Part shown: one piece after another, positions 1 through 64,000 of the stretch
Layout of the letters: every line of letters begins with the position of its first letter
Numbering within the stretch: the stretch's first letter is position 1
DNA from: Alphaproteobacteria bacterium
GTDB taxonomy: Bacteria; Pseudomonadota; Alphaproteobacteria; RF32; CAG-239
DNA length: 64,000 bases
Direction of reading: 5' to 3'
NCBI GenBank assembly: GCA_015062535.1
Contig: SUUK01000001.1
Coordinates: 399,055-463,054, forward strand
Program-made: the position numbers and the translations under genes
Notes under the pieces: model-generated
The model's database searches: none
What the model was told of the DNA's origin: nothing
What the model saw: only the letters and a program-made list of their open reading frames with translations

Positions 1-452
1 TTTATTCACACGCAAAACATGGTAATTATGCAAAACATGCTAAAAAAGATTATAGTTCTTGGAAAGTAAATCTCGGCATGGATATTGCAAAATATACAAG
101 CGTAGAAGCATTCTTTCAACAATCCGGAGAACGTAAATCCCACGAAGAACCAAACCAAATAAAATCAGAATACTATGCTTGGGGTTTGGATTTATATGGT
201 AAAATGCCTATAATGTGCTCAGGTTTTAATTTACTAGGTTCTTTAGGTCTTGCTGACTATAACGTAAAATATAAATTTAAACCTCAAGGAAGCATAGACA
301 AACAACGCATGGGTTATCGTGCTGGTATCGGTTTCTCATACGACTTCACACACAATGTTTCAATGCGTGTAATGGGACGTTATGCTTATGTAGGTATGAA
401 AAGCCTAGACCATATCATGGAAATGACTGCAGGTTTAAGCTACGCCTTTTAA
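1..452 (+). CDS. Omp25/Omp31/Hbp-family outer-membrane beta-barrel protein, C-terminal portion (5' end lies upstream of window)
   Basis: The reading frame is open from base 3 with no stop before 452. The C-terminus ...TAGLSYAF ends in Phe, as in OMP barrels, and alternating aromatic/hydrophobic strands are present (GFSYDF, RVMGRYAYVG). Confidence 0.5.
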   Translation, partial: YSHAKHGNYAKHAKKDYSSWKVNLGMDIAKYTSVEAFFQQSGERKSHEEPNQIKSEYYAWGLDLYGKMPIMCSGFNLLGSLGLADYNVKYKFKPQGSIDKQRMGYRAGIGFSYDFTHNVSMRVMGRYAYVGMKSLDHIMEMTAGLSYAF

Positions 453-481
453 GCCTTTCAAATTCTATTTAAAAACAAAAA

Positions 482-512
482 CTTCAAGAGGAATCCTAAA
501 CCTCCTCTTGAA
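482..512. terminator. bidirectional rho-independent terminator hairpin
   Basis: CTTCAAGAGGA..TCCTCTTGAAG is an 11-bp perfect stem lying between convergent genes. Confidence 0.5.
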
Positions 513-531
513 GTTAAACTTAATAAAAATA

Positions 532-2502
532 TTATCTCTCTTTTATTCTCAATACCGAATTTATCACTGCATTTTTATTTTTATCATCAGTATTACACAA
601 ACTTCTAACCGCATCACGAGATGTCCGAATTGTGCTATCACCAATATCTTGAGCAAAATTAAATGGCTCATTAACAGCTTTAGCTAATAACTCATATGCA
701 TTATCACCAAATTTATCATACAGTGTATTAATTGTCCTTCCAACTTCCATTGCATTTTTAGCCCCATTAATTCGGTTCATCCCTTCAATAACCTTAAGCA
801 TACGCGCTTTTTCTTTAGCCTCATTTTGCATATCTTTCTTTAAGATTTCTCTATCTTTTTTTCCAATCAATACATCAGGCTTATCTCTATTCGTTGGTTT
901 TTCAATAACATCTGCCATCAAATTTAATATTTGTGCATTTTGAACAGGAGATACCCTTTTTTCCTTGCTCCATTCATGATATTGAGGAACACCTTTACTT
1001 ATATCATGAATTGGTTGATTATCATGCCCTCTAAGATTTTCACTATTTTCATTTCCCAACCAACTTTTTACAGCATCAACACAATCACTTCCAAATTCCA
1101 TACATTTCTTTCCTACTGCCAAAATAGGTGCTCCAATTCCAACCCCTAATACTTCCACAGGATAACGTAACCCATAAGGCATATTAGCAGCCTTATCATA
1201 ATCTAATTCATCACCCAAAAAGAAATTTCCATATTGTTTCACACCTCGTCCCCACATTCCCATATCTTCTAATTTTTGTTGAGCTTCTTGAGCTTTTTGA
1301 GGCAATTCTTTTAATGGCAATTCGTCATTAGGATTAAACGCCTTTCTTAAATTTATCTCACCCTCATATTTCAAATCATCTTCATTAAACTTTACTGTTC
1401 CTGTATAAATTTTATCAACTGCATCATTATATGCTTTGTCATCCCCTTCAGGTAGTTTTTCCCCTCGTTTTTCATAATCTTTTGCAATATTAGTAATAAC
1501 ATCTTCTATTACTTTTTTATCTTCTTGAGCTATATTATCAAGAGCTTCTTTATAATTTTCCTGTGTTGAATCATCAAGTTTTCCTTCTGTTAAATAATAA
1601 TATGCCGCCATATCCAAAATAAGTTTACCTTTCGTCGATTCACTTTCAGAAGAAACATAGTCTTTAGAGTTTATTCCAACTTTCGAATCTTTCATAACCA
1701 AAGCATGTTGCAATAGTTTTTGATATTGAAGCAAACTCATTTTCCCATCATATTCAGGGATTTCTAGAGCTTCTGCCCATTTTTCTCCTGATAAAATTTT
1801 AAGTTTACCCTGTTCTGGAACTTCCACATCTTTATCCATATATTTAGTAAAATCAATTCCACCAATATTATAAGCTATTTTTTTAGCTCTTTCATAATTT
1901 TCGTCATAAAACTCTGCATTTTTACCATCTTCTTCACCATAATATTTAGCATTTATAATATGATCATCTAGATAGAAATTAGATGCATACGTTTTCACCC
2001 ACATATCACGTGTTCCATTGACAATTAATGCCATTTCTTTATCAAAATCTTCTTTAGAATTACTAAATGGATTTATTTCCCCATTTTTAATAGCATCTAT
2101 ATAAAAATCAAAATTACTTTTATCTTCTTCAAAAACAGAAATATCTCCAGTTTTTAAATATTTATCTCTTAAATAAATTAATCCTGCCATATTTGCTGAT
2201 ATTTCATCATGCATACAAACTTTATAAGCCTGCTCCACAGACATTGCATATGCGTGTATACCTTGGTTTGCATTATCACGGTGTTTTTGTTCATGTATTA
2301 GAACAGCACCACTTCCACTCCATTTGTTAAAATCTTCATCATTTTCTAAATAATTAATAGTGATACTATTATTAGCAGGATTAAAATATCCACCAGTACC
2401 TGTGTTATTAGCCAATGTATCCACCTGAAAATCAACATTGCGCATTCTCTCTGTGGCTTCATCAAAATCTTTTTTCATACTTTTTTTCAAATCATCCCTC
2501 AT
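532..2502 (-). CDS. large acidic hypothetical protein with N-terminal HExxH zincin-like motif (possible secreted metalloprotease/effector)
   Basis: 656-aa ORF with HEQKH at residues 70-74 (nt 2281-2295) and a downstream Glu-rich segment. It has no TM segment or signal peptide and is lysine/glutamate-rich. Confidence 0.35.
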   Translation of the reverse strand: MRDDLKKSMKKDFDEATERMRNVDFQVDTLANNTGTGGYFNPANNSITINYLENDEDFNKWSGSGAVLIHEQKHRDNANQGIHAYAMSVEQAYKVCMHDEISANMAGLIYLRDKYLKTGDISVFEEDKSNFDFYIDAIKNGEINPFSNSKEDFDKEMALIVNGTRDMWVKTYASNFYLDDHIINAKYYGEEDGKNAEFYDENYERAKKIAYNIGGIDFTKYMDKDVEVPEQGKLKILSGEKWAEALEIPEYDGKMSLLQYQKLLQHALVMKDSKVGINSKDYVSSESESTKGKLILDMAAYYYLTEGKLDDSTQENYKEALDNIAQEDKKVIEDVITNIAKDYEKRGEKLPEGDDKAYNDAVDKIYTGTVKFNEDDLKYEGEINLRKAFNPNDELPLKELPQKAQEAQQKLEDMGMWGRGVKQYGNFFLGDELDYDKAANMPYGLRYPVEVLGVGIGAPILAVGKKCMEFGSDCVDAVKSWLGNENSENLRGHDNQPIHDISKGVPQYHEWSKEKRVSPVQNAQILNLMADVIEKPTNRDKPDVLIGKKDREILKKDMQNEAKEKARMLKVIEGMNRINGAKNAMEVGRTINTLYDKFGDNAYELLAKAVNEPFNFAQDIGDSTIRTSRDAVRSLCNTDDKNKNAVINSVLRIKER

Positions 2503-2648
2503 AATATCCCCCTAAAAAGCATACCACATACAAAAATTATACCATAACCCCTAAATATTGTCAATATTTTTACCCCCAACCACTACTTTTCCATTATTGC
2601 ACAAAAAAAGAGAGCACTAAGCCCTCTTTTAACAAACGCTATAAAAAC

Positions 2649-3506
2649 TTATGCAACCTTAAAGTTTGCCATAAGCATAGACAATACTTTATCAAGAGTT
2701 CCCTTTAGGTCTTTACGTTCAACAACAATATCAACCATACCATGCTCTTTCAAATATTCAGCAGTTTGGAAACCTTCTGGTAATTTTTCACGAATAGTTT
2801 GTTCAATAACACGTTTACCCGCAAAACCGATTAAAGAGCCACGTTCTGCAATATGAATATCACCAATCATTGCAAAAGAAGCAGAAACACCACCAGTTGT
2901 AGGGTCAGTAAATATAGAAATATAAGGAAGTCCCTTTTCTTTCAATCTATTAATAGCCGCAGTAGTTCTTGCCATCTGCATTAATGAGAGCATACCTTCT
3001 TGCATACGAGCACCACCAGATGCACTAGCAATAATAAGTGGGCAATTATGCTCATAAGCATATTCAGCCGCCGCAACAATTCCCTCACCAACAGCAGTTC
3101 CCATAGAACCTCCCATAAAAGAGAAATCCATAGCCACAACTACACTATCAATATCACTAACTTTACCCAATCCAACTTTAATAGCATCAAGTCCACCAGT
3201 TTTTTTACGATATACTTTAAGTCTATCAGTATAACGTTGAGTGTCCTTAAACTTCAATGGGTCTTCTTTAACCTGAGGTAAAACCATCTCAGAATAAATA
3301 CCATTATCAAAAAGTTGCTTCAAACGTTTATCAACATAGAGTCTCAAATGATGATTACATTTTGTACATACATACAAAGACTGCTTTAATTCCTTAGAAA
3401 AAAGCATTTGACCACATTCTGGGCATTTTACCCACAAATCATCTGCAATTTCCTTTGGAGTTGTCTTTTTAATCTTTGGTCGAACAATATCTGTCAGCCA
3501 ATTCAT
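2649..3506 (-). CDS. accD: acetyl-CoA carboxylase carboxyltransferase beta subunit
   Basis: N-terminal Zn-ribbon CPECGQ..CTKCNHH, the carboxyltransferase core GGSMG and length (285 aa) match AccD. Confidence 0.9.
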   Translation of the reverse strand: MNWLTDIVRPKIKKTTPKEIADDLWVKCPECGQMLFSKELKQSLYVCTKCNHHLRLYVDKRLKQLFDNGIYSEMVLPQVKEDPLKFKDTQRYTDRLKVYRKKTGGLDAIKVGLGKVSDIDSVVVAMDFSFMGGSMGTAVGEGIVAAAEYAYEHNCPLIIASASGGARMQEGMLSLMQMARTTAAINRLKEKGLPYISIFTDPTTGGVSASFAMIGDIHIAERGSLIGFAGKRVIEQTIREKLPEGFQTAEYLKEHGMVDIVVERKDLKGTLDKVLSMLMANFKVA

Positions 3507-3527
3507 TATATACCTCGCTTATTATTC

Positions 3528-3917
3528 TTATTCATCATTTAAGGGATGAGAAAACCATCCTTTAATTTTTTTATTTAAAGAAAAACCAGACCCACCCTTT
3601 TTTTCTACTTCTTCCTGAAGAGAATTAACTTGCTGATTTAGCTTATCATGTTCGTGGTTCAATTTTTCATGTTCTTTAGTTAGTTGTTTATTTTCTTTCT
3701 TTTGTCTGCGAATAGTTGCTCTAACTGGCGCATATTGAGACCATGCTACCAATCTACCACACAAATATCCCAAACCAAACAAAACAAAATAAACAATGCT
3801 AACAGCAATTTTCAAATCAGGAATAGGCCACAATGCAACTAATTCATTGTTTTGCACTAAAAACATAACAAATAATGTTAACAGCGGAAGTGAAATCAAA
3901 ACCTTTAAAAGCCACAT
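3528..3917 (-). CDS. LapA-family (DUF1049) inner-membrane protein
   Basis: Two N-terminal TM helices followed by a C-terminal coiled coil (KLNHEHDKLNQQVNSLQEEVEKK). It sits immediately downstream of ihfB, the usual position for this family. Confidence 0.45.
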   Translation of the reverse strand: MWLLKVLISLPLLTLFVMFLVQNNELVALWPIPDLKIAVSIVYFVLFGLGYLCGRLVAWSQYAPVRATIRRQKKENKQLTKEHEKLNHEHDKLNQQVNSLQEEVEKKGGSGFSLNKKIKGWFSHPLNDE

Positions 3918-3944
3918 ATCAGTCTCCTCTGATTAATTAAACCT

Positions 3945-4226
3945 CTAGTTTTCGTTCAATTTTTCATGCAATTCTTTACCAACTTTGAAATGCACAATAT
4001 TACGACTACCAATTTTAACTTTAGCGCCAGTTCTTGGATTTTGCGCAACTCTTGGTTCTCTTTTATGAATAGAGAAAACACCAAAACCTCTAAACTCAAC
4101 CCTATCACCTTTTGCCAAAGCTGCAGTTACATTTTGAAAAATGATATTAACAATTTTCTCAACTTCGCTAATCAAAAGATTAGGATTCTTCTTTGCTACA
4201 CTTTCAATTAATTCAGATCTAGTCAC
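3945..4226 (-). CDS. ihfB: integration host factor beta subunit; GTG start preferred over upstream ATG at 4283
   Basis: VTRSELIE..RGFGVFSIHKREPRVAQNPRTGAKV..VHFKVGKEL aligns with E. coli IhfB (MTKSELIE..RGFGSFSLH..PHFKPGKEL). GAGAGG lies 6 nt upstream of the GTG at 4224-4226. Confidence 0.85.
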   Translation of the reverse strand: MTRSELIESVAKKNPNLLISEVEKIVNIIFQNVTAALAKGDRVEFRGFGVFSIHKREPRVAQNPRTGAKVKIGSRNIVHFKVGKELHEKLNEN

Positions 4227-4311
4227 AATATACCTCTCATGAAAATATAAACTTATTAATCTCGAACTTGGTAGATAACACAAAATTTATAACTTAGCTA
4301 TAATTTTTTGC

Positions 4312-4968
4312 TTATTTTACACAAGCATCGGCATTTCTTATATACAATGGTTTCGGAAAATCAAGATTTTTTTCAAAATATTTTTTATATGTTGCCTCAA
4401 ACAAAGCCTTAGCATTAACTAGCTCAGATAATTCAACATACTTAATTTGAAGTCCCATAGATTGAGACAATAATCTTTCAACTCCATCACCAATAAAGCT
4501 AACTTGATGACCACTAAGCTTTTCCTTTATTTCCTCACGAGTTAAAGCCAAAGGCTTAGTAACCTTATTCATGTTCTCATCAAATAATTGAAAATAAAAG
4601 TCCTCTCGCTTAGTTTCAATAACCACTGCGTTATAAAAAGCCCTATTCTTTTCGTCTAGCATTCTAGCATAAACATCAAACATAGAAACACCAGTAACCA
4701 AAAGTTTATGACAAGAAAAAGCCAAAGCTTTTGCAAAAGAAACTCCAGCTCTAACCCCTGTAAAAGAACCTGGACCAACCGCAACGCCCAACAAATCAAC
4801 ATCTTCAAATAAGATTTTTTCATTATCAAGCACTTCTTTTAAGCCAACTGCTAATTCTTCAGCCTGTCCAAATTCCATAAATTTTTCAATTTTACAACGA
4901 CATTCCATATCTTTATAAAGAGCTAAAATAACTCCATTTGCCGTCGTATCAAAAACTAATGTGTACAT
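4312..4968 (-). CDS. tsaB: tRNA threonylcarbamoyladenosine biosynthesis protein TsaB (YeaZ)
   Basis: GPGSFTGVRAG motif, N-terminal FDTT and length (218 aa) match TsaB. Confidence 0.8.
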   Translation of the reverse strand: MYTLVFDTTANGVILALYKDMECRCKIEKFMEFGQAEELAVGLKEVLDNEKILFEDVDLLGVAVGPGSFTGVRAGVSFAKALAFSCHKLLVTGVSMFDVYARMLDEKNRAFYNAVVIETKREDFYFQLFDENMNKVTKPLALTREEIKEKLSGHQVSFIGDGVERLLSQSMGLQIKYVELSELVNAKALFEATYKKYFEKNLDFPKPLYIRNADACVK

Positions 4969-5086
4969 AACCTTGTTTACTCTTTCAAATTTTAGTTGCT
5001 AACCTCTATAAAATACCTTAAGTTAGTCTATATATTAAAATAAAAAAACAAACAACCCTTATTTTTACTTTTCTGAAAGAAAATCT

Positions 5087-6709
5087 ATGACTATAGAAAC
5101 AATAACAAAACTCTTATATATATGGCTTTCATTAAGCCTGTTATTCCCTGTTTTTGCCGTTATCATCACACTAAAAAACAAAAAATTAAAAAGAAACTTG
5201 CAAAAACAAGACATGGCTAACCGTTACTATGAAGAGATGTTATATGCTTCTCAAGATGGTTACTTAACCTATTCAAAATACAAAAATAAAACTTTTGAAT
5301 ATTGCTCAAGACGTCTTGCAACATTTCTTAACTTAAAAAAAGGTGAAGACAGCACCTCTCAAGAAGTTTTTTCTTTATTTTCAAACGAATACAAAGATAA
5401 ATTAACTTATCACTTTAACATACTAATCACTCGAGGTATCAGTTTTGAATTAATTGCTAAGACCAAAAATGATAAAACATTTAGTATTATAGGCGCTAGA
5501 ATAAACTCTTCCGATTCTGAAATAAATAGCAATTGCCTTTGGTTTAGAGATATCACTAACTACACCCAATACATTGATAAAATTAACAATGATTGCGCCA
5601 AATATACAGAACAAATCAAAAATTACCGTATCCTAATAGATAACCTACCAACCCCAATTTGGTTAAGAGATGAAAATCTAAATATAACGCTCCTTAACCG
5701 CCCATACCTAAAATTGTTAGGACTAAAAAATTTCCAAGAATTAACTCTAGAAAACAGTATTTTAAAAGATTTAGGCAACACCACAGACCTAAAAGAACTT
5801 GCTAAAACAGCCCAAATATCAAACACCATACAAAAAAAGCAAATCAACATCTTAAATTCCGGAGATCTTAGAAAATTTGAGATAACCGAAACTCCATATC
5901 ACGATTCTTCCTTAAAAACCACTCATATCGTTGGTTCACTCGTTGATATAACCAATTTTGATGATGCCAAAAGAAACTACCAAATGCACCTAGATTCTCA
6001 TTTAGAGATATTAAGTTCGCTAGATACAGCCTTTTGCATCATAAATCCTGAACATAAATTTATCTTTTCTAACTCCGCATTCTTAAATCTATGGAATTTA
6101 CCATCAAATTTCACAGATCAAGCCCCACATTACAACCTATTCTTAGATAAAATAAGAGAATTAAAAACTCTTCCCGAAGTTCCAGACTTTAAACTCTATA
6201 AAGAAGAAGAAAACAAAGCCTTTGATGATTTAAGAGAGCCTAAAGAAGACCTACTCTACATCCCAGATGGTAGAACATTTAAGCGCATTCGCGCCCCTCA
6301 CTCTGACGGAACATTAATTGCTTATGAAGATATAACTGATGACTTAGCAATAACACGTAGCCTCAATGATTTAACCAACGTACAACAAGGAATATTAAAC
6401 AATCTTCCCGATTCGGTTGTAATCTTCTCTCCAACCCTAAAATTAAAGACATATAACCATGCGTTTATAAACCTATTAAAAATTCAAAACAACGACTTAT
6501 CTGTTGATATGAACCTAAAAGATGTAATTGATTTGCACAAAAACATCTTACCAGAACTAGACGATTGGAAGTCATTCAAAGAAAATATGATAACTCATAT
6601 CACCTCAATGAATACTTTTAACTTAAAACTAAAAAACAAGAAGAACATCACGGTAACCCCAGCTGTTCTGCCAGACACATCATTAATGATAACCTACCAT
6701 AAGGAGTAA
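5087..6709 (+). CDS. membrane-anchored PAS-repeat sensor protein lacking a recognisable kinase domain
   Basis: An N-terminal TM segment is followed by several PAS-like repeats (LPTPIWLRDENLNITLLN; LDTAFCIINPEHKFIFSNSAFLNLW; LPDSVVIFSP). No H-box or HATPase motif is present. Confidence 0.4.
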   Translation: MTIETITKLLYIWLSLSLLFPVFAVIITLKNKKLKRNLQKQDMANRYYEEMLYASQDGYLTYSKYKNKTFEYCSRRLATFLNLKKGEDSTSQEVFSLFSNEYKDKLTYHFNILITRGISFELIAKTKNDKTFSIIGARINSSDSEINSNCLWFRDITNYTQYIDKINNDCAKYTEQIKNYRILIDNLPTPIWLRDENLNITLLNRPYLKLLGLKNFQELTLENSILKDLGNTTDLKELAKTAQISNTIQKKQINILNSGDLRKFEITETPYHDSSLKTTHIVGSLVDITNFDDAKRNYQMHLDSHLEILSSLDTAFCIINPEHKFIFSNSAFLNLWNLPSNFTDQAPHYNLFLDKIRELKTLPEVPDFKLYKEEENKAFDDLREPKEDLLYIPDGRTFKRIRAPHSDGTLIAYEDITDDLAITRSLNDLTNVQQGILNNLPDSVVIFSPTLKLKTYNHAFINLLKIQNNDLSVDMNLKDVIDLHKNILPELDDWKSFKENMITHITSMNTFNLKLKNKKNITVTPAVLPDTSLMITYHKE

Positions 6710-6710
6710 A

Positions 6711-7133
6711 ATGAAAGTCATCCAACATTTATCCCCCAAATGTTCCAAGACTATCCAAACTCTACAAAAAAATATCGAAAAAATATATAACTCAGAAACG
6801 CTCACCCTCTTAGATGAGCCTCAAAACACTTTAGAAGAAGAAAAAAACTCAACAAAAACTCTTCAAATCATCAAAGAACAGCAAGACCTAACCAAAATCA
6901 CCATCAAAGACAATGCCTCACTTATTGCCAAAAAGCTAGGCTTAAAAAACAATAAAACTGTTGATAGAAAAATCTTAAATACCGCCCTTTTGAACCTAAA
7001 GCAAATAAGGCGTCTCGCCATAAAAGAAAAAATCGAGCGCCCCCTAAAATTAAAAACCAAATTAACCGAAAAAGACCTAAAAAACTTAAAAACCCTAAAA
7101 AAAATCATAAAAAAACACACAAAACAATCTTAA
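6711..7133 (+). CDS. hypothetical lysine-rich low-complexity protein
   Basis: ORF directly follows the PAS protein; composition K/L/T-rich; could be remnant of degenerated gene. Confidence 0.2.
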   Translation: MKVIQHLSPKCSKTIQTLQKNIEKIYNSETLTLLDEPQNTLEEEKNSTKTLQIIKEQQDLTKITIKDNASLIAKKLGLKNNKTVDRKILNTALLNLKQIRRLAIKEKIERPLKLKTKLTEKDLKNLKTLKKIIKKHTKQS

Positions 7134-7239
7134 ATATTGTAATTACACAATATTTTCCTCCTTTATTATTGTTGACAGTAACAAAAAATCGTGCTATCCT
7201 AAACCTTGTGATTTATAATAATAAAGGTAGAGGACAATT

Positions 7240-7656
7240 ATGGAAAACCAATATTATGCAGTCGTTGAAAAACAAGACTTTTTTGAAATTATAGAAAATA
7301 AATTTGGGGAATTAGCTATTTTCATTGATGCACGAGAAGATACCCCGTCAACTCCAATCTTAGAATACAATGGTGATACAACAGCCGTACTTCATCGAGA
7401 TGAAAAAAGAATAATAAGACTAGAAGGTATAACCAAAGAAACAGGCTCTACTCTAGCAGAAGCAGAAGTTGTTTTATTTGTAGAAACCAACAAAGACACC
7501 GTTGTTAGAACTTATGCTGTTCCAGTACAAACAGTTGAAGTTATTTCATTTAAAGGCCGTCAAGTAAGAGCTGATGAATATGAACGCTACAAGAGCAAAC
7601 AAGAAATTATTGATGCATTTGGAGCTATAAACATTTGGAGCAATGGAGATAAATAA
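7240..7656 (+). CDS. hypothetical protein upstream of PTS EIIA/HPr pair
   Basis: 138-aa ORF in operon-like arrangement with EIIA-Man and HPr; no P-loop so not HprK. Confidence 0.35.
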   Translation: MENQYYAVVEKQDFFEIIENKFGELAIFIDAREDTPSTPILEYNGDTTAVLHRDEKRIIRLEGITKETGSTLAEAEVVLFVETNKDTVVRTYAVPVQTVEVISFKGRQVRADEYERYKSKQEIIDAFGAINIWSNGDK

Positions 7657-8055
7657 ATGATAGGTATAGTATTAGTAACTCATGGCAATCTAGCAGATGA
7701 ATTTTTATCAGCAATGCAACACGTTGTTGGCCATCAATCTCAAATAGCAACAGCATGCATTGGTCCAAATGACGATATGAATGAAAGAAGAGAAGATATT
7801 TTAGCCAAAGTAACCGAAGTAGATACAGGCGAAGGTGTAATTGTTTTAACAGATATGTTTGGAGGCACTCCTTCAAACCTAGCCATTTCAATCATGGATC
7901 AAAAAAATGTTGAAGTAATTGCCGGCATAAATTTACCAATGCTTGTAAAACTTGCAAATCTTCGTAAAGACATGAACTTAAAAGATGCAGTACATGGCGC
8001 TAAAGAAGCCGGTATCAAATACATCACTATTGCATCAGAACTATTAGGAAAATAA
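7657..8055 (+). CDS. PTS EIIA component, mannose/fructose family (regulatory EIIA-Man)
   Basis: MIGIVLVTHGNLA..SAM..VVG with the phosphorylatable His in the VTHG motif. It is 132 aa, the typical EIIA-Man size. Confidence 0.8.
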   Translation: MIGIVLVTHGNLADEFLSAMQHVVGHQSQIATACIGPNDDMNERREDILAKVTEVDTGEGVIVLTDMFGGTPSNLAISIMDQKNVEVIAGINLPMLVKLANLRKDMNLKDAVHGAKEAGIKYITIASELLGK

Positions 8056-8058
8056 AAT

Positions 8059-8337
8059 ATGACAGATGCAATAAAAACCGAACTAAAAATACAAAATCAA
8101 CGAGGCCTACATGCAAGAGCTGCCGCCAACTTTGTAAAAGCCCTAGATGGCTTAAATGCAGAAGTAGAGGTAGAGCGTTTAGGACAAACTGTTGATGGCT
8201 GTTCAATCATGGGATTAATGATGCTTGCTGCCTCAATCGGCACCACAATCACCGTAACCGCAAGAGGGACAGATGCTAAAAAGGCCATAGATAATTTAAC
8301 AACTCTTGTAAATAACAAGTTTGGAGAAGAACAATGA
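8059..8337 (+). CDS. ptsH: phosphocarrier protein HPr (NPr-like)
   Basis: QNQRGLHARAAANFV has the HPr active-site His15 context. Length is 92 aa. Confidence 0.85.
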   Translation: MTDAIKTELKIQNQRGLHARAAANFVKALDGLNAEVEVERLGQTVDGCSIMGLMMLAASIGTTITVTARGTDAKKAIDNLTTLVNNKFGEEQ

Positions 8338-9266
8338 GTAAAAGTCCTGCTCCTCGTAATAAAACCATATTTTTATCAGATGAGGAGATAGAACTCTACT
8401 CTAGCCGAGCTATTACACTCGATAAAAAAGCTAAAATCAGCGACATTTTAGATAAAACAATTTTCCAAGACACATTTGAAGCCCTCCCCAAACTCCCTGC
8501 AAACTTTGCAGATTTAGTAGTTGTAGACCCACCATATAATTTAACCAAAAAATTCGGAACCAAAGAATTTAAGTCAATGGACTGGAATGAATACAAAAAA
8601 TGGATGGACAAATGGCTAGCAGAAGTATTTATTTCATTAAAACCTAATGGTACATTATACATATGCTCAGATTGGAATACATCAATTGCTATCCCAGAGA
8701 TTGCTGGAAAATATTTCCTATTAAAAAATCGCATCACATGGGAACGAGAAAAAGGAAGAAGTGCCGGCAATAACTGGAAAAACTGCATAGAAGATGTATG
8801 GTTTTTCACCAAATCACCAGAATATACCTTCAACCTTGATGCCGTAAAATTAAAAAGACCAGTTTTAGCCCCATATAAAGATGAACAAGGTCAAGCCAAA
8901 GACTGGCAAGAAGACGAAGAAAATGATGGAAAAAAATATCGTCTAACCGCACCATCAAATTTGTGGACAGATATTTCAATTCCTTTCTGGTCAATGGCAG
9001 AAAACACCCCTCACCCAACACAAAAACCAGAAAAATTGATTGCAAAATTAATTTTAGCCTCAAGTAATGAGGGAGATGTTGTATTTGACCCATTTTTAGG
9101 TTCAGGAACAACCTCGGTTACAGCCAAAAAATTAGGAAGACACTTTGTCGGTATAGAGCGCGAAAAAGAATATGTTGCTATCACAGAAAAACGCTTAGAA
9201 ATGGCAGATGAAAACCCAACAATTCAAGGTTATGAAAACGGAGTATTCAAGCTTCGTCACGACTAA
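8334..9266 (+). CDS. beta-class N6-adenine (or N4-cytosine) DNA methyltransferase, CcrM/HinfI-like, no cognate endonuclease nearby
   Basis: The DPPYN motif (motif IV) is N-terminal and DPFLGSGTT (motif I) C-terminal, which is the beta-class order. At 310 aa it is shorter than canonical CcrM. Confidence 0.75.
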   Translation: MSKSPAPRNKTIFLSDEEIELYSSRAITLDKKAKISDILDKTIFQDTFEALPKLPANFADLVVVDPPYNLTKKFGTKEFKSMDWNEYKKWMDKWLAEVFISLKPNGTLYICSDWNTSIAIPEIAGKYFLLKNRITWEREKGRSAGNNWKNCIEDVWFFTKSPEYTFNLDAVKLKRPVLAPYKDEQGQAKDWQEDEENDGKKYRLTAPSNLWTDISIPFWSMAENTPHPTQKPEKLIAKLILASSNEGDVVFDPFLGSGTTSVTAKKLGRHFVGIEREKEYVAITEKRLEMADENPTIQGYENGVFKLRHD

Positions 9267-9283
9267 TCAATACTTATAACCAA

Positions 9284-9319
9284 TAAAAAAACCACCATTT
9301 CTGGTGGCTTTTATTTTTT
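9284..9319. terminator. rho-independent terminator
   Basis: AAAAAAACCACCATTTCTGGTGGCTTTTATTTTTT hairpin followed by a T-run after the methyltransferase gene. Confidence 0.55.
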
Positions 9320-9327
9320 GAGCAAAA

Positions 9328-9546
9328 TTATTCACTCATATATCCTTTTTTTTCTAAATCCTTATCGGTTTCAGCATGCATAAGAAGATAATAAACACCT
9401 AAGAACCCCATAACCACACCAAAGGTTATAGTTATCTTAAAAAATGTTTCACCCGAAACAAAATCTCCCCAAACATTAAAAATAACAAATAGACCATAAA
9501 GCCCACAAAGCATCAAAATACAGCTTTTAAATGTTCTAAGACTCAT
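9328..9546 (-). CDS. small membrane protein (2 TM)
   Basis: 72-aa hydrophobic ORF. Confidence 0.3.
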   Translation of the reverse strand: MSLRTFKSCILMLCGLYGLFVIFNVWGDFVSGETFFKITITFGVVMGFLGVYYLLMHAETDKDLEKKGYMSE

Positions 9547-9760
9547 GTTTATCCCTTTCTAAAATAAAAATAAAAGCTTCTCTAGAAAAAAGAAGAGCGG
9601 TACGACGATTTTCACGTTCAATTCCTTTAACACACCAACCTTCTTTAGCCTGTTCATTTAGCGCTCTTGTTAATTTAACAGGATTAACCTTTCCTCCATT
9701 AAAAAAAATAGAAGCAAACGCATTTTCTGCATACAAAAATACTTTATACTCTTTCATCAC
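9536..9760 (-). CDS. small hypothetical protein
   Basis: 74-aa ORF overlapping the downstream gene by 11 nt (translational coupling). Confidence 0.3.
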   Translation of the reverse strand: MMKEYKVFLYAENAFASIFFNGGKVNPVKLTRALNEQAKEGWCVKGIERENRRTALLFSREAFIFILERDKHES

Positions 9761-9852
9761 ATAGTCCTTTCAAAATATTAAGCACTAATAATTTATTCTA
9801 ATCACATTAAAAAAAGGTTAAAAAAAAACCACCCTCAAAGGGTGGTTTTAAT

Positions 9853-10245
9853 TCAAGAGTTACGATGCGGTCCATCAAAAACGATAACATCACCATATTT
9901 AACCGGAGGAAGCTTTGCTTCTTTCATGTGGAAATACCCCCAACACAAAAGCCCCAAAATAAGCAAACCGAATGTGCAACTAAAAGCGATAACCACCCTT
10001 ACATCAAGCATCTCACAAATAATAATAGAAGCCAAAAAAACTCCCATTGTTATAATAGATGTTGTAACCTTCTTGGTAAAAAAGTGCGCTCCATTCTTAT
10101 ATGCTGCAAGTGTTTCCTCGTCTTTGCAAAAAACGACATCTCCGTTAACAACATCAACAACCGGCAACCCATACTCAACATGGGATTTTTGGAATTCTCG
10201 TTCGAATTCTAAAATTTTTCTCTTTAATAACTCTTCATTTGTCAT
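9853..10245 (-). CDS. hypothetical membrane protein
   Basis: 130-aa ORF with C-terminal 2-3 TM helices. A terminator hairpin lies at 9812-9850. Confidence 0.35.
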   Translation of the reverse strand: MTNEELLKRKILEFEREFQKSHVEYGLPVVDVVNGDVVFCKDEETLAAYKNGAHFFTKKVTTSIITMGVFLASIIICEMLDVRVVIAFSCTFGLLILGLLCWGYFHMKEAKLPPVKYGDVIVFDGPHRNS

Positions 10246-10343
10246 AATACATATCTATTTTTTTGCATAATAATAAATTTTGAAAGCAAACTATAAAAAA
10301 ATTTATATAAAAAGTCAAGTTTTGTTTTGTCTCTCCTTCTCTA

Positions 10344-11006
10344 TTACACAGTTTCCTCTTTTTTATTTGCTATTTTTTTATACCAAAATAAAATCCCCAA
10401 AGAAATAACTGGAAATGCTAATGTAAATAAAATATATTTTGATATTAAAGCAAAATATATGAAACTAAATGCTATAATATTTATACGAAGAATATTGGGT
10501 TTTTTAGAAGTTTTAAATTTTATTACATTGTAAATAAGCACTATTGTGATTAATATCGAAACTAAAATCTTATTTTCGATAAAAAAACCAAATAATACAG
10601 GTTCAGGTTGTTCCGGCATAAAAGCACAAGTGCAAGTGCAATAATTGAATACAGTAACAAGGAACACACAGATAGGAATAATGATAATTGTATAGATATA
10701 CATTTTCAAGTTTATAATTTTTTGTTGGAATTTATTAGGTTCAGGAAGATTAGTTTTAAACTTTTTAAATATAGCTATAATTATCAAATGATATCGTTGA
10801 ATCTCATTGTATATAATATAAAAAGCTAAAAAAATGAATATTATATAAAAATACAAAGAACTATAACATTCATCAATAAACGTTAGGATAATAAAAAAAG
10901 GTATTATTAATGCAATAATTAGTCTATTTAATTTGTATTTGAAAAGTATTTGATTGTATTGATTTAAAGCATTATTTTCCTCAAACATCCTTTTTAATGA
11001 ATTCAT
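10344..11006 (-). CDS. hypothetical polytopic membrane protein, extremely AT-rich
   Basis: 220-aa ORF at roughly 22% GC with 5-6 TM helices and a Cys-rich CTCTCAFMPEQPEP loop. Confidence 0.35.
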   Translation of the reverse strand: MNSLKRMFEENNALNQYNQILFKYKLNRLIIALIIPFFIILTFIDECYSSLYFYIIFIFLAFYIIYNEIQRYHLIIIAIFKKFKTNLPEPNKFQQKIINLKMYIYTIIIIPICVFLVTVFNYCTCTCAFMPEQPEPVLFGFFIENKILVSILITIVLIYNVIKFKTSKKPNILRINIIAFSFIYFALISKYILFTLAFPVISLGILFWYKKIANKKEETV

Positions 11007-11138
11007 AATAATTCTCCTATTTAAAAAAGTACTATCACAAAATCATTTCAAATATATCATAAAAATGCTATAAAGTCAATAATTTCCCCATTTAAGAGTA
11101 TTTTAAAACGCTTATTTACCACTACAAAAAAAACACTA

Positions 11139-11165
11139 AAACCCTAGATTTCTCTAGGGTTTGAA
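11139..11165 (-). terminator. rho-independent terminator downstream of tRNA-Thr
   Basis: On the minus strand, AACCCTAGAGAAATCTAGGGTT hairpin followed by TTTAGTGTTTTTTTT. Confidence 0.55.
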
Positions 11166-11167
11166 GC

Positions 11168-11243
11168 TGGTGCCGATTGGGAGATTCGAACTCCCGACCT
11201 GCCCATTACGAATGGGATGCTCTACCAACTGAGCTAAATCGGC
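11168..11243 (-). tRNA. tRNA-Thr (anticodon CGU)
   Basis: Reverse complement folds as a cloverleaf: acceptor stem GCCGATT/AATCGGC, D-arm GCTC-AGTTGGTA-GAGC, anticodon loop TTCGTAA, T-arm GGGAG-TTCGAAT-CTCCC, encoded CCA. It is near-identical in architecture to E. coli thrW. Confidence 0.9.
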
Positions 11244-11344
11244 AATGCTAAGCTTTTTAGCAATTAACATCAAAATTTGCAAGACTTTTTTCTATATATC
11301 TAACGCATTTTTATCAAGATATTAGATAAAAATACTTTCATTAC

Positions 11345-11707
11345 TTACCTCTCCATGGCCCTTGTCAATTTATGCTTTACCATTTCGCTATAAAGTTCTC
11401 CACCTGTATGAAACTCTACATACAAACCAAGCACAAACATCCAAACAAAAAGAATAATACACATTGTCTCCAAACAACAAATCAGCGTTTCCCCGATATC
11501 AAGCTTACGAAGTTTTCTAGTATATTGTCTTCTAAAAATAAGCACATAAATACAAGAACCAATCGCCAAATTACGATAAGTTATCGGATTATAAAATATA
11601 CCATATGCCCCATGCAAACCTTCATATTGTATTGTAAAGATAGCTAAAACAACCCCAATCCACACCAAAGGATTTAATAATATTTTCTTAAAACTAAACT
11701 GATACAT
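11345..11707 (-). CDS. hypothetical membrane protein (3-4 TM)
   Basis: 120-aa hydrophobic ORF. Confidence 0.35.
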   Translation of the reverse strand: MYQFSFKKILLNPLVWIGVVLAIFTIQYEGLHGAYGIFYNPITYRNLAIGSCIYVLIFRRQYTRKLRKLDIGETLICCLETMCIILFVWMFVLGLYVEFHTGGELYSEMVKHKLTRAMER

Positions 11708-11817
11708 ATTACCTCATTTAATAAAATTTGACATCAGAATAACCGCCAAAAGTAAAAAAACACTTTACTTATCTCAAATTTACTCTAAAATAACCACAAA
11801 TTTTTTGGAGTAATAGA

Positions 11818-12261
11818 ATGTTTTTTCCAGATAAACAATTTATAGATAACCTATCAGAAGGTGAAAAATTTATTTTTTTAAAAGTAATTTGCGGACTTGT
11901 TGCTTGTGATAGACAAGTTACCAAAGAAGAGCTTTTCTACCTAAAAGAAATGGCATTAAAATATGATGTTGGAGCCGACACCCTTACAACAATGATAAAA
12001 TCTGCCAACAAAAAAACTCTTCTAATGCAAGCACGAATGATAGATGAGCGTCCCAAAGCCCTAATGCTTATAAAAGACTTATGTGTAGTTGCAAATAACG
12101 ATAAAGATCTAGAAGATAGCGAAATAGAGTATATTCTTGACATAGCAGAAGTAATGGGTATTGATCCATTAAGAGTAAAAGAAATCAATGAAGCAGTTAA
12201 TGAATACATAGAGCTATCTAAAAAAACATCTATATTACTAGAACAAGAACATTGGACTTAA
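11818..12261 (+). CDS. TerB-like / DjlA-N-terminal-like domain protein
   Basis: 147-aa ORF with a TerB-like pattern (LKVICGLVACDRQVTKEE..L..MA.). Assignment is tentative. Confidence 0.35.
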   Translation: MFFPDKQFIDNLSEGEKFIFLKVICGLVACDRQVTKEELFYLKEMALKYDVGADTLTTMIKSANKKTLLMQARMIDERPKALMLIKDLCVVANNDKDLEDSEIEYILDIAEVMGIDPLRVKEINEAVNEYIELSKKTSILLEQEHWT

Positions 12262-12279
12262 AGAGGTATAAAAACCAAA

Positions 12280-13008
12280 ATGGCAGAAAGAATTGCAAAA
12301 TATCTAGCAAGATGCGGTGTTGCATCAAGACGCAAAGCAGAAACACTTATCAAACAAGAACGCATCACTGTAAACGGCGAAACAATAACAACACCTGCAT
12401 TTTTAATAGAAGGTAATGAAACAATCTTATTTGATGGCGAAAAGATTAATAAAAAAGACAAAACCCGCCTATGGATTTATTATAAACCATGTGGCTTAGT
12501 TGTTTCACATAAAGATGAAAAACAACGAGATACAATCTTTGACCACCTCCCCCATGGTATGCCAAGGGTAATTAGTGTCGGAAGATTAGACTTAAATTCA
12601 GAAGGCTTATTACTACTTACAAACGACGGCGAACTTTCTCGCCAACTAGAACTCCCCGAAAATGGTTGGAGCAGACGCTATCGTGTAAAGGTACATGGTT
12701 TCTTAAATGAAAAGCGCCTAAAAGAGCTTGAAAAAGGTACAACAATTGATGGTATAACATATAGTCCATGCAAAATTACTATTGATTCTAAGCAAACCAC
12801 CAATGCTTGGTTAACTATCTCACTTAATGAAGGGAAAAACCGAGAAATCAGAAAGCTAATGGCTTCAATAGACCTAAATGTTGCAAGATTAATTAGAATA
12901 TCTTATGGACCATTCCAATTAGGAAACCTCAAAGAAGGTGAAACCAAAGAAATACCATCAAAAGTTCTAAAAGAGCAATTAGGAAAGAGCTTTACAATAT
13001 GCGAATAA
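12280..13008 (+). CDS. rRNA pseudouridine synthase, RsuA/RluB family (S4 domain + catalytic domain)
   Basis: N-terminal S4 domain (RIAKYLARCGVASRRKAETLI) followed by the catalytic motif GRLDLNSEGLLLLTNDG. Confidence 0.8.
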   Translation: MAERIAKYLARCGVASRRKAETLIKQERITVNGETITTPAFLIEGNETILFDGEKINKKDKTRLWIYYKPCGLVVSHKDEKQRDTIFDHLPHGMPRVISVGRLDLNSEGLLLLTNDGELSRQLELPENGWSRRYRVKVHGFLNEKRLKELEKGTTIDGITYSPCKITIDSKQTTNAWLTISLNEGKNREIRKLMASIDLNVARLIRISYGPFQLGNLKEGETKEIPSKVLKEQLGKSFTICE

Positions 13009-13532
13009 TTTCAGGAAATTTACGTGGAAAAAAGCTTTTCACTCCCAAAGATGCCAACGTTCGTCCAACAACAGACCGAACTCGTGAATCAATCTATAAT
13101 ATACTATATTCCAAACTAGATAAACCATTTCAAGAATACAGCATATTAGATATTTTTTCAGGAACTGGAGCCTTTGGTTTAGAAGCATTATCACGTGGTG
13201 CCAAAGATGCAACATTTGTTGATATAGACTTAAATTTAACAAAAAAAAATATTGACCTATGTGGCTTTAAAAATACCATGCTAATCAAAAGTGATGCAAG
13301 GTTTATCGGCAAAGCAAAACAAACTTATGATATCGTTTTTATGGATGCTCCCTATAATAAAGGACTAACCGAGCCAGTTTTAGACAATCTCTATAAAAAC
13401 AACTACTTAACCCCCAATACCATCATCATAGTAGAACTTGCTAAAAACGAAGACCTAAACCTAGATGATAGATTTAACATCATAGATACTAGAATTTATG
13501 GCGTATCCAAAGTAATTTTTCTAAACATCTAA
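12999..13532 (+). CDS. rsmD: 16S rRNA (guanine966-N2)-methyltransferase RsmD
   Basis: MRIISGNLRGKKL..TTDRTRESIYNIL..DIFSGTGAFGLEALSRGA..FMDAPYN. Confidence 0.8.
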   Translation: MRIISGNLRGKKLFTPKDANVRPTTDRTRESIYNILYSKLDKPFQEYSILDIFSGTGAFGLEALSRGAKDATFVDIDLNLTKKNIDLCGFKNTMLIKSDARFIGKAKQTYDIVFMDAPYNKGLTEPVLDNLYKNNYLTPNTIIIVELAKNEDLNLDDRFNIIDTRIYGVSKVIFLNI

Positions 13533-13560
13533 GCTAAACATTTATTTTATCCCTTAACAA

Positions 13561-13595
13561 AAAGGCGCTATCTAATAACAGCGCCTTTTTCATTT
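13561..13595. terminator. bidirectional terminator between rsmD and gyrA
   Basis: AAAGGCGCT..AGCGCCTTTTTCATTTT. Confidence 0.55.
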
Positions 13596-13619
13596 TAAAC
13601 AATAAGTTATTTCTACTTA

Positions 13620-16379
13620 TTACTCTTCTGCCTCAACTTCACCAAACTCAGAAACTGCATTTTCATCAATTTCCTCATCATCAGTGTCATCATCAGCATC
13701 AAGCCATGTAACAGAAACCACACTCTCACCTTCTGCTGTTCTAAATAGAATTACACCTTGTGTCTTACGACCAGCAATTCTAATATCTTCAACCGGCATA
13801 CGGATAAGCTTACCACCATCTGTCACCATCATAATTTGGCTATCATCTTTAATTGGGAATGAGCTTACAACTTCTTTGTTACGTTCACTCATTTCCATAT
13901 TAGCCACACCTTGTCCACCACGAGCAGTAATTCTGTATTCATAAGCAGAACTTCTCTTACCATAACCCGTAGATGTTACACTTAAGATAAACTCTTCGTT
14001 TTCTCTCATTTCCTTAAACAAGTCATAACTAATCTTTGGCTCTAAAGTATTAAAGATATTTTCTTCATTACTTGCTTCATATTCAGCTTTCTTCAAACTA
14101 GATGAAAGTCTTAAATATTCATCACGTTCATCTGTTGATGCCTTAACGTGTTTCAAGATAGACATAGAAATAACTTCATCACCCGGTGCAAGCTTAATAC
14201 CTCTAACACCTGAGCTATTACGTCCAACAAAGACTCTACAATCAGCCACCGCAAATCTATTACATTTACCGCCACGTGCAGCCAACATTACATCATCATT
14301 GTCATCACAAATAGCCACATTAACAAGCTTATCACCCTCGTCTAACTTCATTGCAATCTTACCATTAGATTGAACGTTTACAAAATCAAGAAGTGAGTTA
14401 CGACGGATGTTACCTTGTGCTGTTGCAAACATAACAGACATATCTTTGCACTCTTGCTCATTTTCTGGCAATTTCAAGATAGTTGTAATAGTTTCGCCTT
14501 CAGTCAAAGGCAATAAGTTCACAAATGGCTTACCTTTAGATGTTGGAGAACCAAGAGGAAGTTTATAAACCTTCATCTTATAAACAATACCCTTAGAAGA
14601 GAAGAACAATACAGGAGTATGAGTACTTGCCACAAATAAACGTGTAACAAAATCCTCTTCTTTAGTTGTCATACCAGATTTACCCTTACCGCCTCTCTTT
14701 TGAGCTTTATAAGCATTCAAAGGAACACGTTTAATATATCCAGCATCAGTAACGGTAACAACCATTTCTTCTCTTTGGATAAGAGATTCAATATCAGTAT
14801 CAACTTCAATATCTTCAATCTTAGTTCTTCTTGGGTTAGCATATTCAAGTTTAATAGCTTGGAATTCATCTTTCATAATACCGAGCAATTTCTCACGACT
14901 AGCTAAAATTGATAGATATTCTTTAATCTCTTCACCCAAAGCTCTCAATTCATCATGAATCTTATCACGTTCCAAACCTGTTAATCTATGTAATCTCAAA
15001 TCAAGAATAGCTTTAGCTTGAGCTTCACTTAATTTATAGATACCATTTTCGACATTTCTTCCAGGTTCTGCAATAAGTTCAACAAGCGCTGCCACATCAC
15101 CTGCTGGCCAATCTCTTGCCATCAAAGCATCTTTAGCAACAATTGGATTTTCAGCAGTTTTGATTAACTCAATAACAGGGTCAAGATTTTCAACTGCAAT
15201 TGCCAAACCAACCAATACATGCGCTCTATCACGAGCTTTATTGAGTTTATAAACAGTTCTACGACGAATTACTTCTTCTCTAAACTTAACAAATGCGCTA
15301 ATGATGTCTTTTAAGTTCATCATCATTGGGCGACCGTTGTTAATCGCAAGCATATTCATACCAAAGCTTGTTTGGAGTTGTGTATATTTATAGAGTTGGT
15401 TAAGAACCACATCAGCTTGAAATTCTTTCTTAACCTCAACCACAACTCTAACACCTTGACGGTCAGACTCATCACGAATATCAGAAATACCTTCAACTCT
15501 TTTTTCTTTAACAAGCTCTGCAATCTTTTGTACAAGCATAGCTTTATTAACTTGGTAAGGAATTTCATGAACAATAATCGCTTCTCTATCTTTTCTAATT
15601 TCTTCAATAGTGCATTTTGCTCTCATCATCACAGAACCACGACCGGTTAGATATGCATTTTTCGCACCACCATATCCCAAGATTAAACCACCTGTTGGGA
15701 AGTCTGGTCCAGGAACAATCTTAATTAAATCTTCAATAGAAATATCTGGATTATCAACATAAGCACGGCACGCATCTAGCACTTCACCTAAGTTATGAGG
15801 AGCAATGTTAGTTGCCATACCAACCGCAATACCATTAGTACCATTAACAAGCAAGTTTGGATATCTAGCAGGAAGCACTGTAGGCTCTTTTAGGCTCTCA
15901 TCATAGTTAGGCATAAAATCAACTGTGTCACACTCAATATCTTCAATAAGAGAGTGAGCAACTTTAGCAAGTCTTGCCTCAGTATAACGCATAGCAGCAG
16001 CTGAGTCACCATCCATAGAACCAAAGTTACCTTGACCATCAATAAGAGGCAATCTCATAGAGAAAGGTTGAGCCATACGAACCATTGCTTCATAAACAGA
16101 GCTATCACCATGAGGGTGATATTTACCCATAACCTCACCCACGATACGGGCAGATTTCTTAAATGGTTTATTAAAATCATATCCATTTTCATACGCAGCA
16201 TAAATAATACGACGATGCACTGGTTTCAAACCATCTCTAACATCAGGAAGTGCACGAGAAACAATCACACTCATTGCATAATCAAGATAAGAGCGTCTCA
16301 TTTCATCAACAATCATTGTGGGGGCAATATTTTCTTTTGTTAAATCAACCGCCACATTGCTTTCTAAATCTTCACTCAT
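13620..16379 (-). CDS. gyrA: DNA gyrase subunit A
   Basis: The 919-aa protein carries the [10 protein letters not shown] active-site Tyr region, C-terminal beta-pinwheel repeats and an acidic tail. Confidence 0.95.
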
Positions 16380-16587
16380 AAATTTTACCTCTAATTTAGT
16401 TAAAATCTCAAAAATTCATCTAAAATCATACAAAAATTCTAAAAAAACACAAAACCCATTTTAAACTTATCCCCATTAAAGCCGATTTTTTTCGTTTTGA
16501 GAGGGGTATAAATTTATTTCAAAGGGAGTGTCGAGATTTATTACTATCTATATTAACATTTTTTATAATATAAAATACACCTAAATC

Positions 16588-16627
16588 AAAAAAGCGCTTA
16601 ACATTTAATCAAGCGCTTTTTTTATTA
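16588..16627. terminator. rho-independent terminator hairpin
   Basis: AAAAAAGCGCTT..AAGCGCTTTTTTTATT. Confidence 0.5.
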
Positions 16628-16641
16628 ACCTTTTATAAAAA

Positions 16642-17592
16642 CTATCGACAAGCAACAGCTCTTTTAATTTTCATATCTTGAGGTACTTTCTTTGTTTTTT
16701 CTGCTTTTTTAGTTTTTTGAACTTTTTTAGAAACCTTAGTATATAAAGCTTTTAGCTCTAATGAAAACTTTTTCCAATCCGTATTTTCATCAAAACCTAG
16801 CGCATATACATCTCTTCCCTCTTTTTGGTAAGCCAAAGCAATTTTATCCCAATTTTCTACACCTTTCTTATTATATAAAATAATTTGCGGTATATCTGGA
16901 AAACAAGTAAGCATATACCAAGTATGAGTACCAGCAATACCAACAGCCATATCTACTTTATCATACAAATTCAAATATTGGTCATGATTAACACCTCTAA
17001 TACCAAAAACTTCCTCATGCTCAGTCTTACCAGGAACATACATTGAAAATTCTTTAGCAATATTTTCTACATGCTCTAAATCATTAACTTTATGAAAATG
17101 TTGACCTAAAATTACAAAAACATCATCTTCATACTTAAAAAATCCAAAAGCTTCCAATGGAACAGACTGCTGTTTAGCACTAACACCGCACAAACCATCA
17201 GAAAAAAGCTTTTGAGGAATAAGCATAACCCTAAAACCTTTGTCATCTATCCCCTCAAATTTTGGTAAATTCTTCCTTCTTTTAGGATTTAACTTATGTT
17301 TGGCAAAAGTCTTCCACATAGAACCGCTAATTTTTCTACTTAATATTTTTTTACGATAGCTAACCCCCTCTTTTAGAAGTTTTTTTGACTTATCCCATGA
17401 AGCCTTTTTCATTTCAGGAAAAAAAGGAGATAAACGATTATAAATATCTTCTGTTTCTTTCTCAAATTCTTCTTTGGTTGTTTTTTCGCTACAAGCAACT
17501 ACTTCTTTCATATTATAAGTTTTTGCAAACAAAAGCTCCATAAAACCATGTCCACCAGCAGAAGTTATAAGTGCAGTATGTTTTCTTCTCAT
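16642..17592 (-). CDS. hypothetical protein (possible glycosyltransferase-like; weak)
   Basis: 316-aa ORF, lysine-rich at the C-terminus, with a TSAGGHG motif near the N-terminus and no TM segment. Confidence 0.25.
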   Translation of the reverse strand: MRRKHTALITSAGGHGFMELLFAKTYNMKEVVACSEKTTKEEFEKETEDIYNRLSPFFPEMKKASWDKSKKLLKEGVSYRKKILSRKISGSMWKTFAKHKLNPKRRKNLPKFEGIDDKGFRVMLIPQKLFSDGLCGVSAKQQSVPLEAFGFFKYEDDVFVILGQHFHKVNDLEHVENIAKEFSMYVPGKTEHEEVFGIRGVNHDQYLNLYDKVDMAVGIAGTHTWYMLTCFPDIPQIILYNKKGVENWDKIALAYQKEGRDVYALGFDENTDWKKFSLELKALYTKVSKKVQKTKKAEKTKKVPQDMKIKRAVACR

Positions 17593-17779
17593 CTCTCCTC
17601 CTCATCTAGCTTAATTAAAGCCAGATTTTTATTTGCACATTTTCAGTATCTTACCACATTTTTACCCCTTGGTCAACACAAAAAGAGCCATATTTTGTCA
17701 AGAGTGTCTAAAAAAAAACAACAAACACAAAAAATTCCTTTAAAAACAGGGACTTCACAAATCAAATAAAATCAATTAA

Positions 17780-18271
17780 TTAATACATTAAACTAAAAAA
17801 GAGCTTTCCTATTGTTGTTAAAATTTTAGCCCCTTTACTTCTTTTATCTTCTCTAACATATCCTTCTTTTGCAAGTCTCCCTTCTTCAGTATAAAAACGC
17901 CAACCCCCTACTGGTTTACCTTCTTTATAATTACCTTCTTCTAACAAGTTTCCATTTTCATAATAAATTTTCCTTGGACCATCCAATTTTCCATCAACAT
18001 AATTTTCGTCAATCTTAAGATTACCATTTTCAAAATAAACTTTTGTGTTTCCATCTAGTTTTCCATCTTTAAAAGTTTGAACAACCCATAAATTTCCATT
18101 TAAATATTTGCTAAACCCTATCCCTGTATAAGGATTACGATATATATCTTCACAATAAAATCCCTTATTTTTATTGCAACGCAAATCATTCATATCAACA
18201 CCCCAAAACCGTGTTTGAGCCATCAAATTAAACGAAAACAAAACCATAAAACACAATATAACGTACTTCAT
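17780..18271 (-). CDS. secreted MORN-variant / YwqK-family repeat protein
   Basis: Signal peptide MKYVILCFMVLFSFNLMAQ followed by tandem ..G(K/N)LDG..Y(Y/F)ENGNL.. repeats. Confidence 0.55.
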   Translation of the reverse strand: MKYVILCFMVLFSFNLMAQTRFWGVDMNDLRCNKNKGFYCEDIYRNPYTGIGFSKYLNGNLWVVQTFKDGKLDGNTKVYFENGNLKIDENYVDGKLDGPRKIYYENGNLLEEGNYKEGKPVGGWRFYTEEGRLAKEGYVREDKRSKGAKILTTIGKLFFSLMY

Positions 18272-18362
18272 ATCCTCTCCCATAACCCTGAAATAAAATA
18301 CTTATATCCATGCATCATATCACAAAACAAACATAAATACAATAATTATTACCAGTAACTTT

Positions 18363-19787
18363 CTAATACCGTCTAAGATAAATAAAATCAGACACCATAT
18401 AATCACTTTCTAACAAAGACTTATCAATCTTTTGCAAAGTCTTACAATTACCTAAATCTTGCTCATTTTTTTCATTTAAACAACCGAGCATAACAGCATC
18501 TATATGAGCAATAATTTTCGGCTTCTTTTCTTTAATAATTTTATTTATATCTGGAAATTCATGCCTTTTAAACAATTTATAATCAAGCAAAGAAACACTC
18601 CAACCATACCAGTAATATCCTAAAGCATTTTTCCTAAGTCCACCAGTCCATATATCACCAGGAATAATCTCATCATTTTCATCACTAAGAGATAACTCGA
18701 CCTTAGTTAATCTCACAAACGAAGAAAGATGAACAGCATAATATGAATTAAACCAATACAAAAATCTCCCAATTCCAGCCATAATAAAAAAACTAAAGAT
18801 AATTATATCTTTTTTATCAAACAATCTTTTAGAAACATAAGCTATTAAAATTACCAAAAAAGGATACAAAGGTAAAAAATAATGAAAATATGGAGCATAC
18901 CATAAAACAATAGCAACCTGTGCCCAAAGCATTATAATTAACGCCCGACAATAGTAATTAGATGATTTTATAAAACAAACACAAATTAAACTAATTAATA
19001 CAGGAACAATAAATATCGTGCGCCTATAAAGTATTCCTGCAACCGTAAGCTTCAAATTTAACAACCAATTTAGTTCAAAATAATCTTTTAACGCCCCTTC
19101 AAAATACATATATCCAACATATGCTAAAATTCCGCATATTGGAACAACAAGCCACCCCAATTCTTTTTTTATATTTTTATTATCTCTTGGTAAAAATAAT
19201 ATTATTCCGCCCATTACAATAAGCGACATAACTATTTTTTGCATTGTCATAAAAGACAAGAAAAACAGAATATATGAAACAATCAATTTTCTAAAATCTG
19301 TCTTTTCAACATAACAAAAAAAGTAATATATCCCTGCAATAAAAAACAAAATTCCTAAATTATCTGGCCTAAATTCTTTTCCACCACTCCATACAGCCTC
19401 AAACAAAAAATATAACAAACCTCCAACGATTGCCTCTTTTTTATTTAACCCTGTAAATTTCCCCAATTTATAAATAAAATATAAAATACCAACGTTTATT
19501 ACCACGCCAAAACCGCGCAAAACATACCAAATTAAATGAGAATTTTTAAACCAAATCAAAAAAGGTGCAAACACATACCAAAGCAACGGATGATGATGTT
19601 GAAAAAAATCACGATAAGGCATATACCCATTATAAATCATATACGAAGAATATAAATGCTCTCTCTCATCAATATTAAGATGCCAACTAAAAGTATTATA
19701 TAAAAAAGCTAATACTTCAACAACCGCTAACATTATCAAAAAAAAGTCTGCATAAAAACTTTTATTTTTAATAAATTTAAACATCAA
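18363..19787 (-). CDS. polytopic membrane glycosyltransferase, GT-C fold (ArnT/PMT-like)
   Basis: 474 aa with at least 10 TM helices and a DEREH motif in the first extracytoplasmic loop. The protein is aromatic-rich. Confidence 0.4.
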   Translation of the reverse strand: MMFKFIKNKSFYADFFLIMLAVVEVLAFLYNTFSWHLNIDEREHLYSSYMIYNGYMPYRDFFQHHHPLLWYVFAPFLIWFKNSHLIWYVLRGFGVVINVGILYFIYKLGKFTGLNKKEAIVGGLLYFLFEAVWSGGKEFRPDNLGILFFIAGIYYFFCYVEKTDFRKLIVSYILFFLSFMTMQKIVMSLIVMGGIILFLPRDNKNIKKELGWLVVPICGILAYVGYMYFEGALKDYFELNWLLNLKLTVAGILYRRTIFIVPVLISLICVCFIKSSNYYCRALIIMLWAQVAIVLWYAPYFHYFLPLYPFLVILIAYVSKRLFDKKDIIIFSFFIMAGIGRFLYWFNSYYAVHLSSFVRLTKVELSLSDENDEIIPGDIWTGGLRKNALGYYWYGWSVSLLDYKLFKRHEFPDINKIIKEKKPKIIAHIDAVMLGCLNEKNEQDLGNCKTLQKIDKSLLESDYMVSDFIYLRRY

Positions 19788-19897
19788 TCACCTTTTCTTA
19801 ACTTTTATACCAAATTTATTATAATTAATCATTATGCTCTATCAAACTCAACTAAAACTCTAAAAATTTCCCCAACAATAACTCTTGCATCAACATT

Positions 19898-20599
19898 TTA
19901 TGGTATAAATCTTACGGTCTTATCTGATTTTTCATCAGATATTATTTCCATCTTGCCACCTCTAAAAACAACCGCCGCACAATCATCTATTGCCACCCCT
20001 CTAATATTCTTTTCTTTTAGCAATAAATTGATTTTTTCACGTTCTTTCTCATTAAGCCAATCATAATGAGGAACACCAAAATCCTTAACAAAACCAAGCC
20101 CTCTAACCAAAGCTAAATCATCAAGTTTTTCAATATCATCCATATTATCATACCAATCAAACCAACAAATTGCTCCAGCAGAAATCCCCGCCAAAACAAT
20201 CCCTTTTTCATATGCTTCAAATAAAATTTTATCAAGTTTTTGTTCTTTCCACACTTTAAGCATATGAGTAGTGTCCCCTCCTCCAACATAAATAATGTCA
20301 GAACAAAGCACTCTTTTTCTTATTTCTTCATAAGCCAATTGCTCTGTTTCGATACATAAAGCATCAACACTCAAACAACCTAGCCTTTCAACATACTGCT
20401 TATAAACAACTTTAGGATAATGAGGTCTATCATGTGTAGCTGTTCCAATAAATAAAACCTTAGGATGAGGTTTATTTGTAAGTCTTACCACCAAACTATC
20501 AATATGGGTTGTTTCAATGGGGGTTTGATACTCTGTCCCATCATCTAACTTGGCAATACGCCCCATTTCACCACCACCAATAGCTACAATTATTTTCAT
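19898..20599 (-). CDS. S51-family peptidase (dipeptidase E / cyanophycinase-like, class I glutamine amidotransferase-like fold)
   Basis: GGGDT and GISAGA (Ser nucleophile) motifs. Length is 233 aa. Confidence 0.7.
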   Translation of the reverse strand: MKIIVAIGGGEMGRIAKLDDGTEYQTPIETTHIDSLVVRLTNKPHPKVLFIGTATHDRPHYPKVVYKQYVERLGCLSVDALCIETEQLAYEEIRKRVLCSDIIYVGGGDTTHMLKVWKEQKLDKILFEAYEKGIVLAGISAGAICWFDWYDNMDDIEKLDDLALVRGLGFVKDFGVPHYDWLNEKEREKINLLLKEKNIRGVAIDDCAAVVFRGGKMEIISDEKSDKTVRFIP

Positions 20600-20639
20600 C
20601 TATCATCTCCATGAAATTTATCTAACATATATCACAAAA

Positions 20640-20668
20640 AAACTTAAGTATTTGTAAACAAAAAAACC
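20640..20668 (-). terminator. rho-independent terminator on minus strand
   Basis: On the minus strand, AAAACCGTCCGAGAGGGCGGTTTTTTGTTT. Confidence 0.45.
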
Positions 20669-21090
20669 GCCCTCTCGGACGGTTTTCTATATGGTCGAAA
20701 CTAGAGGATTGACTTCGTCGAAACTTAACGGTTGCTTCGCACCGGCATACTCCCGTCTGCCTACCGTTTGTTTTCAAACCACCTTTTTCGGAGCTTCAAA
20801 TCCCATCACTTCATGATAATAAAACAAAAAGCCCACCACAAGGGCAGGCTCTTTGTTTTATGGTCGAGGTTAGTAAGATAAAACCGAAAAAAATATACAC
20901 TTTTTCTTACTAACTTTCTGCATGAGTTTAATCTACTTCAGAATTTTGTAATTTGCAATACCTTTTTTTATTTTTTTGACTGATACCTTGGATTGTTCGT
21001 AACTATCTAAGTCTGATGAATGCCATTTTTTTGAATAAGTTTTTTTATTTATTTTCAATAAATTACAAAATAATCAAAAAATTTTTTATC

Positions 21091-21130
21091 TGTTTGGTAC
21101 TTTTTTGCCTCCTTGTGGATTTTTACCTTT
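21091..21130 (+). promoter_or_regulatory. conserved 38-nt phage promoter/operator motif, copy 1
   Basis: GTTTGGTACTTTTTTGCCTCCTTGTGGATTTTTACCT lies about 15 nt upstream of an RBS. A near-identical copy sits at 24097-24135. Confidence 0.4.
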
Positions 21131-21145
21131 CGAAAGGAGGTCAAA

Positions 21146-21310
21146 ATGACCCTAGCAGAAAATTTAGTAAAAACCATACTGCCGGAATTTTTAACATATT
21201 TAGATAAGTTAGAAAAAGGCGAAATAGTTGAGAAAGAACTGGATATAAATAAAAATCCAAGCATTCATAGCGATGTAAACAAATCGAAAGGAGTCGAAAA
21301 ATGCAGTTAG
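21146..21310 (+). CDS. small phage protein preceding DUF2924/serine recombinase (candidate regulator or directionality factor)
   Basis: RBS GGAGG lies 6 nt upstream of the ATG at 21146. The 54-aa ORF overlaps the next gene by 10 nt. Confidence 0.3.
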   Translation: MTLAENLVKTILPEFLTYLDKLEKGEIVEKELDINKNPSIHSDVNKSKGVEKCS

Positions 21311-21708
21311 CACTAGAAATCGCAAGATTAGAAACACTTCCGCTTACCGAATTACGTCGTTTATGGAAGCATTACTTTAAAACCGATTGTGAAATCCAAA
21401 AAAAGGATTATTACATTTCAAGAATTGCCTATCGAATGCAAGAACTGGAATTAGGCGGTTTGAAAGCATCAACTAAAAAGATGATTGCAGAAATTTGTGA
21501 GTCAACAAAAAAGCATAAATCACTACCGCCATATGGAACACGAATTGTTCGTGAATATAAAGGTGTTGAACACTCAGTCAAAATAGTTATGGGAGGCTTT
21601 GAATATAATGGAATGAAATATAAAAGCCTATCCAGTATCGCAAAATTGATAACCGGTAGCAAAATATCGGGAAACTACTTTTTTGGATTAGAACGATATA
21701 AGGAGTAA
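21301..21708 (+). CDS. DUF2924-family protein (commonly paired with large serine recombinases)
   Basis: C-terminal ..SLSSIAKLITGSKISGNYFFGL is characteristic of the family. The gene is coupled to the downstream recombinase (TAA-ATG at 21708-21711). Confidence 0.5.
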   Translation: MQLALEIARLETLPLTELRRLWKHYFKTDCEIQKKDYYISRIAYRMQELELGGLKASTKKMIAEICESTKKHKSLPPYGTRIVREYKGVEHSVKIVMGGFEYNGMKYKSLSSIAKLITGSKISGNYFFGLERYKE

Positions 21709-21710
21709 AC

Positions 21711-23411
21711 ATGGAACAGAAAATAATCAGATGTGCAGTATACACTCGTAAATCAACAGAAGAAGGGTTAGACAAGGAGTTTAACACTTTAGAAGCTCAA
21801 CGAGAGGCTGGTGAAAACTATATCAAGAGCCAAAAACAACAAGGTTGGGTCTTGCTTCCACAGCATTATGATGATGGTGGTTATAGCGGTGGCACATTAA
21901 AACGTCCTGCCCTTCAAAGACTATTGTCTGATGTGCAAAATGGTAATATTGATATGATTGTTGTTTATAAAATTGACCGCTTAACCCGTTCTTTGCTAGA
22001 CTTTTCACAACTGATTAAAACGCTTGATGCACATAATTGTTCTTTTGTTTCTGTTACACAAAATTTTAACACTTGCGATTCCATGGGTAAACTGACCTTG
22101 AACATTTTATTATCGTTTGCCCAATTTGAACGAGAAGTAAGTGCTGAACGTATCCGAGACAAAATTGCCGCCACCAAGAAAAAAGGTATGTGGACTGGTG
22201 GTAGCGTTCCCCTTGGCTATGATGTTAAAAATAAAAAATTAGTAGTTAATCAGGAAGAAGCAAAAATAGTTCGCTATCTATTTGAAGAATATTTACGTTG
22301 TCGGTCAGAAGTTCAAGTGAGCAGAAACGCCAACGAAATGGGCTATCACTCTAAAGCTCGTAAAGTTCGTAATAGTCAAGGAGAAGTTGCCTTGTCTTTT
22401 AACCATGCGATGATTAATAATTTACTCCGTAATCCTATTTATATTGGAAAGATACCTTACAAAACAGAATTGTTTGATGGACTACACAAAGCGATAATTC
22501 CTATGGATTTGTGGAATCAAGTACAAGAATTAAAAAGGCTTAACCGCCGAGAACGTTTTGCCCCCTCCCGTTCTGTTAAAAATTCATTATTAAAAGGCCT
22601 TGTAGAATGTGAATGTTGCGGCACAATGACACCTACCCGCTGCAAACGAAAAAACAAATATTACGAGTATTATACTTCATCAAAAGCTGTCAAAGAAGGT
22701 CATCATTTATGTAGAACAGGAAGTGTTCCAGCAGGTGAGTTAGATAGATTTGTTTTGGATAAAGTTAGAAATGCATTCAAATCTCCAGAAATTATTCAAG
22801 AATTAGTGCATCAAATTAAACCGTACAAACCTGAGTATGGCGTAAGAGAAGTTTTTGACATTGTGCAGTCGGTTGATAAAGTTTTTGAGCATTTTGAACC
22901 GGCAACATTACAGTCAATCATAAAACAACTTGTTGATAAAGTCATTATACACAAAGGCAAAGTTGTCATTCGATTTAACAGTTTTGGCGTATCGTTGCTT
23001 GATGATAATATTAAATTTCAAAATGAGTTTAATAAAAAAACACTAGAATTTACTTATAATGTTACGTTGGCTCGTAAAAGAGGTCGAGTAAAAATAGTCA
23101 ATCCTCTTCCGTCAGAAACACCTGAAAAAGACGAGATTTTAATAAATGCCGTATCCAAAGCCTTTAAATGGCAAGATTTGTTGGAAAGAACAAATTTAAC
23201 AATTGCAGAATTAGCCCGAAGAGAAAAAATTGACAGGACATATATGGGACGCATTTTAAAACTATGTTCTCTTGCTCCCGAAATTATTAATGCAATTATA
23301 GAGGGAAAACAACCACGATTGCTTAATTTACAAGTCTTTACCAGAAACCAAATCCCTCTTTTATGGAGTGAACAACTTAAAAAATATGGTTTTGTTTACG
23401 ATTCGCACTGA
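21711..23411 (+). CDS. large serine recombinase (phage integrase, resolvase/invertase N-terminal domain + recombinase domain + zinc ribbon)
   Basis: N-terminus VYTRKSTEEG..QREA has the catalytic Ser/Arg context. It is followed by a recombinase domain and Cys clusters (CECCG..C) over 566 aa. Confidence 0.9.
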   Translation: MEQKIIRCAVYTRKSTEEGLDKEFNTLEAQREAGENYIKSQKQQGWVLLPQHYDDGGYSGGTLKRPALQRLLSDVQNGNIDMIVVYKIDRLTRSLLDFSQLIKTLDAHNCSFVSVTQNFNTCDSMGKLTLNILLSFAQFEREVSAERIRDKIAATKKKGMWTGGSVPLGYDVKNKKLVVNQEEAKIVRYLFEEYLRCRSEVQVSRNANEMGYHSKARKVRNSQGEVALSFNHAMINNLLRNPIYIGKIPYKTELFDGLHKAIIPMDLWNQVQELKRLNRRERFAPSRSVKNSLLKGLVECECCGTMTPTRCKRKNKYYEYYTSSKAVKEGHHLCRTGSVPAGELDRFVLDKVRNAFKSPEIIQELVHQIKPYKPEYGVREVFDIVQSVDKVFEHFEPATLQSIIKQLVDKVIIHKGKVVIRFNSFGVSLLDDNIKFQNEFNKKTLEFTYNVTLARKRGRVKIVNPLPSETPEKDEILINAVSKAFKWQDLLERTNLTIAELARREKIDRTYMGRILKLCSLAPEIINAIIEGKQPRLLNLQVFTRNQIPLLWSEQLKKYGFVYDSH

Positions 23412-23423
23412 TTTTTTATAAAA

Positions 23424-23476
23424 TTGACATAACCGTATGTATTGGATTCCATACGGTTATATGCGTTTGACATAAC
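23424..23476. promoter_or_regulatory. operator-like inverted repeat flanked by direct TTGACATAAC repeats
   Basis: AACCGTATG-TATTGGATTC-CATACGGTT is a 9-bp perfect inverted repeat. TTGACATAAC occurs at 23424 and 23466. Confidence 0.4.
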
Positions 23477-23593
23477 ATATTATTTTTATTTAATTTTCCT
23501 ACGGAAAAAATTATTTAATCCTTTCGTTTATATAGCCGAAAGCATATCATTTTTTTGTAACTATCCCCCAAAATTTTTACGAAAGGATGATAT

Positions 23594-24094
23594 ATGCCGA
23601 AGCAAAACAGCGGTGGTCTTCCACCAAAAATTGAAATGTATATTCGTATTCATGTGGCGAGTTTATATAAAACAAATTTGTTTCAATACCAAGAGCGAGA
23701 CGACCTACTTCAGGAACTCGCTCTTTTTTATATTGAAAGGTTTTACAAAAAAGATGAAGACATACCAGATGAGCTACTTTTCATTGCCCTAAAACGAAAG
23801 GCACAGCAAATACTTCGCTCCCGACTACTTAGCATGAAGTCGGGAGTTTTTTTTAATGAGTCATTAAATCGTATGTCAGAGGAAAAAGGATTTGAACTTA
23901 CTTCGAAGTTTTGTTTAGAGGATTTAGAAAATGAAATAGATTTAAGATATTTATTAAAAATGCTCTCAGAAAAAGAACAGGAATTTATAAAACGACTATT
24001 TCAAGGAGAAAAATTAAATGATGTTTATCAATCACTTAAAATGTCAAAAGGAACACCAAAAAGGATTGCTGAGAAAATAAAGAAAAAAATTTGA
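23594..24094 (+). CDS. phage-encoded sigma-70-family (ECF-like) sigma factor
   Basis: 166 aa with a region-2-like segment (LLQELALFYIERFY) and a C-terminal region-4 HTH (LSEKEQEFIKRLFQGEKLNDVYQSL). Confidence 0.5.
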   Translation: MPKQNSGGLPPKIEMYIRIHVASLYKTNLFQYQERDDLLQELALFYIERFYKKDEDIPDELLFIALKRKAQQILRSRLLSMKSGVFFNESLNRMSEEKGFELTSKFCLEDLENEIDLRYLLKMLSEKEQEFIKRLFQGEKLNDVYQSLKMSKGTPKRIAEKIKKKI

Positions 24095-24096
24095 TA

Positions 24097-24135
24097 TCGT
24101 TTGGTACTTTTTCGACCTCTCGTGGATTTTTACCT
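24097..24135 (+). promoter_or_regulatory. conserved 38-nt phage promoter/operator motif, copy 2
   Basis: CGTTTGGTACTTTTTCGACCTCTCGTGGATTTTTACCT matches copy 1 at about 31 of 38 positions and lies upstream of the 24170 gene. Confidence 0.4.
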
Positions 24136-24169
24136 CATGTAGCAACCAAACATGAAAGGATAAAAAGCT

Positions 24170-24460
24170 ATGAGAAAATCGAAAAATACTGTTTATGAAA
24201 TGATTAAAACCATTCCAGTTGATAAGTTAATGGCCATGGATACCAACCAACTCATCTTTTGGGAGAATGAAGTACGTGATGAAATTGATGAGTTGAAGGA
24301 AATCGGCCGTCAAAAAACTCGTGCTTACCGCAGAGCCTTGCTTTCACTTAAATGGCTTCAAGGTATTCGTCGAATTAAAACAAGTGCTGAATTTAAGAAA
24401 ACAGGAAAGATGCCTCCTAAGACAGTTATCATGGTCGTAGATCTTTCAAAGGAGGACTAA
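24170..24460 (+). CDS. hypothetical phage early protein
   Basis: 96-aa ORF, basic. Confidence 0.3.
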   Translation: MRKSKNTVYEMIKTIPVDKLMAMDTNQLIFWENEVRDEIDELKEIGRQKTRAYRRALLSLKWLQGIRRIKTSAEFKKTGKMPPKTVIMVVDLSKED

Positions 24461-25138
24461 ATGGATAGAAAAACGTCATTCGTGTTTTATCCTGCGGAGT
24501 TCCTTGCTTCTGTGTATAATTTTACAAATTGTGAATGTGCGACATTAATTAAGGCTCTTTGTGAGTACGCTCTGTACGGAAAAATCACAAAAAATTTATC
24601 GGAAAAAGTTCAAGACCGTTTTAATTTTTTGCAAGCAGGCATTGATGAAAACAATCGCAAATATTTTGAAACCTGCGAAAAACGTAAGGCTGGCGGCTCT
24701 AAAGGTGGTCGTCCAAAACGAGAAAAAGAAAACCTTAAGGTTTCTGAACCACCACCAAATTCTGCCAACGAAAAACCTGATAAGGAGAAGGATAAGGATA
24801 AAGGAGATGAAGAGTCCGGATATGTTTTTATTAAAAATAATAAAAATAAAGGGGCTGAAAATGTGGATAAGTCAGGATATGTCGGTGCTCCGAGCGTTGA
24901 AGAAGTGGCTGAATACTGCAAACGAAGTGGATATACAATTGACCCTGTAGCCTTCGTTCGGTGGAACGAAGAACGTGGTTGGATGAACGGCAAGAAATAC
25001 ATTGCCGTTGACTGGCGTAAAGCCGTCCGGAAATGGTTTTGCAAGGAAAACGGTCTCGCTTACTCGGAAATGGAGACTATGACGGACATCTGTCATGATG
25101 TGCTTAGCAAAGTAAAGGTGGTGCCGGATGAAAGCTAA
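24461..25138 (+). CDS. hypothetical phage protein, possibly replication-associated (DUF1376-like N-terminus; tentative)
   Basis: N-terminal FVFYPAEFLASV...LIKALCEYALYG is followed by a basic GGSKGGRPKREKE linker and an acidic stretch. Confidence 0.3.
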   Translation: MDRKTSFVFYPAEFLASVYNFTNCECATLIKALCEYALYGKITKNLSEKVQDRFNFLQAGIDENNRKYFETCEKRKAGGSKGGRPKREKENLKVSEPPPNSANEKPDKEKDKDKGDEESGYVFIKNNKNKGAENVDKSGYVGAPSVEEVAEYCKRSGYTIDPVAFVRWNEERGWMNGKKYIAVDWRKAVRKWFCKENGLAYSEMETMTDICHDVLSKVKVVPDES

Positions 25139-25556
25139 AACCATCGCAGAAATCAAAGCAAACTTGGAAACAGCCGCCTATGTGGATCGGTTGTTGCCGC
25201 CTGTCCGTTCTCCCAAATATCGGTGTTTGATGCCCGAGATTATATACACGCCGCAAGAAATGGCCCTGATGGACCGCCGACCGGTTCGACCCCGTCCAAC
25301 TCAGGCACAGGTCAGTTTATGGGAGACTGTCACTTTAGAATGGATACCACTTCTAGAAATTGATGAACGCCGCCTTGTTTGGAAACGGGCTAACCGAATT
25401 CCTTGGAAAATTTTATGCCGAGAATTTGGCATTTGCAGAACAAGGTTAATGCTCAAGTATGATAAAGCCATTGTAAAGATTGAGTTTTACCTAAAAGGAA
25501 AGGAAAAATGCAGAGTGCAAAAAATGAGTGGACACTTTCAAAAGAAATCGCTATAA
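25128..25556 (+). CDS. hypothetical phage protein with HTH-like C-terminus
   Basis: 142-aa ORF containing RIPWKILCREFGICRTRLMLKY. Confidence 0.3.
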   Translation: MKAKTIAEIKANLETAAYVDRLLPPVRSPKYRCLMPEIIYTPQEMALMDRRPVRPRPTQAQVSLWETVTLEWIPLLEIDERRLVWKRANRIPWKILCREFGICRTRLMLKYDKAIVKIEFYLKGKEKCRVQKMSGHFQKKSL

Positions 25557-25673
25557 ATAAGGGTATAATCGGGATGGTTCTACGTAATCGTCCCGTTTAT
25601 ACATTTTTACATATAGCATCCGGCTCGGCAGTTCATCTGTCGGGCCTTTTTTTATAAGCAAAAAGGAGAAAAG

Positions 25674-26675
25674 ATGAAAAAAACAGCAGAGTTCGTTTCG
25701 CTCGGACATCCGGACAAAACGGCCGACTATATTTCCAGTTATATCCTTGACCGTATGATCGCCCAAGACCCGGACGTAAAATACGCCGTTGAGGTTATGG
25801 TCAAAGACAACACCGTCGTGTTAGGAGGCGAAATCAAAGGAAAAGTTGTCCTATCAGATGTCAAAGAGTTCGTTAAAAATGCCCTGAGAGATATCGGTTA
25901 TGATGAAAAATACGCCGAAGTTTGGGGCAAAAATGCCATAGATGTTCGTAAAATCGAAGTCATCAACCTCATCGGTCAGCAGTCAGCAGACATCAACCAA
26001 GGCGTAGTAGCCAATGGTTGGGGCGACCAAGGTGTATTTGTCGGTTACGCTTGTAAAGGTGAAGGCTTGATTAACCGAGAGCTTTATCTCGCTCGTACCC
26101 TTAACAATGCCCTTTATATTAAGGCTCGTCAAAGCAAAAACCTTGGAATTGACATTAAAACACAGATTACCTTAAACGACTACGGCCGAATTGAAACGGC
26201 TGTCGTTGCCATTCCGATGAAAGAACCGGAAGATTTAACAGATTTTATCATTGAAACACTCGGAGAAAAGCCCGACAACATCATTGTTAACGGCACCGGA
26301 AGTTTCAAATTGCATTCCTCCATCGCAGACTGCGGCATTACCGGTCGCAAATTGGCCTGCGATTTTTACTCTACTGCCTGTCCGATCGGTGGTGGCTCGC
26401 CTTGGACTAAAGACGGCAGCAAGGCAGATGTAACCCTGAACATCTATGCTCGCCGTTTAGCTCTTCGTTATTTGGAAGATAACGACGAATGCTTTGTCTA
26501 TCTCTCCTCCTGCATCGGTCGAGCCGAACTGCCCAGTGCAGTTGTTAAAACAATCAAGTCAGGTGTCGAGACAAATACCGCCATCTCGGTGGCCAAAACC
26601 CCAATTGAACTGGCCGAAGAATTGGATTTAACAAAGCCGGTTTTCGCCCGTTTATGTCGAAATGGTTTGATATAA
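25674..26675 (+). CDS. divergent, shortened S-adenosylmethionine synthetase (MetK-like) encoded by phage
   Basis: Aligns with bacterial MetK across its length. Matching segments include SLGHPDKTADYIS (GHPDK), SADINQGV, GWGDQGVFVGYA (GAGDQG), DIKTQIT, ADCGITGRKL and IGGGSPWTKDGSKADVT. The catalytic His, Asp and Lys residues are conserved. At 333 aa it has lost part of the C-terminal domain. Confidence 0.75.
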   Translation: MKKTAEFVSLGHPDKTADYISSYILDRMIAQDPDVKYAVEVMVKDNTVVLGGEIKGKVVLSDVKEFVKNALRDIGYDEKYAEVWGKNAIDVRKIEVINLIGQQSADINQGVVANGWGDQGVFVGYACKGEGLINRELYLARTLNNALYIKARQSKNLGIDIKTQITLNDYGRIETAVVAIPMKEPEDLTDFIIETLGEKPDNIIVNGTGSFKLHSSIADCGITGRKLACDFYSTACPIGGGSPWTKDGSKADVTLNIYARRLALRYLEDNDECFVYLSSCIGRAELPSAVVKTIKSGVETNTAISVAKTPIELAEELDLTKPVFARLCRNGLI

Positions 26676-26693
26676 TCCCCCGAATTTGCCGGA

Positions 26694-27074
26694 ACATATC
26701 ATACTAACGACATATAATCCCGACTTTTGGGCAGAATTGCCGGATAGTATCATACTATGCGAACATATAACATTGTATGTCGGTGTTGCCTCACATATAA
26801 GACATATATATGGGCTATTCTGACGGAATATCGCCCTATATTGCACATATATCGGACATATATTCGCATAGATTTGCATATATGTTCGCTATGATAAACC
26901 ATAGCCCGACGGTCCCGTCACAATAGGCATATAGTATCATACTATCAAGACGGTATCGAGGTTTTGAGCCGGATTTGACGGATAGTATCATACTATCAAC
27001 ATACTCTCTCGGGTTTTGGCCCGTTTGGGTGGTTAGTATCATACTAACGAGATACTATCTCGGACAGCCCTGAG
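26694..27074. repeat. array of 17-bp palindromes GATAGTATCATACTATC interleaved with ACATATAT repeats
   Basis: Full palindromes at 26743-26759, 26931-26946, 26991-27007 and 27042-27058; partial copies at 26694-26709 and 27061-27073. ACATATA(T/A) occurs four times between 26792 and 26890, enclosed by the GGGCTAT/ATAGCCC inverted repeat (26811/26901). Confidence 0.7.
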
Positions 27075-27260
27075 GCGCAACGGGTCCTTCCTGGCCTCTG
27101 TTCGTATGCGGGGACGCAAGCCGCCCGATTTTTCTAGCGAAACACCTTTTTCTTTACTGGTCGCCCATACTCGGAAACCCTTGTGTTTATTGGGGTTTGA
27201 GGGTGTCTTGTTTTTTCTGACTGGTCACTTGTAAATCTGGCTGGTCACTTTGCATTTTTT

Positions 27261-28529
27261 ATGGAGAATTACATGGAATTTAATGAAAAATATCCTACCG
27301 AAAAGCTCATCCCATATGCCCGAAACTCTCGGACACATAACGATGAACAAATCGCCCAAATTGTGGCAAGCATTAAGGAGTTCGGTTTCACGAACCCAAT
27401 CCTGATTGGAGATGATGATGTTATAATCGCCGGTCATGGTCGCCTTATGGCCGCACAACGTCTTGGCATGACAGAGGTTCCGGTCATCAGGTTGCCTCAC
27501 TTAACCGAAACACAACGCCGGGCCTTGGTCATTGCCGACAATAAGATTGCTCTGAATGCCGGATGGGATGAAGAGATGCTCCACCTTGAAATGGAAGAAC
27601 TCTCGGAATTGAACTTTGATTTGAACCTGCTTGGGTTTAACCCTGATGAGTTGAATGAAATCCAATTATTCGGTGAGGAAAAGTCGTCCGGTAACACAGA
27701 TGATGACGAAGTTCCGGAAGCACCTGAGGAAGCCATCACAAAACGTGGCGACATTTGGCAACTGGGCCGACACCGTCTGATTTGTGGCGATACCACCATG
27801 ATAGATGACGTTAAAAAGCTAATGCAGGACGAAGTCGCCGATATGATTTTCACAGACCCTCCATATAATGTGAACTATGGTTCCACCATGAAAGACAGCA
27901 TACGCTATCATGCCGGTTCACTCGGTGGCCGAAAGATTATGAACGATAACCTTGGCGAAGGTTTTGCTCAGTTCCTGACGGATAGCTTATCCAATATGAT
28001 GATGTATTGTAAAGGTGCGGCCTATGTATGCATGAGTTCATCTGAACTGCACACCCTTTATAACTCGTTCATCAATGCCGGTGGCAAATGGTCGACCTTC
28101 ATCATTTGGAAAAAGAACACCTTTACCCTTGGCCGAGCTGACTATCAGCGACAATATGAGCCTATTCTTTACGGTTGGAATGCCGAACAAAAACATCATT
28201 GGTGTGGTGACCGGGATCAGGCAGACGTTTGGGAATACAATAAACCGGTCAAAAACGACTTACACCCGACAATGAAGCCGGTTGAACTGGTGGAAAGAGC
28301 TATAAATAACAGCTCTAAAATCGGGAATATCGTTTTAGATGGTTTCGGAGGCTCCGGCTCGACGCTGATTGCGTGCGAAAAGACGGGTCGTTCTGCCCGA
28401 TTAATTGAGCTAGATCCGAAGTTTTGTGACGTCATCATCAGGCGTTGGGAGGAATATACCGGTAACAAAGCCCAACTTATTGAAAATAAAGCAGAAATAA
28501 TCGAAAATGATGCAGAATTAACTGGATAA
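27261..28529 (+). CDS. ParB-like nuclease domain fused to beta-class N6A/N4C DNA methyltransferase
   Basis: N-terminal ParB/Srx fold (GHGRLMAAQRLG) is followed by a methyltransferase with DPPYN (motif IV) preceding LDGFGGSGST (motif I). Length is 422 aa. Confidence 0.85.
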   Translation: MENYMEFNEKYPTEKLIPYARNSRTHNDEQIAQIVASIKEFGFTNPILIGDDDVIIAGHGRLMAAQRLGMTEVPVIRLPHLTETQRRALVIADNKIALNAGWDEEMLHLEMEELSELNFDLNLLGFNPDELNEIQLFGEEKSSGNTDDDEVPEAPEEAITKRGDIWQLGRHRLICGDTTMIDDVKKLMQDEVADMIFTDPPYNVNYGSTMKDSIRYHAGSLGGRKIMNDNLGEGFAQFLTDSLSNMMMYCKGAAYVCMSSSELHTLYNSFINAGGKWSTFIIWKKNTFTLGRADYQRQYEPILYGWNAEQKHHWCGDRDQADVWEYNKPVKNDLHPTMKPVELVERAINNSSKIGNIVLDGFGGSGSTLIACEKTGRSARLIELDPKFCDVIIRRWEEYTGNKAQLIENKAEIIENDAELTG

Positions 28530-28608
28530 ATTTCGAATAACAAGCAACAATGTAATTGTAAGGAAAGGCAGAGAAAGCCTTGAAAAACAAGAACAAAAGG
28601 AGCTTAAA
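28481..28608 (+). promoter_or_regulatory. conserved promoter-leader element, copy A (contains ATGCAGAATTAACTGGATA and a conserved RBS CAAAAGGAGC)
   Basis: About 80% identical over roughly 125 bp to 29231-29359. The core is shared with the inverted copy at 31107-31128. Confidence 0.5.
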
Positions 28609-28914
28609 ATGAAAACAGTTAAAACCTACTTAGTACGCAAACCGAGTGACTTAGAAGAAGTCATGGAGTTAACCAAAAGATACGGCAACGAAGCAACCGA
28701 AGTTAAGGTCGCCGAAACCATCCGCTTAGACGAAGAAGCTTATAAAGCGGTTTGTGAAAACCCGGTGGCCGATTACGGGTTTTTAACCGGCAAAGGCGGC
28801 TACGATGACGACGGGATGCGACAGGTCATCGCCTTAACCTGCAAGGGCCACAAAACGCTTTACGCCGATCCTTCAGGCTCAGATTACTGCCGTTACTTAG
28901 GGATTAAACAATAA
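28609..28914 (+). CDS. hypothetical small phage protein
   Basis: 101-aa ORF behind element copy A. Confidence 0.35.
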   Translation: MKTVKTYLVRKPSDLEEVMELTKRYGNEATEVKVAETIRLDEEAYKAVCENPVADYGFLTGKGGYDDDGMRQVIALTCKGHKTLYADPSGSDYCRYLGIKQ

Positions 28915-28924
28915 GGAGGTTACC

Positions 28925-29221
28925 ATGTTTTACAATAAAGAAAACTTAAACAACGCCTTTAAAGAGTTACGCAAACTGGGGTATTTTGCAAGACAGAACT
29001 TCAAATGCTGCCAAAGTTGTGCTTGGGCGGCCGTTCCAATGGATAAAGCCAAGGTGGTTTTTTACCACGCACAGGATAATGAGGATCTAATGAGATATGG
29101 CGAATGTTATTTAGCATGGACCGGTGACGTGGATGAAATCGCCGCAGTCCTTGAAAAACATGGAGTTTTGCTTAAAAAGCCCGAAAGTGAAGCCAGTCGT
29201 TTTGAAATTACGATAAAATGA
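28925..29221 (+). CDS. hypothetical small phage protein (Cys-containing: CCQSC)
   Basis: 98-aa ORF, RBS AAGGAGG 5 nt upstream. Confidence 0.35.
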   Translation: MFYNKENLNNAFKELRKLGYFARQNFKCCQSCAWAAVPMDKAKVVFYHAQDNEDLMRYGECYLAWTGDVDEIAAVLEKHGVLLKKPESEASRFEITIK

Positions 29222-29230
29222 TAAAAATTA

Positions 29231-29359
29231 TTGAAAAACAAGCACTTATTTGCAAAATAAATGCAGAATTAACTGGATATAATTCGAATTCCAAGCAATA
29301 CTGTAAGTGTAAGCAAAGGCAAGGATAGCCTAGCAAAACCTAACAAAAGGAGCATTAAA
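29231..29359 (+). promoter_or_regulatory. conserved promoter-leader element, copy B
   Basis: See copy A; the core motif is at 29261-29279. Confidence 0.5.
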
Positions 29360-29572
29360 ATGGCAAAAGAAAAAAAGAACATCTTACAGACCTTAATCGC
29401 CTATGAGCTACACCGAGGCGAAGTTGAGGAAGTCTTGATAAAATTCGGATGGGTTCGCAAAGATGCCTATTTTATGGAAAGCGAATTATACTGCTGGCTT
29501 GAAAGAGAGCCTTCAGACGAAGACATCAAAAAGGTTTTAACTGAAATCGGATACGACGTTAGTAAATTATAA
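29360..29572 (+). CDS. hypothetical small phage protein
   Basis: 70-aa ORF behind element copy B. Confidence 0.35.
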   Translation: MAKEKKNILQTLIAYELHRGEVEEVLIKFGWVRKDAYFMESELYCWLEREPSDEDIKKVLTEIGYDVSKL

Positions 29573-29582
29573 GGAGGCCACC

Positions 29583-30077
29583 ATGACAACATTACAAACA
29601 CAAAATAAAGAATGGGGATTTTGGGGAACAGCCTCAAACTACACCGGTAAAGACAACATGGCTGAGATTTGGGAAGCCGCCTTTAAGATTATCCAAGATA
29701 AAGCCGGATTTACACCTCAAGAGACCTTGGGCTTGATGGACAGCCGATGGGGTCGCCATACCGCAGACGAATTTGCCGAAGAAATCAGCTGTGATTTAGA
29801 AACATTTATCAAAGCCTTTAAGAGAAAAATGACGAAAGACCGCCTACATAGGGATTTCAATTACTATGTCGATGCGGATGCCTACAAACCTACCAAGGCC
29901 ACACGCAGGTATGAAAATTTCGCTAAGGACTTAGCCAAGTTAACAAAAACCTACGGTATCGTTATCAAGTCCATCGGTGGGGTTAGCCTTAGCTCACAAG
30001 AAGATTTGAAAAACTTCAAAGGATACACAACCGATTTAGAAAGTGGCGATTTAGAACCAGTTTGGAAGGAGAACTAA
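29583..30077 (+). CDS. hypothetical phage protein
   Basis: 164-aa ORF with RBS AAGGAGG. Confidence 0.35.
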   Translation: MTTLQTQNKEWGFWGTASNYTGKDNMAEIWEAAFKIIQDKAGFTPQETLGLMDSRWGRHTADEFAEEISCDLETFIKAFKRKMTKDRLHRDFNYYVDADAYKPTKATRRYENFAKDLAKLTKTYGIVIKSIGGVSLSSQEDLKNFKGYTTDLESGDLEPVWKEN

Positions 30078-30078
30078 G

Positions 30079-30453
30079 ATGAAAAAGAAAGCATTACCAG
30101 AACAGTATTTGGCAAAGATTAAAACCGCCGCACAACTTCTTGATAAAGAAAAAGCGTTTGTGGATACAGCGGTTTTCAAAATAAACGGAGATTACTACGG
30201 ATTTCAACCATTCGAGCAAAAATACAAAAAGAAATATACGGCAGTTGCTGAAGACAGGCTAGAAAAAATACGAGAAAGAATTATTGAATTTGAAGAGAAA
30301 CTAAAAGCAGACAACATCAATTTAATGGTCTGCTTTATTTCTATGGAAGAAGGCGGTGCTATCATTAATATCGGCCAAGAAGGTTTCAAAGAAAGAGAAC
30401 TTATTATGAAAGAACTTCAAGAACTGGAGAAGAAACATGCCCAAATATCCTGA
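30079..30453 (+). CDS. hypothetical phage protein (coiled-coil rich)
   Basis: 124-aa ORF coupled to the upstream gene. Confidence 0.35.
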   Translation: MKKKALPEQYLAKIKTAAQLLDKEKAFVDTAVFKINGDYYGFQPFEQKYKKKYTAVAEDRLEKIRERIIEFEEKLKADNINLMVCFISMEEGGAIINIGQEGFKERELIMKELQELEKKHAQIS

Positions 30454-30634
30454 TATTACAGTCGAGTTAATCGGTCAAAACGGAAACGCATTCAGCATCT
30501 TAGGAATTTGCCTGCGTGCTATGAGACAAGCCGGTTTATCTAAGGAAGAACGAGATAAGTTCTATGCTGAAGCGACTTCCGGGAATTATGACCACCTGCT
30601 GATGACCTGTATGGAATGGTTTGAAGTCGAATAA
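30437..30634 (+). CDS. hypothetical small phage protein
   Basis: 65-aa ORF overlapping the upstream gene by 17 nt. Confidence 0.35.
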   Translation: MPKYPDITVELIGQNGNAFSILGICLRAMRQAGLSKEERDKFYAEATSGNYDHLLMTCMEWFEVE

Positions 30635-30686
30635 GGCTTAAAAAAAAGAGAAAGAAAAAGTGCGGCAGTTAACCGCACCTTTTTTG

Positions 30687-31046
30687 TTACTGGATTGTTT
30701 CGGGAGTTTCATCAACCTCGGGTGCGACAGCAATCAGTCGGTATCTGCGAACCCCGTCTTTCTTTTCAGACGTAAGTGTGGCTCCGACTTGTTTACTTGC
30801 CAAGACTGACATGGCCCCTCGGACGGAGTTTTCTTTCCAACCGAGTTTATCTGCCAGTTCCTTAATGGAAACGCCTTCTTCCCTTGTCAGCATGACGGCC
30901 ATCATTGCCGTTTTGAATTGCTTGGAAGTGTTTTTAATGTCCGTATCCGGTGATGTTATCTCATTGAGCGTTTGGGTCAGTTTGTTGCCCAAGTCTTCAA
31001 GGGTTATAACATCGGCTGATTTGGTTTTGTTTTTTTGTGTTGTCAT
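30687..31046 (-). CDS. DUF3489-like winged-helix protein, antisense to phage late genes
   Basis: Start assigned to the second Met (MTTQKNKTK) at 31044-31046. It is preceded by an inverted copy of the conserved promoter-leader core at 31107-31128. The protein contains VSIKELADKLGWKENSVRGAMSVL. Confidence 0.4.
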   Translation of the reverse strand: MTTQKNKTKSADVITLEDLGNKLTQTLNEITSPDTDIKNTSKQFKTAMMAVMLTREEGVSIKELADKLGWKENSVRGAMSVLASKQVGATLTSEKKDGVRRYRLIAVAPEVDETPETIQ

Positions 31047-31142
31047 CTTATAAGTCCTTTCATTGATTAGGTTTAACACAACACAATGAATGCTTGGATT
31101 TACAATTATATCCAGTTAATTGTTGCATAAAAGGGAAAATAA

Positions 31143-31658
31143 ATGGGACAAAAGGTTTCACTTCGGGAATATGCCCGAATGCGTGGAGTTCGGCTTAATG
31201 CAGTTCAGACAGCCGTTAACTCCGGTCGCATACATAAAACGCCTGATGGGAAAATTGATGTGGAGGAAGCCAACAAGGAGTGGTTCATGAACACTGACCC
31301 GGCCAAAAGCAGAAAAGCTGATCCATTATTTGAAACATCTGACGGCGGTGGCATGCCCAAAAACGGGATGTCAAACTTTCAGCAGGCAAAAACGGCAGAC
31401 ATTTATTATCGGGCTATGCTTGCCAAGGCAAAGCTCAAAATGATTACAGGAGAAACAATTGACCGCAAAAAGGCAGGATTACACGCATTCAACCTAGGCA
31501 GATCATTAAGAGATTTGTTCGTTTCGTTTCCAACAAGGTACGGAGCTCTCATTGCGGCGGCATTGGAAACAGACGAACACAAAACGGTGGTGGTGTTAGA
31601 TGAATATATCCGAAAACTCTTATCAGAAAGCAAGGACGTTATCGACCGAGAACTTTGA
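31143..31658 (+). CDS. terminase small subunit
   Basis: N-terminal HTH VSLREYARMRGVRLNAVQTAVNSGRI is typical of small terminases. The gene sits immediately upstream of terL. Confidence 0.65.
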   Translation: MGQKVSLREYARMRGVRLNAVQTAVNSGRIHKTPDGKIDVEEANKEWFMNTDPAKSRKADPLFETSDGGGMPKNGMSNFQQAKTADIYYRAMLAKAKLKMITGETIDRKKAGLHAFNLGRSLRDLFVSFPTRYGALIAAALETDEHKTVVVLDEYIRKLLSESKDVIDREL

Positions 31659-33543
31659 TGCGGCAGATTATATTGAAGGCGAGTTTTTTCGTGGTGTTGA
31701 ACCGGATTCATATATGTCGGTCTCAGACTGGGCCGATGAATATCGAGTCCTGTCCAGTAAATCGGCATCCGAACCCGGACGTTGGCGAACATCAAGAACG
31801 CCTTATTTAAGAGAGATTATGGACTGTTTATCGCCCAAGAGCCCAATACAGAAAGTTGTCTTTATGAAAGGAGCCCAAATCGGTGGAACTGAATGTGGCA
31901 ACAACTGGATCGGATATATCATGCACAAGGCTCCAGGTCCGATAATGGCGGTGTCGCCGACTGTGGAAATGGCCAAGCGTAACTCTCGTCAACGTATTGA
32001 CCCGTTGATCGAGGACTGTCCGGCGTTAAAAAATCTGGTCAGTTCGCCTCGCTCTCGGGATAAAGGTAACACAATGCTGTCAAAAGACTTTCAAGGCGGC
32101 GTACTTGTGATGACCGGTGCAAACTCTGCTGTTGGACTTCGTTCCATGCCGGCTCGATACCTGTTTATGGACGAAGTGGACGGTTACCCTCAGGACATTG
32201 ACGGCGAAGGTGACCCAATTCTTTTGGCCGAGCGAAGAACCGCAACCTTTAACAAACGCAAAAAGATATTCTTGGTGTCAACTCCGACTATCAAGGGCTT
32301 ATCAAATATCGAGCGTGAGTTTGAAACATCAGATAAACGATACTATGTCGTGCCTTGCCCTTACTGTGGCGGATTTCAAAAGTTGGAATGGTCACAGATA
32401 CGAGCTGAAGGCGATAATGTTTATTATGAGTGCGAACATTGTAATAAACTCATCGGCGAGCATTATAAAACGCAGATGCTGGCGAATGGACATTGGCAAC
32501 CGACATCAAAAAGTGACGGCATAACGGCCGGATACCATTTGTCCTCGCTTTACTCTCCAGTCGGGTGGCTATCTTGGAAAGAATGCGTTGATATTTATGA
32601 AAAGACCAAGAAGAACCCGAGTTTGATACAAGGCTTCCAAAATACCATCTTGGGTGAAACGTTTGAACAAGAAAGCGATGCACCTGAATGGCAACGGCTT
32701 TATGAAACCAGAGAAACCTACCCAATCGGGACAGTTCCTAATGGCGGCTTATTCCTTACAGCCGGTGTGGATATTCAAAAAGACCGTATCGAATGCGAGG
32801 TTGTGGCCTGGGGACGACAAAAGCAAAGTTGGTCGGTGGAATATTTTGTTCTTGACGGCGATACGGCAAAACCTGACGTATGGCGACAATTACAAAATGT
32901 GCTTCATAAGGACTACCCACATGAAAGCGGTATCACAATGCCCATTCGGGTAATGTGTGTTGACTCCGGTTACGCAACCCAAGACGTTTATAACTTCGTC
33001 AAAAACTTTAACCAAGCCGTTTGGGGTGGCTCTGGTGCAAGAGCCAGTCAGCCTCATACCGTTGTGGCCATTAAAGGTCAAAGCCGAGACACCGCAATGC
33101 TCTTGTCAACCTCTAAAGCTGACACGAAAAAGAAAGGCCTGAAGGTTTGGAACGTATCGGGTCCGGTTGTTAAGACCGAACTTTACCGGTGGTTGAAGAT
33201 GGAACGCATTGGCGAAAATGCAACAGATTTCGGACGATGCCATTTTCCTCAATACTCGGAGGAATACTTCAAACAGCTGACCGCTGAACGACAAGTCGTG
33301 AAAATTAGCAACGGCTACCCGAAACCAGTATGGGAAAAAGACCCGGCAAGACGAAACGAAGCCTTGGACTGCCGAGTTTATGCTCGTGCCGGAGCTGCGA
33401 TTTATGGCCTAGATCGATTAAGTGAAAAGGCATGGCAAGAGTTAGAAGCCGTTATTCCGGCCCAAAGCTCGGCTGTTCCGGTTCAAAAGAAAAAACGATT
33501 TATTCAAATGCAACCAACAAAGGTGGATAATCCATGGTTATAG
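31600..33543 (+). CDS. terminase large subunit, lambda gpA family
   Basis: Begins MNISENS (lambda A begins MNISNSQ). The 647-aa protein has an ATPase Walker region (FMKGAQIGGTE) and Zn-finger cysteines CPYCGG..CEHC. Confidence 0.9.
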   Translation: MNISENSYQKARTLSTENFDAADYIEGEFFRGVEPDSYMSVSDWADEYRVLSSKSASEPGRWRTSRTPYLREIMDCLSPKSPIQKVVFMKGAQIGGTECGNNWIGYIMHKAPGPIMAVSPTVEMAKRNSRQRIDPLIEDCPALKNLVSSPRSRDKGNTMLSKDFQGGVLVMTGANSAVGLRSMPARYLFMDEVDGYPQDIDGEGDPILLAERRTATFNKRKKIFLVSTPTIKGLSNIEREFETSDKRYYVVPCPYCGGFQKLEWSQIRAEGDNVYYECEHCNKLIGEHYKTQMLANGHWQPTSKSDGITAGYHLSSLYSPVGWLSWKECVDIYEKTKKNPSLIQGFQNTILGETFEQESDAPEWQRLYETRETYPIGTVPNGGLFLTAGVDIQKDRIECEVVAWGRQKQSWSVEYFVLDGDTAKPDVWRQLQNVLHKDYPHESGITMPIRVMCVDSGYATQDVYNFVKNFNQAVWGGSGARASQPHTVVAIKGQSRDTAMLLSTSKADTKKKGLKVWNVSGPVVKTELYRWLKMERIGENATDFGRCHFPQYSEEYFKQLTAERQVVKISNGYPKPVWEKDPARRNEALDCRVYARAGAAIYGLDRLSEKAWQELEAVIPAQSSAVPVQKKKRFIQMQPTKVDNPWL

Positions 33544-33773
33544 ATAAAGAAACACTTAAAATACGATTGGCCGAAGCTGAAGAAGCCTACCATAAACTGC
33601 TCATCGGAGCCAAGGAAGTTTCGGTTAATGTCGGCAATTTCGGTTCGGTAACTTATAACCAAACCTCCCGAGCGGCTTTGGAAAGTTATATCTCAAGCCT
33701 AAAATCACAAATTGCGGCAGCCGAAGGTAAAACAACATCTTCTCGCAGACGAATGATAAAGGTGGTATTTTAG
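33534..33773 (+). CDS. head-tail joining protein, gpW-like
   Basis: 79 aa, overlaps the terL stop, and lies between A and B as in lambda. Confidence 0.55.
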   Translation: MVIDKETLKIRLAEAEEAYHKLLIGAKEVSVNVGNFGSVTYNQTSRAALESYISSLKSQIAAAEGKTTSSRRRMIKVVF

Positions 33774-33837
33774 GCATTATTTTCCTGAATATCATCAATT
33801 TAGCAATAGCTTATTTTGATGAGATTCAAGGAATTTT

Positions 33838-33948
33838 ATGCAGATAATATTGAATATATTAACAAGAAAAATTTTGAAGAAAATCGGCAAAATAAGCATT
33901 GTCTACGATGTTGCAAAAAATATTCCTGATGTCGTTGTTTGTTTTTAA
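33838..33948 (+). CDS. AT-rich mini-ORF (36 aa, hydrophobic/basic peptide) in W-B intergenic cargo slot
   Basis: MQIILNILTRKILKKIGKISIVYDVAKNIPDVVVCF. About 27% GC against about 48% for the flanking genes. Confidence 0.2.
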   Translation: MQIILNILTRKILKKIGKISIVYDVAKNIPDVVVCF

Positions 33949-34038
33949 TGATTAATCAAATCATTTACAATCAAACGCCTAATCAAAAACATTTTTTGCT
34001 AACACCAAATTTGATTATATTTAGGAGAATAATGCCTC

Positions 34039-35508
34039 ATGACAGACACATCACATAAATCAGCCTCGCACTCTTTACGAGAGATTGCTTCATGGCTCCC
34101 CGGACGTGGGTCGGCGGATAGCGACTTACTTCCGGAATTAAATACAATTGTTGCCCGTTCAAGGGATTTGGCTCGTAACCATGGTGTGGCTTCGGGTGCC
34201 ATGCAAACCTTATCCGATAACATTGTCGGTACAGGGTTTCGCCTGTCGGTTAAGCCGGATTATAAAGCATTAGGCAAAACCAAAGAATGGGAAGAAGAAT
34301 GGCAAGTAAAGGTGGAAGGTCTTTGGCGATCGTGGGCAGAAACATTTAACTGCGATGCCGCCAAGAAGTTAAACTTTCATGGCCTAACGACACAAGTTTT
34401 CAAGTCCTGCCTTATCAATGGCGAGGCTTTAGCTTTGCCGTTATGGTTGAAAGACAGACCTTTTTCAACAGCCATCCAGTTGGTAGAACCTGACAGATTA
34501 TCAAACCCCAACAATGTCAGCGATACCAAAACACTCCGAGGTGGTATTGAAATTGATAAGTATGGAGCACCCATAGCCTATCACATTCAAAAAGACCATC
34601 CGGGCGATTATTGGACAGGAATTGCGTCTTGGGAGTGTATTTCGGCTTTTACTCCTTTTGGCCGAAGACGAGTTCTACACGTTCACGATATCAGCCGAAT
34701 TGGGCAAAATCGTGGAAAGCCTGTCCTAAGTGCCATTATGCCGATGTTCAAAATGCTCGATCATTATGAGCGGTCAGAACTGCAGGCCGCCATTGTGAAT
34801 GCAATGATTGCCGCATTTATTGAAACGCCGATGGATAATGAAGGCTTAAACGAACTGTTCGGTGGTTCAAGCGATGAATACTTGAATGCCAAAAAGGACT
34901 GGCAGGTCAAGTTAGAGGGTGGCTCGATTATTCCGATATTCCCCGGAGATAAGGTCGCCCCATTTACCCCGTCTCGCCCGAACTCGGCATATGGTGCTTT
35001 CGTTGAAAACTTGCTCCGACACATCGGAACCGGATTAAACATTCCGTACGAGTTGCTGTTAAAAGACTTCTCAAAGACAAATTACTCGTCCGCCCGTTCT
35101 GCCTTGTTAGAAGCTTGGCGATATTTCAACGGTCGCCGTCAATGGCTGTCCGATTACTGGGCAACACCGGTTTATGAACTATGGCTAGAAGAAGCCGTTA
35201 ATAAAGGACTGGTTGATGCTCCAGACTTTTATGAAAAACGATACGCATACACAAGATGTAAGTGGATCGGTCCTGGTCGTGGCTGGGTTGATCCGGTTAA
35301 GGAAGCCCAAGCCTGCCAAATCCGAATGGAGATAGGACTTTCAACCTTAGAGGCTGAATGTGCCGGTCAAGGCTTAGACTGGGAAGAAGTTTTAGAACAA
35401 AGAGCAAGAGAAAAAGCCAAACTTGCCGAATTAGGTTTAACATTAGGAGAAAACCATGAAAGGAACATAGAACAGGATGAAGAAAAAGAGGTATCGGGGA
35501 ATATATGA
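34039..35508 (+). CDS. portal protein, lambda gpB family
   Basis: 489 aa located after W, of lambda portal size and composition. Confidence 0.8.
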   Translation: MTDTSHKSASHSLREIASWLPGRGSADSDLLPELNTIVARSRDLARNHGVASGAMQTLSDNIVGTGFRLSVKPDYKALGKTKEWEEEWQVKVEGLWRSWAETFNCDAAKKLNFHGLTTQVFKSCLINGEALALPLWLKDRPFSTAIQLVEPDRLSNPNNVSDTKTLRGGIEIDKYGAPIAYHIQKDHPGDYWTGIASWECISAFTPFGRRRVLHVHDISRIGQNRGKPVLSAIMPMFKMLDHYERSELQAAIVNAMIAAFIETPMDNEGLNELFGGSSDEYLNAKKDWQVKLEGGSIIPIFPGDKVAPFTPSRPNSAYGAFVENLLRHIGTGLNIPYELLLKDFSKTNYSSARSALLEAWRYFNGRRQWLSDYWATPVYELWLEEAVNKGLVDAPDFYEKRYAYTRCKWIGPGRGWVDPVKEAQACQIRMEIGLSTLEAECAGQGLDWEEVLEQRAREKAKLAELGLTLGENHERNIEQDEEKEVSGNI

Positions 35509-35513
35509 TAATT

Positions 35514-36671
35514 CTATAAAGGTTCAACATCCGAAGATAATAGGTCTGTATATTTTTGATAAGTATATATTTGTCCCCATTTTTTTTCGGAATTATTTAC
35601 CAAAATCCCTAAGTCAATTAAATGATTTAAGGATTTTATGACGGTTGGTTTTGTACTTCCTATCATATTGATAATTTCAGAAACGGTAAGCATAGGTTTC
35701 TTTTGAAATGCTGAAAACACTTTCAAAGCAGATTCTGATGCTCGACCGAGAGTTTTTATCTGCTCAACATCTGCTGAAAAGATATTTTGAATATTTATAA
35801 GTGTTTTTTTAGCATCATTTGCCGTTTCAATAACACCTTCTAAAAAGAATTTAATCCAATTTTCCCAGTCTCCATCTTTACGAACACCATTGAGAGCATC
35901 ATAATACAGGGTTCTATTCTTTTTGAAGAATAAACTCAGGTATAAGAAAGGAGAATCCAGCACACCTTTTACACATAAGAAAAATGTAATTAAAAGACGA
36001 CCAAGTCTTCCATTTCCATCAAGAAATGGGTGAATTGTTTCGAACTGTACATGGATAAGAGCAGCTTTGATTAAATTTGGAATATTATCTTCATCATTCA
36101 TAAAAATTTCCAAATCTCCTAAAACAGACATGAGTTTTTCAGGAGGAACAGGCACAAATCGAGCATTACCAGGTCGTGTTCCACCAATCCAATTTTGGGA
36201 TGAACGAAATTCTCCAGGAAGTTTTGTTTTTCCCCTAGAGTTAGTAAGAAGTATTTTATGAATTTCACGAATAAGACGTAACGACAACGGAAATCCTTCT
36301 TTGATGCGTTGCAACCCATGATTTAATGCTGCCACATATGAAGATACTTCTGATGCATCTGCAACAGGAACACCTTGTGTTTGTTCTGATTCATATCTTA
36401 AAAGATCATCCAACGTTGATTGTGTCCCCTCAATTTGTGATGATAATACAGCTTCCTTACGGACATACATATAATTCAGAACAGAAGGATCTATTGTTGC
36501 TTCAACAACACCGTTAAGTTCTCCGATGGATTGATTAGCTTTTTCTAATAAAACAGATACCTCTGATAAATCAATATCAGGTTTTGGTGGTAATGGATTA
36601 GGAATAAAGGCTTGATATGTTTCAGATGTTACTGAGCATTTCACTAAAGTTCCTTGAATATCACGTTTCAT
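35514..36671 (-). CDS. Fic-family protein (class II, N-terminal inhibitory helix), cargo gene
   Basis: Canonical FIC motif HPFLDGNGRLGRLL, inhibitory motif SSQIEGT ([ST]xxxE[GN]) N-terminal, and a C-terminal winged-helix region. It is on the opposite strand between portal and prohead protease and has lower GC. Confidence 0.9.
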   Translation of the reverse strand: MKRDIQGTLVKCSVTSETYQAFIPNPLPPKPDIDLSEVSVLLEKANQSIGELNGVVEATIDPSVLNYMYVRKEAVLSSQIEGTQSTLDDLLRYESEQTQGVPVADASEVSSYVAALNHGLQRIKEGFPLSLRLIREIHKILLTNSRGKTKLPGEFRSSQNWIGGTRPGNARFVPVPPEKLMSVLGDLEIFMNDEDNIPNLIKAALIHVQFETIHPFLDGNGRLGRLLITFFLCVKGVLDSPFLYLSLFFKKNRTLYYDALNGVRKDGDWENWIKFFLEGVIETANDAKKTLINIQNIFSADVEQIKTLGRASESALKVFSAFQKKPMLTVSEIINMIGSTKPTVIKSLNHLIDLGILVNNSEKKWGQIYTYQKYTDLLSSDVEPL

Positions 36672-36810
36672 GGTATCTCCTTTGTTTTATTATAAGAGTA
36701 TTATAACCGAATAACCTTTACAAGTCAATATAAAAAGTAAAGGTTATCAATTTATCCTTTACTTTCTCAAAAAGAAAGTAAAGGTTTTTATTTAAATGAA
36801 AGGAAAAACC

Positions 36811-37923
36811 ATGAAACTATTAAACAAGACCGTTTGGGCAATAACGCCCGAGATGTTGCAGACGATGATGACGATAGCGAGGCAGAACAACAAAAGCCCT
36901 GAAGCAGTCGCCAGTCAATTAGGTAAAGAGATGAAAAACACAAACGCCGTTTCAGTAAGAGACGGCGTTGCTGTTATCAGGGTAACCGGCCCGTTGTTCA
37001 GGTATGCAAATCTGTTCACTCGCATTTGTGGAGCGACCTCTTATGAACTGTTTGCTCAGGATTTTAACAAAGCCCTTAAAGACCCAAGCGTTCAAGCCAT
37101 CTTGCTTGATGTTGACAGTCCGGGTGGCGAAGTTAACGGCTGTTCCGAAGTTGCTGATATGATTTATAAGGCTCGTGGTACAAAGCCGATTATCGCTTAT
37201 GCATCCGGTTACTGTTGCTCGGGTGCTTACTGGATCGCCTCAGCCTGTGACAAGATTTATGCAACCGATACAGCTGTCATCGGTTCAATTGGTGTCGTTT
37301 CCATTTTTGAAAAGGATGATGAAAACAAAACCATAGAGATTGTTTCATCGCAAAGTCCGAACAAACGCCCAAATGTGGAAACCGAGGAAGGTAAAGCCAA
37401 AATTCAAGAGCACGTTGATGCGTTGGCTGATGTTTTTATCAATAAAGTTGCACTTAACAGGGATATCTCCCCGAAGGAAGTTATTGAAAACTTCGGTGGT
37501 GGAGATGTGTTTGTTGGGCAAAAAGCCGTCAGTATCGGTCTGGCGGACGGCTTGTCCTCATTCGAGGAATTGGTGTCAGACCTTAACCTTATGGAGAAAT
37601 CATTCATGAATGAACAAAAACCCACCTTTTCGGCCGAGGATATTAAGATGGCCGAGCGTGAACGCATGAGCCAAGTGTTCGCTTCCGACCTTGCAAAAGG
37701 TAAAGAAGAAACTGCTCAGATGTTGCTCGCAAAAACAGATATGTCAGCTTCTGACATCTTGGCTGTTTTAGGAACTATTCCGACAGCCCAAAAATCAACT
37801 GACTTTGAAAAAGCCATGGCAAGCGTGCCAAATCCGAACATTTCGCCTTCTGTTGAAGAACAGGAAGAAACACCGGATATGGTTGCCGCTCGTATTGCAT
37901 CATATACAATGGAGGTCAAATAA
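36811..37923 (+). CDS. prohead protease / scaffold, S49 (SppA/ClpP-like) family, gpC-like
   Basis: ..VDSPGGEVNG.. with the Ser nucleophile context GYCCSGAYWIASAC. RBS GAAAGGA lies before the ATG at 36811. Confidence 0.8.
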   Translation: MKLLNKTVWAITPEMLQTMMTIARQNNKSPEAVASQLGKEMKNTNAVSVRDGVAVIRVTGPLFRYANLFTRICGATSYELFAQDFNKALKDPSVQAILLDVDSPGGEVNGCSEVADMIYKARGTKPIIAYASGYCCSGAYWIASACDKIYATDTAVIGSIGVVSIFEKDDENKTIEIVSSQSPNKRPNVETEEGKAKIQEHVDALADVFINKVALNRDISPKEVIENFGGGDVFVGQKAVSIGLADGLSSFEELVSDLNLMEKSFMNEQKPTFSAEDIKMAERERMSQVFASDLAKGKEETAQMLLAKTDMSASDILAVLGTIPTAQKSTDFEKAMASVPNPNISPSVEEQEETPDMVAARIASYTMEVK

Positions 37924-38261
37924 TGACAGTACAAGGATTTAAGGATTTAGGAACTTCAACGGTCGATAACTTACTCGCCGGTGAGTTTCCAAGAGTTGGC
38001 ATTTTAGCCACAATCACAGGTGGTTCCTATGAAAAAGGAACAGTATTGAGCAAGTCAGATGGTAAATACACTATCTGTTCAACTGAGCCCGAGGCTATTT
38101 TAGCCGAAACGGTTGATGCTTCAGCCGAAGATAAACAAGCCGTTATCTATTTAACCGGCGAATTTAACTTGTCGGCGTTGAAAGCTTCTGTTGATGTGGC
38201 AACTCTAACAGACAAACTCAGAAATAAAAGCATTTTTGTAAAATCAAACCAAGGAGCATAG
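37923..38261 (+). CDS. head decoration protein, gpD-like
   Basis: 112 aa located between protease and major capsid. Confidence 0.5.
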   Translation: MTVQGFKDLGTSTVDNLLAGEFPRVGILATITGGSYEKGTVLSKSDGKYTICSTEPEAILAETVDASAEDKQAVIYLTGEFNLSALKASVDVATLTDKLRNKSIFVKSNQGA

Positions 38262-38264
38262 ACC

Positions 38265-39293
38265 ATGGATATTTTTTCTACTCATGTCTTATCGAAGGTC
38301 GTTGAAAACTTACCAACCCCTTCATCTTTCTTATTGGATACATTCTTCCCGAATGTCCAAACCTCAGAAAAAGAGGAAATCTACTTTGATGTGACGGACA
38401 GTAAACCACGCATCACTCCTTTCGTCTCCCCCTTACTTCCTGGTAAAGTGGTCGATAATAAAGGTTACACAACCAAATCTTTCAAGCCGGCCTATGTCAA
38501 AGACAAACGCCGTTTTGATGCGAACATTCCGTTCAAGCGTGTTGCCGGAGAAATCATCGGTGGCAATTTATCAAACGCTCAACGTTATGAACGAGCACTA
38601 GCCACAACTTTACAGGACCAGTTGGAAAACCTAACACGTCGTGAGGAAGTCATGGCCGCTGAAATCTTAAGAACAGGACAAACAATTGTTTCGGGCGATG
38701 GTTATCCGTCCACGACAGTTTCATTTGGGCGTGATGCCAGTTTGACTAAGGCCTTGGTTGGTTCCAACACATGGGCCACATCTGGTGTTAAACCGCTTGA
38801 TAACCTTGAGGACTGGGCATCTGAAATTCAAAACAAGGCCGGTGTGGTTGCAAAAACAGTGGTTATGGATCCTGATGCTTGGAAAATCTTCCGTTCAAAT
38901 TCAACGGTTGAAAAGTATTTGGATTACCGCAGAGGCACCAACAACACCTTAAATGCTGACCCGATTACTCGTGGTAAAGACAGCAAGGCTCGTTATGTTG
39001 GTACTATCGGTGACTTTGATATCTATGTTTATAACGACAGCTATATCAATGATGCCGGACAAACCACAAACTTATTGCCGTCAAAAACTGTCATCCTCGG
39101 TTCTCGTGATGGTTTAGACGGAACACGTTGCTATGGTGCAATCCACGACGAAAAAGCAAACTGGACGGCTACTCGTTACTTTACCAAGTCCTGGCTGGAA
39201 GAAGATCCTTCCGTTCGTTGGTTGTTGTTACAGTCTGCTCCGCTTGTCGTACCATATCGTCCGAATGCGGTATTGTGTGCAACCATTGGCTAG
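38265..39293 (+). CDS. major capsid protein, lambda gpE family
   Basis: 342 aa at the gpE position, of gpE size. Confidence 0.75.
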   Translation: MDIFSTHVLSKVVENLPTPSSFLLDTFFPNVQTSEKEEIYFDVTDSKPRITPFVSPLLPGKVVDNKGYTTKSFKPAYVKDKRRFDANIPFKRVAGEIIGGNLSNAQRYERALATTLQDQLENLTRREEVMAAEILRTGQTIVSGDGYPSTTVSFGRDASLTKALVGSNTWATSGVKPLDNLEDWASEIQNKAGVVAKTVVMDPDAWKIFRSNSTVEKYLDYRRGTNNTLNADPITRGKDSKARYVGTIGDFDIYVYNDSYINDAGQTTNLLPSKTVILGSRDGLDGTRCYGAIHDEKANWTATRYFTKSWLEEDPSVRWLLLQSAPLVVPYRPNAVLCATIG

Positions 39294-39302
39294 GAGGTTT
39301 TC

Positions 39303-39581
39303 ATGGCAGTAAAAGTCAAGGCGTTAATTACGCTTGTGGTTGGAAAAGCTCAGGAGTTCGCTCCTGGGCAAGAGTGTGAAGTTTCTGATGAGGAAGCAAA
39401 ACGTTTGATATCTTTAGGGTTTGCCGAAAGAGTTAAAAAGGCTCCGGCAACACAAAATCCGCCACAAAAACCTCAAGTAAAACCTGAAGAAAAGCAAGGA
39501 GCAAACAATGACAATAAACCCGATGATAGCAAAAGCGGTGGACAGTCTGTTCCTGAGACTGGGGCAACCGGCGGAGTATAA
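39303..39581 (+). CDS. hypothetical head-module protein (FI-position)
   Basis: 92 aa with a Pro/Lys-rich C-terminus. Confidence 0.3.
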   Translation: MAVKVKALITLVVGKAQEFAPGQECEVSDEEAKRLISLGFAERVKKAPATQNPPQKPQVKPEEKQGANNDNKPDDSKSGGQSVPETGATGGV

Positions 39582-39807
39582 CGGTAGGACCGTTCCGATC
39601 TTAGTCTTTGCACCTGATGAAATGGGAGAAGTTGGTTTTGCGAATACCATTTCTCCCACAACTTTAATCAGAGTAAGGGTTTCTGATGCACCTGATTTGG
39701 CCGTTGGCGACACATTTGAATGTGGCGGTGCGACATATCGTGTTATGTCAGATCCAAGACGAGAACAACACCGACTTGTGTGGCGTGCGGAGGTATCATG
39801 CGACTAA
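39523..39807 (+). CDS. head-tail joining / head completion protein (FII-position)
   Basis: ..VGDTFECGGATYRVMSDP.. motif. Start assumed at MIAKAV. Confidence 0.4.
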   Translation: MIAKAVDSLFLRLGQPAEYNGRTVPILVFAPDEMGEVGFANTISPTTLIRVRVSDAPDLAVGDTFECGGATYRVMSDPRREQHRLVWRAEVSCD

Positions 39808-40373
39808 AAGCGGCACTTGAAGGGAACTTGGAAGAATATATGGAAGAACACTATCGGTCGGGAGCTGAAGCTGTCACAAACGGTATCAGGCAAGCGACCG
39901 ATGGGCTAAAAACCACGATGAGAAATCAAATAAAAGCCGCAGGTTTGGGTAATCGGTTGGCTAATACTTGGCGTGGTGATACGTATCCTAAATCTAAAAA
40001 GAGTATCTCTGCCGCAGGTGTCGTTTATACCAAAGCACCTAAAATTATGGAAGGCTTTGAATTTGCAAGTGTCATTCGCTCGCCCAATGGCTTTTGGCTT
40101 GCCGTCCCAACAACGGCAATTAAAAAAAGAGCCTACGGAAAACGGATGACACCGGCACTTTATGAAAGGTCTAAAGGTGTCCGACTTCGGTTCGTTTATC
40201 GTTCACGAGGTGCTTCGTTCTTGGTTCATGAACAACGGAAAAAGACGATCATCACCTTTATTCTTGTCCCTCAGGTCAAGATGCCCAAAATCATCAACTT
40301 TGAAACAGAAAGCAAAAAGTGGCAGGAAAAAGTCCCGTCACTCATCGTTCAGAATTGGAGTGAAGATGACTAA
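39798..40373 (+). CDS. tail completion protein, gpZ-like
   Basis: ATG at 39798 overlaps the upstream stop (ATGCGACTAA). 191 aa matches lambda Z (192 aa) in size and position. Confidence 0.4.
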   Translation: MRLKAALEGNLEEYMEEHYRSGAEAVTNGIRQATDGLKTTMRNQIKAAGLGNRLANTWRGDTYPKSKKSISAAGVVYTKAPKIMEGFEFASVIRSPNGFWLAVPTTAIKKRAYGKRMTPALYERSKGVRLRFVYRSRGASFLVHEQRKKTIITFILVPQVKMPKIINFETESKKWQEKVPSLIVQNWSEDD

Positions 40374-40791
40374 ACGAGAAATGATACTAAATGCCTTATT
40401 TGCAAGGCTTAAAACACTAGATGTTGTGGTTAAAAGGAACGAAATTGCTCCTCAAAAAATACCAGCATCAGGGCTTGTGATTATGCGAGACGGCAAACAA
40501 GGTGTTCCGGAAATACTTCTGTCTCCACCGATTTGCCTATTTAATCATGAGGCCGAAGTCGAGGTCATTGTCCAAGCGGTTAAATCCGAAGACAGAGATA
40601 AACTCTTGGATGAACTACTCGAAAAAATTGGTGAGTTGCTCTCATCAGATGTAAACCTGACCGGTTTGACGGACTTTATTTATCCCAAACCGCCCGAAAT
40701 TATTGAGGAGTATATAGAAGGTGCTCCGTTAATTAAGGCGGCTGTTATCCCAGTGGTTTTACAGTATTCAACAACAAACGCATTAAAATGA
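40366..40791 (+). CDS. tail terminator protein, gpU-like
   Basis: 141 aa, start overlaps the upstream stop (GATGACTAA). Confidence 0.4.
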   Translation: MTKREMILNALFARLKTLDVVVKRNEIAPQKIPASGLVIMRDGKQGVPEILLSPPICLFNHEAEVEVIVQAVKSEDRDKLLDELLEKIGELLSSDVNLTGLTDFIYPKPPEIIEEYIEGAPLIKAAVIPVVLQYSTTNALK

Positions 40792-40916
40792 AACTGAACG
40801 AGGTAATTGCTTATTGACGAACGTTGTTAGTGAGGAAATTAGCAATACCGGTTCAATTACGTGGATTTTTATAAAAATTTAAAATCAAACTCTATGAAAA
40901 CGAAAGGAAATCAAAG

Positions 40917-41858
40917 ATGGCTAGAGCTTATGGCTGGAATGCCAAATTATTAATTGCTGAAGAAAGTACCTACGGCACACTTTCGGACGGTAAATACACG
41001 CAAGTGCCGTTTGCATCAAGCACCATAGATAGTGAGCAAGGTTTGATTTCATCTAACGTGTTGGGATTGGGTCGAGACCCGACAACACCTTTTCAAGATG
41101 TCATCAACGTTGGTGGCGAACTGGCGGTACCGGTGGATTTAAGAAACATCGGTATTTGGCTCAAGGCTATCTTTGGGACACCAACAACAGCCGAAGATGG
41201 TAGTGCTTTTACGCATACATTTGAAAGTGGCAAGGTTTCTCTGCCCAGTTATACGTTAGAAGTTGGCTTACCCGAAGTACCGGAGTTTATTCGTTTCTTG
41301 GGTGTCAAGGCTGACAGCATCGCCTTTAACTTCGCCCGATCCGGTGAAGCCCAAGTAACGGTGTCCTTATTGGCCCAAGGTGAAACAGCCTCAAACACAA
41401 CTATTGCGGTAAGTCCCGATGTGCTTTCTTACACCCGTTTTTCTCAATTCCAAGGCTTCATCAAGTCTGAAGGTAAAGCATTGGCCAATATTACATCGGC
41501 AAGCGTTACTTACTCAAATAACCTTGAAAAGATTGAAACAATCCGAAATGACGGAAAAGTAGAAGCCATTGACTTGGGCGTTGCTTCTTTGTCCGGTTCG
41601 ATTTCGGTCAGGTATGGTAACAATGCCTTAATGGATAAGGCTCGTGCCGGTACTCCGGTTGATTTAGAACTCGGCTATCAAATTTCAGACACTCAAAAAC
41701 TGGTCATAACCTGTCATGAGGTCTATCTGCCCAAACCAAAACGCTCGGTGAATGGTCCGGGTGGTGTTGAGTGTTCCTATGACTTCCAAGGAGCCAAGGA
41801 ACCGACACTTGGCAAAATGATTACTGTTTCACTCGTTAATGATGTGGAGGCTTACTGA
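40917..41858 (+). CDS. major tail (tube) protein, gpV-like
   Basis: 313 aa in the position preceding the G/GT chaperones. Confidence 0.6.
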   Translation: MARAYGWNAKLLIAEESTYGTLSDGKYTQVPFASSTIDSEQGLISSNVLGLGRDPTTPFQDVINVGGELAVPVDLRNIGIWLKAIFGTPTTAEDGSAFTHTFESGKVSLPSYTLEVGLPEVPEFIRFLGVKADSIAFNFARSGEAQVTVSLLAQGETASNTTIAVSPDVLSYTRFSQFQGFIKSEGKALANITSASVTYSNNLEKIETIRNDGKVEAIDLGVASLSGSISVRYGNNALMDKARAGTPVDLELGYQISDTQKLVITCHEVYLPKPKRSVNGPGGVECSYDFQGAKEPTLGKMITVSLVNDVEAY

Positions 41859-42391
41859 TGTTAAAACTTAAAATTCAAAAAGAACCTTACTGGCTAGAGC
41901 TTGGATCCGGTGTAAAGGTTAAAGTAAAACCTTGCACTTCGGCTGTATTTTATGAAGCAAAAGCTTTTATGAATAACCGAGTGGCAGAAACAGCGAAACT
42001 TTACAAAAGCAATAAAGAAAACGGCATCAACGATCCGTCAATTCCCAATTTGGAAGATGTTTCAAAACGTGAAGCCTTTGCCGATCAGAACTTAATTCTC
42101 GGTTTAGCATTGGCCGGCATCATAGAATGGGACGGTGTTTTGGAAGCAGAAAGTGATGAAAAAGCACCGCTTACACCTGAAAAAATTGAAGAGTTATTTT
42201 CAAACTTTTGGGTGGTGGCAGAAAACTTCCGTCAACAATACTGTGGCATTCAGGAGATTTTAGAGGCCGAAAAAAACGCCTTTACGTCCGCTCAAAATGG
42301 CACTTCGGAGACGGACGAACCTACTGCCAAGGATGTGGCGAAAAAACAAACTGCCCAATCCACAAGTGCCGATACATCGAAACAAGCTTAA
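41858..42391 (+). CDS. tail assembly chaperone gpG-like
   Basis: 177 aa, acidic, immediately upstream of the tape measure. Confidence 0.6.
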   Translation: MLKLKIQKEPYWLELGSGVKVKVKPCTSAVFYEAKAFMNNRVAETAKLYKSNKENGINDPSIPNLEDVSKREAFADQNLILGLALAGIIEWDGVLEAESDEKAPLTPEKIEELFSNFWVVAENFRQQYCGIQEILEAEKNAFTSAQNGTSETDEPTAKDVAKKQTAQSTSADTSKQA

Positions 42392-42582
42392 AAACAGTGG
42401 AAGGTTATCAGGCTTGGGAGGTTTTGCTTAAACTTTCTGAGCCTGACTTGAAAACGGCTTTTGAAATTGCTCAAAACCTTGGATTTGACATGGCAATAAT
42501 GACAGAACTCTTACCCACAGCCATACATGGCATGAAAGAAGGAATACATGGGAGCAGCAAAGAAACTATCCATCAGACTTGA
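41858..42582 (+). CDS. tail assembly chaperone G-T fusion made by programmed -1 frameshift (putative)
   Basis: A -1 frame ORF (42208..42582) overlaps the 3' end of G. The A-rich run GCGAAAAAACAAA at 42338-42350 in the overlap is the candidate slippery site. Confidence 0.4.
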
Positions 42583-45166
42583 GGCAGTTGGCGGTGATAA
42601 AGTCCGTCAGGAGTTTAAGTCCATTGGGACGGACGGCACAAAGGCTTTTCGTCAGATTACGAACGTCATTACACCGGCCAATGACAACCTGAAAGTCATA
42701 AATGAAACGGCCAAAACCTTTAATGGCGTACTAAAACAAGCGGCAGGTCTTGCCGGAGCCTACCTCGGTTTACGTGGTTTAACCTCAACATTTAAGTCAA
42801 TTGTCGGAGTTAATGCCGAATTTGAAAGATTATCAGGTTCATTAAAAACTGTGACCGGTTCGGCAAAAGCGGCAAAGGAAGCATTTTCTTTAATTGAAGA
42901 CTTTGCCACATCAACCCCGTATCAACTTGATGAAATCGTTGATAGCTTTATCCGATTAAAGGCGATGGGCTTGGAACCCTCAATGGAAGCCTTAACCTCT
43001 TATGGTAATACGGCATCAGCCTTTGGTAAGAACATCTTGGAGTTTGTTTCTGCCGTAACTTCTGCAACCGTTGGCGAATTTGAAAGACTGAAAACCTTTG
43101 GTATCAAAGCCAAAGTTGAAGGTGAATCAGTTAAGTTCATCTTCCAAGGCGTTACAACAGAAGTGGCTAAAAATGCAACCGAAATCGAACGATATTTGCG
43201 ATCTATCGGAAACATTAACTTCGGTGGAGCTATGGCTGAACAGATGAACACCATGGGCGGAACGATGTCAAACATTGAAGATGCCATGGCAAAAGTTGCC
43301 CGAACCATTGGTGAAAGCGGACTAAATGATGCCATTAAAGGTGTGTTGGAACAATTTAACACGCTTGTATCCGGTTCAAACAGTACCGCAAAATCTATCG
43401 GTGGTGCTTTGGCAACGGCTGTAAATGTAGCAGGCAAAGCCTTTTTTGCTTTGGCCAATAATATCGAACCGATTATCACACTTTTGACCGTTCGGTTGGG
43501 TGCAGCTGCTATCGTCAAAACTTGGACACTTCTTAAAGGTTCAGTTTTAGCTCTGAATGCCGCTCTTCTTGGAACCGGGACAGCTGGAGCTACAGCAACG
43601 CTCGGTCTTCGTATGATGTGGCAGGTTTCAAAACTGGCCGCCGTTCAGATGTATGCAACAACTGTTGCTGCCAATGTTTTGAAAGGTGCATTGGCTCTTC
43701 TTGGTGGTCCTGCCGGCCTTGTTTTAGCACTGGCTTATGGTCTTTATAAGCTCGTGGATAGTCACGATGTGGCAAAGCGTGCCGCCAATGATCATGCCGA
43801 CACATTGCAAAAACTCAAAGATCAAATGGCAGAAACCGTCAAGGAAACTTCGACTTATATGAATACTCTGTCGAAGAACCAAGCCATTGCCGAATGGTCG
43901 CACAAGCTAAAAATCGCAGAAAAGAACGTCAAAGACCTTGAAAAAGAGCTAAAAAACACCGGCGGTATCTCATTTTTCAAACGTCATGCTCCGAACTTTA
44001 TGCTTGATGAATACGAGATTTTTGCAAACGATTTGGCTGAAATCCTCTCTGAATCAAAGTATAACCTTGATGAGTATGAGAAAAAGGTTTGGGAACTGGC
44101 AGCGGAATATCCTGATTTCAAACCACAAGCTGATGCCATTCAAGAAAAGTTGTTGCTCTTAAAGGCGGCTCGACAAGATGCTTGGGATGCCCGAAAGGAA
44201 CTGGAATACATCAACAACCCGGAGCTTCGACCTAAAAAAGAACTGGAACAACAGACCGAGCAACTGCCGACCGTTGACACTTCGGCTTATGAGAAAAACA
44301 TAGAGGACATAAAAAAGAAAGTCTTTGAACTTCAGGAGCCATATGATCAGGCTATGCAAAAAGCGGCCGAATGGCGTGATAATGCTTTGGCGAACCTTGA
44401 CAGCACTAAGGCCGGGTATGAAGATTTCAAGGCTGATGTTAATCGTGTTTATGATGATATGGTCAAAAAAGCAAGTGATGCCGCTTTGAAAAGCTCAACC
44501 AATTGGAAAGACGGTCTCACTCGCAGTTTGCAAAGTTCATATGCAGATGTGACCGATATGGCAAAGGCAACTGAGAACATTGTAAAAAACTCTTTTACCG
44601 CCATGGAGGACACTCTGACCGAGTTCGTCATGACAGGCAAAGCCAGTTTTTCGGATTTTGTTAATTCTATTGTTGAAGGTATGGTCCGGATGGCCATTCA
44701 ATATGCCGTTATCAAACCCATCATGAGTGGGATAATGGGATACTTTGGCGTGCCTATGGCCCATACGGGAGGTGTAATTGGTACGGATACTTTATCTTCT
44801 CGGCAGATTAGTCCTGATGTTTTTGAAGGTGCTCCTCGCTATCATACCGGCGGTTTGGTCGGAGACGAAATCCCGATCATCGCAAAACGTGGAGAAACCG
44901 TCTTCACAAAAGGACAAATGGACGCACTTGGGACCGAGTTAAACTCAAAAAATCCCGTCAATGTCAATGTTAATGTTCACAATAACGCATCAGGCACAAA
45001 GGCTTCAGCATCTGCAAATAAAGATGCTCAAGGCAACGTGTCTATTGATGTGATTGTTGAGCAAATAGAAAGCACAATTGGTAAAAACATATCTAAAGGC
45101 GAAGGTTTATCGCCGATTTTAGAACAACGTTATGCCCTTAATCCGGCATTTGGGAGTTATCGATGA
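42548..45166 (+). CDS. tail tape measure protein
   Basis: 872 aa, Ala/Gly-rich and helical, with a central hydrophobic segment. Confidence 0.85.
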   Translation: MGAAKKLSIRLEAVGGDKVRQEFKSIGTDGTKAFRQITNVITPANDNLKVINETAKTFNGVLKQAAGLAGAYLGLRGLTSTFKSIVGVNAEFERLSGSLKTVTGSAKAAKEAFSLIEDFATSTPYQLDEIVDSFIRLKAMGLEPSMEALTSYGNTASAFGKNILEFVSAVTSATVGEFERLKTFGIKAKVEGESVKFIFQGVTTEVAKNATEIERYLRSIGNINFGGAMAEQMNTMGGTMSNIEDAMAKVARTIGESGLNDAIKGVLEQFNTLVSGSNSTAKSIGGALATAVNVAGKAFFALANNIEPIITLLTVRLGAAAIVKTWTLLKGSVLALNAALLGTGTAGATATLGLRMMWQVSKLAAVQMYATTVAANVLKGALALLGGPAGLVLALAYGLYKLVDSHDVAKRAANDHADTLQKLKDQMAETVKETSTYMNTLSKNQAIAEWSHKLKIAEKNVKDLEKELKNTGGISFFKRHAPNFMLDEYEIFANDLAEILSESKYNLDEYEKKVWELAAEYPDFKPQADAIQEKLLLLKAARQDAWDARKELEYINNPELRPKKELEQQTEQLPTVDTSAYEKNIEDIKKKVFELQEPYDQAMQKAAEWRDNALANLDSTKAGYEDFKADVNRVYDDMVKKASDAALKSSTNWKDGLTRSLQSSYADVTDMAKATENIVKNSFTAMEDTLTEFVMTGKASFSDFVNSIVEGMVRMAIQYAVIKPIMSGIMGYFGVPMAHTGGVIGTDTLSSRQISPDVFEGAPRYHTGGLVGDEIPIIAKRGETVFTKGQMDALGTELNSKNPVNVNVNVHNNASGTKASASANKDAQGNVSIDVIVEQIESTIGKNISKGEGLSPILEQRYALNPAFGSYR

Positions 45167-45645
45167 CAGTATATTTTCCACAACATCTGCCTTACCCGAC
45201 AACGGAAGGATATGCAATTAAACCCGGAGAAGCCATTGTGCGAACCGACATGGAATCAGGTCCAGCAAGACAAAGGCGGCGTTATACTCAAACGCCGTCT
45301 AAAATTTCGGTGCGGTGGGTGATGAACCGAGAGCAATTTTCTCTTTTCGAGGCTTGGTATAAATACCATGCAAAGGAAGGAGCCGAATGGTTTTACATCA
45401 CATTGCTTGGTGGTTTGGGCTTATTGGAGCAAGAAGCTCGCTTTACCCAACAGTTCGAGGCAAAACTCCTAAACGGCTATTTGTGGGAAATAACCTCTGA
45501 ACTTGAAATCCGAGATCGTCCGACCTTATCCGAGGGTGCATTAAACATTCTATTAGACTGCGATTACGATAAATTGGTCTTGGCCGTCAATCGCTTACAC
45601 GAATATGTCCATGTGACCTGTCCAAAACAAATAGAGGATTTATAA
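45163..45645 (+). CDS. minor tail protein, gpM-like
   Basis: 160 aa coupled to the tape-measure gene. Confidence 0.45.
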   Translation: MTVYFPQHLPYPTTEGYAIKPGEAIVRTDMESGPARQRRRYTQTPSKISVRWVMNREQFSLFEAWYKYHAKEGAEWFYITLLGGLGLLEQEARFTQQFEAKLLNGYLWEITSELEIRDRPTLSEGALNILLDCDYDKLVLAVNRLHEYVHVTCPKQIEDL

Positions 45646-45646
45646 C

Positions 45647-46483
45647 ATGAATATGGAAGAACGATTACAAGCCGTTGTGTCTCAGGCCGAGACTGACGGC
45701 TCCCTTTGGCATACGATAATTCATGGAAACAATGCCACATCTGTATCTACAGAAAACGGAAAAGTTCCATCTGTTGCTAAACAACTAAAAGATGTAAGAG
45801 ATGAATTAATAAATGGAGCGGCTGATTATTTGGGTTCATGTTTGCAAGCTAAAACAGAAACGACAGCTGTTCGGGACAATGCACTTGTGATAAAATCTCA
45901 AATAGAAGAGTTAAAAGCCGACACCCAAGAGTTTAGAAATACGGCAGAGAGCTATAAAAATATGGCTCAAACGACATTCAATTCGGTGTCATCCGCTGTA
46001 TCTCAAGGAATTGCTGATATCCAAACAGAAGGATCCACACAAATTTCACAGGTAAAACAGGCCGCCGCCGAACAAGTGGCAGAAGCAACAGCACAAGCAG
46101 ACAGAGCAGAAAATGCCGTCGACAGTAAATTAAATATTGATTGTTCAAATATAAATTTGAATAGCTTACTAAAAACCTGCAAATTTACATCTAATGATAA
46201 TGGAACAGTTATTAAATTTCCAACTATTTTAGCAGATAACACAGTAAGAATAATTATCGTTCAATTTGGAAAAATTGTTGTTAATGGCGATAGTCAAGCT
46301 AGTTTTACGTTCCCCGAAGCTTTTCCAACGGCAGTAATATCAACTCAAGCAACTTTCTATTATGGTTTTAATAATGGAAGCGATGCAGGATGTGGAGTTC
46401 ATTCGGTAACTTTAACTGGTGGAATTGCTCAAAATGGTTGCAATTGGCAACTTGGAATTGGGTGGATGGCAATAGGTTATTAA
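45647..46483 (+). CDS. tail fibre protein, paralogue 1
   Basis: N-terminus MNMEERLQAVVSQAETDGSLWHTIIHGNN is shared with three downstream paralogues. The C-terminus is unique. Confidence 0.6.
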   Translation: MNMEERLQAVVSQAETDGSLWHTIIHGNNATSVSTENGKVPSVAKQLKDVRDELINGAADYLGSCLQAKTETTAVRDNALVIKSQIEELKADTQEFRNTAESYKNMAQTTFNSVSSAVSQGIADIQTEGSTQISQVKQAAAEQVAEATAQADRAENAVDSKLNIDCSNINLNSLLKTCKFTSNDNGTVIKFPTILADNTVRIIIVQFGKIVVNGDSQASFTFPEAFPTAVISTQATFYYGFNNGSDAGCGVHSVTLTGGIAQNGCNWQLGIGWMAIGY

Positions 46484-46494
46484 GGATTTATAAG

Positions 46495-47301
46495 ATGAAT
46501 ATGGAAGAAAGACTTCAAGCCGTTGTGTTTCAGGCTGAAACAGACGGTTCGCTTTGGCATACGATAATTCATGGAAACAATGCCACATCTGTATCTACAG
46601 AAAACGGAAAAGTCCCGTCTGTTGCCAAACAACTAAAAGATGTAAGAGATGAATTGATAAACGGAGCTGCTGACTATTTAGGATCATGTTTACAGGCAAA
46701 GACTGAAACGACTGCTGTTCGGGACAATGCTCTTGTTATTAAATCTCAAATCGAAGAGCTCAAAACCGACACTCAAGAGTTTAGAGATACGGCCGAAAGC
46801 TATAAAAATATGGCTCAGACGACCTTTAATTCGGTGTCTTCTGCCGTTTCAAAGGGAATTTCTGATATTCAAGCCGAAGGTACAGCTCAAGTTTCTAACG
46901 TAAAAACAGCGGTGGCAGAACAAGTGGCTGAAGCAACTGCTCAGGCTGATAGAGCCGAAAATGCTGTTGACAGTAAGGTTGAAACCGACTTGTCAAATAT
47001 AACAAAAACTACTTTGTTTTCAAAAATGTTTACAACATACATCAATGGCACAACATGGTATCGGGTTTGGCCGGATGGATGGATAGAACAAGGTGGTGTT
47101 GCGGCAAAAGGCGGAAGTGTCAGCATTACATTCCCCAAAGCATTCAAAAATACAAGTTATACAGCTATCGCAACATCCATGGGAACAAACGGTGAAATTT
47201 ACGCTCAATGTATAAATAAAGTTTCTGCAACACAGATGAACATACATAATAGTGGCGGAAGTTCAAATTTACAAAAATCATGGTATGCATGTGGCTTCTA
47301 A
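46495..47301 (+). CDS. tail fibre protein, paralogue 2
   Basis: The first 160 aa or so are about 95% identical to paralogue 1. The C-terminus carries the WYRVWPDGWIEQGG motif. Confidence 0.6.
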   Translation: MNMEERLQAVVFQAETDGSLWHTIIHGNNATSVSTENGKVPSVAKQLKDVRDELINGAADYLGSCLQAKTETTAVRDNALVIKSQIEELKTDTQEFRDTAESYKNMAQTTFNSVSSAVSKGISDIQAEGTAQVSNVKTAVAEQVAEATAQADRAENAVDSKVETDLSNITKTTLFSKMFTTYINGTTWYRVWPDGWIEQGGVAAKGGSVSITFPKAFKNTSYTAIATSMGTNGEIYAQCINKVSATQMNIHNSGGSSNLQKSWYACGF

Positions 47302-47313
47302 AGAGGATTAATC

Positions 47314-48837
47314 ATGGCAAATATGGAAGAAAAACTTCAAGCCGTTGTCTCGCAGGCAGAGATAGATGGTTCAAAATGGCATTCAATTGTTCATGGCGAT
47401 GAAAATACGACAATTCAAACAGAAAATGGAAATGTTCCTACAGTAGCCAAGCAATTAAAAGATATTCGTGATGCGATAACCGGCGGTGTTTCTGATGTTG
47501 TAGCTGAGGCAGAAGCGGCTCGTGATGAAGCCATTGCTGCAAAAAATGCAACAAATCAGTTAAAGTCGCAGACAAATACGATTAAAACAGAAACAGCACA
47601 ATTAAAAGCGGATACTTTGGCCATCAAAAATCAGGCTATTGAAGTGTTTAATAACATATCAACAGCAACTGATACGTCTATTCTAAATATCCAAACAGAA
47701 GGAAATACCCAAATATCAAGTATCAAAAACACAGGAACAACACAGATCAGTACCATAAATTCTACTGCGACAACACAAATAAGTTCTATTAATTCAACAG
47801 GAACAACACAAGTAAACAGAGTTAAAACGGAAGCAAATAATCAAATTGCGTTGGCAACTGAACAGGCAAATCTTTCTAAATATTATGCCGAAGCCTGTGC
47901 TCCAACACCTCTTGGCTCTAAGTTAACGGTTCCTGGAAACTCAAAAGTTCCGGACGGATATGAGCCTGTTTGGTATAAAAATACAATTACCAGAGCAAGG
48001 TATCCGGACTTTTTTGAGCAATTAGTCGATACAAATTCTCTGGTATTGGTCACTGAGGACACATACGACAGTCAGGTTTCAACCTTTGGAATGTGTGCCA
48101 GTTATGTAAAGATTGATACAAATACCCTTATTTTACCACTATTAGTGAATTTTGGGCGTGGCGGTAATTTGGATCAGTTAGGTGGTGTTCAAAATGACCA
48201 ATTTCAAGGTCACTATCACATATCACAGGCTCGTCAGGATACATATGGTTCAGGAGATGGTGCTGGTCTTTATCCTACGAGTGGCTCAGACGAAGGCTTA
48301 AGACAAGATGGTCCCGACTTGAAAATCTTAAATCCTAAAACTGGTGCTCATGGAACTGCTCGATTTGGTGATGAAACTCGGCCAAAGGCTTACTATGAGC
48401 TAACTTATATCAAATGTGCGGACATTAGTCGACCTTTAAACTCGGAGGAAACTTCAGAAATACGAACACAATTTGCAAGAATTGAGACTCTTTTAGCAAG
48501 TATTCCTTATATTGTGGCAGAGCAAAAAGGACTAAACTGGTATATAAAATGGTCTAATGGGGTTTTAGAACAAGGTGGAATATATGGAAGTAGCTCTTCT
48601 TACGTAAAGGCTGATAGTTCAATCACACTAACTTTTAATAGTAGTTTTATTAATACCAATTACATATTTGTAAACACAGTAACTGGTAACTCCACTGCTG
48701 ATAGTGGTTGGTGTAGCGGTGCTTTTTTTGAAATCGAAGGAAAAAGAACAGCATCAAATATTATATTAAATACAGATGGTATTGCCTCAAATAGGGTTTA
48801 CCGAATGAATTGGTATGCACGAGGCTATTGGAAATAA
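47314..48837 (+). CDS. tail fibre protein, paralogue 3
   Basis: N-terminus MANMEEKLQAVVSQAE. It shares a roughly 250-aa N-terminal region with paralogue 4 and has a C-terminal NWYIKWSNGVLEQGG motif. Confidence 0.6.
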   Translation: MANMEEKLQAVVSQAEIDGSKWHSIVHGDENTTIQTENGNVPTVAKQLKDIRDAITGGVSDVVAEAEAARDEAIAAKNATNQLKSQTNTIKTETAQLKADTLAIKNQAIEVFNNISTATDTSILNIQTEGNTQISSIKNTGTTQISTINSTATTQISSINSTGTTQVNRVKTEANNQIALATEQANLSKYYAEACAPTPLGSKLTVPGNSKVPDGYEPVWYKNTITRARYPDFFEQLVDTNSLVLVTEDTYDSQVSTFGMCASYVKIDTNTLILPLLVNFGRGGNLDQLGGVQNDQFQGHYHISQARQDTYGSGDGAGLYPTSGSDEGLRQDGPDLKILNPKTGAHGTARFGDETRPKAYYELTYIKCADISRPLNSEETSEIRTQFARIETLLASIPYIVAEQKGLNWYIKWSNGVLEQGGIYGSSSSYVKADSSITLTFNSSFINTNYIFVNTVTGNSTADSGWCSGAFFEIEGKRTASNIILNTDGIASNRVYRMNWYARGYWK

Positions 48838-48848
48838 GGAATACTATA

Positions 48849-50348
48849 ATGGCAAATATGGAAGAAAGACTTCAAAGTGTTGTCTCTCAAGCTGAGAGCG
48901 ATGGTTCAAAATGGCATACAATTGTTCATGGTGATGAAGATACAACGGTCCCGACAGATCAAGGAAATGTTCCCACTGTTGCCAAGCAATTAAAAGATAT
49001 TCGTGAAGCGATTACCGGTGGTGTATCTGATGTTGTGGCTGAGGCAGAAGCAGCTCGTGATGAGGCTGTTGCTTCAAAAAATGCAACAAATCAGTTAAAG
49101 TCGCAGACAAATACGATTAAAACAGAAACCGCACAGTTAAAAGCGGATACTTTGGGTATCAAAAATCAAGCTGTTGAAGTCTTTAATAACATATCAACAG
49201 CAACTGATACATCTATTCAAAATATCCAAACAGAGGGCAACTCCCAAATATCAAGTATCAAAAACACAGGAACAACGCAGATCAGTACCATAAATTCGAC
49301 TGCGACATCACAAATAAGTTCTATTAATTCAACCGGAACAACACAAGTAAACAGAGTTAAAACGGAAGCAAATAATCAAATTGCGTTGGCAACTGAACAG
49401 GCAAATCTTTCTAAATATTATGCGGAAAGCTGTGCACCAGCTCCACTGGGGTCAAAACTAAGTGTACCTGCAAACACGAAAGTTCCTGATGGATATGAGC
49501 CCGTATGGTATAAAAATACGATTACAAGAGCAAGATATCCGGACTTTTTTGAACAGCTCGTGGATACGAATTACTTGGTTTTCACTGATGAAACAACATA
49601 TGACAGCCAAGTTTCAAGCTATGGTATGTGTGCCTCATATGTTAAAGTTGACGATGATACAGTTATTCTACCACTTTTGATAAACTATGCTCGAGGTGGT
49701 ACAACAGATAATTTAGGAACGGTTTTGAACGATCAATTCCAAGGACATGGACACCATGCTTATATTGAATGTGACCAATCTGGAGGTTCGGGATATCCAA
49801 AACCTTTGCCTGGAGCTTCTCGATCCATACAAAACACAGATAAATGGGTAACATATCCGATAGCGTATGGAAACAATGGTGCTCCAAGATATGGCGATGA
49901 AACCCGTCCTAAATCATATTATGAATTGGTTTACATTAAATGTGCTGATATTTCTCGCCAATTGACGAGTGAAGAAACCTCTGAAATCAGGACAACGCTT
50001 AGCCAAAAAGTAAATACAAATCTATCAAATTTCCCTTCTAACATAGATTATTGCATTGAAAACTATGTTGCCAGTAATGGAAATTGGTATCGGATTTACA
50101 AGTCAGGCCGCCTAGAACAAGGCGGTTTTTTTGGCGGTGGAACGAGTGCTTGGGCAAGTGTTGCAATTACATATTTAAAACCATTTAAGGATAACACTTA
50201 TCAATTATTTTGTTTAGGAAACTGGAGTGATGCAGGAAGTTCGTCTTGTAAGGTTACCGCAAAATCAACAACCGGAGCAACAATTACATATGCGAACAAT
50301 CTCTCATCAGTTCAATTATCAACTTGGCTTGCCACAGGCAGAAAATAA
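48849..50348 (+). CDS. tail fibre protein, paralogue 4
   Basis: N-terminus MANMEERLQSVVSQAE with a C-terminal NWYRIYKSGRLEQGG motif. Confidence 0.6.
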   Translation: MANMEERLQSVVSQAESDGSKWHTIVHGDEDTTVPTDQGNVPTVAKQLKDIREAITGGVSDVVAEAEAARDEAVASKNATNQLKSQTNTIKTETAQLKADTLGIKNQAVEVFNNISTATDTSIQNIQTEGNSQISSIKNTGTTQISTINSTATSQISSINSTGTTQVNRVKTEANNQIALATEQANLSKYYAESCAPAPLGSKLSVPANTKVPDGYEPVWYKNTITRARYPDFFEQLVDTNYLVFTDETTYDSQVSSYGMCASYVKVDDDTVILPLLINYARGGTTDNLGTVLNDQFQGHGHHAYIECDQSGGSGYPKPLPGASRSIQNTDKWVTYPIAYGNNGAPRYGDETRPKSYYELVYIKCADISRQLTSEETSEIRTTLSQKVNTNLSNFPSNIDYCIENYVASNGNWYRIYKSGRLEQGGFFGGGTSAWASVAITYLKPFKDNTYQLFCLGNWSDAGSSSCKVTAKSTTGATITYANNLSSVQLSTWLATGRK

Positions 50349-50359
50349 CTGGAGGAAAT

Positions 50360-50686
50360 ATGTTAGGTCAAAAATTAACAGAAGAAACTTATACAGAGGG
50401 AGCTATTTGGTGTAACGAAAACAATGCCCGTATTAACCCTGAAACATGGATTATTGAAAAAATCCCTGAGCCAACCCCCGAAGAATTAAAAGAAATTAAT
50501 AGAGAACTTCGAAATCAACTCTTAAGAAGTTCTGATGAATGGGGTGTTGCCGACAGACCGCAAACAGACATTGTAAAATTACATTTGGAATGGCGAGAGT
50601 ATTTAAGAAATTATACAAATACTGATAACTGGTGGGAAAATCCCCCATTAACTTATAACGAATGGGAACAAGAAAATGACAGATAA
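50360..50686 (+). CDS. tail fibre assembly chaperone (Tfa-like)
   Basis: RBS GGAGG, 108 aa. C-terminal ..LHLEWREYLRNYTNTDNWWENPP resembles the Tfa pattern ..W..YR..L.R.D....WP..P. Confidence 0.45.
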   Translation: MLGQKLTEETYTEGAIWCNENNARINPETWIIEKIPEPTPEELKEINRELRNQLLRSSDEWGVADRPQTDIVKLHLEWREYLRNYTNTDNWWENPPLTYNEWEQENDR

Positions 50687-51218
50687 CACGCTCTCTGAAG
50701 CATTAAAAGAGGCCTATGCATCGGCTCCAAGTGAAGTTATTTTATTGCACACCTTGGAGTTAAGGCATCCGGCTTTCATTGACGATAACGGAAATCAGAC
50801 TGCCATTCGTATTGTCAGGGATAATAAGAACTATACCTGCAGACTTGAAGATACGGCTCCGCTTAATCCGGGAGAGGAAGTTGAGTTTCAGGCGTTGGCA
50901 TTTGATTTGGAATTGCCGCCAGTTGAGGCTATACCAGTACCGGAGATTACTTTGTCCATCGATAACGTTTCAACAGAAATCATCAAATACTTGGACAGAG
51001 CCGTAGAAACACAGGATATGATCGAAATGACATATCGGCCATACCTAACCAATGATTTAAGCACGCCACAAATGGATCCGCCGATTACTTTGGTTATTAC
51101 TGAAGTTACAGCGGATATTTCCAAAATATCGGCCACAGCTCGCATGATGGACATCGGCAACAAGTCTTTTCCTGCTGAAAACTATACCGTTAAAAAATAT
51201 CCGGGATTATCAAGATGA
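50676..51218 (+). CDS. minor tail protein, gpL-like
   Basis: 180 aa preceding the NlpC/P60 (gpK-like) gene. Confidence 0.4.
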   Translation: MTDNTLSEALKEAYASAPSEVILLHTLELRHPAFIDDNGNQTAIRIVRDNKNYTCRLEDTAPLNPGEEVEFQALAFDLELPPVEAIPVPEITLSIDNVSTEIIKYLDRAVETQDMIEMTYRPYLTNDLSTPQMDPPITLVITEVTADISKISATARMMDIGNKSFPAENYTVKKYPGLSR

Positions 51219-51619
51219 CGCATTTTGCATTAAAATATATCGGGCGACCATGGATCGCCGGATCACAAGGCCCTGACAGTTTTGATTGTTGGGGATTTGT
51301 TCGTTATGTGCTGTTGCACGAATTTGGCCATGATGTTCCACCGGTCAACATTAATCCGAATAATTTAAGAGATGTCCTGCACGCCTTTAAGGTGGACTTG
51401 GCATTTCAAGCCTTTATTGAAGTACCGACACCTCAAAACGGAGATGTTGTTTTAATGAGGCAATCAAAAAATCCCGTTCATGCCGGGTTATGGTTAGACA
51501 TAGACGGTGGTGGTGTTTTGCACTGTGTTCGGGATAGCGGCGTTGTATTCCAAAATGTCCGATCATTAAACACTTGCGGTTGGTACCTTGATAGTTATTA
51601 TCGAGTGAAAGAAAGTTAA
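51215..51619 (+). CDS. NlpC/P60 (C40) cell-wall peptidase-domain tail protein, gpK-like
   Basis: Catalytic Cys in FDCWGFVRYV with downstream His residues. Length is 134 aa. Confidence 0.7.
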   Translation: MTHFALKYIGRPWIAGSQGPDSFDCWGFVRYVLLHEFGHDVPPVNINPNNLRDVLHAFKVDLAFQAFIEVPTPQNGDVVLMRQSKNPVHAGLWLDIDGGGVLHCVRDSGVVFQNVRSLNTCGWYLDSYYRVKES

Positions 51620-51623
51620 AACA

Positions 51624-53846
51624 ATGGTTTATTTTAATTATCTAACAAATCCGTTTAATCCAAACAAGGGACGGATAAGCAAAGCCTTGCCCGGAAAACA
51701 AACCGTTTTGCAAATTGTTAAAGAGCAAAAAATAGATTTAACCCGACCAACTGTCTGTTTGGTTGATGGTGTGGCAAAACTCAGAAAAGACTGGAACATA
51801 ACCCTACATCAAAAAGCTGTGGTTAGTTTTGTCGCTCTGCCGCTGGGTGGCGGTGGTAAAAGCTCAAACCCATTACAGGTTGTCCTGACGGTGGCTTTGA
51901 TTGTGGCAACTGTTTATACTGGTGGTGCGGTGGGAGCCGCTTATGGTGCCGTTTGGGGCGGTGTTGCTGCGGCGGCCGTTTCGGTCGGAGGTGGTATTTT
52001 GATTAATACCTTTGTGCCTACACCAAAAGCATCGCTTAATGGAATGACAACCTCAAGCCTAACCCAAAGCCCAACCTATTCTTTACAGGCTCAAGGTAAT
52101 CAGGCACGTCTTGGTAATCCCATTCCGGTTATTTATGGTCGGCACCTGATTTATCCGGATTTTGCCAGTCAGCCATATTATAAATACATTGATAACGAGC
52201 AATTTGTGTATCAACTCCATTGTTTGGGTCAAGGTGAATACAATGTCGAACAGATTCGTATTGAGGACACGCCGATTAGCTCATTCGAAGAAATAACCTA
52301 TCAAATCATTCCACCCGGAGGTAAAAACACGCTTTTTGAAGAAGATGTAGTGACTTCCAACGAAGTGGCCGGTCAGGAACTGTTAAAGGATACCATTTGT
52401 GGTCCGTTTGTGTTAAACCCGACCGAAAGTGTTATCAATAAAATTGAAATTGATGTAGCTTTTCAACGGGGTTGTTATTACGCAAACGACAATGGCACCA
52501 TGGCCAATAAAACCATTCAGTGGCGTATTGATGCCAGACGGATTGATGATGAAGATAAAGCGCTGGGTGATTGGGTTACTCTTGGAACGGAAAGTATTAC
52601 AAGCAATAACCACAATGCAATGTATAAAACCTATACTTATTCGGTTACAACCGGCAGATATGAGGTCAGAGCTACTCGGTTAGATGCCAAAGACACATCT
52701 TCACGTGCCGGTCATGAAATCCGGTGGGGTTCGGCCAAGGGCTATATCGTGTCAGATAAAGACTATGGAAACGTGACATTGCTTGCCATTACGATGCGAG
52801 CCACCGATAACTTGTCACAGCGTTCATCCCGTATGGTGAACTGCATTGTTACGAGGAAACTTCCGACATGGTCACCAAGTGGAGGATGGACGGCTCCGGT
52901 TGCAACCCGTTCGGTGGCTTGGGTATTAGCTGATATATTAAGAGCATCATACGGTGCCGGACTTGCCGATAAATCAATAGATCTGCAGGCTCTTTATAAC
53001 TTGGATCAGACGTGGAACAGCCGAGGCGATACCTTTAACGGCGTGTTTGATAGCAAACTGACGGTTTATGAAGCCTTATCCCGAACAGCCCGAGTTGGGC
53101 GAGCTATTCCTTTTATTCAAGGTGGTATCGTTCGTTTCGTCCGGGACGAGCCGAAAAACATACCGGTGGCACTCTTTGGACCACGAAATATTGTAAAAAA
53201 CAGCCTATCTATACAATATGTGATGCCTTCCGAGGATACCGCCGACAGCGTTTGCGTTCAGTATTTTTCGGAAAAGACTTGGAAAACGTCAGAAATAGTC
53301 GGTTCGTTTGACGGCTCAACATCCGATAAAACAGCCACCGTAGAATTGTTCGGCTGTACAAACAAAGACCAAGCTTTAAGAGAAGCAACTTATATGGCGT
53401 TGGCCAACCGATACCGAAGACGTATTGTTAATTTTACAACGGAACTGGAAGGACTGGTTCCGAGTTATGGGGATTTAATCGCCATTACTCATGATATGGC
53501 CAAATGGGGTCAAGGCGGTGAAGTGACAGAGCAAAACGGATTAACTCTAAGCCTGTCCGAACCGGTCAAGTTTGAAGAAGGTCAAACACATTATTTGGCA
53601 TTACGAAAGAAAAACGGGTCTTTATCCGGTCCGTATGTTGTGACTGCCGGTTCACTTCCGACAGAGGTTATCTTATCGGAAGAACCGGACATTGAGATCT
53701 TAACAGGCACAGATGCAGAACGAACGCATTTTGCCTTTGGAACCGCCGATAAATGGAGTGTACTTGCACGTGTAACGGGCATACATCCACGCTCCACCAA
53801 GGTAGAAATAACAGCGGTTATTGAAGATAGCCGAGTACATCAATAG
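51624..53846 (+). CDS. tail tip / host-specificity protein, fused gpI-like N-terminus + gpJ-like central fibre
   Basis: N-terminal region carries a Gly-rich hydrophobic segment (PLGGGGKSSNPL..GGAVGAAYGAVWGGVAAAAV) like lambda I. The rest is J-like. At 740 aa it is much shorter than lambda J. Confidence 0.55.
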   Translation: MVYFNYLTNPFNPNKGRISKALPGKQTVLQIVKEQKIDLTRPTVCLVDGVAKLRKDWNITLHQKAVVSFVALPLGGGGKSSNPLQVVLTVALIVATVYTGGAVGAAYGAVWGGVAAAAVSVGGGILINTFVPTPKASLNGMTTSSLTQSPTYSLQAQGNQARLGNPIPVIYGRHLIYPDFASQPYYKYIDNEQFVYQLHCLGQGEYNVEQIRIEDTPISSFEEITYQIIPPGGKNTLFEEDVVTSNEVAGQELLKDTICGPFVLNPTESVINKIEIDVAFQRGCYYANDNGTMANKTIQWRIDARRIDDEDKALGDWVTLGTESITSNNHNAMYKTYTYSVTTGRYEVRATRLDAKDTSSRAGHEIRWGSAKGYIVSDKDYGNVTLLAITMRATDNLSQRSSRMVNCIVTRKLPTWSPSGGWTAPVATRSVAWVLADILRASYGAGLADKSIDLQALYNLDQTWNSRGDTFNGVFDSKLTVYEALSRTARVGRAIPFIQGGIVRFVRDEPKNIPVALFGPRNIVKNSLSIQYVMPSEDTADSVCVQYFSEKTWKTSEIVGSFDGSTSDKTATVELFGCTNKDQALREATYMALANRYRRRIVNFTTELEGLVPSYGDLIAITHDMAKWGQGGEVTEQNGLTLSLSEPVKFEEGQTHYLALRKKNGSLSGPYVVTAGSLPTEVILSEEPDIEILTGTDAERTHFAFGTADKWSVLARVTGIHPRSTKVEITAVIEDSRVHQ

Positions 53847-53855
53847 GAGAAAGAC

Positions 53856-54110
53856 ATGGATTGGATACAATTCCTACAAATCATTTGTGTGCCAGCCTTT
53901 GGTTGGTTTTTTTATAAACTGGGAGAACAACGGAGGGAAATCAAAAGTGTTGAAAGAGATTTAAACGAATTCAAAGTAGCGGTGGCAAAAGAGTACGCAA
54001 CTCAAACGCACATTGCCCGATTAGAAACAAAAATTGATGACTTAAGAGAAATGATATGGAGTTTACATCATGAACCAAACACGACAGCCAAGAGGCATTC
54101 GAAACAATAA
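53856..54110 (+). CDS. small membrane-anchored protein (holin/antiholin candidate)
   Basis: 84 aa with an N-terminal TM helix followed by a coiled coil. Confidence 0.3.
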   Translation: MDWIQFLQIICVPAFGWFFYKLGEQRREIKSVERDLNEFKVAVAKEYATQTHIARLETKIDDLREMIWSLHHEPNTTAKRHSKQ

Positions 54111-54486
54111 CCCTGGAAACATCAGATGGGGAGAAAATTGGCTAGGATTAAAACAGGACGGGAAAGAACAAGATCCGTCCTTTTGTGTATTTATATCGGC
54201 CGTTTATGGCATCCGAGCGTTGGCAAGACTGTTGCAAAACTATCAAAGGATCCATGGTTTAGATACGCCAAGAAAGATAATCAGCCGATACGCTCCGCCG
54301 AGTGAAAACCAAACACAAGCCTACATCCAAAGTGTGGCCGCTCAGCTTGGTATTACACCAGACGGTAAAGTTGATTTGACCGAAATCGGCACTTTGACTG
54401 TGTTTATCAAGGCAATCATTCGCCATGAAAACGGAATACAACCTTATTCAAACGAAACCATTCAGAAAGGAATTGCACTTCTATGA
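54070..54486 (+). CDS. putative endolysin (lysozyme-like; family not resolved)
   Basis: 138 aa with GIRNNNPGNIRWGENW at the N-terminus. It lies between membrane proteins of the lysis cassette. Confidence 0.4.
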   Translation: MNQTRQPRGIRNNNPGNIRWGENWLGLKQDGKEQDPSFCVFISAVYGIRALARLLQNYQRIHGLDTPRKIISRYAPPSENQTQAYIQSVAAQLGITPDGKVDLTEIGTLTVFIKAIIRHENGIQPYSNETIQKGIALL

Positions 54487-54695
54487 AACGGAAATGGATA
54501 CCAACGATTGGTTGGATTTTATGCTACGGGATATTCCATAATTGTGTGGTTGTCCCGTTTTTTAGTGTCCCAAACGTGGATTGGGAATATCTGCTGATGG
54601 GACTAGGTATTGTGCTTGGCGTAAGCGGAGTACGAGATATTGGGTTGAAGAAAGGAAAAAACAATGTGGACACTCATAACAACGGCTTGGAATAA
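54483..54695 (+). CDS. holin (class II-like, 2 TM)
   Basis: 70 aa with two TM helices and a charged C-terminus. Confidence 0.45.
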   Translation: MKRKWIPTIGWILCYGIFHNCVVVPFFSVPNVDWEYLLMGLGIVLGVSGVRDIGLKKGKNNVDTHNNGLE

Positions 54696-54885
54696 AGCTA
54701 AATATTGGATTATCGGCGGTGGTTTGGCAATGTTATATCTGCTCGGCTACCAAAAAGGAAAACATAAAGAACAAGTCAAAACAATGAAAGGAACCTTGGA
54801 AAATGTTCAAAAAGCTAAAACGATACGGGATAATGTTATTGATATTGACCGCATCCGCCGGTTGCACGACAAATATAAACGGTGA
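54664..54885 (+). CDS. i-spanin (Rz-like)
   Basis: N-terminal TM YWIIGGGLAMLYLLGY followed by a coiled coil. Confidence 0.5.
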   Translation: MWTLITTAWNKAKYWIIGGGLAMLYLLGYQKGKHKEQVKTMKGTLENVQKAKTIRDNVIDIDRIRRLHDKYKR

Positions 54886-55000
54886 TTTTTGCCTGATTTA
54901 CGAGCCGATTTATGCGGATTATGAGCATGACACCCCCGAAACGATCCGTCAAATAGACCGAAATAACCTTGTTTATGATGAAATTTGTATAAAAACGTAG
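54803..55000 (+). CDS. o-spanin lipoprotein (Rz1-like), embedded/overlapping Rz in +1 frame
   Basis: Signal peptide with lipobox-like ILTASAGC. The ORF begins inside the Rz gene in another frame. Confidence 0.45.
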   Translation: MFKKLKRYGIMLLILTASAGCTTNINGDFCLIYEPIYADYEHDTPETIRQIDRNNLVYDEICIKT

Positions 55001-55090
55001 CAAAAAGTCGCTTTTTGTTTGACTTTTCTATTAAAAATCGCAAGAATCTTAACGAGGTTTAATAGTTCAACATCAAAAAAGGAGTCAAAC

Positions 55091-55363
55091 ATGAACAAAA
55101 CTGAATACGTTGCTGCTGTTGCTGAAGCTGCAGGAATGACAAAAGCTCAAGCTGCTATTGCAGTTGATGCATCAATTGCCGTAATCACAAAAGCCTTGAA
55201 AAAAGGTGAACCTGTTCAAATCACTGGTTTTGGTACATTTGAAGTAGCAAAACGTGCTGCTCGTACAGGTCGCAACCCTGCAACAGGTAAAGAAATCAAA
55301 ATCAAAGCTTCAAAAGCACCTAAATTCAAAGCAGGTGCTGTTTTGAAGAAAGCCGTAAACTAA
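55091..55363 (+). CDS. hupB: HU-family DNA-binding protein (host)
   Basis: MNKTEYVAAVAE..GFGTFEVAKRAARTGRNPATGKEIKI is HU-like. The gene has its own TTGACT promoter and RBS AAAGGAG. The ORF-track start at 55019 is rejected. Confidence 0.85.
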   Translation: MNKTEYVAAVAEAAGMTKAQAAIAVDASIAVITKALKKGEPVQITGFGTFEVAKRAARTGRNPATGKEIKIKASKAPKFKAGAVLKKAVN

Positions 55364-55390
55364 TTATAAGTTTATAGTTTTCACTGTCTC

Positions 55391-55428
55391 AGAGCCCCAT
55401 TGGAGAAATCCTTTGGGGCCCTTTTTTT
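55391..55428 (+). terminator. rho-independent terminator after hupB
   Basis: GCCCCA..TGGGGC hairpin followed by CCTTTTTTTATTT. Confidence 0.6.
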
Positions 55429-55430
55429 AT

Positions 55431-56384
55431 TTACAACAGGTCATTTAATAAATTCATACATTTAATTTTTTGTTGCATATTGGCTCGGCCATATACATTT
55501 AATGTGAAAGATACATTTTTATGACCCAAAATTTCGGATAGAGATTTAACATCAAACTCCGGGATTTCTATGGCTCGAACTGCGAAAGTATGCCGAATTT
55601 CATGAAACTTAACACTACGCAGTTTGTTTTTTTTGAGGAAACGAGCAAAAAACTGTCTGTATGTTCTTGGCTCTGTTGGTTTGGTTTTCCCTGTTAAAAA
55701 ATATTGATTAGGGTTATCAGAATAATATTTCTTTATTATATTTATCAAAAGCGATGGAAGAGGAATAGTTCGGCACGAACTTGCTGTTTTAGGTGCTCCA
55801 ATGTAAACATAAGAAGTTCCTTTTACTTTATCATAAATTCGCTGAACAGTTCTTTGAATTGTTATGGTCTTATCAATAATAGAGATGTCTCGCATTTGTA
55901 AACCACACAGCTCACCAATCCGAACGCCAGTAAATAACGCAACTAAAATACCTGCAGTACGGCGGTTCATTTTCATGTAGATGGACTGTATAAGAGCCAA
56001 TTCTTCATCTTTTGATAAAGAAATCACTTTTTTTATTCCCAAATCTTTAGGGTATTCAATTAGGTCCCAATTTAGCATAGGAATAACTTGTTCTTTATAT
56101 GCAAAAATAAGGCATAAGCGTAAGACAAGTATAATATCTCGAATTGTTTTTACTGTTAAGCCTCCTTTTTTATCAAGCCTACCTTCATTATAAAGCGTAT
56201 TGATATAACATTGTATATCAGCTTCGGTGATGCTTAATATTTTCTTTTTACCCATTGATGGAATCAAATGGTTTTCAGAAATTAAAACAAAGTTAGCATA
56301 AGTCGATGGTGTAATCATCGGTTGCTTTTGTGTTAACCATGTTTTTACTAAAGTTTTAAATTGGGTATTTTGAGTTATTTTCAT
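55431..56384 (-). CDS. tyrosine site-specific recombinase (candidate hsdS invertase)
   Basis: 317 aa with the HEIRHTFAVRAIE (HxxR) box and a C-terminal catalytic Tyr (NVYGRA). It is adjacent to the inverted hsdS cassettes and is AT-rich like the host. Confidence 0.85.
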   Translation of the reverse strand: MKITQNTQFKTLVKTWLTQKQPMITPSTYANFVLISENHLIPSMGKKKILSITEADIQCYINTLYNEGRLDKKGGLTVKTIRDIILVLRLCLIFAYKEQVIPMLNWDLIEYPKDLGIKKVISLSKDEELALIQSIYMKMNRRTAGILVALFTGVRIGELCGLQMRDISIIDKTITIQRTVQRIYDKVKGTSYVYIGAPKTASSCRTIPLPSLLINIIKKYYSDNPNQYFLTGKTKPTEPRTYRQFFARFLKKNKLRSVKFHEIRHTFAVRAIEIPEFDVKSLSEILGHKNVSFTLNVYGRANMQQKIKCMNLLNDLL

Positions 56385-56489
56385 TTTATTTATCTCCTTT
56401 GAAAAATGTTAATACCGGAGATTATTTTGCACGAAATAGCCGAAAATTAGGATTTTGGGAGCAAAAATATTAACCGCAACAGCCATGAA

Positions 56490-57700
56490 AGAGGGAAAAA
56501 TGCTCCTCCTTTAATGGTCTTGAGCCGTCTCTTCGTTTTAGAAATTTTGTAGATGATTGGGAAGAGAGTAAACTTTCATCTTTCTTTAAAAAATGCTTGG
56601 AAAAAAATAAAAATGGTCTCGTTGATAATGTTATTTGCAATTCTGCAAAAAATGGATTAATGCCTCAGCGAGATTTCTTTGACAAAGATATTGCCAACAC
56701 AGAAAATACAAACGGCTATTATATTATCCAAGAAAATGATTTTGTATATAATCCTCGTAAATCCAACGAAGCACCATATGGACCAATAAGCATATATAAA
56801 TACAAAGAAAAAGGAATTGTTTCACCTCTTTATCTTTGTTTTAGAGCCACAACAGAAATTCACCCTAGATATTTTGAAATGTATTTTAAATCTTCTGTTT
56901 GGCATAATTACATTTACTTTGCAGGAGACAGCGGTGCTCGTCATGACAGGGTAAGCATTAAAGATGATGTTTTTTTTGAAATGCCAATAAACATCCCATC
57001 TCTTCCTGAGCAACAAAAAATAGCCAACTTTCTCTCACTCGTTGACCAACGTATCGAAAAACAGCGACAACTGGTCGAAGCCCTAAAGAAGTATAAAAGA
57101 GGGTTGTTTTTGAAGCTTTATAATGAAGCTGATAAAAACATAATATTGTTTAAAAATATCTATGATATTGCATCTGAAGGTGGCACTCCTTCAACATTAG
57201 ATCCTGAGAATTACGAGAATGGAAAACTTCCATTTATTAAAATAGATGACCTAAATCAGCATTATTTAACTGCCGCAAAATATTTTATTACTGAAAAGGG
57301 ATTAAAAAAATCTAGTGCATGGATTGTTCCTGAAAATAGTATCATTTATTCAAATGGGGCAACTATTGGAGCTTGTTCTATTAATAAAATGCCTGTAACC
57401 ACAAAACAAGGAATTTTAGGTATTGTACCAAAGAGTAATTTTTCTGTGGAATTTCTTTACTTCTATTTTACATCAAGCCTTTTTAAGGAAAAAATAAGAG
57501 CAATCACAACTAAAGGAACCATGGATTGTGCTTATTTAAAAGATATAAATAACATAAAAATAAATATTCCCAATTTCATAATTCAACAAAAAATAGCAAA
57601 AGTTATGGTGAATTTTGAAAATTTAATAGAACGAACCGAGTTCGCACTTATATCCTTACAAAATATTAAAAAAGCACTTTTACAGAAAATGTTTATATAA
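56490..57700 (+). CDS. silent hsdS cassette A' (two TRDs; no ATG start, frame opens at 56490)
   Basis: HsdS-like with an N-terminal NGLEPSLRF motif, central EQQKIANFLSLVDQRIEKQRQLVEALKKYKRGL and C-terminal LLQKMFI. The first in-frame start is a TTG at 56597. Confidence 0.75.
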
Positions 57701-58805
57701 ACATTTGTTGCAAGAAGGCATTTTTCATATCAAGCAAAGATTCCTCCATAATTTGTTCATTTTTTATTTTTTGTTCAATACTATCTAAGAAAAATGAAAG
57801 TTTTTCTTGGAATTCAATAGATGGAACTGGAATGGAATGACGTGCAACATCACTTCTTATTATTTGGGGCTGAGCAGAACCTGAGACAAGATATTTCAAG
57901 TTTTGATTAGATAAACAGTGATATAAATAACGTTTATTTATTTTATTTTGTTCATCGATATTTACAACCATAGAGTTTCCTGTAATCCACGTGTAAGCAT
58001 CTACAAAGTTTACTGTTCCACATTTTTCCCCTCGGCAACTAATTGTTACTTGAGGTGTTTCATGATTGTATTGATCATAATTACCAATATATCCATTTGC
58101 TCCAAAAACCTTATATTCCCCATCGTTAAATTGAGATTGTGATATTGTAGATGGTTGGTAAATTTTTGCAAATTCGCCGAGACGAACTATTTTATAGCTT
58201 TCATTTTTTTGAAAATAATAAGAAAACAAACCTCTTTTATACTTCTTTAAGCTCTCGACCAGTTGTCGCTGTTTTTCGATACGTTGGTCAACGAGTGAGA
58301 GGAAGTTGGCTATTTTTTGTTGCTCGGGAAGAGATGGATAACCAACCTTGTAGTCCATAATAAAATTTTTATCTCCTCTGGGCATCTTACATCCCTTAGC
58401 CGCACCCATTACATAGTCAATAAATTTGTCATTGGCTATTATATACTTCAAGAATAACGAATTTTGTTTATTGGTATGTATGACAAGTACGTCTGTGCTT
58501 GCGGCTCCATCGAAAGTTGCATACCAAACTTTGCGTAGATACGGGCGAATATTAGCAAGAAGTATATCATTTTTTTCAAATTTTACCCCAGAAACTACTG
58601 TTTCATCGACGTATTGTTCTATTCCTTGGAAATTTTGTAGCATATTTTCAGTACTAATAAAATGCCTCTTATTAACGGATGTACGCTTATTACCATATGA
58701 AGCCAAGTCTTTTAATGGCGAAATATTCCATGCATTTAAATACGCCTTAAATCTTAGTCGTGGATAAGCTTCAAGACCATTAAAAGAGGAGAAAATAATC
58801 CCCAA
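57693..58805 (-). CDS. silent hsdS cassette B' (two TRDs)
   Basis: HsdS-like. Its 3' end overlaps cassette A' through the palindrome ATGTTTATATAAACAT. It has no ATG and sits head-to-head with C'. Confidence 0.75.
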   Translation of the reverse strand: MGIIFSSFNGLEAYPRLRFKAYLNAWNISPLKDLASYGNKRTSVNKRHFISTENMLQNFQGIEQYVDETVVSGVKFEKNDILLANIRPYLRKVWYATFDGAASTDVLVIHTNKQNSLFLKYIIANDKFIDYVMGAAKGCKMPRGDKNFIMDYKVGYPSLPEQQKIANFLSLVDQRIEKQRQLVESLKKYKRGLFSYYFQKNESYKIVRLGEFAKIYQPSTISQSQFNDGEYKVFGANGYIGNYDQYNHETPQVTISCRGEKCGTVNFVDAYTWITGNSMVVNIDEQNKINKRYLYHCLSNQNLKYLVSGSAQPQIIRSDVARHSIPVPSIEFQEKLSFFLDSIEQKIKNEQIMEESLLDMKNAFLQQMFI

Positions 58806-59968
58806 TTAATGGTCTTGAGCCGAAACTAAGATTCCCTAATTTTATAGAAAAATGGACACGATTTGAAGCTGAGAATATATTTAAAAATATTACAGACAAA
58901 AATCATCCCACAGATACAGTTCTTACCATTCAACAAGGAAGAGGAACTCTACCAAGAGATTTATCAGGTCGAAATATTTTATATGATAACACAAATACTA
59001 AAAATTATAAAAGAGTTCAATTTGGAGATTTTATTATTCATTTACGTTCTTTTGAAGGCGGATTGGAAATGGCTAATGAACAAGGTATTGTTAGCCCAGC
59101 ATACACTATTTTAAGATACATCAAGCCCATTGCATTTGGTTTTTATAAAGCTTATTTTAGGACAAATGAATTTATAAATCATATATTAAGTAAGTCTGTT
59201 GAAGGAATTAGGGATGGCAAACAAATCAGCTATGATGCGTTTAAATGGTTAGCTATTCCATATTGTCAATTAGAAGAACAACAAAAGATTGCTGATTTCC
59301 TTTCGCTCGTTGATCAACGCATCGAAAAACAGCGGCAGTTGGTCGAGAGCTTAAAGAAGTATAAAAGAGGGTTGTTTTTGAAGCTTTATGGTAGTTTTGA
59401 AAAAAAAAGCTACAAAATAAGCGAGTTAGGAAAATATTGTGCCACAGGTACATTATCAAAAGACGATATTGATGTTTCTGGAGTGTATCAATGCATTTTA
59501 TATGGGGAACTTTTCACAAAATATGGAGAAACAATCCGTCAGGTTATCAGTCGGACTAATGTCACTCCAACTTACTTAAGTAGCACTAACGAAATTTTAT
59601 TTCCATCTTCAACCACAGCCGATGCCTTGTCACTAATATTTCCATCATCGTTAAAAATAGAAAATATATTCCTCGGAGGGGATTTATTTACAATTAAACT
59701 TAAAAATGAATTTGACAGCGATTTTATAAGTTATTTAATAAATTTTGTGTATAAAAATACTTTTGCCCGTTATGCCCAAGGAATTACAATTATTCATTTA
59801 CACTACACGGATATCAAAGAACAAATAATCGATATACCGGATATAGTTGTTCAGCTTAAGATATCGGATATAATGAAAAAAATTGAAGCCATAATTGAAA
59901 ATAATGACAATGAATTAAACTCACTATTACTTATGAAAAAAAGTTTTTTGCAACAAATGTTTATATAA
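58799..59968 (+). CDS. silent hsdS cassette C' (two TRDs; no start codon for the first 88 codons)
   Basis: The frame opens with NGLEPKLRFPNF. The central repeat is at 59273-59390 and the C-terminal FLQQMFI palindrome is shared with the expressed hsdS. Confidence 0.75.
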   Translation, partial: SPINGLEPKLRFPNFIEKWTRFEAENIFKNITDKNHPTDTVLTIQQGRGTLPRDLSGRNILYDNTNTKNYKRVQFGDFIIHLRSFEGGLEMANEQGIVSPAYTILRYIKPIAFGFYKAYFRTNEFINHILSKSVEGIRDGKQISYDAFKWLAIPYCQLEEQQKIADFLSLVDQRIEKQRQLVESLKKYKRGLFLKLYGSFEKKSYKISELGKYCATGTLSKDDIDVSGVYQCILYGELFTKYGETIRQVISRTNVTPTYLSSTNEILFPSSTTADALSLIFPSSLKIENIFLGGDLFTIKLKNEFDSDFISYLINFVYKNTFARYAQGITIIHLHYTDIKEQIIDIPDIVVQLKISDIMKKIEAIIENNDNELNSLLLMKKSFLQQMFI

Positions 59969-61217
59969 ACATCTGCTGCAATAATCCTTTTTTACATTTT
60001 TCTAGTGTGTCCAAATATTTATTATGTTGGTCAACATAACTATCAACTTTTCTTAATACTTTTGATATTATTAATTGTTCATCATAACAAGGTACAAAAA
60101 TTTTTGTAGGCTCTAGAATTGAAATATAAGAACGTTGGTGACTTTGCGGCATAAGGTTGAGTGAAAGAAGTAAATTGTACATAAAATATAAATCATTAAA
60201 ATTTTTGCACGTTAACATTTTTATAGTAGATGACTTAACCTTAAAACTAAAATCAACAAATTTAAAATCCATCGTAAAATCATCATATATTATAGTTTCA
60301 CCTTTAGAGTACACTCCTGTCTCCTCATTTGTGTACCCTAGTATAAATGCTTTATTTGCAGTTAGTACTGGTGTTTTATATTCATCATTGTAATTTTCGG
60401 AAAAAACAATATATTTCTGTGGTTGTTCATAATTAAGAACATCCGCCACAGTTTTTAATTCCCAATCGGGAAAATTATTTCCATTATCATCTTTAAATCT
60501 GATTTTTCTATCAAAAATAGCGGATAACAACCCTCTTTTATACTTCTTTAGGGCTTCGACCAGTTGTCGCTGTTTTTCGATACATTGGTCAACGAGCGAA
60601 AGGAAATCAGCAATCTTTTGTTGTTCATTTATATCTGAACTTAAAAAATGTGTGGTAGCAAAAAAATCATCTGTTGGAACATTAAGGAGACCATGGTTTC
60701 TTGCTCCTTCTGCCGAAATAACATAGATTTGACGATACCATTTTAATGAATCAAAATAGTGCTTAATATAATCAGAACAATGTTTTTTCAGAGAAAAACA
60801 AATATAGAGAGTGGATAATGCCCCCATTTCGTATCGTTCTAATCTTTTTATTGATCCAAAATCATAACCATTAGAATAACTTTTATTATATGCAAATTCT
60901 CCATTTTTTAGAAGGTAATAACCGGACATATCTTTGCTTGATACTTTTTTATTAAAGAATGTAACTTGATCAACTAAACCATCTTTGGAAGATATTGTTA
61001 AAGGCAATTCTGTTTCATTGTTGCTATTTTTTCGCATAATTCTTGAAGTGAAGTCTGATAGTTTTTCCTGCATCCAAGGATGAGTGAACTTTCGAAATCT
61101 TAATAAAGGAAACTTCGGTTCAAGACCATTACTTGAGGATACATTTTCGGAAAAAAAAGAAGAATTTTGCGTATCTTGATTTTCGCCATTTGGCACTTTA
61201 TTTTCGATATTTTCCAT
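59961..61217 (-). CDS. hsdS: Type I restriction-modification specificity subunit (expressed copy)
   Basis: ATG with GAGGAG RBS lies 3 nt after the hsdM stop. It has two TRDs flanking the conserved central repeat. Confidence 0.85.
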   Translation of the reverse strand: MENIENKVPNGENQDTQNSSFFSENVSSSNGLEPKFPLLRFRKFTHPWMQEKLSDFTSRIMRKNSNNETELPLTISSKDGLVDQVTFFNKKVSSKDMSGYYLLKNGEFAYNKSYSNGYDFGSIKRLERYEMGALSTLYICFSLKKHCSDYIKHYFDSLKWYRQIYVISAEGARNHGLLNVPTDDFFATTHFLSSDINEQQKIADFLSLVDQCIEKQRQLVEALKKYKRGLLSAIFDRKIRFKDDNGNNFPDWELKTVADVLNYEQPQKYIVFSENYNDEYKTPVLTANKAFILGYTNEETGVYSKGETIIYDDFTMDFKFVDFSFKVKSSTIKMLTCKNFNDLYFMYNLLLSLNLMPQSHQRSYISILEPTKIFVPCYDEQLIISKVLRKVDSYVDQHNKYLDTLEKCKKGLLQQMFI

Positions 61218-61220
61218 GGC

Positions 61221-62795
61221 TTAATTCTCCTCAGCGAATGGGAAATCCAAACCCAATTCATCAAAGTATGGTTTTAATTGTGCATTGATATCTTTTATTT
61301 CTGCTTGAAGGTTTTTGATTTCTCCAAAAACAGCATTTAAGTCAATTTCTTCTTCTTTTTCAAATGTATCAACATATCTTGGAATGTTTAAATTGAAGCC
61401 ATTTTCTGCGATTTCTTCCATTGTTGCAACGTGGGCATACTTTTCAACATCTTCACGTTTTACGTAGGTTTCCACAATTTTATCGATATCGCATTCTCTT
61501 AAAATGTTTTGATTTTTACCGGATTCATACTCTTTAGATGCATCAATAAATAAAATATTATTTGCGTTAGCATTGCGGTTTTTCTTTAATACGAGCACGC
61601 ATACAGGGATACCTGTTCCAAAGAACAAGTTAGCAGGCAAACCGATAACAGCATCCAAAATGTTCAATTTTTCAATTAAATATTTGCGAATTGTTTCTTC
61701 AGATGAGCCACGGAAAAGAACACCATGAGGAAGAAGAACAGCAATACGACCATCTTCGTCCATGTGATGAACCATGTGTTGCACAAATGCAAAGTCAGCC
61801 TTACTCTTTGGAGCAAGTTTGCCATATTCGTTAAAACGTTCATCTTCCATAAACTTCTCATCAGCTGACCAGTTTGCGGAATATGGAGGATTAGCAACCT
61901 GAACACGATATTTTCTATCTTTGGCTTTTTCTTCAAAATAGTCATGTTCTAAAGTGTCACCATTATAAATTTCAAAGTTGCTGTAGGGGATACCACGCAA
62001 AATCATGTTCATTCTTGCGAGGTTGTATGTTGTAGAGGTTAACTCTTGGCCGTAGTAATTACGGACATTAACATATTTTTTCAAACGCAATAACAGAGAA
62101 CCGGAACCACACGTTGGGTCTGCAGCAGCTTTTACATCTGTCAAACCATGACATGATAAACGGCAAAGCAATTCTGCCGGTGCTGCCGGCGTATAGAATT
62201 CACCAGCTTTTTTACCTGCAGTTGCAGCAAATTGACCAATTAAGTATTCATAAGCATTACCTAAAACGTCAATACGAGTATCTTCAAAGCTGAACTCAAT
62301 TTCATCTAAAGAGGAAATAATTTTTGCCATAACCGTAGAACGGTCTTTTACAGTATGTCCCAGTTTAGTTGAATCTAATTGCATATCAGAGAATAAACCT
62401 TCAAAATGCTCTTGGGAGGCATTGCCGATTGTAGATTCCATTAAAGAGTTGATAGCTTTTTGAAGAAATTCAATATCGAAAGAACGGTTTTCAACCATTT
62501 CCACCATTTTACGGAACAAATACTGTGGTTCGATAACAAAGCCCAAATCACGCAGAGATTCTTCAATAACGGCTTCTTTATATTCCGGATCATTCCAAGC
62601 GTTTTCATAAGAAATGCCATCATCTTTCAAGATTTTGTTCATATACTTTTCTGTGCGGTCAGAAAGGTAATAATAGAATATCATACCCAAAATGTAGTTT
62701 TTAAACTCATAGGCTTCCATGTTTCCACGCAATGCGTTGGCCATAGACCACAACTTATTACATAATTCTTTTTGATGGGCTTGAATATTATCCAT
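61221..62795 (-). CDS. hsdM: Type I restriction-modification methyltransferase subunit
   Basis: Contains the NPPY motif (VANPPYSANW), an AdoMet-binding region, and the HsdM N-terminal domain. Length is 524 aa. Confidence 0.9.
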   Translation of the reverse strand: MDNIQAHQKELCNKLWSMANALRGNMEAYEFKNYILGMIFYYYLSDRTEKYMNKILKDDGISYENAWNDPEYKEAVIEESLRDLGFVIEPQYLFRKMVEMVENRSFDIEFLQKAINSLMESTIGNASQEHFEGLFSDMQLDSTKLGHTVKDRSTVMAKIISSLDEIEFSFEDTRIDVLGNAYEYLIGQFAATAGKKAGEFYTPAAPAELLCRLSCHGLTDVKAAADPTCGSGSLLLRLKKYVNVRNYYGQELTSTTYNLARMNMILRGIPYSNFEIYNGDTLEHDYFEEKAKDRKYRVQVANPPYSANWSADEKFMEDERFNEYGKLAPKSKADFAFVQHMVHHMDEDGRIAVLLPHGVLFRGSSEETIRKYLIEKLNILDAVIGLPANLFFGTGIPVCVLVLKKNRNANANNILFIDASKEYESGKNQNILRECDIDKIVETYVKREDVEKYAHVATMEEIAENGFNLNIPRYVDTFEKEEEIDLNAVFGEIKNLQAEIKDINAQLKPYFDELGLDFPFAEEN

Positions 62796-62810
62796 AATTT
62801 AAATCCTTTC

Positions 62811-64000
62811 TTATTGAAATTTCTCTGCTAAGTTTTTAATGAAATCAACGATGCGTGCAACTAACGACTTTTTCTTTAATAAAGACATCGGTGCCTTAAT
62901 TTTATCACGAATATCGCCGGCGTTGATTACTCCGGAGAACTCATATTCTGAGATTACGTCGCTCAACATTTTGGCATCAACATCCTCTTTTTGAGCGAAC
63001 TCTTGAATTTCTCTGTTTTTCTCGGCATTTTCAAAGTCATTGTAAGCGGCATCAATTTCATCAGCATTATTTAAGCCTCTGACCACTTTGTCCAAGAATG
63101 CTTGTAACAATTCAACTTTACGCATGAGTAATGGATTATCTGCACGAGCCAATTCTTCTTCAATGTGCTTGATATCGTAGTCTTTTTGCTCAGGATCATC
63201 AAAGTGAATGTTTTTAATAAGGTTCATAATATAGGCGACATTAATACGGTTGCTTTCCATTAATTCAATACAGAAATCAACATCATTCAGTACGGAAACA
63301 ACTTCTCTTTGTTTCATGTGTCTATGATAGAGCATCAAATATTTGCTTTTATAATCCTGATACTCTTGGTCGCCCATTTCTAAATCTTCGTTGTCGAAGC
63401 TAAACTCAATAAATGTTCGTAATGAGTTGAGGTATTTGGTCAACTCTCTAAATAAAAGAACGAATTTTAACTGGTCATCTTCACTTTGTAGCGTATCAAT
63501 AGATGATGGCTCCAAAGCGATTTCTCTTATTTTTCGGACAATTTCGTTATATTTTTCTTCAAAATATTTGTATCCAGGGGTTAAAACACCATCGCTTTGA
63601 CCTTGTGAGAATAACGCTATTGCATCGTCTGTCCGTTTTTTTAGGTTGCGGTAACAGATAATAATACCGAATGGCTTTGTTTCTTTTTCAACTCGGTTTG
63701 TACGTGAATATGCCTGTAATAAATCATGGTATCTTAGGTCTTTATCAACATATAATACCGATAGAGGTTTACTGTCAAAGCCGGTTAGGAACATATTTAC
63801 GACAAGCAAAATATCCAACGATTTTGTTTTCTTTCCTTTTACCCGATCGGAAATATCCTTGTGATATGCGTGGAAGGTGTCGGTTGAAAAATTTGTGGAA
63901 TAAATGTCATTATAATCCTTGATAATATTTTCTAAGGCATCTCGGCTGTGTTGGTCGGTTCCTTCGGCATCTTCATTTTGGCCGAAAGAAAAAATACCAC
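62811..64000 (-). CDS. hsdR: Type I restriction endonuclease subunit, C-terminal part (gene continues beyond window end)
   Basis: C-terminal helicase-2/DUF3387-like region of HsdR. The reading frame stays open to position 64000. Confidence 0.8.
   Translation of the reverse strand, partial: GIFSFGQNEDAEGTDQHSRDALENIIKDYNDIYSTNFSTDTFHAYHKDISDRVKGKKTKSLDILLVVNMFLTGFDSKPLSVLYVDKDLRYHDLLQAYSRTNRVEKETKPFGIIICYRNLKKRTDDAIALFSQGQSDGVLTPGYKYFEEKYNEIVRKIREIALEPSSIDTLQSEDDQLKFVLLFRELTKYLNSLRTFIEFSFDNEDLEMGDQEYQDYKSKYLMLYHRHMKQREVVSVLNDVDFCIELMESNRINVAYIMNLIKNIHFDDPEQKDYDIKHIEEELARADNPLLMRKVELLQAFLDKVVRGLNNADEIDAAYNDFENAEKNREIQEFAQKEDVDAKMLSDVISEYEFSGVINAGDIRDKIKAPMSLLKKKSLVARIVDFIKNLAEKFQ

Follow-up and report, generated by a model that had tools for sequence, protein, structure and literature searches.

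A repeated bipartite box as a possible non-canonical, factor-dependent promoter module in a prophage family

Four copies of a bipartite sequence element lie in the window (the whole 64,000-nucleotide stretch of alphaproteobacterial DNA that was analyzed), all within a prophage of a gut bacterium and each in sense orientation 37-69 nt 5' of a ribosome binding site (RBS) plus ATG. Sequence comparison leads us to favor, with some reserve, the view that this element is a non-canonical, factor-dependent promoter module of the prophage family. From its conservation, fixed spacing, orientation, position after terminators and the variation of the cassettes behind it, we infer that transcription starts at the element.

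The preliminary description listed three copies; those three stand, but a fourth had been missed. Copies 1 (28474-28624) and 2 (29225-29375) form a 151-nt direct repeat of 73% ungapped identity. Gapped alignment gave 77% identity over 133 columns and 87% across the 38-nt core, so the described element of about 125 bp recurring at about 80% identity is real. A 23-mer, AATTAACTGGATATAATTCGAAT, occurs three times in the window at three or fewer mismatches (28516 and 29267 on the plus strand, 31121 on the minus strand) and had no match in any of 100 dinucleotide shuffles. A position-weight scan of the whole 64-kb window returned exactly four copies, at 35.8-45.5 bits, with nothing else above 12 bits.

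Copies 1 (28474-28608) and 2 (29225-29359) are of the accessory type, lie on the plus strand and contain a GCAGAA box (28512-28517 and 29263-29268), an M box (28521-28528 and 29272-29279) and a D box (28541-28546 and 29292-29297), followed by a leader and RBS that extend to the ATG codons at 28609 and 29360. As originally noticed, copy 1 begins within the 3' end of the methyltransferase gene (27261-28529), in its last ~15 codons; it also holds a mini-ORF, ATGATGCAGAATTAA. The leader and RBS given earlier needed a small correction, the RBS of copy 2 being CAAAAGGAGCATTAAAATG, one base longer. Copy 2 is absent from relatives such as L172, L174, L182 and L188 and is therefore a lineage-specific duplication. 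Copy 3 (31050-31128, minus strand) has an inverted core at 31091-31128 (M box 31116-31109, D box 31096-31091) and a 44-nt leader to the DUF3489 ATG at 31049, bearing out the proposed inverted copy facing this minus-strand gene. Between the inverted core and copy 2, 31 nt pair at 90% (arms 29267-29297 and 31091-31121), and the upstream box of copy 3 is ~15 nt from the start codon of terS on the opposite strand. The shorter copy 4 (21227-21275, plus strand) reads GAGAAAGA-ACTGGATA-N12-CAAGCA-TTCAT, with the M box at 21238-21245 and the D box at 21258-21263. It precedes the DUF2924/large serine recombinase operon, the DUF2924 start codon being 37 nt downstream, and lies within a possibly spurious 54-aa ORF (21146-21310). 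Its orthologues are present in L164, L165, L168, L170, L172, L174, L177 and L181.

The operon headed by copy 4 (21301-23411, plus strand), at the left end of the prophage, consists of the DUF2924 gene (21301-21708; PF11149, 2.7e-37) and the large serine recombinase gene (21711-23411; Resolvase/Recombinase/Zn_ribbon_recom). The methyltransferase gene (plus strand) has domain matches to ParB_N and N6/N4 DNA methyltransferase, and the two small-gene cassettes follow it on the same strand. Cassette 1 (28609-29221) comprises ORF1 (28609-28914, 101 aa, phrog_21303), which in most relatives comes first behind the methyltransferase, and ORF2 (28925-29221, 98 aa, DUF6891 at 6e-13). Cassette 2 (29360-30634) comprises ORF3 (29360-29572, 70 aa), which some near-identical relatives have and others lack, ORF4 (29583-30077, phrog_8020), ORF5 (30079-30453) and ORF6 (30437-30634, phrog_1933), which occurs in many unrelated phages. 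A bidirectional intrinsic-terminator hairpin (30655-30683) separates this accessory operon from the convergent DUF3489 winged-helix gene (30687-31049, minus strand; PF11994, E=1.7e-18), which together with the SoFic insert makes up the only minus-strand genes of the prophage. All six small ORFs are where the earlier account placed them, between methyltransferase and terminase. Its statement that they have no recognizable domains failed for the ORF at 28925 (DUF6891), with PHROG matches for four of the six; these families are, however, of unknown function. The only families matched by the six ORFs were of this kind (DUF6891; phrog_21303, 8020 and 1933), with no PADLOC match, no Pfam match giving a function and no similarity found to known anti-restriction, DNA-mimic or anti-defence proteins. 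For ORF4 and ORF6, searches of PDB sequences returned no match with E under 0.25. These results lend no support to the suggested anti-defence or host-takeover role of the small genes.

Comparison of ~68 non-redundant copies from ~40 related contigs gave a bipartite invariant core, ACTGGA(TA)-N12-(C/A)(A/G)AGC(A/G). There is next to no variation in ACTGGA or in the AGC core, and the AT-rich spacer varies in sequence, its length always being 12 nt; looser searches permitting 10-14 nt found true copies solely at 12. The starts of the two boxes are thereby 20 bp apart, about two helical turns, and the core is preceded at 3-4 nt by a semi-conserved (AT)GCAGAA. The box is always in sense orientation 24-70 nt before an RBS and start codon, with one exception at ~150 nt. 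The int-type copies carry the box in the codons CTG GAT without synonymous change and other copies have it in different frames or outside ORFs, and hence the constraint acts on DNA. The boxes are unchanged where the sigma-like protein is only 27-30% identical and the recombinase 43-52%, and unchanged across two phage groups with different hosts, with variable flanks and spacer, which amounts to purifying selection on the boxes. Several accessory copies start 17 nt past a GC hairpin followed by CAACTTTCTT (L163 at 11347, L178 at 12918, L183, L217 and L218), and thus the genes downstream need a promoter inside the element. In L181, L172 and L177 the distance from D box to ATG falls to 24-27 nt, which leaves no room for another promoter.

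The embedded TATAAT had been taken as a functional -10 hexamer. Three of the four copies in the window have it (the remaining one reads TAAATT), and most copies retain its initial TA. In relatives, however, this position reads TAAGTT, TAAATA, TAAATG, TAAACA, TATTCT, TAATCT or even CTTCCT or CTAATC, with the T at -7 often absent, while the flanking ACTGGA and CAAGCA/AGAGCG remain fixed and far better conserved, so that assignment was not upheld. The region 16-18 bp upstream of the TATAAT has no -35-like hexamer and no conserved sequence. The sequence TTRACT resembles a -35, yet is in the wrong register for that -10, just 2 bp ahead of the hexamer. Neither sigma-70 hallmark (a conserved TAnnnT -10; a TTGnnn -35 at 16-18 bp) was found in the element, and a simple promoter scan gave 10 promoter-like sites versus 8.3 in shuffles, no excess. 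We therefore consider it quite unlikely that these are ordinary host sigma-70 promoters with TATAAT as the -10 and the remainder conserved only as recent duplicates. Ordinary promoters are found elsewhere, at the host tRNA (TTGCAA-N17-TAAAAA), in the region of the sigma-like gene (TTGACA) and at the cargo of L068 (TTGCTT-N17-TAGAAT), and the box is of a distinct class. Read as TT(A/G)ACT-16 nt-CAAGCA the element does have promoter geometry. In ECF-type promoters the -35 has AAC at its core, and a short CGT/GTC-like -10 follows at 16-17 bp. The spacing seen here suits this class, but the sequence agrees with no known ECF -35 (AAC) or -10 (CGT): the AAC is not constant, with GACT, TACT and AAAT among the variants, and the downstream box does not resemble known ECF -10 sequences.

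In the model that we favor, the element would be the start-of-transcription module of the prophage family, comprising a promoter and then, in accessory copies, an A-rich leader with a strong RBS. The working core would be ACTGGA(TA), exactly 12 variable AT-rich bases and (C/A)(A/G)AGC(A/G), with no sigma-70 -10/-35 pair. Because the box at the "-10 position" is unlike TATAAT, host RNA polymerase with the housekeeping sigma alone should fail to open it, and a dedicated factor probably reads it. One switch would then govern four units: the DUF2924-recombinase operon, the two small-gene cassettes and the DUF3489 gene. Co-regulation, which the preliminary description drew from the shared element, is a fair inference given a sense-oriented module placed ahead of gene starts. 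The element is not specific to the six small genes, since it also precedes the recombinase operon and, in a second phage group (group 2, the prophage family being group 1), genes just upstream of terS.

A role mainly at the RNA level, as a 5' leader with a translated mini-ORF and/or a terminator read-through signal as at lambda qut or HK022 put, with transcription starting upstream, seems unlikely. In most accessory-type copies of both groups a mini-ORF (ATG, 2-4 codons and TAA or TGA) ends exactly at T(A/G)A|CTGGATA and its peptide varies (MQN, MMQN, MVQN, MHY, MAHI, MMPK, MALK); in L215 its ATG has become ACG, but an in-frame ATG is present upstream. Such a mini-ORF hints at possible transcription and translation of the region. 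However, the mini-ORF is missing from the int-type and DUF3489-type copies and has no Shine-Dalgarno sequence upstream. Likewise, a stable flanking stem (z about -4) forms in part of group 2 but is absent from group 1, and flank-duplex z-scores averaged -0.18, giving no support for a stem. RNAalifold found no consensus structure (-0.21 and -0.33 kcal/mol, 0-1 covarying pairs), and the element had no Rfam match. Terminators directly ahead of terS leave no space for a promoter there, which suits read-through, yet copies placed right after terminators leave no upstream promoter from which such a transcript could come. A terminator is found 12 nt before terS in relatives lacking DUF3489, and termination control may belong to the system in addition to initiation. 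That the repeats are recombination scars or junctions of shuffled cassettes without a regulatory role is very improbable: relatives do differ in gene content at or beside the element, but the boxes stay identical despite the protein divergence given above and across two phage groups, orientation and distance to the start codon are constant, and indel breakpoints fall at the RBS end of the leader rather than in the boxes.

What might read the box bears on a further alternative, that the boxes are an operator. A phage regulator would bind ACTGGATA and CAAGCA on one DNA face across a weak AT-rich promoter; DUF3489, the best candidate, would control its own gene and act as repressor or activator of all four units. 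A constant distance between boxes whose spacer varies in sequence suits a protein making two DNA contacts, one copy precedes the DUF3489 gene itself, and the minus-strand location of this gene is the usual place of a lysogeny regulator. The putative recognition helix of DUF3489, GWKENSVRGAMS, does not vary among five aligned homologues, down to 46% overall identity, paralleling the invariant box. However, four group-1 phages (L183, L186, L187 and L190) have no DUF3489 between ORF6 and terS and keep the box, and the two boxes show no repeat relationship, inverted or direct, to each other. Moreover, phage immunity repressor/operator pairs normally diverge rapidly, which is not so here. We consider an operator improbable. 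The second protein is an ECF-like sigma-factor candidate (23594-24094, plus strand; phrog_1740, 8e-9), encoded in every group-1 relative whose left arm was recovered and preceded by its own TTGACA-type promoter region (23412-23593). Its best fold matches, which are weak, are ECF sigmas and phiEco32 gp36 (9m7y_F). The protein combines a conserved N-terminal sigma2-like domain with a hypervariable C-terminal helix-turn-helix (HTH), which differs greatly between phages with identical boxes. This argues against the sigma-like protein reading the upstream box, and no co-variation of sigma region 4 with the -35 box was seen. Of the earlier suggestion of regulation by a phage sigma factor or repressor, the gene exists but nothing ties its product to the box. 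Both proteins are candidate readers in this prophage. Neither family was detected by hmmsearch (E<=10) in the box-carrying Lachnospiraceae phages, including 50 kb of a 52.5-kb complete genome, and therefore a common reader, if any, is neither protein.

These unrelated gut phages, members of the abundant Lachnospiraceae phage order Heliusvirales, carry the same box (21 identical bases) two to four times just upstream of the small terminase gene. Ca. Heliusvirales have been described as widespread in humans (PMC11283538). The sole protein common to them and the prophage is the ParB-methyltransferase (phmmer 2e-82). A tentative extension, to which we give only a modest chance, is that ATG(R)TGCAGAATTRACTGGATA-N12-MRAGCR is a promoter class not described before and common to phages of different host phyla, read by an unrecognized transcription factor and switching on accessory and late genes. 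Candidate readers would be the ParB-like/methyltransferase fusion, as the only protein that both groups share, or an unrecognized small protein. If the element is a factor-dependent promoter, it provides a sequence handle for co-regulated accessory and late genes in two uncultured gut phage groups and poses the question of what reads a 35-bp site unchanged in phages of Alphaproteobacteria and Firmicutes. If merely a family-specific promoter, it is a useful annotation and no surprise.

Each phage has one to five interchangeable small-gene cassettes headed by the element, and gene gain and loss map to its 3' edge. The breakpoint of ORF3 presence or absence is the 3' end of the leader, and in L162 the copy-2 leader is fused to the terminator. 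Accessory copies number four in L163 and L178, where they precede different genes, and one in L172 and L174. The same slot in relatives holds variable cargo, partly defence-like or methylase (GmrSD-like, T5orf172, C5 methylase), with its own ordinary promoter where checked. As each accessory cassette is headed by ~130 bp of similar sequence, the copies probably double as homology patches by which cassettes could be duplicated, swapped or lost. The arrangement suggests that small genes are traded by recombination between identical start modules.

Several known systems resemble parts of this arrangement. In late control by lambda PR'-qut-tR'/Q and at HK022 put sites, a conserved site at the 5' end of a transcript is followed by a terminator. 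The likeness (a conserved site at the transcript start, a terminator ahead of packaging and structural genes) is an analogy only, since no Q-like gene, put-like stem-loops or covariation were found here. Phage-encoded sigma factors with their own promoter motif include T4 gp55 and SPO1 gp28/gp34. Another, phiEco32 gp36, uses an AATGTA box centered at -11.5 (PMC12276001). Here too a small sigma-like protein is phage-encoded and a short motif off the host consensus precedes several operons, but the DNA-binding C-terminus varies while the box is fixed, and the box also occurs in phages lacking the sigma-like protein. Promoter-early stem-loops (PeSLs) are mobile regulatory cassettes in hyperplastic regions of T4-type phages (PMC2839356, PMC4122927). 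As with PeSLs, short conserved regulatory repeats lie between small, variable genes mostly of unknown function, some copies are composites of terminator hairpin and start signal, and indels or swaps among close relatives map beside the repeats (here the ORF3 indel and the deletion in L162, with between one and five copies per phage heading different genes). In both cases the repeats are proposed to supply homology for the shuffling of modules. The early promoter of PeSLs is of the canonical sigma-70 kind. In contrast, the core here is non-canonical, a canonical early promoter with adjacent stem-loop was not found in each unit (a hairpin lies upstream of some copies only), the box also heads core operons (recombinase, DUF3489), and the phage is temperate, ~33 kb and not a T4-like myovirus. 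Lambdoid prophage morons, reportedly described by Juhala and by Hendrix with their coworkers in 2000, are said to be genes with their own promoter and terminator between core genes. The cassettes are similar in being small accessory genes between DNA-modification and packaging modules whose content varies among relatives, each unit having its own start signal and the block being closed by a terminator. Unlike morons, which use assorted ordinary promoters, every cassette here uses one family-specific box, whereas genuine cargo inserted in relatives, for instance the GmrSD-like gene of L068, brings a separate sigma-70-type promoter.

The element lies within a ~150-nt direct repeat (copy 1, 28474-28624; copy 2, 29225-29375) with 73% identity in ungapped alignment and 77% identity over 133 gapped columns. 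When at most three mismatches were allowed its 23-nt core was found at three sites, 28516 (+), 29267 (+) and 31121 (-), the last of which faces the DUF3489 gene, and 100 shuffles gave zero matches. Relaxing the search revealed a fourth copy at 21238 (+), AGAACTGGATATAAATAAAAATCCAAGCATTCAT, which stands before a DUF2924 gene (start 37 nt further on) and a large serine recombinase gene. A weight-matrix scan of the 64 kb returned exactly these four sites at 35.8-45.5 bits, with all else at ≤12 bits. The direct repeat and inverted core copy of the preliminary description were confirmed, and the fourth copy extends the set.

All four copies are within a compact prophage. Genes to the left of ~20.6 kb belong to the host (gyrA, peptidase, others). 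The prophage gene order starts at 21.1 kb with DUF2924 and the serine recombinase, followed by a sigma-like gene (phrog_1740, 8e-9), DUF6291, DUF6362, a SAM-synthetase-like gene (25674-26675, +) encoding all three MAT domains, the adjoining ParB_N/N6_N4 methyltransferase gene, six small ORFs (ORF1 to ORF6), a bidirectional terminator, DUF3489 on the minus strand, and then lambda-type terS, terL, portal and the remainder. Several sheep- and human-gut MAGs that carry the label Alphaproteobacteria contain near-identical prophage copies (94-97%). In two MAG contigs (L060 and L130), compared with window 28827-33289, a 4.4-kb deletion joins the middle of ORF1 directly to the 3' end of terL; this reflects either prophage decay or an assembly artefact. 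Region 20640-20900, located between the prophage and the host peptidase gene, contains a pair of strong hairpins as well as repeats of the motif TATGGTCGA; it had no Rfam match at the gathering threshold and may be an attachment-site region or encode a small RNA. Inserted between the portal and prohead-protease genes, in the opposite orientation, is a gene for a Fic/DOC protein whose C-terminus forms a winged-helix domain (35514-36671, -). It matched the PADLOC SoFic defence model at 1.4e-118, making it a defence gene that the prophage carries as cargo. To the right of the prophage, host locus 55431-63818 resembles a phase-variable (shuffling) Type I restriction system, in which a tyrosine recombinase gene (55431-56384, -) adjoins four hsdS genes or fragments of alternating orientation (56597-57700, +; 57693-58805, -; 59063-59968, +; 59961-61217, -), with hsdM (61221-62795) after the array and hsdR beyond.

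Relatives were gathered in three ways: by exact-pattern scans, from contigs having homologues of the sigma-like protein and from contigs having DUF3489 homologues (contigs are given L numbers). The element was kept in phages where DUF3489 was only 46-78% identical and the sigma-like protein 27-68% identical, and it was kept at three types of site: ahead of the DUF2924-recombinase genes, ahead of DUF3489 and ahead of the first gene to follow the methyltransferase. Conservation was computed on 68 copies that were <90% identical to one another. The invariant part is ACTGGA(TA), 12 bases and (C/A)(A/G)AGC(A/G), the second box being mostly CAAGCA followed by TTCAT or ATT, with a looser (AT)GCAGAA 3-4 nt upstream of the first box. 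The spacer is constant in length and variable in sequence. The TATAAT of the preliminary description straddles the boundary between the first box and the spacer, taking its first two bases from the end of the box, and the same position reads TAAGTT, TAAATA, TAAATG, TAAACA, TATTCT or TAATCT in relatives; in variants such as L180, L188 and L189, whose box is ACTGGACT, it does not even begin with TA. On this comparison TATAAT was rejected as a -10. A shared control element with co-regulation of the genes that follow remains a reasonable interpretation, and TATAAT as its working part was wrong. In recombinase-type copies the box coincides with codons CTG GAT in a short predicted ORF with zero synonymous changes, and in other copies it is in a different frame or in non-coding DNA; the constraint is therefore on the DNA rather than on a peptide. 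Searching 50,697 phage records for the DNA of the 2.8-kb region gave no match, and an initial 18-mer scan of viral sequences yielded chance matches only.

Several other functions for such a conserved site were considered. One was a structured RNA; in single-sequence folds only the copy-1 leader reached z=-3.2. Rfam gave nothing for the window at gathering thresholds or for 28400-31200 at E≤1, RNAalifold found practically no consensus structure in 11 accessory leaders or 13 group-2 elements (-0.21 and -0.33 kcal/mol; group 2 is a second set of phages, from Lachnospiraceae), and 63 copies tested for flank duplexes averaged z=-0.18, with significance only in part of group 2. These tests gave no general structure. 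An operator was suggested by the dyad TGGAWWT-N6-AWWTCCA (20 bp) of window copies 2-4, and this reading was rejected upon finding the dyad lost in L163, L170, L174 and group 2. The element was compared by eye with the consensus sequences of known sites and none fitted. CtrA binds TTAA-N7-TTAAC, sigma-54 recognizes GG-N10-GC and sigma-28 recognizes TAAA-N15-GCCGATAA. Only a CtrA half-site is present and it is missing from copy 4, the gap here is 18 where sigma-54 requires N10, and sigma-28 does not fit. For DnaA (TTATCCACA against TTATCCAGT) the last two bases of the box are wrong, the IHF and LexA boxes do not fit, and the Gin/Hin invertase half-site has only TGGATAA in common with the box. 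Most accessory-type copies (those before the small genes) also contain a mini-ORF, an ATG plus 2-4 codons plus TAA or TGA, that terminates precisely at T(A/G)A|CTGGATA (examples: window 28506-28520, 29260-29271; L198, L228). The peptides (MQN, MMQN, MVQN, MAHI, MMPK, MALK and others) vary in their codons, with start and stop kept and length kept in most; L215 has ACG in place of the ATG, with an in-frame ATG upstream. As the mini-ORF is missing from recombinase-type and DUF3489-type copies and lacks a Shine-Dalgarno sequence, we treat it as a lead and not a finding.

The arrangement of the copies argues for a promoter. All are oriented toward the following gene, and the second box is 24-70 nt from the ATG with an RBS in between, the exception being L180 (~150 nt). 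In L181, L172 and L177 only 24-27 nt are left, and thus a second promoter downstream cannot fit. Some copies in L163, L178, L183, L217 and L218 start 17 nt after a GC-rich hairpin plus CAACTTTCTT, a terminator-like signal, and hence a start signal is needed inside the element. Read as TT(A/G)ACT, 16 nt and CAAGCA, the box has promoter geometry. Elsewhere, this host and phage rely on ordinary promoters: a host tRNA gene has TTGCAA-N17-TAAAAA, two TTGACA motifs lie upstream of the sigma-like gene, and an insert encoding a GmrSD-like protein in L068 has its own TTGCTT-N17-TAGAAT. The box therefore forms a separate class and, because the sequence occupying the -10 position does not resemble TATAAT, we infer dependence on a dedicated factor. 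The non-canonical module at each copy would start transcription of the following gene, and the modules would double as recombination handles for gene cassettes. We consider a non-canonical, factor-dependent promoter module that is also a cassette recombination handle the most likely reading, although our confidence in it is only slightly better than even. The conservation of the box across phyla is the part most worth following.

Two prophage proteins are candidates for reading the box. The sigma-like protein (23594-24094) has an ECF-type region-2 signature and a PHROG sigma match; its fold matches to ECF sigmas and phiEco32 gp36 were weak (E≥0.1; model pLDDT 65, mediocre) and hence supportive only. 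phiEco32 provides a precedent of a phage sigma factor with its own promoter box (PMC12276001). The C-terminal HTH of the sigma-like protein differs strongly between phages having identical boxes, and no co-variation of this HTH was observed, either with the box or with the region upstream of terS. DUF3489 has a putative recognition helix that is invariant in five aligned homologues, and one copy of the box precedes its own gene. The box is kept in group-1 contigs (the prophage's relatives) L183, L186, L187 and L190, where DUF3489 is missing at the usual position.

The sigma-like locus is itself mosaic. In the protein and its homologues P0001-P0027 the N-terminal two-thirds is well conserved, and the C-terminal HTH of ~50 aa has at least five unrelated-looking versions among otherwise close phages, a pattern similar to that of immunity determinants. 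The gap between the recombinase and sigma-like genes (window 23412-23593; also L163, L165, L170, L172, L174 and L177) is hypervariable, with phage-specific terminator-looking hairpins and an inverted repeat particular to each phage (ATAACCGTATG/CATACGGTTAT in the window; AAGCGTATG/CATACGCTT with a compensating change in L163). The window gap also has two TTGACATAAC repeats, and a conserved TTTCGTAA...TTACGAAA pairing that overlaps the RBS is located near the sigma-like start codon.

The pattern GCAGAA-N3-ACTGGATA-N14-AGC matched ~14 IMG/VR contigs of a different kind (group 2; GC 42-47%). These encode HNH, an HTH protein, ParB-methyltransferase, C5 methylase, DUF4314, amidoligase, P27-type terS and a terL 75% identical to that of Clostridium and Streptococcus suis phages. 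Here the element occurs as 2-4 tandem copies of ...TTATG(R)TGCAGAATTGACTGGATA-N12-AGAGCGAATATGTACCTACC...AGGAGG-ATG that precede small genes immediately upstream of terS, and a stretch of 21 nt, TGCAGAATTAACTGGATAAAT, is identical between window copy 1 and L222. Coprococcus phage NatCom_29765 (Ca. Heliusvirales), a complete annotated relative, carries three copies and no more, all at 19.4-21.7 kb, and the final one lies ~500 nt before terS; the published description of the Heliusvirales does not mention promoters or such repeats (PMC11283538). Sigma-like and DUF3489 profile searches of all group-2 ORFs gave nothing at E≤10, and the only protein common to group 2 and the window prophage is the ParB-methyltransferase (2e-82, ~40% identity). 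Either the same box has different readers in each group, or the reader is the ParB-methyltransferase fusion, an unrecognised small protein or the host polymerase. SAM synthetase, reported in 58.9% of Heliusvirales genomes (PMC11283538), is a further parallel between the two phage groups.

In window region 30655-31142 the bidirectional terminator and antisense DUF3489 gene separate the accessory operon from terS, and no conserved plus-strand promoter was evident in the 93-nt gap before terS. Given this arrangement, late-gene expression may need terminator read-through. Group-1 relatives lacking DUF3489 have a terminator hairpin whose end is 12 nt upstream of the terS ATG (L186 2905-2955), which leaves no room for a promoter. 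From its gene arrangement, the system may have a role in termination control.

The genes headed by accessory copies vary. ORF3 (70 aa) is present in the window, L086, L161 and L165-167 and missing in L079, L068, L141, L158 and L168, and sequences with and without it diverge at the 3' edge of the copy-2 leader. In L170 the sole accessory copy is followed by an ORF3 homologue. In L162 the copy-2 leader is fused directly to the terminator with loss of ORF3-6, and L172, L174, L182 and L188 have one accessory copy each, copy 2 being missing. Accessory copies stand before different small genes in L163 and L178 (four each) and L189 (about four). Other cargo also occupies the accessory slot after ORF6: a 690-aa DUF262/GmrSD-like protein with a DGQQR motif in the near-identical relative L068 (162-2234, -; inserted at window position 30634/30656), T5orf172 in L170 and C5 methylases in L178, L180 and L181. 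Searches of Pfam, PHROGs, NCBIfam and PADLOC with all six ORFs gave nothing informative on function: ORF2 is DUF6891, and ORF1, ORF4 and ORF6 matched PHROGs of unknown function. The ORF6 family occurs in >200 unrelated phage records (Mycobacterium, Listeria, Arthrobacter, others), and PDB sequence searches with ORF4 and ORF6 found nothing. The anti-defence role suggested for the six ORFs in the preliminary description is unproven. As cassette content varies among relatives, the element heads exchangeable units. In this it closely resembles the PeSL cassettes of T4-type phages (PMC2839356, PMC4122927), and it differs from them in that the core of the prophage element is non-canonical.

Follow-up and report, generated by a model that had tools for sequence, protein, structure and literature searches.

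The gene at 35514–36671 on the minus strand of the window (by which we mean the whole 64,000-nt stretch of DNA that was analysed) is, by its motifs and profile matches, an intact class II Fic of SoFic architecture, a known kind of protein, and it lies antisense between the portal and prohead-protease genes of a lambda-like prophage. In close relatives of this phage, the same junction is either empty or filled with one of several cargoes. With its conserved core flanks and its many defence-enriched cargoes, the portal/protease junction is a phage defence hotspot. We think it probable, from the analogy with studied SoFic proteins and from the company that the gene keeps, that the window Fic is a prophage-encoded abortive-infection enzyme that would defend the lysogen against other phages.

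The Fic gene starts with an ATG and encodes 385 aa that comprise a Fic_N domain, a Fic domain and a C-terminal winged helix. Pfam finds Fic_N (E=6.5e-26) and Fic (E=6.1e-21), and it gives weak matches to HTH_5, HTH_IclR and HTH_24 (E 4e-4 to 8e-3) for the C-terminal winged helix-turn-helix (wHTH) at residues ~315-358 (35598–35729, minus strand). Because of the Fic_N, Fic and HTH matches, we regard the frame as a real gene and not a chance ORF. The FIC catalytic motif HPFLDGNGRLGRL occupies residues 214-226 (35994–36032, minus strand), with H214 as the catalytic histidine; HPFLDGNGRLGR at residues 214-225 fits the canonical FIC motif HxFx(D/E)GNGRxxR. In a 34-sequence alignment, H214-G221 (HPFLDGNG), R222 and G224-L226 are invariant and L223 is variable. 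The inhibitory-helix motif SSQIEGT is found at residues 77-83 (36423–36443, minus strand) and is invariant across the 34 homologues. Its residues S77-SQI-E81-G82 fit the class II motif (S/T)xxxE(G/N), they precede the FIC core within one polypeptide, and the phmmer alignment pairs SSQIEG with SSEIEN of SoFic. E81 is the predicted inhibitory and deAMPylation glutamate. As expected for class II, the window Fic has no separate antitoxin that supplies the inhibitory helix. The motifs, the Fic_N and Fic matches and the in-chain helix thus agree with the preliminary description, which had reported a 385-aa class II Fic protein on the opposite strand, with a complete FIC motif and an N-terminal autoinhibitory SSQIEGT helix.

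An AlphaFold2 model built from the 34 homologues (pLDDT 83, pTM 0.84) places SSQIEGT at the C-terminal end of, and just past, a predicted helix 62-80. A long helix (39-58) precedes this inhibitory helix in the model, in a stretch where the sequence alignment to SoFic is weak; it is a possible counterpart of the N-terminal dimerisation helix on which AMPylation by SoFic depends. Foldseek aligns the model with SoFic structures 3zcn/3eqx (TM 0.81-0.84 over ~369 columns, with identity of ~24-26%) and with the Mycobacterium marinum Fic-wHTH protein 7CB8 (TM 0.83). By sequence, a phmmer search of the PDB recovers the SoFic chains of Shewanella oneidensis (3EQX, 3ZCN, 9TCH and others), with residues 22-381 aligned at E~1e-31, and the C-terminal wHTH region can be aligned with the C-terminal domain of SoFic. 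In its domain layout, the window Fic is like the cytosolic SoFic-type enzymes, which carry a DNA-binding wHTH domain. The PADLOC SoFic profile PDLC03963 matches with E=1.4e-118, aligning residues 18-379 to profile positions 5-359 of 361. There is also a match to PHROG 5978 (E=2.7e-101), a family of unknown function. The NCBIfam SoFic equivalog NF046030 scores 165 bits, below its cut-off of 550, so we treat the window Fic as a family member and not as an equivalog of the S. oneidensis protein, with EF-Tu as a target by analogy. At ~24-30% identity to the characterised SoFic proteins and with a score below the equivalog cut-off, its target and regulation may differ from theirs. The SoFic family is large, with at least 8000 proteins at E<1e-20, and members at 65% identity are found in Verrucomicrobiota, Spirochaetia and Kiritimatiellia.

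The genes around the Fic follow the order gpA terminase, gpW, portal, protease, D (decoration protein) and E (major capsid protein). The gpA-type large terminase is at 31600-33543 and gpW at 33534-33773. The left flank of the slot is a lambda-type portal (34039–35508, plus strand; PF05136, E=5.9e-109), and the right flank is a 370-aa S49 prohead protease (36811–37923, plus strand; PF01343, E=2e-24). G+C is 0.31-0.37 in the Fic gene versus 0.44-0.49 in the portal and the protease, in agreement with the lower G+C noted before.

To describe the insertion, we use 100 loci encoding portal relatives gathered from IMG/VR and GTDB genomes. Three empty-site phages (L052-L054) have 95-97% DNA identity to the window on both sides of the insert. 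Their homology ends at 35461 and picks up at 36801, and in the relatives' own coordinates the two matches overlap by 17 nt. The segment missing in these phages (35462–36804; low G+C; 1355 bp when one repeat copy is included) contributes a new 15-residue C-terminal tail of the portal, the Fic gene and the right-arm hairpins. At both ends of the segment there is a perfect 12-nt direct repeat, AAAACCATGAAA, with a spacing of 1355 bp. The left copy (35450–35461, plus strand) is the original protease ribosome-binding site and ATG, now found within the portal 3' end. The right copy (36805–36816, plus strand) contains ATG 36811, which is probably the working protease start instead of the first in-frame ATG at 36796, because it is conserved in all relatives and is the one chosen by gene callers. 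The repeat thus consists of the ribosome site and start codon of the protease. The insertion also regenerates the translation signals of this gene. In L052-L054, the protease ATG sits within the portal 3' end and the two genes overlap by ~25 nt. These phages bear out two earlier statements: that the two head genes normally follow each other with no gap, and that the Fic is an antisense insertion between them, since the segment is missing precisely from phages that are otherwise 95-97% identical. In distant relatives (portal identity of at most 73%), the junction gaps range from -22 to 433 nt, with no cargo-sized insert and no cargo gene identified, and for this reason we regard the compact portal/protease junction as ancestral.

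The Fic gene has a predicted sigma-70-type promoter (36700–36728, minus strand) consisting of TTGACT (36728-36723), a spacer of 17 nt and TATAAT (36705-36700), with 11 of 12 positions as in the consensus. The TTGACT-17-TAnAnT layout is kept in three diverged upstream variants. A Shine-Dalgarno AAGGAG, read from the sequence, is found at 36677–36682 (minus strand), 5 nt 5' of the start ATG at 36671. The stops of the Fic and portal genes are separated by 5 nt, and we find no terminator 3' of Fic on the minus strand, so the transcript should enter the portal gene in antisense. Of the properties that characterise a moron, the Fic gene is an extra gene between genes that are adjacent in relatives and has a deviant base composition; for the own promoter and own terminator, we find the 11/12 promoter-like site but not an own-strand terminator.

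We take as close relatives the 63 loci in which the portal identity is 80% or more. The portal/protease junction is empty in 30 of them and filled in 33, and the filled loci hold at least nine alternative cargoes. The clade of the window Fic (FicA) is present in 10 of the 63 loci plus the window, and every copy examined (the window, 11 loci, and all the places listed in public assemblies) lies antisense to the late operon. A second class II Fic-wHTH clade (FicB), 25% identical and with SNRIEG and HPFTDGNGRMSR as its motifs, occurs in 6 loci in sense orientation. Four subfamilies of the PADLOC candidate PDC-S01 (AAA_14 + DUF4143) occupy 14 loci. The other cargoes include a PIN_12 protein, a PD-(D/E)XK_5 protein that in some cases is accompanied by an IS200 transposase, and a 248-aa reverse transcriptase that is stacked next to another cargo. 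All cargo inserts have a G+C of 0.27-0.37, and the majority of the cargoes match the PADLOC SoFic or PDC-S01 models. Outside the 63 loci, we observe a repeat lipoprotein at the same junction in a locus with 78% portal identity (L043).

Filled slots have arm sequences in common, irrespective of the cargo. In the left arm, repeated TATCTGG(T/G)AA boxes follow the portal stop; in the window, related but degenerate boxes (GTATCGGGGAATATATGATAAT; 35491–35512, plus strand) overlap the portal stop. For the second Fic clade, the left-arm boxes form part of a TTGACT...TAATAT promoter. The left arm carries a promoter in some loci. The TATCTGG(T/G)AA boxes were also considered as sites of a phage regulator used elsewhere, and we discard this idea, as the window has 13 matches versus 9.1 expected, with no enrichment. 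The right arm, which precedes the protease, reads GTAAAGGTT...ATCCTTTACTTT(C/T)T-loop-AGAAAGTAAAGG, then a T-run and GAAAGGAAA...ATG, and sense-oriented cargoes have a G+C-rich terminator ahead of it. In the window, the right arm (36711-36794) folds into two hairpins with a joint dG of -26 kcal/mol (z = -5.7). Hairpin 1 is the inverted repeat AACCTTTAC-N15-GTAAAGGTT (36711–36747, plus strand), which brackets the -35 hexamer of the Fic promoter. Hairpin 2 (36756–36794, plus strand) has a 12-bp stem CCTTTACTTTCT/AGAAAGTAAAGG and a T-run, and it is terminator-like; it is also found at loci with non-Fic cargo. It scores as a terminator on the plus strand just upstream of the protease, where late transcription would have to read through it.

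The right arm includes four CCTTTAC/GTAAAGG boxes that were first proposed to be a SoFic operator, because the -35 hexamer lies between the first two boxes and SoFic is known to bind at its own promoter. We now consider this assignment doubtful, as the same boxes precede the protease at loci with PDC-S01 and with the other Fic clade. Since the inverted repeats occur with unrelated cargo, they probably belong to the right arm of the slot, and they give no support to autoregulation by the wHTH domain. They could be an insulator/terminator or a recombination arm. A search for operator-like sites elsewhere in the window found no extra ones, and Rfam scans of the slot and of a 130-nt element in L056 give no credible match. 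A more elaborate proposal, which we hold as possible but doubtful, is that the junction is more than a place where inserts are tolerated and forms an organised slot for exchangeable defence cassettes, in which the arms would both insulate a constitutive cargo from the late operon and act as homology arms, and an antisense SoFic would be silenced during induction by transcriptional collision and a full-length antisense RNA.

The Fic gene appears to be maintained and to move. All 11 FicA copies from the slot (the window and 10 full-length loci) have 385 aa and both motifs; an eleventh locus (L029) holds a partial Fic copy only and is not among these 11 copies. Relative to the window Fic, dN/dS is 0.05-0.14 at dS up to 1.6, and by this comparison the window Fic is under purifying selection. 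In L078, the Fic is 99% identical to that of the window, while the portal is 86% identical and the protease 83%. In L069 and L073, the Fic is 96% identical and the portal 84%. There are also phages at 98% portal identity without a Fic gene. A Fic 99% identical alongside a portal 86% identical indicates cassette exchange. The exact Fic protein is indexed in 103 blocks of a public assembly collection. In the 23 contigs that we read, the Fic is between the portal and the protease at all 6 distinct places listed, and there are 10 further similar places. Among relatives at 72-74% identity, some adjoin large serine recombinases at the edges of mobile elements, one has methylase, KAP-NTPase and AAA_14 genes around it, and one (L101) occupies an ordinary chromosomal site.

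The prophage spans ~21.3-55 kb of the window, with a large serine recombinase (21711-23411) at one end and a J-like tail tip protein (51624-53846) at the other; the host gyrA is at 13620-16379. The close relatives come from metagenome-assembled genomes (MAGs) of gut Alphaproteobacteria, sampled from humans, ruminants, rabbits and chickens, and carry the labels Rhodospirillales, 'Azospirillum sp. 51_20' and Ca. Scatocola. The Rhizobiales-like background given in the preliminary description is not supported: with these Rhodospirillales, Azospirillum-like and Ca. Scatocola labels and a flank G+C of ~0.45, the host is a gut Rhodospirillales-like alphaproteobacterium, outside the Rhizobiales. With 31000-40000 as the query, megablast finds no match among 50,697 phage records; the phage lineage is one known from metagenomes only.

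Several properties of SoFic proteins have been reported. SoFic has been described as an anti-phage system made of one class II protein that is toxic via AMPylation; the wild-type E. coli Sofic is toxic in a way that requires the catalytic histidine and dimerisation, and in that E. coli strain a 47-aa downstream protein, AS1, counteracts the EcSofic toxicity (PMC12249575). A class II Fic system has been validated against coliphage T5, but assays in S. thermophilus showed little protection by SoFic homologues (PMC11514479). The S. oneidensis SoFic AMPylates EF-Tu switch I and inhibits translation, it is a constitutive deAMPylase for which the inhibitory glutamate is needed, its AMPylation requires the dimer, and the DNA that it binds is the first 100 bp ahead of its start codon (preprint, bioRxiv 10.64898/2026.07.09.737422). 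The abortive-infection or superinfection-exclusion role suggested before fits the assignment to SoFic, a published single-gene anti-phage system (PMC12249575; PMC11514479), and from that assignment we infer the function here, including the expression of the window Fic in the lysogen, its target, its trigger and its anti-phage phenotype. The gene is less novel than had been implied, because SoFic is a named and already validated defence family.

In the mechanism that we propose, the Fic would be a self-promoted accessory gene, or moron, in a variable slot between the portal and the prohead protease of a lambda-like prophage. In the lysogen, where the late operon is silent, its own sigma-70 promoter would drive transcription in antisense to that operon, with Glu81 restraining the enzyme and probably leaving a net deAMPylase activity. 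Infection by a foreign phage would switch the enzyme to net AMPylation of an essential host protein, which by analogy with the S. oneidensis SoFic could be EF-Tu at switch I; translation would then halt and the infection would abort. More speculatively, late transcription through the full Fic in antisense may silence the gene when the prophage itself is induced. A defence context is provided by what else fills the slot (PDC-S01 candidates, the second Fic clade, and the PIN_12, PD-(D/E)XK and RT genes) and by the surroundings of the relatives at 72-74% identity, next to integrases or among methylase and KAP-NTPase genes. Points that count against the mechanism are the low identity to the characterised SoFic proteins, the little protection seen in S. 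thermophilus, the lack of an own-strand terminator, and the plus-strand hairpin ahead of the protease.

The same protein could be a lysogenic-conversion regulator, that is, a transcription factor and/or a reversible translation brake on EF-Tu that tunes host physiology or dormancy and has no specific anti-phage role. This fits the S. oneidensis SoFic, with its constitutive deAMPylase activity, the binding to its own promoter, and its likening to the Yersinia regulator CccR; it also fits the wHTH domain of the window Fic and the relatives found at ordinary chromosomal sites such as L101. However, the other occupants of the slot are overwhelmingly of defence type, the SoFic family is listed among defence systems and found preferentially in defence contexts (PMC12249575), and a regulator of other genes is not suggested by the window, where no operator-like sites are seen beyond those of the slot. 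We regard a regulator as unlikely. A role that we find quite improbable is that of a prophage-addiction toxin like P1 Doc, which would kill the cells that lose the prophage (post-segregational killing). Doc, a phage-borne member of the Fido superfamily to which Fic also belongs, has EF-Tu as its target, and the wild-type EcSofic is toxic in E. coli unless neutralised by the small downstream AS1; yet the window Fic is a class II enzyme with no labile antitoxin, because the inhibitor sits in the same chain, and an integrated prophage hardly needs addiction. Nor is there a conserved small ORF either upstream or downstream of Fic in eight FicA loci (the window and seven relatives). The small (~47 aa) downstream gene of the EcSofic-AS1 module is absent here, where the Fic stop is followed within 5 nt by the portal stop. 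A 77-aa antisense ORF at 35297-35530 was considered as an AS1-like antitoxin and discarded, as it has no Pfam match and is not conserved among the Fic-carrying loci; L078, L030, L058, L069 and L073 have either no antisense ORF or an unrelated one in the portal 3' end. Upstream of Fic, a search for an AS1-like partner gave no plausible candidate.

A lytic-cycle function that benefits the phage, such as host translation takeover or counter-defence expressed as part of the infection programme, would be suggested by FicB, the second clade in the slot, which is oriented with the late operon, and some phages do modify EF-Tu. Every FicA copy examined, on the other hand, runs opposite to the late operon, and the gene has its own predicted sigma-70 promoter; and because near-identical phages without the gene are common, the Fic is dispensable for lytic growth. 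We find such a function very improbable for the window Fic. Finally, its low G+C and foreign origin, together with the lack of an own-strand terminator, are what one could expect of decaying, non-functional hitch-hiker DNA, to which we give almost no credence: the ORF and its motifs are intact in 11 of 11 copies, and a dN/dS of ~0.05 at dS up to 1.6 contradicts decay. Abortive infection remains the reading that we prefer.

Taken alone, the protein is ordinary, one further prophage-borne member of SoFic, a family already characterised structurally and biochemically. It is the context that is notable, as the junction of two overlapping head genes serves as a defence hotspot in a prophage lineage that is widespread in uncultured gut Alphaproteobacteria. 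The slot offers a ready set of isogenic phages in which the presence and absence of each cargo can be compared, useful for testing candidate defence genes such as the PDC-S01 subfamilies, PIN_12 and the short RT. The set also bears on how a prophage shields its own lytic cycle from a toxic abortive-infection enzyme.

The closest known system is SoFic itself (S. oneidensis SO_4266/MloA, 3EQX/3ZCN; E. coli H397 EcSofic), with which the window Fic shares the inhibitory helix, the HPFxDGNGRxxR core, the wHTH, the fold and the single-gene layout. It differs in being ~24-30% identical to the crystallised proteins and below the equivalog cut-off, in having no AS1-like gene, and in being within a phage head operon. 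Genes annotated as 'MloA' in Streptococcus Javan prophages, phage 315.2 and Brochothrix BL3 have ~33% identity over 86-88% of the length. These are likewise prophage-borne Fic-wHTH proteins of the same family, in Firmicutes hosts, and the Streptococcus prophage MloA match is at most ~2.5 kb from the record end (in record coordinates), unlike the portal/protease position described here. P1 Doc/Phd offers another phage-borne toxin of the Fido superfamily that acts on EF-Tu; Doc, however, acts as a kinase, its motif is degenerate and its antitoxin is separate, whereas the window Fic has a canonical AMPylase motif and an intramolecular inhibitor. As for the slot, it resembles the P2/P4 defence hotspots in being flanked by core genes and in holding mostly single-gene, low-G+C defence cargoes that are swapped among related prophages (PMC9122126; bioRxiv 10.1101/2022.05.12.491691). 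The P2 hotspot is at a module boundary by cos, between the replication gene A and the portal gene Q. The slot here, unlike that of P2, splits two overlapping head-assembly genes within the late operon and has conserved arms, which makes it an unusual hotspot. The JBD30 group of Mu-like Pseudomonas phages also has a variable anti-CRISPR/accessory locus in the head region, just upstream of the protease/scaffold gene. That locus carries sense-oriented counter-defence genes and an Aca regulator, whereas the slot described here carries defence-type genes, with the Fic in antisense.

The portal/protease slot is not the only position at which the head operon varies. An AT-rich stretch of 266 nt (window 33770-34035, G+C approximately 0.34), which contains a 36-aa ORF (33838-33948), separates gpW from portal. 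This segment is missing in two near-identical phages (L053 and L054), in which gpW abuts portal, and different inserts of approximately 340-430 nt occupy the same position in a third such phage (L052) and in the loci L012-L021. The gpW/portal junction resembles a second variable slot, of small size, in the head operon. On the other side of the Fic gene, the protease begins at ATG 36796 in the mechanical ORF list, whereas ATG 36811 is the conserved start and the one chosen by gene callers; the extra MKGKT of the longer form derives from the insert, namely from its duplicated ribosome-site region.

Further downstream, the tail gene at 40917 is preceded by an intergenic element of approximately 62-110 nt (window 40795-40856) with the core motif TTGACGAACGTTGTTAGTGAGGAAA (40814-40838). 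The element is present in L054 and in L067, one of the loci encoding portal relatives, whereas L052 and L053 lack it. L045 and L098 have related copies between the slot right arm and the start of the protease. In nine loci (L056, L065, L066, L067, L079, L084, L091, L097 and L098), a cousin element that shares this core (TTGACGAGCGTTGATAGCGAGGAAA) lies inserted within the 3' end of portal. A search of Rfam gave no match. Such an element may be small and mobile, or it may serve as a portable late promoter. The prophage early region encodes an S-adenosylmethionine synthetase homologue (25674-26675) and a ParB-N/N6_N4 DNA methylase fusion (27261-28529); possible functions for the two are anti-restriction or self-protection.

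Among the portal relatives, the slot holds other cargo. A second class II Fic-wHTH clade (L062, L063, L068, L071, L074 and L091, as in L062:6538-7617, + strand) lies in the same slot in the orientation opposite to that of the window Fic. It has 25% identity, the motifs SNRIEG and HPFTDGNGRMSR, and a PADLOC SoFic match (E~1e-51), and its promoter lies within TATCTGGTAA repeats. The contigs of L062, L078 and L085, which carry this prophage lineage of Alphaproteobacteria, belong to assemblies labelled Holdemanella biformis, Lactobacillales and [Ruminococcus] gnavus; these are probably binning errors, not genuine Firmicutes hosts. The cargo of L013 is a 362-aa PIN_12-domain protein (L013:7488-8576, + strand, G+C 0.27) without a match in PADLOC; its location makes the gene a candidate for an uncharacterised defence function. 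Finally, a short reverse transcriptase (RVT_1, 248 aa; L051:4791-5537 and L063:7908-8654, both - strand) lies with the right-arm boxes on one side and the protease on the other, and its neighbour cargo is either the second Fic clade or the PADLOC candidate PDC-S01, so that the slot can take two tandem cassettes. Models of retron, DRT and CRISPR-associated reverse transcriptases match this protein weakly.

Follow-up and report, generated by a model that had tools for sequence, protein, structure and literature searches.

A tandem cassette of four tail-fibre genes at the distal tail protein/hub junction of a lambda-like prophage

Organization of the fibre cassette

The window analyzed here, a stretch of 64,000 nucleotides (contig SUUK01000001.1, positions 399,055 to 463,054, assembly GCA_015062535.1), contains a lambda-like siphophage prophage at about 21-55 kb. 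The prophage is carried by an uncultured gut or rumen alphaproteobacterium. The ORF list and alignment revealed four tandem fibre ORFs (F1-F4) on a single strand (+), with the same N-terminal module and divergent tips. All four were found where a preliminary description of this DNA had placed them, each with the start M(A)NMEE(R/K)LQ.VV.QAE.DGS.WH.I.HG, and its reading of them as paralogous tail-fibre genes that have the N-terminal module in common but diverge in their receptor-binding tips is supported. Each is preceded by a Shine-Dalgarno-like AGGA or GGAGG. The features of the region, in window coordinates, are listed below.

42548..45166, + strand: tape measure protein, 872 aa; ORF directly upstream of the distal tail protein gene, a position conserved in all related loci
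45163..45645, + strand: distal tail protein (DTP; gpM-like), 160 aa; match to phrog_384 virion structural protein
45647..46483, + strand: fibre F1, short, 278 aa; anchor aa 1-~50, coiled-coil shaft, tip aa 203-278 (nt 46253-46480)
46495..47301, + strand: fibre F2, short, 268 aa; tip aa 193-267 (nt 47071-47295)
47314..48837, + strand: fibre F3, long, 507 aa; beta tip aa 402-505 (nt 48517-48828)
47614..47813, + strand: gene-conversion tract in the F3 shaft, from the four-taxon test; F4 partner at 49149-49348
47731..47815, + strand: 33-nt (11-residue) repeats in the F3 shaft; equivalent F4 array at 49269-49350
48849..50348, + strand: fibre F4, long, 499 aa; architecture as F3, tip aa 419-498 (nt 50103-50342)
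50360..50686, + strand: 108-aa gene, probable assembly chaperone of the F4-type tip, from sub-threshold profile matches and co-inheritance
50676..51218, + strand: baseplate hub protein 1 (DUF1833; gpL-like); PF08875, 131.5 bits; phrog_396 minor tail protein
51215..51619, + strand: NlpC/P60 tail protein at the gpK position; PF00877
51624..53846, + strand: gpJ-like central tail-tip protein; PF13550, PF24801, phrog_31, phrog_469

The start of the DTP gene overlaps the stop codon of the tape measure gene. The DTP is composed of a beta-sandwich core and a C-terminal helical extension (residues ~124-159, nt ~45532-45639) carrying H146-x3-H150, with helices at 124-132 and 135-159 in the AF2 model. 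Foldseek comparison of this model yielded matches to the Sf11 DTP gp17 (9OCC_C, E 2.6e-6, TM 0.57; 9OCC_D, E 2.6e-5) that span the whole modelled chain, adaptor helix included, and to lambda gpM (8IYK_E, probability 1.0, rmsd 2.4 over 72 columns). Judged by its modelled fold, the gene upstream of F1 is a distal tail protein of the lambda gpM/Dit type. On the other side of the cassette, the DUF1833 profile matches the Sf11 hub protein gp16 (9OCC_F, E 7.8e-5), and by this homology the gene is assigned as baseplate hub protein 1, at the gpL position. The flanks had been described as gpM-like and gpL-position equivalents, in agreement with the fold of the DTP and the gp16 match of hub 1. The fibre genes had also been regarded as inserted between these flanks; the flanking genes are the ones named, but there is no peculiar insertion, as an anchor-bearing gene always occupies the site in this lineage, in every related locus that has an extended DTP and enough downstream DNA, while loci L074-L077 encode a DTP without the extension and contain no anchor gene. 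The homologues of the window's DTP in D3 (orf21) and PS-1 (gp72) have an extension of different sequence, and neither an anchor gene nor a cassette is found there.

Fibre architecture, tip domains and the downstream gene

[quoted passage not shown] The anchor is a helix that ends in HxxxH and is followed by a beta-hairpin. In the AF2 model of F3 the anchor helix spans residues 4-27, the hairpin 33-42, the coiled coil 44-195, a central domain 196-376, a neck helix 377-395, and the beta tip 402-505. The central domain is an additional conserved element of the long fibres F3 and F4 and is poorly modelled (pLDDT <50). Anchor and shaft together are approximately 90% identical between the F1 and F2 proteins; between short and long fibres the anchors are 67-93% identical and the adjacent shafts 30-52%. 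The closest homologue of F3 is P0001 (91% identity), and F1 is 40-47% identical to tail fibres of Acinetobacter phages.

The distribution of the anchor bears on how the four proteins might be assembled. In a branched assembly, as in G7C, CBA120, and Klebsiella phages, one paralogue would dock on the tail and the others would attach to the docked one. Branching is common in multi-RBP phages (PMC6872550), and related loci encode a single anchor protein (187-290 aa) and, after it, genes that lack the anchor; some of these have gp53-like tips (L122, L125) or RCC1-like repeats (L060). In the window, however, the same anchor occupies the extreme N-terminus of all four proteins, F1 and F2 comprise an anchor, shaft, and tip only, and Pfam and PHROG HMM scans detected no T4gp10-like or other docking domain. 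An anchor-branch system of the G7C/CBA120 type was rejected on these grounds, and a branched arrangement of F1-F4 is considered unlikely. Branched assemblies do occur elsewhere in the lineage, as loci L122, L125, and L060 illustrate.

The tips were compared with the Gp53-like_C family (PF21882; gathering score 24.9 bits). Those of F1 (aa 203-278, 30.3 bits) and F2 (aa 193-267, 35.1 bits) pass the threshold; F4 gave a weak match below it (15.5 bits, E 0.026, profile positions 4-84 of 84), and F3 had no direct Pfam match to this family. The F1 tip matches the R2 pyocin fibre (6CT8/6CL6, E ~1e-6) and also AP22 gp53 (4MTM), while the F3/F4 family profile matches AP22 gp53 (PDB 4MTM) at E 0.005 and the top Foldseek match of the F3 model is the R1 pyocin fibre (6CL5, probability 0.99, E 0.013). 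Among 72 homologues of F3/F4, 44 carry PF21882 tips and 16 carry H-type lectin tips. Furthermore, F2-, F3-, and F4-type tips are linked by BLAST at 29-40% identity. All four tips therefore belong to, or resemble, the AP22 gp53/R-pyocin fibre-foot family. The C-terminal domains had previously been called unrelated, which is not upheld: they belong to or resemble one fold family, F1 and F2 by scores above the PF21882 cut-off and F3 and F4 probably, from weak, profile, and fold matches. The W..W..G..EQGG motif, taken earlier as an isolated resemblance among three of the tips, is the first strand of the gp53-like tip domain, and its counterpart in F1 is IVQFGK. The tips most likely bind a surface polysaccharide such as LPS, and four fibres may confer a wide host range.

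The 108-aa gene immediately downstream of F4 has a GGAGG ribosome-binding site and a dN/dS of 0.085. Its product matches PF16778 (Phage_tail_APC) below threshold (E 0.023, 14.9 bits, cut-off 26.6) as well as the tail fibre assembly families phrog_188 (E 0.0076) and phrog_4912 (E 0.011), likewise sub-threshold. The preliminary description of a Tfa-like chaperone at this position is thus sustained by three weak matches, all to fibre-assembly families, but by none above the profile threshold. Among the related loci, the gene was found only downstream of fibres with F4-type tips (L084-L087, whose tips are 84% identical, and L088) and was missing from every locus whose last fibre has a different tip. 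As a small gene right after a fibre gene and co-inherited with its tip, it probably encodes the cognate chaperone for assembly of the F4-type tip, and this product would fold that tip.

Near-identical shafts could also permit heterotrimers of F1 with F2 and of F3 with F4, resulting in fibres with mixed tips; shaft residues 46-150 are 90% identical between F1 and F2 and 93% identical between F3 and F4. Within each pair, however, tip identity is only 19-31%, and the putative chaperone goes with just one type of tip. Tips of the gp53/pyocin type are homotrimeric in solved structures (4MTM, 6CL6), which likewise speaks against mixing. Heterotrimers are considered improbable, and F1-F4 would represent four functional, probably homotrimeric side fibres.

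Selection, recombination and the search for switching

Estimates of dN/dS for F1-F4 were between 0.06 and 0.2 for shafts and tips and for paralogues and orthologues, at dS of 0.1-1.2, indicating purifying selection. Values were 0.10-0.12 for F1 against its orthologues, 0.056 for F2 against F1 (shared part) and 0.065 against the L082 orthologue, 0.12 for F3 against L082, 0.15 between the paralogues F3 and F4, and 0.15-0.20 for F4, with 0.066 for the F4 tip. In an alternative reading, a single paralogue is used while the others are drifting copies or a reservoir of spare tips; inactivating lesions had been named earlier as a mark of such decaying duplicates. A truncated middle copy (127 aa) in L011 is in keeping with this scenario. 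Moreover, close relatives differ in copy number, and the phage lineage can thus do without any given paralogue. In the window, by contrast, all four genes are intact, full length, equipped with ribosome-binding sites, and selectively constrained, and redundancy of this kind appears quite improbable.

The repeated 5' DNA of the two pairs had been described as near-identical. The repetition is evident, but identity is only 83% for F1/F2 (82 mismatches in 495 nt) and 85% for F3/F4 (134 mismatches in 870 nt), with synonymous divergence within the pairs of 0.6-1.0. The longest identical run is 62 nt in F1/F2 (at 45704 and 46552) and 89 nt in F3/F4 (at 47800 and 49335); runs of such length were matched in 3 and 1, respectively, of 5000 shuffles of the mismatch positions. 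In a four-taxon test with 224 orthology sites across the alignment, 26 sites grouped the paralogues by genome, and 21 of these were located within gene nt 300-500, compared to 3 orthology sites there. The dS between F3 and F4 is 0.20 at gene nt 180-570, which contains this tract, versus 0.55 and 1.99 in the flanking segments. The four-taxon test, the uneven dS, and the over-long runs reveal a local tract, as anticipated from the suggestion that identical blocks reflect gene conversion.

Comparison with close relatives, which carry different subsets and chimeras of F1-F4, is consistent with recombination at the shared 5' ends. The single short fibre of L082 consists of the 5' end of F1 (97% identity) joined to an F2-type 3' end. 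In L088, F1 is accompanied by an F2-like fibre whose tip differs, a single long fibre ending in the F4 tip, and the chaperone gene. Furthermore, the tip and shaft trees are incongruent. Approximately 135 related loci with both flanking genes have 1-3 anchor genes per site, and the four in the window are the maximum seen; copy number thus varies at this site. The proposal that the conserved 5' parts act as recombination substrates is borne out by the conversion tract and by the chimeric or missing paralogues of close relatives. Shared 5' homology feeds unequal crossing-over, tip swapping, and gene conversion, and therefore a copy number of 1 to 4.

A constant N-terminus with variable C-termini is also the layout of the invertible fibre segments of Mu and P1 and of DGR targets, and a programmed mechanism (DGR, invertible segment or shufflon, phase variation) might select among the tips. 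Neither a reverse transcriptase nor an invertase was detected among the large ORFs of the prophage; recombinases are encoded at its left end (21711-23411) and just beyond its right end (55431-56384). As reported earlier, there is no adenine-specific (DGR-like) bias: mismatches fell on A in 43% versus 37% expected from base composition, and in 34% versus 37%. A DGR target was rejected on the absence of a reverse transcriptase among the large ORFs and on an A-mismatch share equal to base composition. An invertible segment or shufflon (Mu G, P1 C) was rejected as well, since all of the genes lie on the + strand and no significant inverted repeat was found, only one 21-nt pair (81%) 5 kb apart. 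The cassette contains no simple-sequence tracts besides the 33-nt shaft repeats, and sites resembling promoters or terminators are no more frequent than background. With no flanking inverted repeats, tracts, or promoter/terminator excess, and no invertase or reverse transcriptase among the large ORFs, the switchable host range raised in the preliminary description is not borne out, and programmed switching is highly improbable.

Proposed docking and comparison with known tails

In the tail of Sf11, three N-terminal helices of the tailspike form a bundle with one helix of the DTP, and six trimers are present per tail (PMC12724387). In the phiTE long fibre, a baseplate protein contributes the fourth helix that completes the N-terminal bundle (PMC11972413). 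The anchor profile of the window's fibres matches residues 15-58 of the 793-aa phiTE fibre 9CUY_g at E 7e-4, and the DTP profile matches Sf11 9OCC_C at E 0.0067, such that each docking partner has a homologue in a solved structure (the DTP in Sf11, the anchor in phiTE). The other fibre modelled for phiTE is an Ig-rich protein of 554 aa, and chain 9CUY_g is therefore taken as the long one. Both homologies behind this analogy are weak at the sequence level. The anchor and DTP docking segments are both predicted to be helical in monomer models. By analogy, the DTP would form a hexameric ring, as in related solved tails, whose C-terminal helical extensions are the proposed docking helices. The three anchor helices of one fibre trimer would bundle with one DTP helix, giving six docking sites per virion. 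The presence of the same anchor on all four paralogues would imply competition for these sites and virions with mixed tips. Overall, the cassette is read as a host-recognition module with four functional side fibres, docking on DTP helices, a chaperone for the F4 tip, and recombination-driven evolution, with a probability of roughly 0.6.

The F1-F4 region is a real, recombination-prone host-range cassette of a kind that is already familiar. The nearest structural parallel for the DTP side is Sf11, which has the same DTP fold (gp17) including the C-terminal helix, a hub protein (gp16) homologous to DUF1833, and RBP N-terminal helices that dock on the DTP helix. It differs in having a single RBP, the P22-like tailspike gp13 (PDB 9OCC; PMC12724387), whose gene, by gene numbering, is beyond the hub genes rather than between the DTP and hub 1 genes. 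Moreover, the Sf11 DTP has a large extra C-terminal domain, and its bundle is held by salt bridges and not by histidines, whereas the anchor and DTP of the window both have a conserved HxxxH. In the Pectobacterium myophage phiTE (phiTE_241, 9CUY chain g), the fibre residues that match the anchor form a helical bundle (PMC11972413). The setting is a myovirus baseplate, however, with the fourth helix donated by the sheath initiator and not by a DTP, and the remainder of the long fibre is a beta-helix instead of a coiled coil with a gp53-like tip. The anchor-type N-terminal motif is widespread, occurring in 321 phage records from Vequintavirinae-like and other phages.

In pyocins, lambda stf-tfa, and P2 H-G, the fibre gene is immediately followed by a small assembly gene specific to its tip, and the window too has a small tip-linked gene at this position. 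R-type pyocin fibres (6CL5, 6CL6, 6CT8) and AP22 gp53 (4MTM) share a homologous foot domain with the window's fibres. Those fibres belong to contractile systems, are encoded by one gene each, and attach by a different N-terminus; the tips in the window are only 19-31% identical among themselves and distant from the solved ones.

Tandem RBP genes with modular N-termini and exchangeable specificity parts are known from K1-5, G7C, CBA120, and the Klebsiella phages KP32, Menlow, and PhiK64-1, and RBP number varies between related multi-RBP phages (PMC6872550). Those systems are modelled as anchor-plus-branch assemblies with T4gp10-like domains and distinct short peptides, whereas the copies in the window share one anchor. 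One anchor on all copies, together with no branching domain found, implies that equivalent sites of a siphophage DTP are used in parallel.

The order of tape measure, DTP, hub 1, NlpC/P60, and J-like genes is common to the window, lambda (H-M-L-K-I-J), D3, and PS-1. In lambda the hub gene comes directly after the DTP gene, and the fibre genes lie beyond J. The same arrangement is found in D3 and PS-1, whereas in the alphaproteobacterial lineage the fibre cassette is situated at the DTP/hub junction.

Prophage setting and the four fibre genes

The G+C content is about 32% at the ends of the window and rises to about 43% in a block from approximately 24 to 55 kb, which contains terminase, portal, protease, lambda-E-like capsid, tube protein (PF18906) and tape measure genes together with a lambda-like tail tip including NlpC/P60 and J-like proteins. 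The block is a siphophage prophage. A 566-aa large serine recombinase (21711-23411) lies at its left end and an HU-like DNA-binding gene (55091-55363) at its right end, with a tyrosine integrase (55431-56384, reverse strand) just outside; a search for att sites found no flanking direct repeats longer than 13 nt around the element. A Fic/DOC-family gene (35514-36671, reverse strand; Fic_N and Fic domains, weak HTH) between the portal and head-protease genes looks like a moron within the head module. In the early region, an S-adenosylmethionine synthetase-like protein (25674-26675) and a ParB-N-terminal/N6-N4 DNA methylase fusion (27261-28529) may constitute an anti-restriction or methylation module.

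Homologues of the prophage proteins were found in metagenome-assembled genomes from human, ruminant and rabbit gut labelled Alphaproteobacteria, Rhodospirillales or 'Azospirillum sp. 51_20', with remoter relatives in Thalassospira, Magnetospirillum and other Rhodospirillales. The bin names of several related loci (Holdemanella biformis, [Ruminococcus] gnavus, Lactobacillales, Bacteroidaceae and Woesearchaeota, among L107, L119, L091, L135 and L147) are probably binning errors for alphaproteobacterial prophage contigs, not real hosts. When the region was compared by megablast with 50,697 phage records, nothing matched.

The four tandem fibre genes of the preliminary description, with the common N-terminus M(A)NMEE(R/K)LQ.VV.QAE.DGS.WH.I.HG, are present where it placed them:

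45647-46483, forward strand: F1, open reading frame of 278 aa
46495-47301, forward strand: F2, open reading frame of 268 aa
47314-48837, forward strand: F3, open reading frame of 507 aa
48849-50348, forward strand: F4, open reading frame of 499 aa

An AGGA or GGAGG motif lies upstream of all four starts. Within each pair the 5' DNA recurs as described, with identities of 83% over 495 nt (F1/F2) and 85% over 870 nt (F3/F4), for which the term 'near-identical' is too strong. The longest perfect runs, 62 nt at 45704 (F1/F2) and 89 nt at 47800 (F3/F4), were matched in length in only 3 and 1 of 5000 shuffles of mismatch positions, respectively. Across the common parts of the paralogues dN/dS was 0.056 (F1/F2) and 0.15 (F3/F4), with dS of 0.6-1.0. 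Comparison with orthologues from close relatives yielded dN/dS values of 0.10-0.12 for F1, 0.065 for F2, 0.12 for F3 and 0.15-0.20 for F4, and of 0.07-0.2 for the last 100 codons. Inactivating lesions, previously named as the mark of decaying duplicates, were absent from F1-F4. As far as sequence can tell, all four genes are functional, and they very probably encode four functional receptor-binding fibres. A tblastn search with F4 gave a single match, to one unannotated faecal contig.

Fibre architecture, tips and the downstream gene

In the model of F3, a helix (residues 4-27) and a hairpin (33-42) are followed by a very confident single helix (44-195), a coiled-coil shaft containing 11-residue repeats, and the C-terminal end consists of a neck helix and a beta tip. 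F1 and F2 share this design minus the central domain of F3 and F4 (residues 196-376; 47899-48441 and 49434-49976), which is conserved and, in F3, poorly modelled. Residues invariant in this domain across 72 full-length F3/F4 homologues include PLG, VP.GY.P.W.KNTITR..YPDFF, ILP.L.N..R, DQ.Q.H.H and G.ETRP..YYEL.YIKC. A tail-collar assignment of the domain, based on the by-eye motifs LP.L.N..RG, DQFQGH.H and GDETRPK.YYEL.YIK, was rejected, as there was no Pfam match in the 72 homologues and no PDB profile match, and this part of F3 was modelled with low confidence.

PF21882 is the Pfam family of the gp53 C-terminal domain from Acinetobacter phage AP22. F1 and F2 score above its threshold, F4 has a weak, end-to-end match (E 0.026) and F3 has no direct match. 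PF21882 was present in 44 of the 72 F3/F4 homologues, with an H-type lectin domain instead in 16. The last 76 residues of F1 match the R2 pyocin fibre foot (6CT8/6CL6, E ~1e-6) and 4MTM, and are 40-47% identical to annotated Acinetobacter phage tail fibres. The F3/F4 family profile matches 4MTM across neck and tip (E 0.005), and in the fold search with the F3 model an R1 pyocin fibre ranked first (prob 0.99). The four tips (19-31% pairwise identity) thus fall into a single, divergent receptor-binding fold family, those of F3 and F4 probably so, and are not unrelated C-terminal domains as previously proposed; the EQGG motif noted at that time is the first strand of this family. Searches of the PDB with F2 and F3 using phmmer gave chance coiled-coil matches only.

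The 108-aa gene that follows F4 (50360-50686) has a GGAGG site and sub-threshold profile matches to PF16778 (E 0.023) and to two PHROG families annotated as tail fibre assembly proteins, phrog_188 (E 0.0076) and phrog_4912 (E 0.011). The reading frame was found in none of the first 83 related loci, and five close homologues were recovered by database search. Wherever found, the gene lies 3' of a fibre with an F4-type tip (in L084-L087 the final 159 residues are 84% identical; in L088 DNA identity is 94%) and 5' of the DUF1833 gene; fibres with other tips are without it. Its dN/dS against L084 was 0.085. Judged from this co-occurrence, the weak assembly-family matches and the selection upon it, the product behaves like a tip-specific chaperone. 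The earlier label of Tfa-like chaperone fits this genomic behaviour; membership of the Pfam family is not demonstrable from matches that are all sub-threshold.

Fibre anchors and the distal tail protein

The distal tail protein (DTP; 160 aa, 45163-45645) encoded upstream of F1 matches phrog_384, and its AF2 model consists of a beta-sandwich core followed by helices 124-132 and 135-159. The best structural match was gp17 of Shigella phage Sf11 (9OCC, E 2.6e-6), with the whole modelled chain aligned; lambda gpM was also matched (8IYK_E, prob 1.0), and the sequence profile found Sf11 gp17 as well (E 0.0067). The DUF1833 protein (50676-51218) has a homologue in Sf11 gp16 (E 7.8e-5), which is baseplate hub protein 1. 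These results agree with the original labels of the flanking genes: fold supports gpM-like, and position together with function supports gpL-like.

In Sf11, each tailspike trimer contributes its three N-terminal helices to a bundle with one DTP helix, and the hexameric DTP ring thus bears six trimers (PMC12724387). The N-terminal module of about 50 residues common to F1-F4, here termed the anchor, has a solved counterpart in another virion: a profile from 27 loci matches a 793-aa fibre of the myophage phiTE at residues 15-58 (9CUY_g, E 7e-4). This chain is the phiTE long fibre, since the other modelled fibre is an Ig-rich 554-aa protein according to the phiTE annotation. [quoted passage not shown] Because the models cover monomers, docking of the anchors on this helix is inferred, as a plausible mechanism.

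Gene order is consistent with such docking. In every relative whose contig continues, an extended DTP has an anchor gene directly 3'. In L074-L077 the DTP ends near residue 120 and DUF1833 is next with no fibre between, and in the cultured relatives D3 and PS-1 a DTP gene with a different extension leads straight into DUF1833. L109, which has a DTP and no fibre, was dismissed as a counter-example because it is a truncated prophage remnant; its 5'-truncated DTP gene adjoins a serine recombinase gene, likewise truncated, and a small gene resembling resolvases (L109:8432-10211), and host polysaccharide-synthesis genes come next.

Between short and long fibres, anchor identity is 67-93% and that of the adjoining shaft 30-52%. 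Both presumed partners carry an HxxxH motif in a predicted helix:

45598-45612: DTP, H146/H150
45710-45724: F1 anchor, H22/H26
46558-46572: F2 anchor, H22/H26
47380-47394: F3 anchor, H23/H27
48915-48929: F4 anchor, H23/H27

The anchor motif is conserved in 102 of 105 fibre anchors. Among 160 DTP homologues the pair is H/H in 127 and H/N or N/H in another 24, and it is missing from homologues without the cassette. As pure speculation, the pairs might mark a metal-mediated helix bundle. At 50% identity, proteins with the anchor form 140 clusters; they are 43-1694 residues long, and the anchor almost always occupies their extreme N-terminus. One 3693-residue protein scored highly for the anchor with no aligned stretch, and some profile matches (among P0253, P0260, P0310, P0353 and P0246) contain the motif two to six times or internally, which may reflect fused gene calls or repeated anchors.

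Recombination and use of the fibres

In viral contigs anchored on the DTP gene, the number of anchor genes is one (e.g. in L021-L027), two (in L013-L018) or three (in L001-L011). Of 64 species-representative genome loci with both flanks, 51 contain one anchor gene, five contain two and eight contain three; among the loci counted, four occur only in the window. The comparison with related prophages suggested earlier therefore reveals a site of variable copy number, 1-3 elsewhere vs four here.

Anchor, shaft and tip trees are incongruent, e.g. F2 and L001 fibre 1 have tips that are 74% identical, yet their N-terminal parts fall on separate anchor and shaft branches. In a four-taxon comparison of F3, F4 and their L082 orthologues, 224 sites favoured orthology and 26 grouped paralogues by genome; gene nt 300-500 contains 21 of these 26 but only 3 of the orthology sites. 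The F3/F4 dS is 0.20 at gene nt 180-570, which contains this tract, vs 0.55 and 1.99 on either side. Gene nt 300-500 of F3/F4 is a localised gene-conversion tract. L082 also encodes a single short fibre with the 5' 300 nt of F1 (97%) fused to an F2-type 3' part (78%), by its sequence the type of chimera expected from recombination between tandem 5' repeats. L088, with a DTP 99% identical, encodes two short fibres, F1 and an F2-like one whose tip differs, together with a single long fibre ending in the F4 tip and the putative chaperone; L089 contains F1 (98%) plus other tips. Fibre-swapping recombination is therefore well supported by the conversion tract, incongruent trees and chimeras, in agreement with the preliminary description, which had taken the identical blocks as signs of gene conversion and the paralogues as recombination substrates.

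These fibres may represent parallel alternatives for the six sites of the DTP ring, a reading given a probability of roughly 0.3 as a whole. Each burst would yield virions with random mixtures of fibres and up to four receptor specificities, amounting to population-level bet-hedging without a switch; that virions carry such mixtures is, taken alone, also rather doubtful. The HxxxH motifs of three anchors and the DTP helix would be aligned in a four-helix bundle, possibly around metal ions, and any tip joined to an anchor by recombination would be displayed at once. Such a plug-in socket, if true, would account for the speed with which prophages of gut Alphaproteobacteria change their tips and copy number.

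Branched fibre assembly may apply instead, as relatives seem to use it, but no branching domains were found in Pfam or PHROG scans, and the same anchor on all paralogues implies parallel, not branched, use of six equivalent sites. Many one-copy loci (e.g. L060, L122, L125) hold extra anchor-less genes. High-G+C relatives (L028-L071, L140-L165) encode one short anchor protein (212-290 aa), and other genes fill the next 3.4 kb or so. In L060 (10510-14501) these encode two proteins of about 550 aa with RCC1-like GxNxxGQLGxG repeats recognised by eye. The layout suggests an adaptor plus secondary receptor-binding protein (RBP), not tandem anchored fibres. In the rumen loci L122 (11329-14080) and L125 (11556-13079), anchor-less genes with F2-like gp53-type tips lie 3' of a single anchored fibre, and this arrangement may be branched assembly in those phages. 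Heterotrimeric fibres are conceivable given near-identical shafts, but the tips, divergent and of homotrimeric type, speak against them. Programmed switching among tips, and with it the 'switchable' host range suggested previously, is rejected, since mismatches lack the adenine bias of a DGR (as had been judged by eye) and no RT or invertase was seen among the large reading frames of the prophage, only one weak 21-nt inverted pair was found, simple-sequence tracts are absent with 33-nt in-frame shaft repeats the only repeats, and internal promoters or terminators separating the paralogues did not exceed shuffled expectation.

In practice phages are limited above all by host range, and the phages of gut Alphaproteobacteria, which are themselves uncultured, have no experimental record. 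With parallel use of F1-F4, the locus would provide a testable example of a siphophage with several receptor specificities at once, built from one conserved anchor, one predicted docking helix, exchangeable tips and a tip-linked putative chaperone. The natural series of 1-4 copies documents array growth, shrinkage and part swapping via homologous recombination. If the shared-socket model is true, anchor and DTP helix would form a simple module for engineering multivalent phages.

Lambda has nothing between its DTP and hub genes, as the earlier account held for M and L, and D3 and PS-1 likewise have nothing at the site of the fibre cassette. None of the related cassette-bearing phages is cultured. 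Current understanding is not overturned, as both fibre anchors and phages with several modular RBPs are established knowledge, and multi-RBP phages with modular N-termini have been described (PMC6872550). The other components are all familiar too, namely Dit/gpM-type DTPs bearing receptor-binding proteins, the phiTE-type N-terminal anchor motif (321 phage records) and gp53/pyocin-type tips with linked chaperones. Compared with described systems, this real, well-defined multi-fibre host-range cassette differs in its location between the DTP and hub genes, in having up to four full-length paralogues with one same anchor, and in a conserved HxxxH on both presumed docking partners.

Follow-up and report, generated by a model that had tools for sequence, protein, structure and literature searches.

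Evidence for inversion in a multi-cassette Type I restriction-modification locus of an uncultured gut alphaproteobacterium

Does a Type I restriction-modification (R-M) locus with several hsdS genes, only one of which appears to be translated, exchange its specificity by DNA inversion, and, if so, at which sites and through which enzyme? The question is raised by positions 55431-64000 of the 64,000-nucleotide stretch of DNA analysed here (the window), which comprise an hsdR gene cut by the window end, an hsdM gene, four full-length hsdS frames and a tyrosine recombinase gene (Table 1). The locus, which belongs to an uncultured alphaproteobacterium of the gut with Candidatus Enterousia MAGs and 'Azospirillum sp. 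51_20' among its relatives, is very probably an inverting multi-cassette Type I R-M system (an epigenetic inverton, or phase-variable hsdS array) in which specificity would change through site-specific inversion, with the adjacent recombinase as the likeliest catalyst.

The components are those of a Type I system, with HsdM and HsdR encoded in the same operon and HsdS proteins that combine two target recognition domains (TRDs) with conserved helical regions. HsdM matches the Pfam families N6_Mtase and HsdM_N, as well as the NCBIfam model TIGR00497 (435 bits; cut-off 243), and the complete HsdR, available as a 920-aa protein in the identical locus L001, displays HSDR_N, ResIII and DEAD domains. 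All four hsdS frames match Pfam Methylase_S, over two stretches in cassettes A, B and C and over one in D, and all four products share NGLE, central EQQKIA...KRGL and C-terminal QQMFI regions. In the order A-D the frames run +,-,+,-, forming two convergent pairs; an earlier reading of the sequence alone (the sequence-only reading) had described this alternation correctly, but had set the start of cassette A at 56490, one base out of frame. Only hsdS D has an ATG, located 3 nt after the hsdM stop codon and preceded, 9 nt upstream and within the 3' end of hsdM, by a GAGGAG Shine-Dalgarno sequence, which bears out the proposal of a single expressed hsdS coupled to hsdM. The accompanying claim that the donor cassettes have no start codon holds for A and C, which lack one throughout their first 35 and 87 codons (that is, before codons 36 and 88), but is literally untrue for B, which opens with TTG, a first codon without a Shine-Dalgarno sequence. 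In the proposed mechanism, hsdR, hsdM and hsdS would constitute one operon, with translation restricted to whichever hsdS stands behind a fixed 28-codon leader, and the other three full-length genes, as part of the two convergent pairs, would act as downstream donors.

Table 1. Positions of the genes, crossover sites and related elements of the locus in window coordinates.
Feature	Position	Strand	Remarks
Recombinase	55431..56384	-	317 aa; candidate invertase; Pfam Phage_integrase 3.5e-21, SAM-like N-terminal domain Phage_int_SAM_3
Recombinase-proximal junction	56476..56523	+	Decayed copy of the 48-bp module; ends in cassette A N core 56512-56523
Silent hsdS cassette A (TRD1-A, TRD2-A)	56489..57700	+	Open frame; Methylase_S 1.3e-32
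Central crossover block AAAGAAGTATAAAAGAGG, cassette A	57085..57102	+	Within central repeat 56996-57120
Tail palindrome, A/B stop-codon overlap	57689..57704	.	MFI-stop on both strands; exact match
Silent hsdS cassette B (TRD1-B, TRD2-B)	57693..58805	-	Open frame; Methylase_S
Central crossover block, cassette B	58231..58248	-	Repeat comparison and crossover mapping
48-bp module	58771..58818	.	B N core 58771-58782 (-), 24-nt spacer 58783-58806, C N core 58807-58818 (+)
Silent hsdS cassette C (TRD1-C, TRD2-C)	58799..59968	+	Open frame; Methylase_S
Central crossover block, cassette C	59353..59370	+	Repeat comparison and crossover mapping
Tail palindrome, C/D junction	59948..59981 (core 59957-59972)	-	Terminator-like hairpin and U-run 3' of expressed hsdS
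Expressed hsdS D (28-codon leader, TRD1-D, TRD2-D)	59961..61217	-	ATG and GAGGAG
Central crossover block, cassette D	60532..60549	-	Repeat comparison, crossover mapping, N-site likeness
N core at expression site (leader/TRD1 junction)	61120..61131	-	Crossover site of whole-array inversion
hsdM	61221..62795	-	N6_Mtase 2.5e-103; TIGR00497 hsdM
hsdR, C-terminal 395 codons	62811..64000	-	EcoR124_C, T1R_D3-like; gene extends past the window

Two classes of short site recur in all four hsdS genes. At the NGLE motif lies an invariant 12-mer, TAATGGTCTTGA, whose four copies (56512 and 58807 on the forward strand, 58771 and 61120 on the reverse) compare with a chance expectation of ~0.01 matches in the window; an inversion between opposed copies would swap both TRDs. 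A 12-bp N-terminal repeat had been predicted in the four genes and is indeed present, but the coordinates given for it were one base off and the 12-mer originally chosen, TTAATGGTCTTG, is exact only at 56511, 58806 and 58772 (reverse complement), its D copy being 11/12 identical; likewise, the copies in B and C are separated not by 21 bp, as had been stated, but by 22 nt for TTAATGGTCTTG, or by 24 nt between the invariant cores. These two cores and their spacer make up a 48-bp core-spacer-core module that is 100% conserved across every related array retrieved, and of which the recombinase-proximal junction matches 35 of 48 positions, having lost its outer core. The second class resides in the central repeats of ~110 bp that had been reported in all four genes, and which are found there with lengths of 102-115 nt and 86-94% complementarity. 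Their 3' end, at the close of the region encoding the central coiled coil, is an invariant 18-bp block, AAAGAAGTATAAAAGAGG, and an inversion between opposed copies of this block would replace TRD2 alone. When the reverse-complemented N site is compared with the central block, 18 of 25 positions match, a score reached by 6 of 2000 shuffles. The pneumococcal recombinase PsrA depends on IR1-like sequences that lie within the longer of its repeats (PMC7096588), and the N-site-like sequence in the central block parallels this requirement.

The use of these sites can be followed among public metagenome contigs that encode identical HsdM and recombinase proteins, so that the evidence for switching comes from assembled short-read metagenomes. 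The same clone occurs in four arrangements: the window form, a form in which the whole 4.6-kb array is inverted, an inverted form in which the 24-nt spacer is also flipped, and a form in which two C-terminal TRDs are swapped. No mismatch separates these arrangements over ~19 kb of array and flanks (flanks of 11.7 kb and 2.7 kb), and it is this finding of one clone in several arrangements that supports DNA inversion at the array in a clonal background. Reverse-complementing the window array gives exactly that of L003 across 4620 bp, and in both L002 and L003 cassette A occupies the expression site. The crossover of the whole-array inversion lies exactly at TAATGGTCTTGA, with the inner core of cassette A as its site in both loci, such that upstream contexts stay with the flanks while downstream TRDs are exchanged. 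In L009, TRD2 has been swapped between A and B at a crossover restricted to the 18-bp block, despite an adjacent identical stretch of 47 bp, and the crossovers between cassettes A and B in L004 and L011 are similarly limited to that block. At the expression site of a sister species, TRD1 and TRD2 occur in four combinations, which likewise all switch within this 18-bp block. Crossovers thus fall exactly on the N-core and central repeat classes, as anticipated by the proposal of inversion at intragenic repeats. The locus combines four hsdS genes in alternating orientation, inverted repeats inside hsdS, a neighbouring invertase homologue and observed inversions, as in an epigenetic inverton.

The arrangements could instead be fixed differences between strains, or artefacts of assembly, with no ongoing switching and with the silent cassettes as relics. 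Most assemblies do share one arrangement, and all the data derive from short-read metagenome assemblies, in which repeats can be misjoined. Nevertheless, such an explanation appears very improbable. Fixed strain differences fit poorly with the complete identity of the arrangements outside their crossovers, and the final assembly k-mer (k141 in the contig names) is much longer than either the 12-bp core or the 48-bp module, indicating that real k-mers run across each junction. Two contigs (L005 and L006) terminate on precisely the last base of the expression-site core, and parental and recombinant junctions coexist within one sample (3300024303), where L004 includes the parental junction, cenB|T2B, and breaks off in a recombinant one, cenB|T2A, whose reciprocal, cenA|T2B, opens L011. 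Relics would also be at odds with the intactness of the eight TRDs and of the four hsdS frames, which remain open in the recombinant loci L002, L003 and L009, as well as with the combinatorial TRD pairs at the expression site of the sister species. The window arrangement is nonetheless found in ~18 of the 23 contigs carrying this hsdM, suggesting that switching may be infrequent or that one form is favoured.

Among possible catalysts of inversion, the tyrosine recombinase next to the array is the likeliest. As had been noted from the sequence, it adjoins the array, and its Pfam matches agree with the assignment; it lies outside the array, flanked on one side by cassette A at a distance of 105 bp and on the other by a prophage end, and presents catalytic-type residues (R155, H261/R264/H265, H288 and Y298). 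Its adjacency to hsdS is retained in L015, L017-L021, L023 and L053, spanning Alphaproteobacteria, Lachnospiraceae (70% recombinase identity) and Phocaeicola (37%). In a search of plasmid homologues aimed at the named invertase clades (PsrA, TvrR, BfiA, EfiA, MfiA and HvsR; PMC7672463), most matches were at 28-37% identity and in unannotated or unrelated contexts, the Phocaeicola locus L053 alone being informative.

The array might alternatively invert without this enzyme, which would then belong to the prophage or to another element, while RecA-type homologous recombination or a distant invertase did the work. The position of the gene next to a prophage end lends itself to this account, as do the phage lysis and tail genes that follow the recombinase also in L015, L018 and L019, and the protein matches PHROG integrase families while falling far below every NCBIfam cut-off, that of the tyrosine-type DNA invertase model included. 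A role as the integrase of the neighbouring prophage was nevertheless rejected, because a large serine integrase is encoded at the opposite end of that prophage (21711-23411) and because the linkage of recombinase and hsdS persists in loci where no neighbouring phage genes were found (L017, L020, L021 and L053). A 12-bp crossover site is also too short for homologous recombination, and crossovers that fall in the 12-bp core, and in the 18-bp block instead of the neighbouring 47-bp identical stretch, are unlike homology-driven exchange. Precedents for both variants of this account do exist, since some pneumococcal spnIII inversions take place at long repeats without any known recombinase (PMC6620402) and the HvsR recombinase of Mycoplasma pulmonis works from a distance (PMC7672463), but on balance inversion by another agent is unlikely, and the adjacent recombinase is retained as the candidate.

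How many specificities the array might generate depends on the sites used. The eight TRDs share at most 34% pairwise identity, and owing to this divergence each TRD combination would be expected to direct methylation and restriction to a distinct bipartite motif. Successive inversions could place any of the 4 x 4 TRD combinations at the expression site, and a breadth-first search reaches all 16 in at most three inversions through N and central sites only. The repertoire of up to 16 specificities put forward by the sequence-only reading is hence tenable as a reachable maximum, but not as an observation, for the expressed combinations seen in this exact clone are D-D and A-A only. A protein search with the expressed HsdS found no 100%-identical D/C or D/A chimera of the same clone among database proteins; apart from the silent form of D (P0001), it gave nothing but half-matches, at 84-96% identity. 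In the close relative L036 the leader is followed by TRD1-B (99% identical), and in L039 and L047 by TRD1-C (99.3% identical). The biological pay-off of such variation is presumably bet-hedging in defence, epigenetic regulation, or both.

A third class of recombination site had been suggested in the palindrome ATGTTTATATAAACAT, which does exist, exactly as described, at both convergent gene ends (57689 and 59957). Its role in inversion was discarded: no recombination at the palindrome appears in any arrangement observed among the metagenome contigs of the clone, the breadth-first search dispenses with it, and its fold is terminator-like. The C/D copy forms a 15-pair stem followed by a T run (RNA fold of -24.8 kcal/mol, z -6.8), and the A/B copy also folds as a hairpin (z -2.7 to -3.8). 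The palindrome looks more like a terminator-like hairpin formed where convergent genes overlap at their ends, and through the overlapping MFI-stop tails both convergent frames would still end in a stop codon whichever inversion had taken place.

One observation is left without explanation by a simple cis inversion, namely the 24-nt spacer of the 48-bp module, which is flipped in L002 relative to L003. This flip suggests that the module could be turned over by the recombinase on its own, through a non-canonical (intermolecular or hairpin-mediated) reaction on sites 24 bp apart, and that it could serve as a docking site for TRDs across species, in an integron-like capture of restriction specificities. 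In favour of such cassette exchange, arrays that share TRD1-C at 99.3% identity have hsdM genes only 83-88% identical, but the proposal as a whole is rather improbable.

The locus reveals no new principle, but adds an uncultured lineage of gut Alphaproteobacteria to those in which inverting Type I R-M arrays are known. Public metagenome assemblies alone suffice to demonstrate switching and to map its crossovers to 12 and 18 bp, an approach of use for organisms that cannot be cultured. Studies of phage-host interaction and of methylomes in the gut should treat strains of this lineage as mixtures of restriction types.

In its layout alone, the array resembles R64-type shufflons, in which the Rci recombinase acts on multiple short sfx sites in both orientations and varies the C-terminal part of pilV through multi-segment inversion; one tyrosine recombinase, many short sites and a variable C-terminal part of a single expressed protein are common to both, the target here being hsdS instead of pilV. 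The locus is a member of an already well-described class of inverting Type I R-M loci. The novelty implied by the size of its repertoire was overstated, given that multi-hsdS inverting loci with an invertase have been catalogued and hundreds are known, among them a four-hsdS locus of Bacteroides fragilis with 8 variants (PMC7672463, PMC7641763, PMC7394358). The two-hsdS loci of Listeria monocytogenes, Streptococcus suis, Actinobacillus pleuropneumoniae and Enterococcus faecalis, which yield four alleles per pair, also carry inverted repeats at two positions, ahead of the 5' TRD and between it and the second TRD (PMC7394358). Compared with them, the window array consists of the two-gene unit doubled in tandem, a form that occurs with the same recombinase in the close relatives L017, L018 and L020, and its 12-bp N repeat is below the 20-bp threshold used in the survey of two-hsdS loci (PMC7394358). 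With the SpnD39III / cod (ivr) locus of Streptococcus pneumoniae and its recombinase PsrA/CreX (PMC4190663, PMC7096588), the array shares one expressed hsdS with silent donors, a very short 5' repeat (the 15-bp IR1 there, the 12-bp core here) combined with longer internal repeats, and a short-site-like sequence within the longer repeats (PMC7096588). In SpnD39III, however, psrA lies inside the array and partial-gene donors give 6 variants, whereas here the recombinase is outside and the donors are full length.

The closest layout is that of Bfa9343I of B. fragilis NCTC 9343 (BF1839-1842, bfiA; PMC7672463, PMC7641763), another gut commensal, in which hsdR, hsdM and four hsdS genes are followed, in the same order as here, by a tyrosine recombinase outside the array, with a single expression site behind hsdM and short inverted repeats within hsdS (16-47 bp in B. 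fragilis). The recombinase of the Phocaeicola locus, a Bacteroidales locus with a B. fragilis-like layout, is the 37% identical homologue mentioned above. A limited literature search for a described array of 16 variants or four full genes turned up the B. fragilis case, one paper on Moraxella and nothing else, an absence that is no proof. Bfa9343I comprises two full and two half hsdS genes, with six TRDs and 8 demonstrated variants, whereas the four full-length cassettes and eight TRDs described here would permit 16, twice that number. Lastly, Bfa9343I relies on four dissimilar inverted repeats, in contrast with the two site classes that recur here in each of the four genes and with the perfectly conserved 48-bp core-spacer-core module that lies between the gene pairs.

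The Type I restriction-modification locus at window positions 55431-64000 carries four hsdS frames (A to D) whose orientation alternates along the array, and Pfam and NCBIfam agree with all of its gene assignments. D occupies the expression site behind hsdM, starting 3 nt from the hsdM stop with GAGGAG 9 nt 5' of its ATG. In the silent cassettes A and C the first possible start codon appears only at codons 36 and 88, respectively, and B opens with TTG at codon 1, without a Shine-Dalgarno sequence. Compared pairwise, the eight N- and C-terminal target recognition domains (TRD1 and TRD2) are at most 34% identical. Beyond the window, every identical locus has a WYL/WCX-domain regulator gene (6117-7064 in the same-clone contig L001) immediately 5' of hsdR and co-directional with it, which may control the operon.

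Coordinates of the hsdS locus and of selected genes in the adjoining prophage
Feature	Position	Strand	Source
hsdR, 3' part	62811 to window end	-	Pfam/NCBIfam
hsdM	61221-62795	-	Pfam/NCBIfam
hsdS D, 418 codons	59961-61217	-	Pfam/NCBIfam
hsdS C, full-length open frame	58799-59968	+	Pfam/NCBIfam
hsdS B, full-length open frame	57693-58805	-	Pfam/NCBIfam
hsdS A, full-length open frame	56489-57700	+	Pfam/NCBIfam
Tyrosine recombinase gene	55431-56384	-	Pfam/NCBIfam
Prophage ParB-fused DNA methyltransferase	27261-28529		
Prophage terminase	31600-33543		
Prophage portal	34039-35508		
Prophage tape measure protein	42548-45166		
Prophage tail protein	51624-53846		
Prophage lysis genes, putative	after tail protein gene, followed by HU gene (55091-55363)		

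The three repeat classes proposed in the sequence-only reading are all present, with only small errors in their coordinates. The 12-mer common to the four hsdS genes, TAATGGTCTTGA, forms the N core at 56512 (+), 58807 (+), 58771 (-) and 61120 (-); the central repeats (102-115 nt, 86-94% complementarity) carry at their 3' end an invariant 18-bp block, AAAGAAGTATAAAAGAGG; and a 16-nt palindrome occurs in exact copies at 57689 and 59957. When reverse-complemented, the N site agrees with this central block in 18 of 25 positions, a score reached by 6 of 2000 shuffles. This likeness recalls the pneumococcal recombinase PsrA, which requires IR1-like sequences within its longer repeats (PMC7096588).

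Mapping of the eight TRDs, the fixed 28-codon leader of the expressed hsdS, hsdM and the recombinase gene onto metagenome contigs encoding exactly identical HsdM and exactly identical recombinase revealed four arrangements of the array. The window form is seen in L001, in L004 and at about 16 other loci like them; L003 has the entire array inverted between the outermost N cores, placing A behind the leader; L002 matches L003 except for a flip of the 24-nt spacer that separates the cores of B and C; and in L009 TRD2-A and TRD2-B are swapped. Such variety could have come from different strains, but the flanks of differently arranged loci (11.7 kb and 2.7 kb) contain zero mismatches and reverse-complementing the 4620-bp window array gives the L003 array base for base, which rules out that source and identifies the arrangements as rearrangements of one clone. 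Two further contigs (L005, L006) stop exactly with the final base of the 12-bp core, and because this core is far below any assembly k-mer, these ends indicate a read-graph branch at that exact position. Within a single sample (JGI 3300024303), L004 contains the parental junction between the central repeat and TRD2 of B and ends in the recombinant junction of the B repeat with TRD2-A, and L011 starts with the reciprocal junction, of the A repeat with TRD2-B. The same-clone arrangements and these mixed junctions support the proposal of an inverting hsdS array.

At the N site, the leader, the recombinase-side context and both spacer sides stay put, while all sequence 3' of TAATGGTCTTGA is exchanged. 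In L009 the exchange is limited to the 18-bp block, even though a longer, 47-bp identical stretch lies unused just upstream. With crossovers confined to 12 and 18 bp, site-specific recombination is favoured over homologous. Metagenome loci of one sister species show 4-5 TRD1/TRD2 pairings at the expression site; in these, TRD1 is always accompanied by the 5' portion of the central repeat, and the switch always falls within the block shared with the window.

The tyrosine recombinase at the array edge, as previously recognized, retains the residues expected of an active enzyme (R155, H261/R264/H265, H288, Y298), and is the presumptive catalyst of inversion. Homologues lie beside hsdS arrays in other gut Alphaproteobacteria (84-95% identical) and in Lachnospiraceae-type MAGs (70%), and one occurs in a Phocaeicola locus of the same gene order (37%). 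Several genomes have a contig start right at this gene, as expected if the array breaks assemblies. The adjacent, apparently complete prophage (about 21.3-55.4 kb) has its own large serine integrase (21711-23411) at the end far from the recombinase, and its ParB-fused methyltransferase is a possible anti-restriction function. Homologous lysis and tail genes are likewise next to the recombinase in the related loci L015, L018 and L019. Between the portal and head-protease genes, on the opposite strand, a gene of the Fic/DOC family that includes an HTH domain (35514-36671, -) could represent moron or toxin cargo. The sole tRNA of the window, tRNA-Thr (CGT) at 11168-11243 (-), is probably not the attachment site, as about 10 kb of sequence separate it from the left end of the prophage.

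Between B and C, two cores and their spacer form a 48-bp module (58771-58818; TCAAGACCATTA-AAAGAGGAGAAAATAATCCCCAAT-TAATGGTCTTGA) that shows 100% identity across all related arrays (L015, L034-L051), where hsdM is only 74-97% identical, a conservation exceeding that of every coding part. The flipped spacer (window 58783-58806) occupies 13936-13959 in both L002 and L003, which are otherwise identical over about 19 kb. In the arrangement model, this flip takes a single exchange between the two cores, which lie only 24 nt apart, or else six or more long inversions. A cis reaction across 24 bp by a tyrosine recombinase is sterically implausible; template switching at a hairpin or a double exchange between molecules may account for the flip. 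The recombinase-proximal context of A (56476-56523) is a decayed module, matching at 35 of 48 positions with the outer core gone; within it, GAGGG-N5-ATG also starts a frame of 4 codons whose stop lies in the core.

A breadth-first search of the possible arrangements, modelling positions for four TRD1 and four TRD2 plus spacer orientation, reached 16 of 16 expressed combinations in at most three inversions using N and central sites alone. The anticipated ceiling of 16 specificities is thus attainable in the model, as a count of possible variants only. Admitting the palindrome as an extra site yielded no further expressed combination, and its proposed role as a third inversion-mediating repeat gives way to that of a terminator-like hairpin. 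It is formed by the overlapping last codons of two convergent genes and folds, on the expressed-gene strand, into a hairpin of 15 pairs that leads into a U-run (-24.8 kcal/mol, z -6.8), which can be read as a predicted terminator that would remain valid after any inversion.

The closest genomes to the window (37% G+C) are MAGs from the gut of humans, sheep and buffalo that carry the labels Candidatus Enterousia, 'Azospirillum sp. 51_20' and Alphaproteobacteria. Scanning metagenome contigs for leader and core yielded 18 loci belonging to related strains or species (hsdM 74-97% identical), in which the same leader is fused to at least 10 different TRD1 sequences, including those of B (L036, 99% identical) and C (L039 and L047, 99.3%). 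Across species, some TRDs are far better conserved than hsdM: TRD1-C is 99.3% identical in L034 (5548-5988), L042 (9035-9475), L044 (10580-11020) and L047 (846-1286), where hsdM is 83-88% identical. This pattern suggests interspecies exchange of specificity cassettes, or unusual constraint on them. Species-representative relatives mostly carry two hsdS genes (three in one), and four-cassette arrays recur in L042 and L044, so that the window array is the common two-gene unit doubled in tandem.

In REBASE, about 6% of Type I systems carry hsdS duplications with inverted repeats (PMC7394358), and hundreds of invertase-bearing inverting loci, grouped in six clades and mainly from host-associated bacteria, span 16 phyla (PMC7672463). 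The window locus displays every sequence-testable property of this class and is a further case of it; the sequence-only reading was correct in its observations, and its interpretation is supported except for the third repeat class. A 16-variant array was not described in the literature we searched, which is weak evidence of novelty. Among experimentally studied loci, that of S. pneumoniae generates 6 variants (PMC4190663), and that of B. fragilis, with four hsdS (two of them half genes) and an invertase outside the array, generates 8 (PMC7672463, PMC7641763). Set against this class, the window locus is distinguished by four full-length genes with 16 possible variants, by only two site classes, both common to all genes, and by its 48-bp core-spacer-core module.
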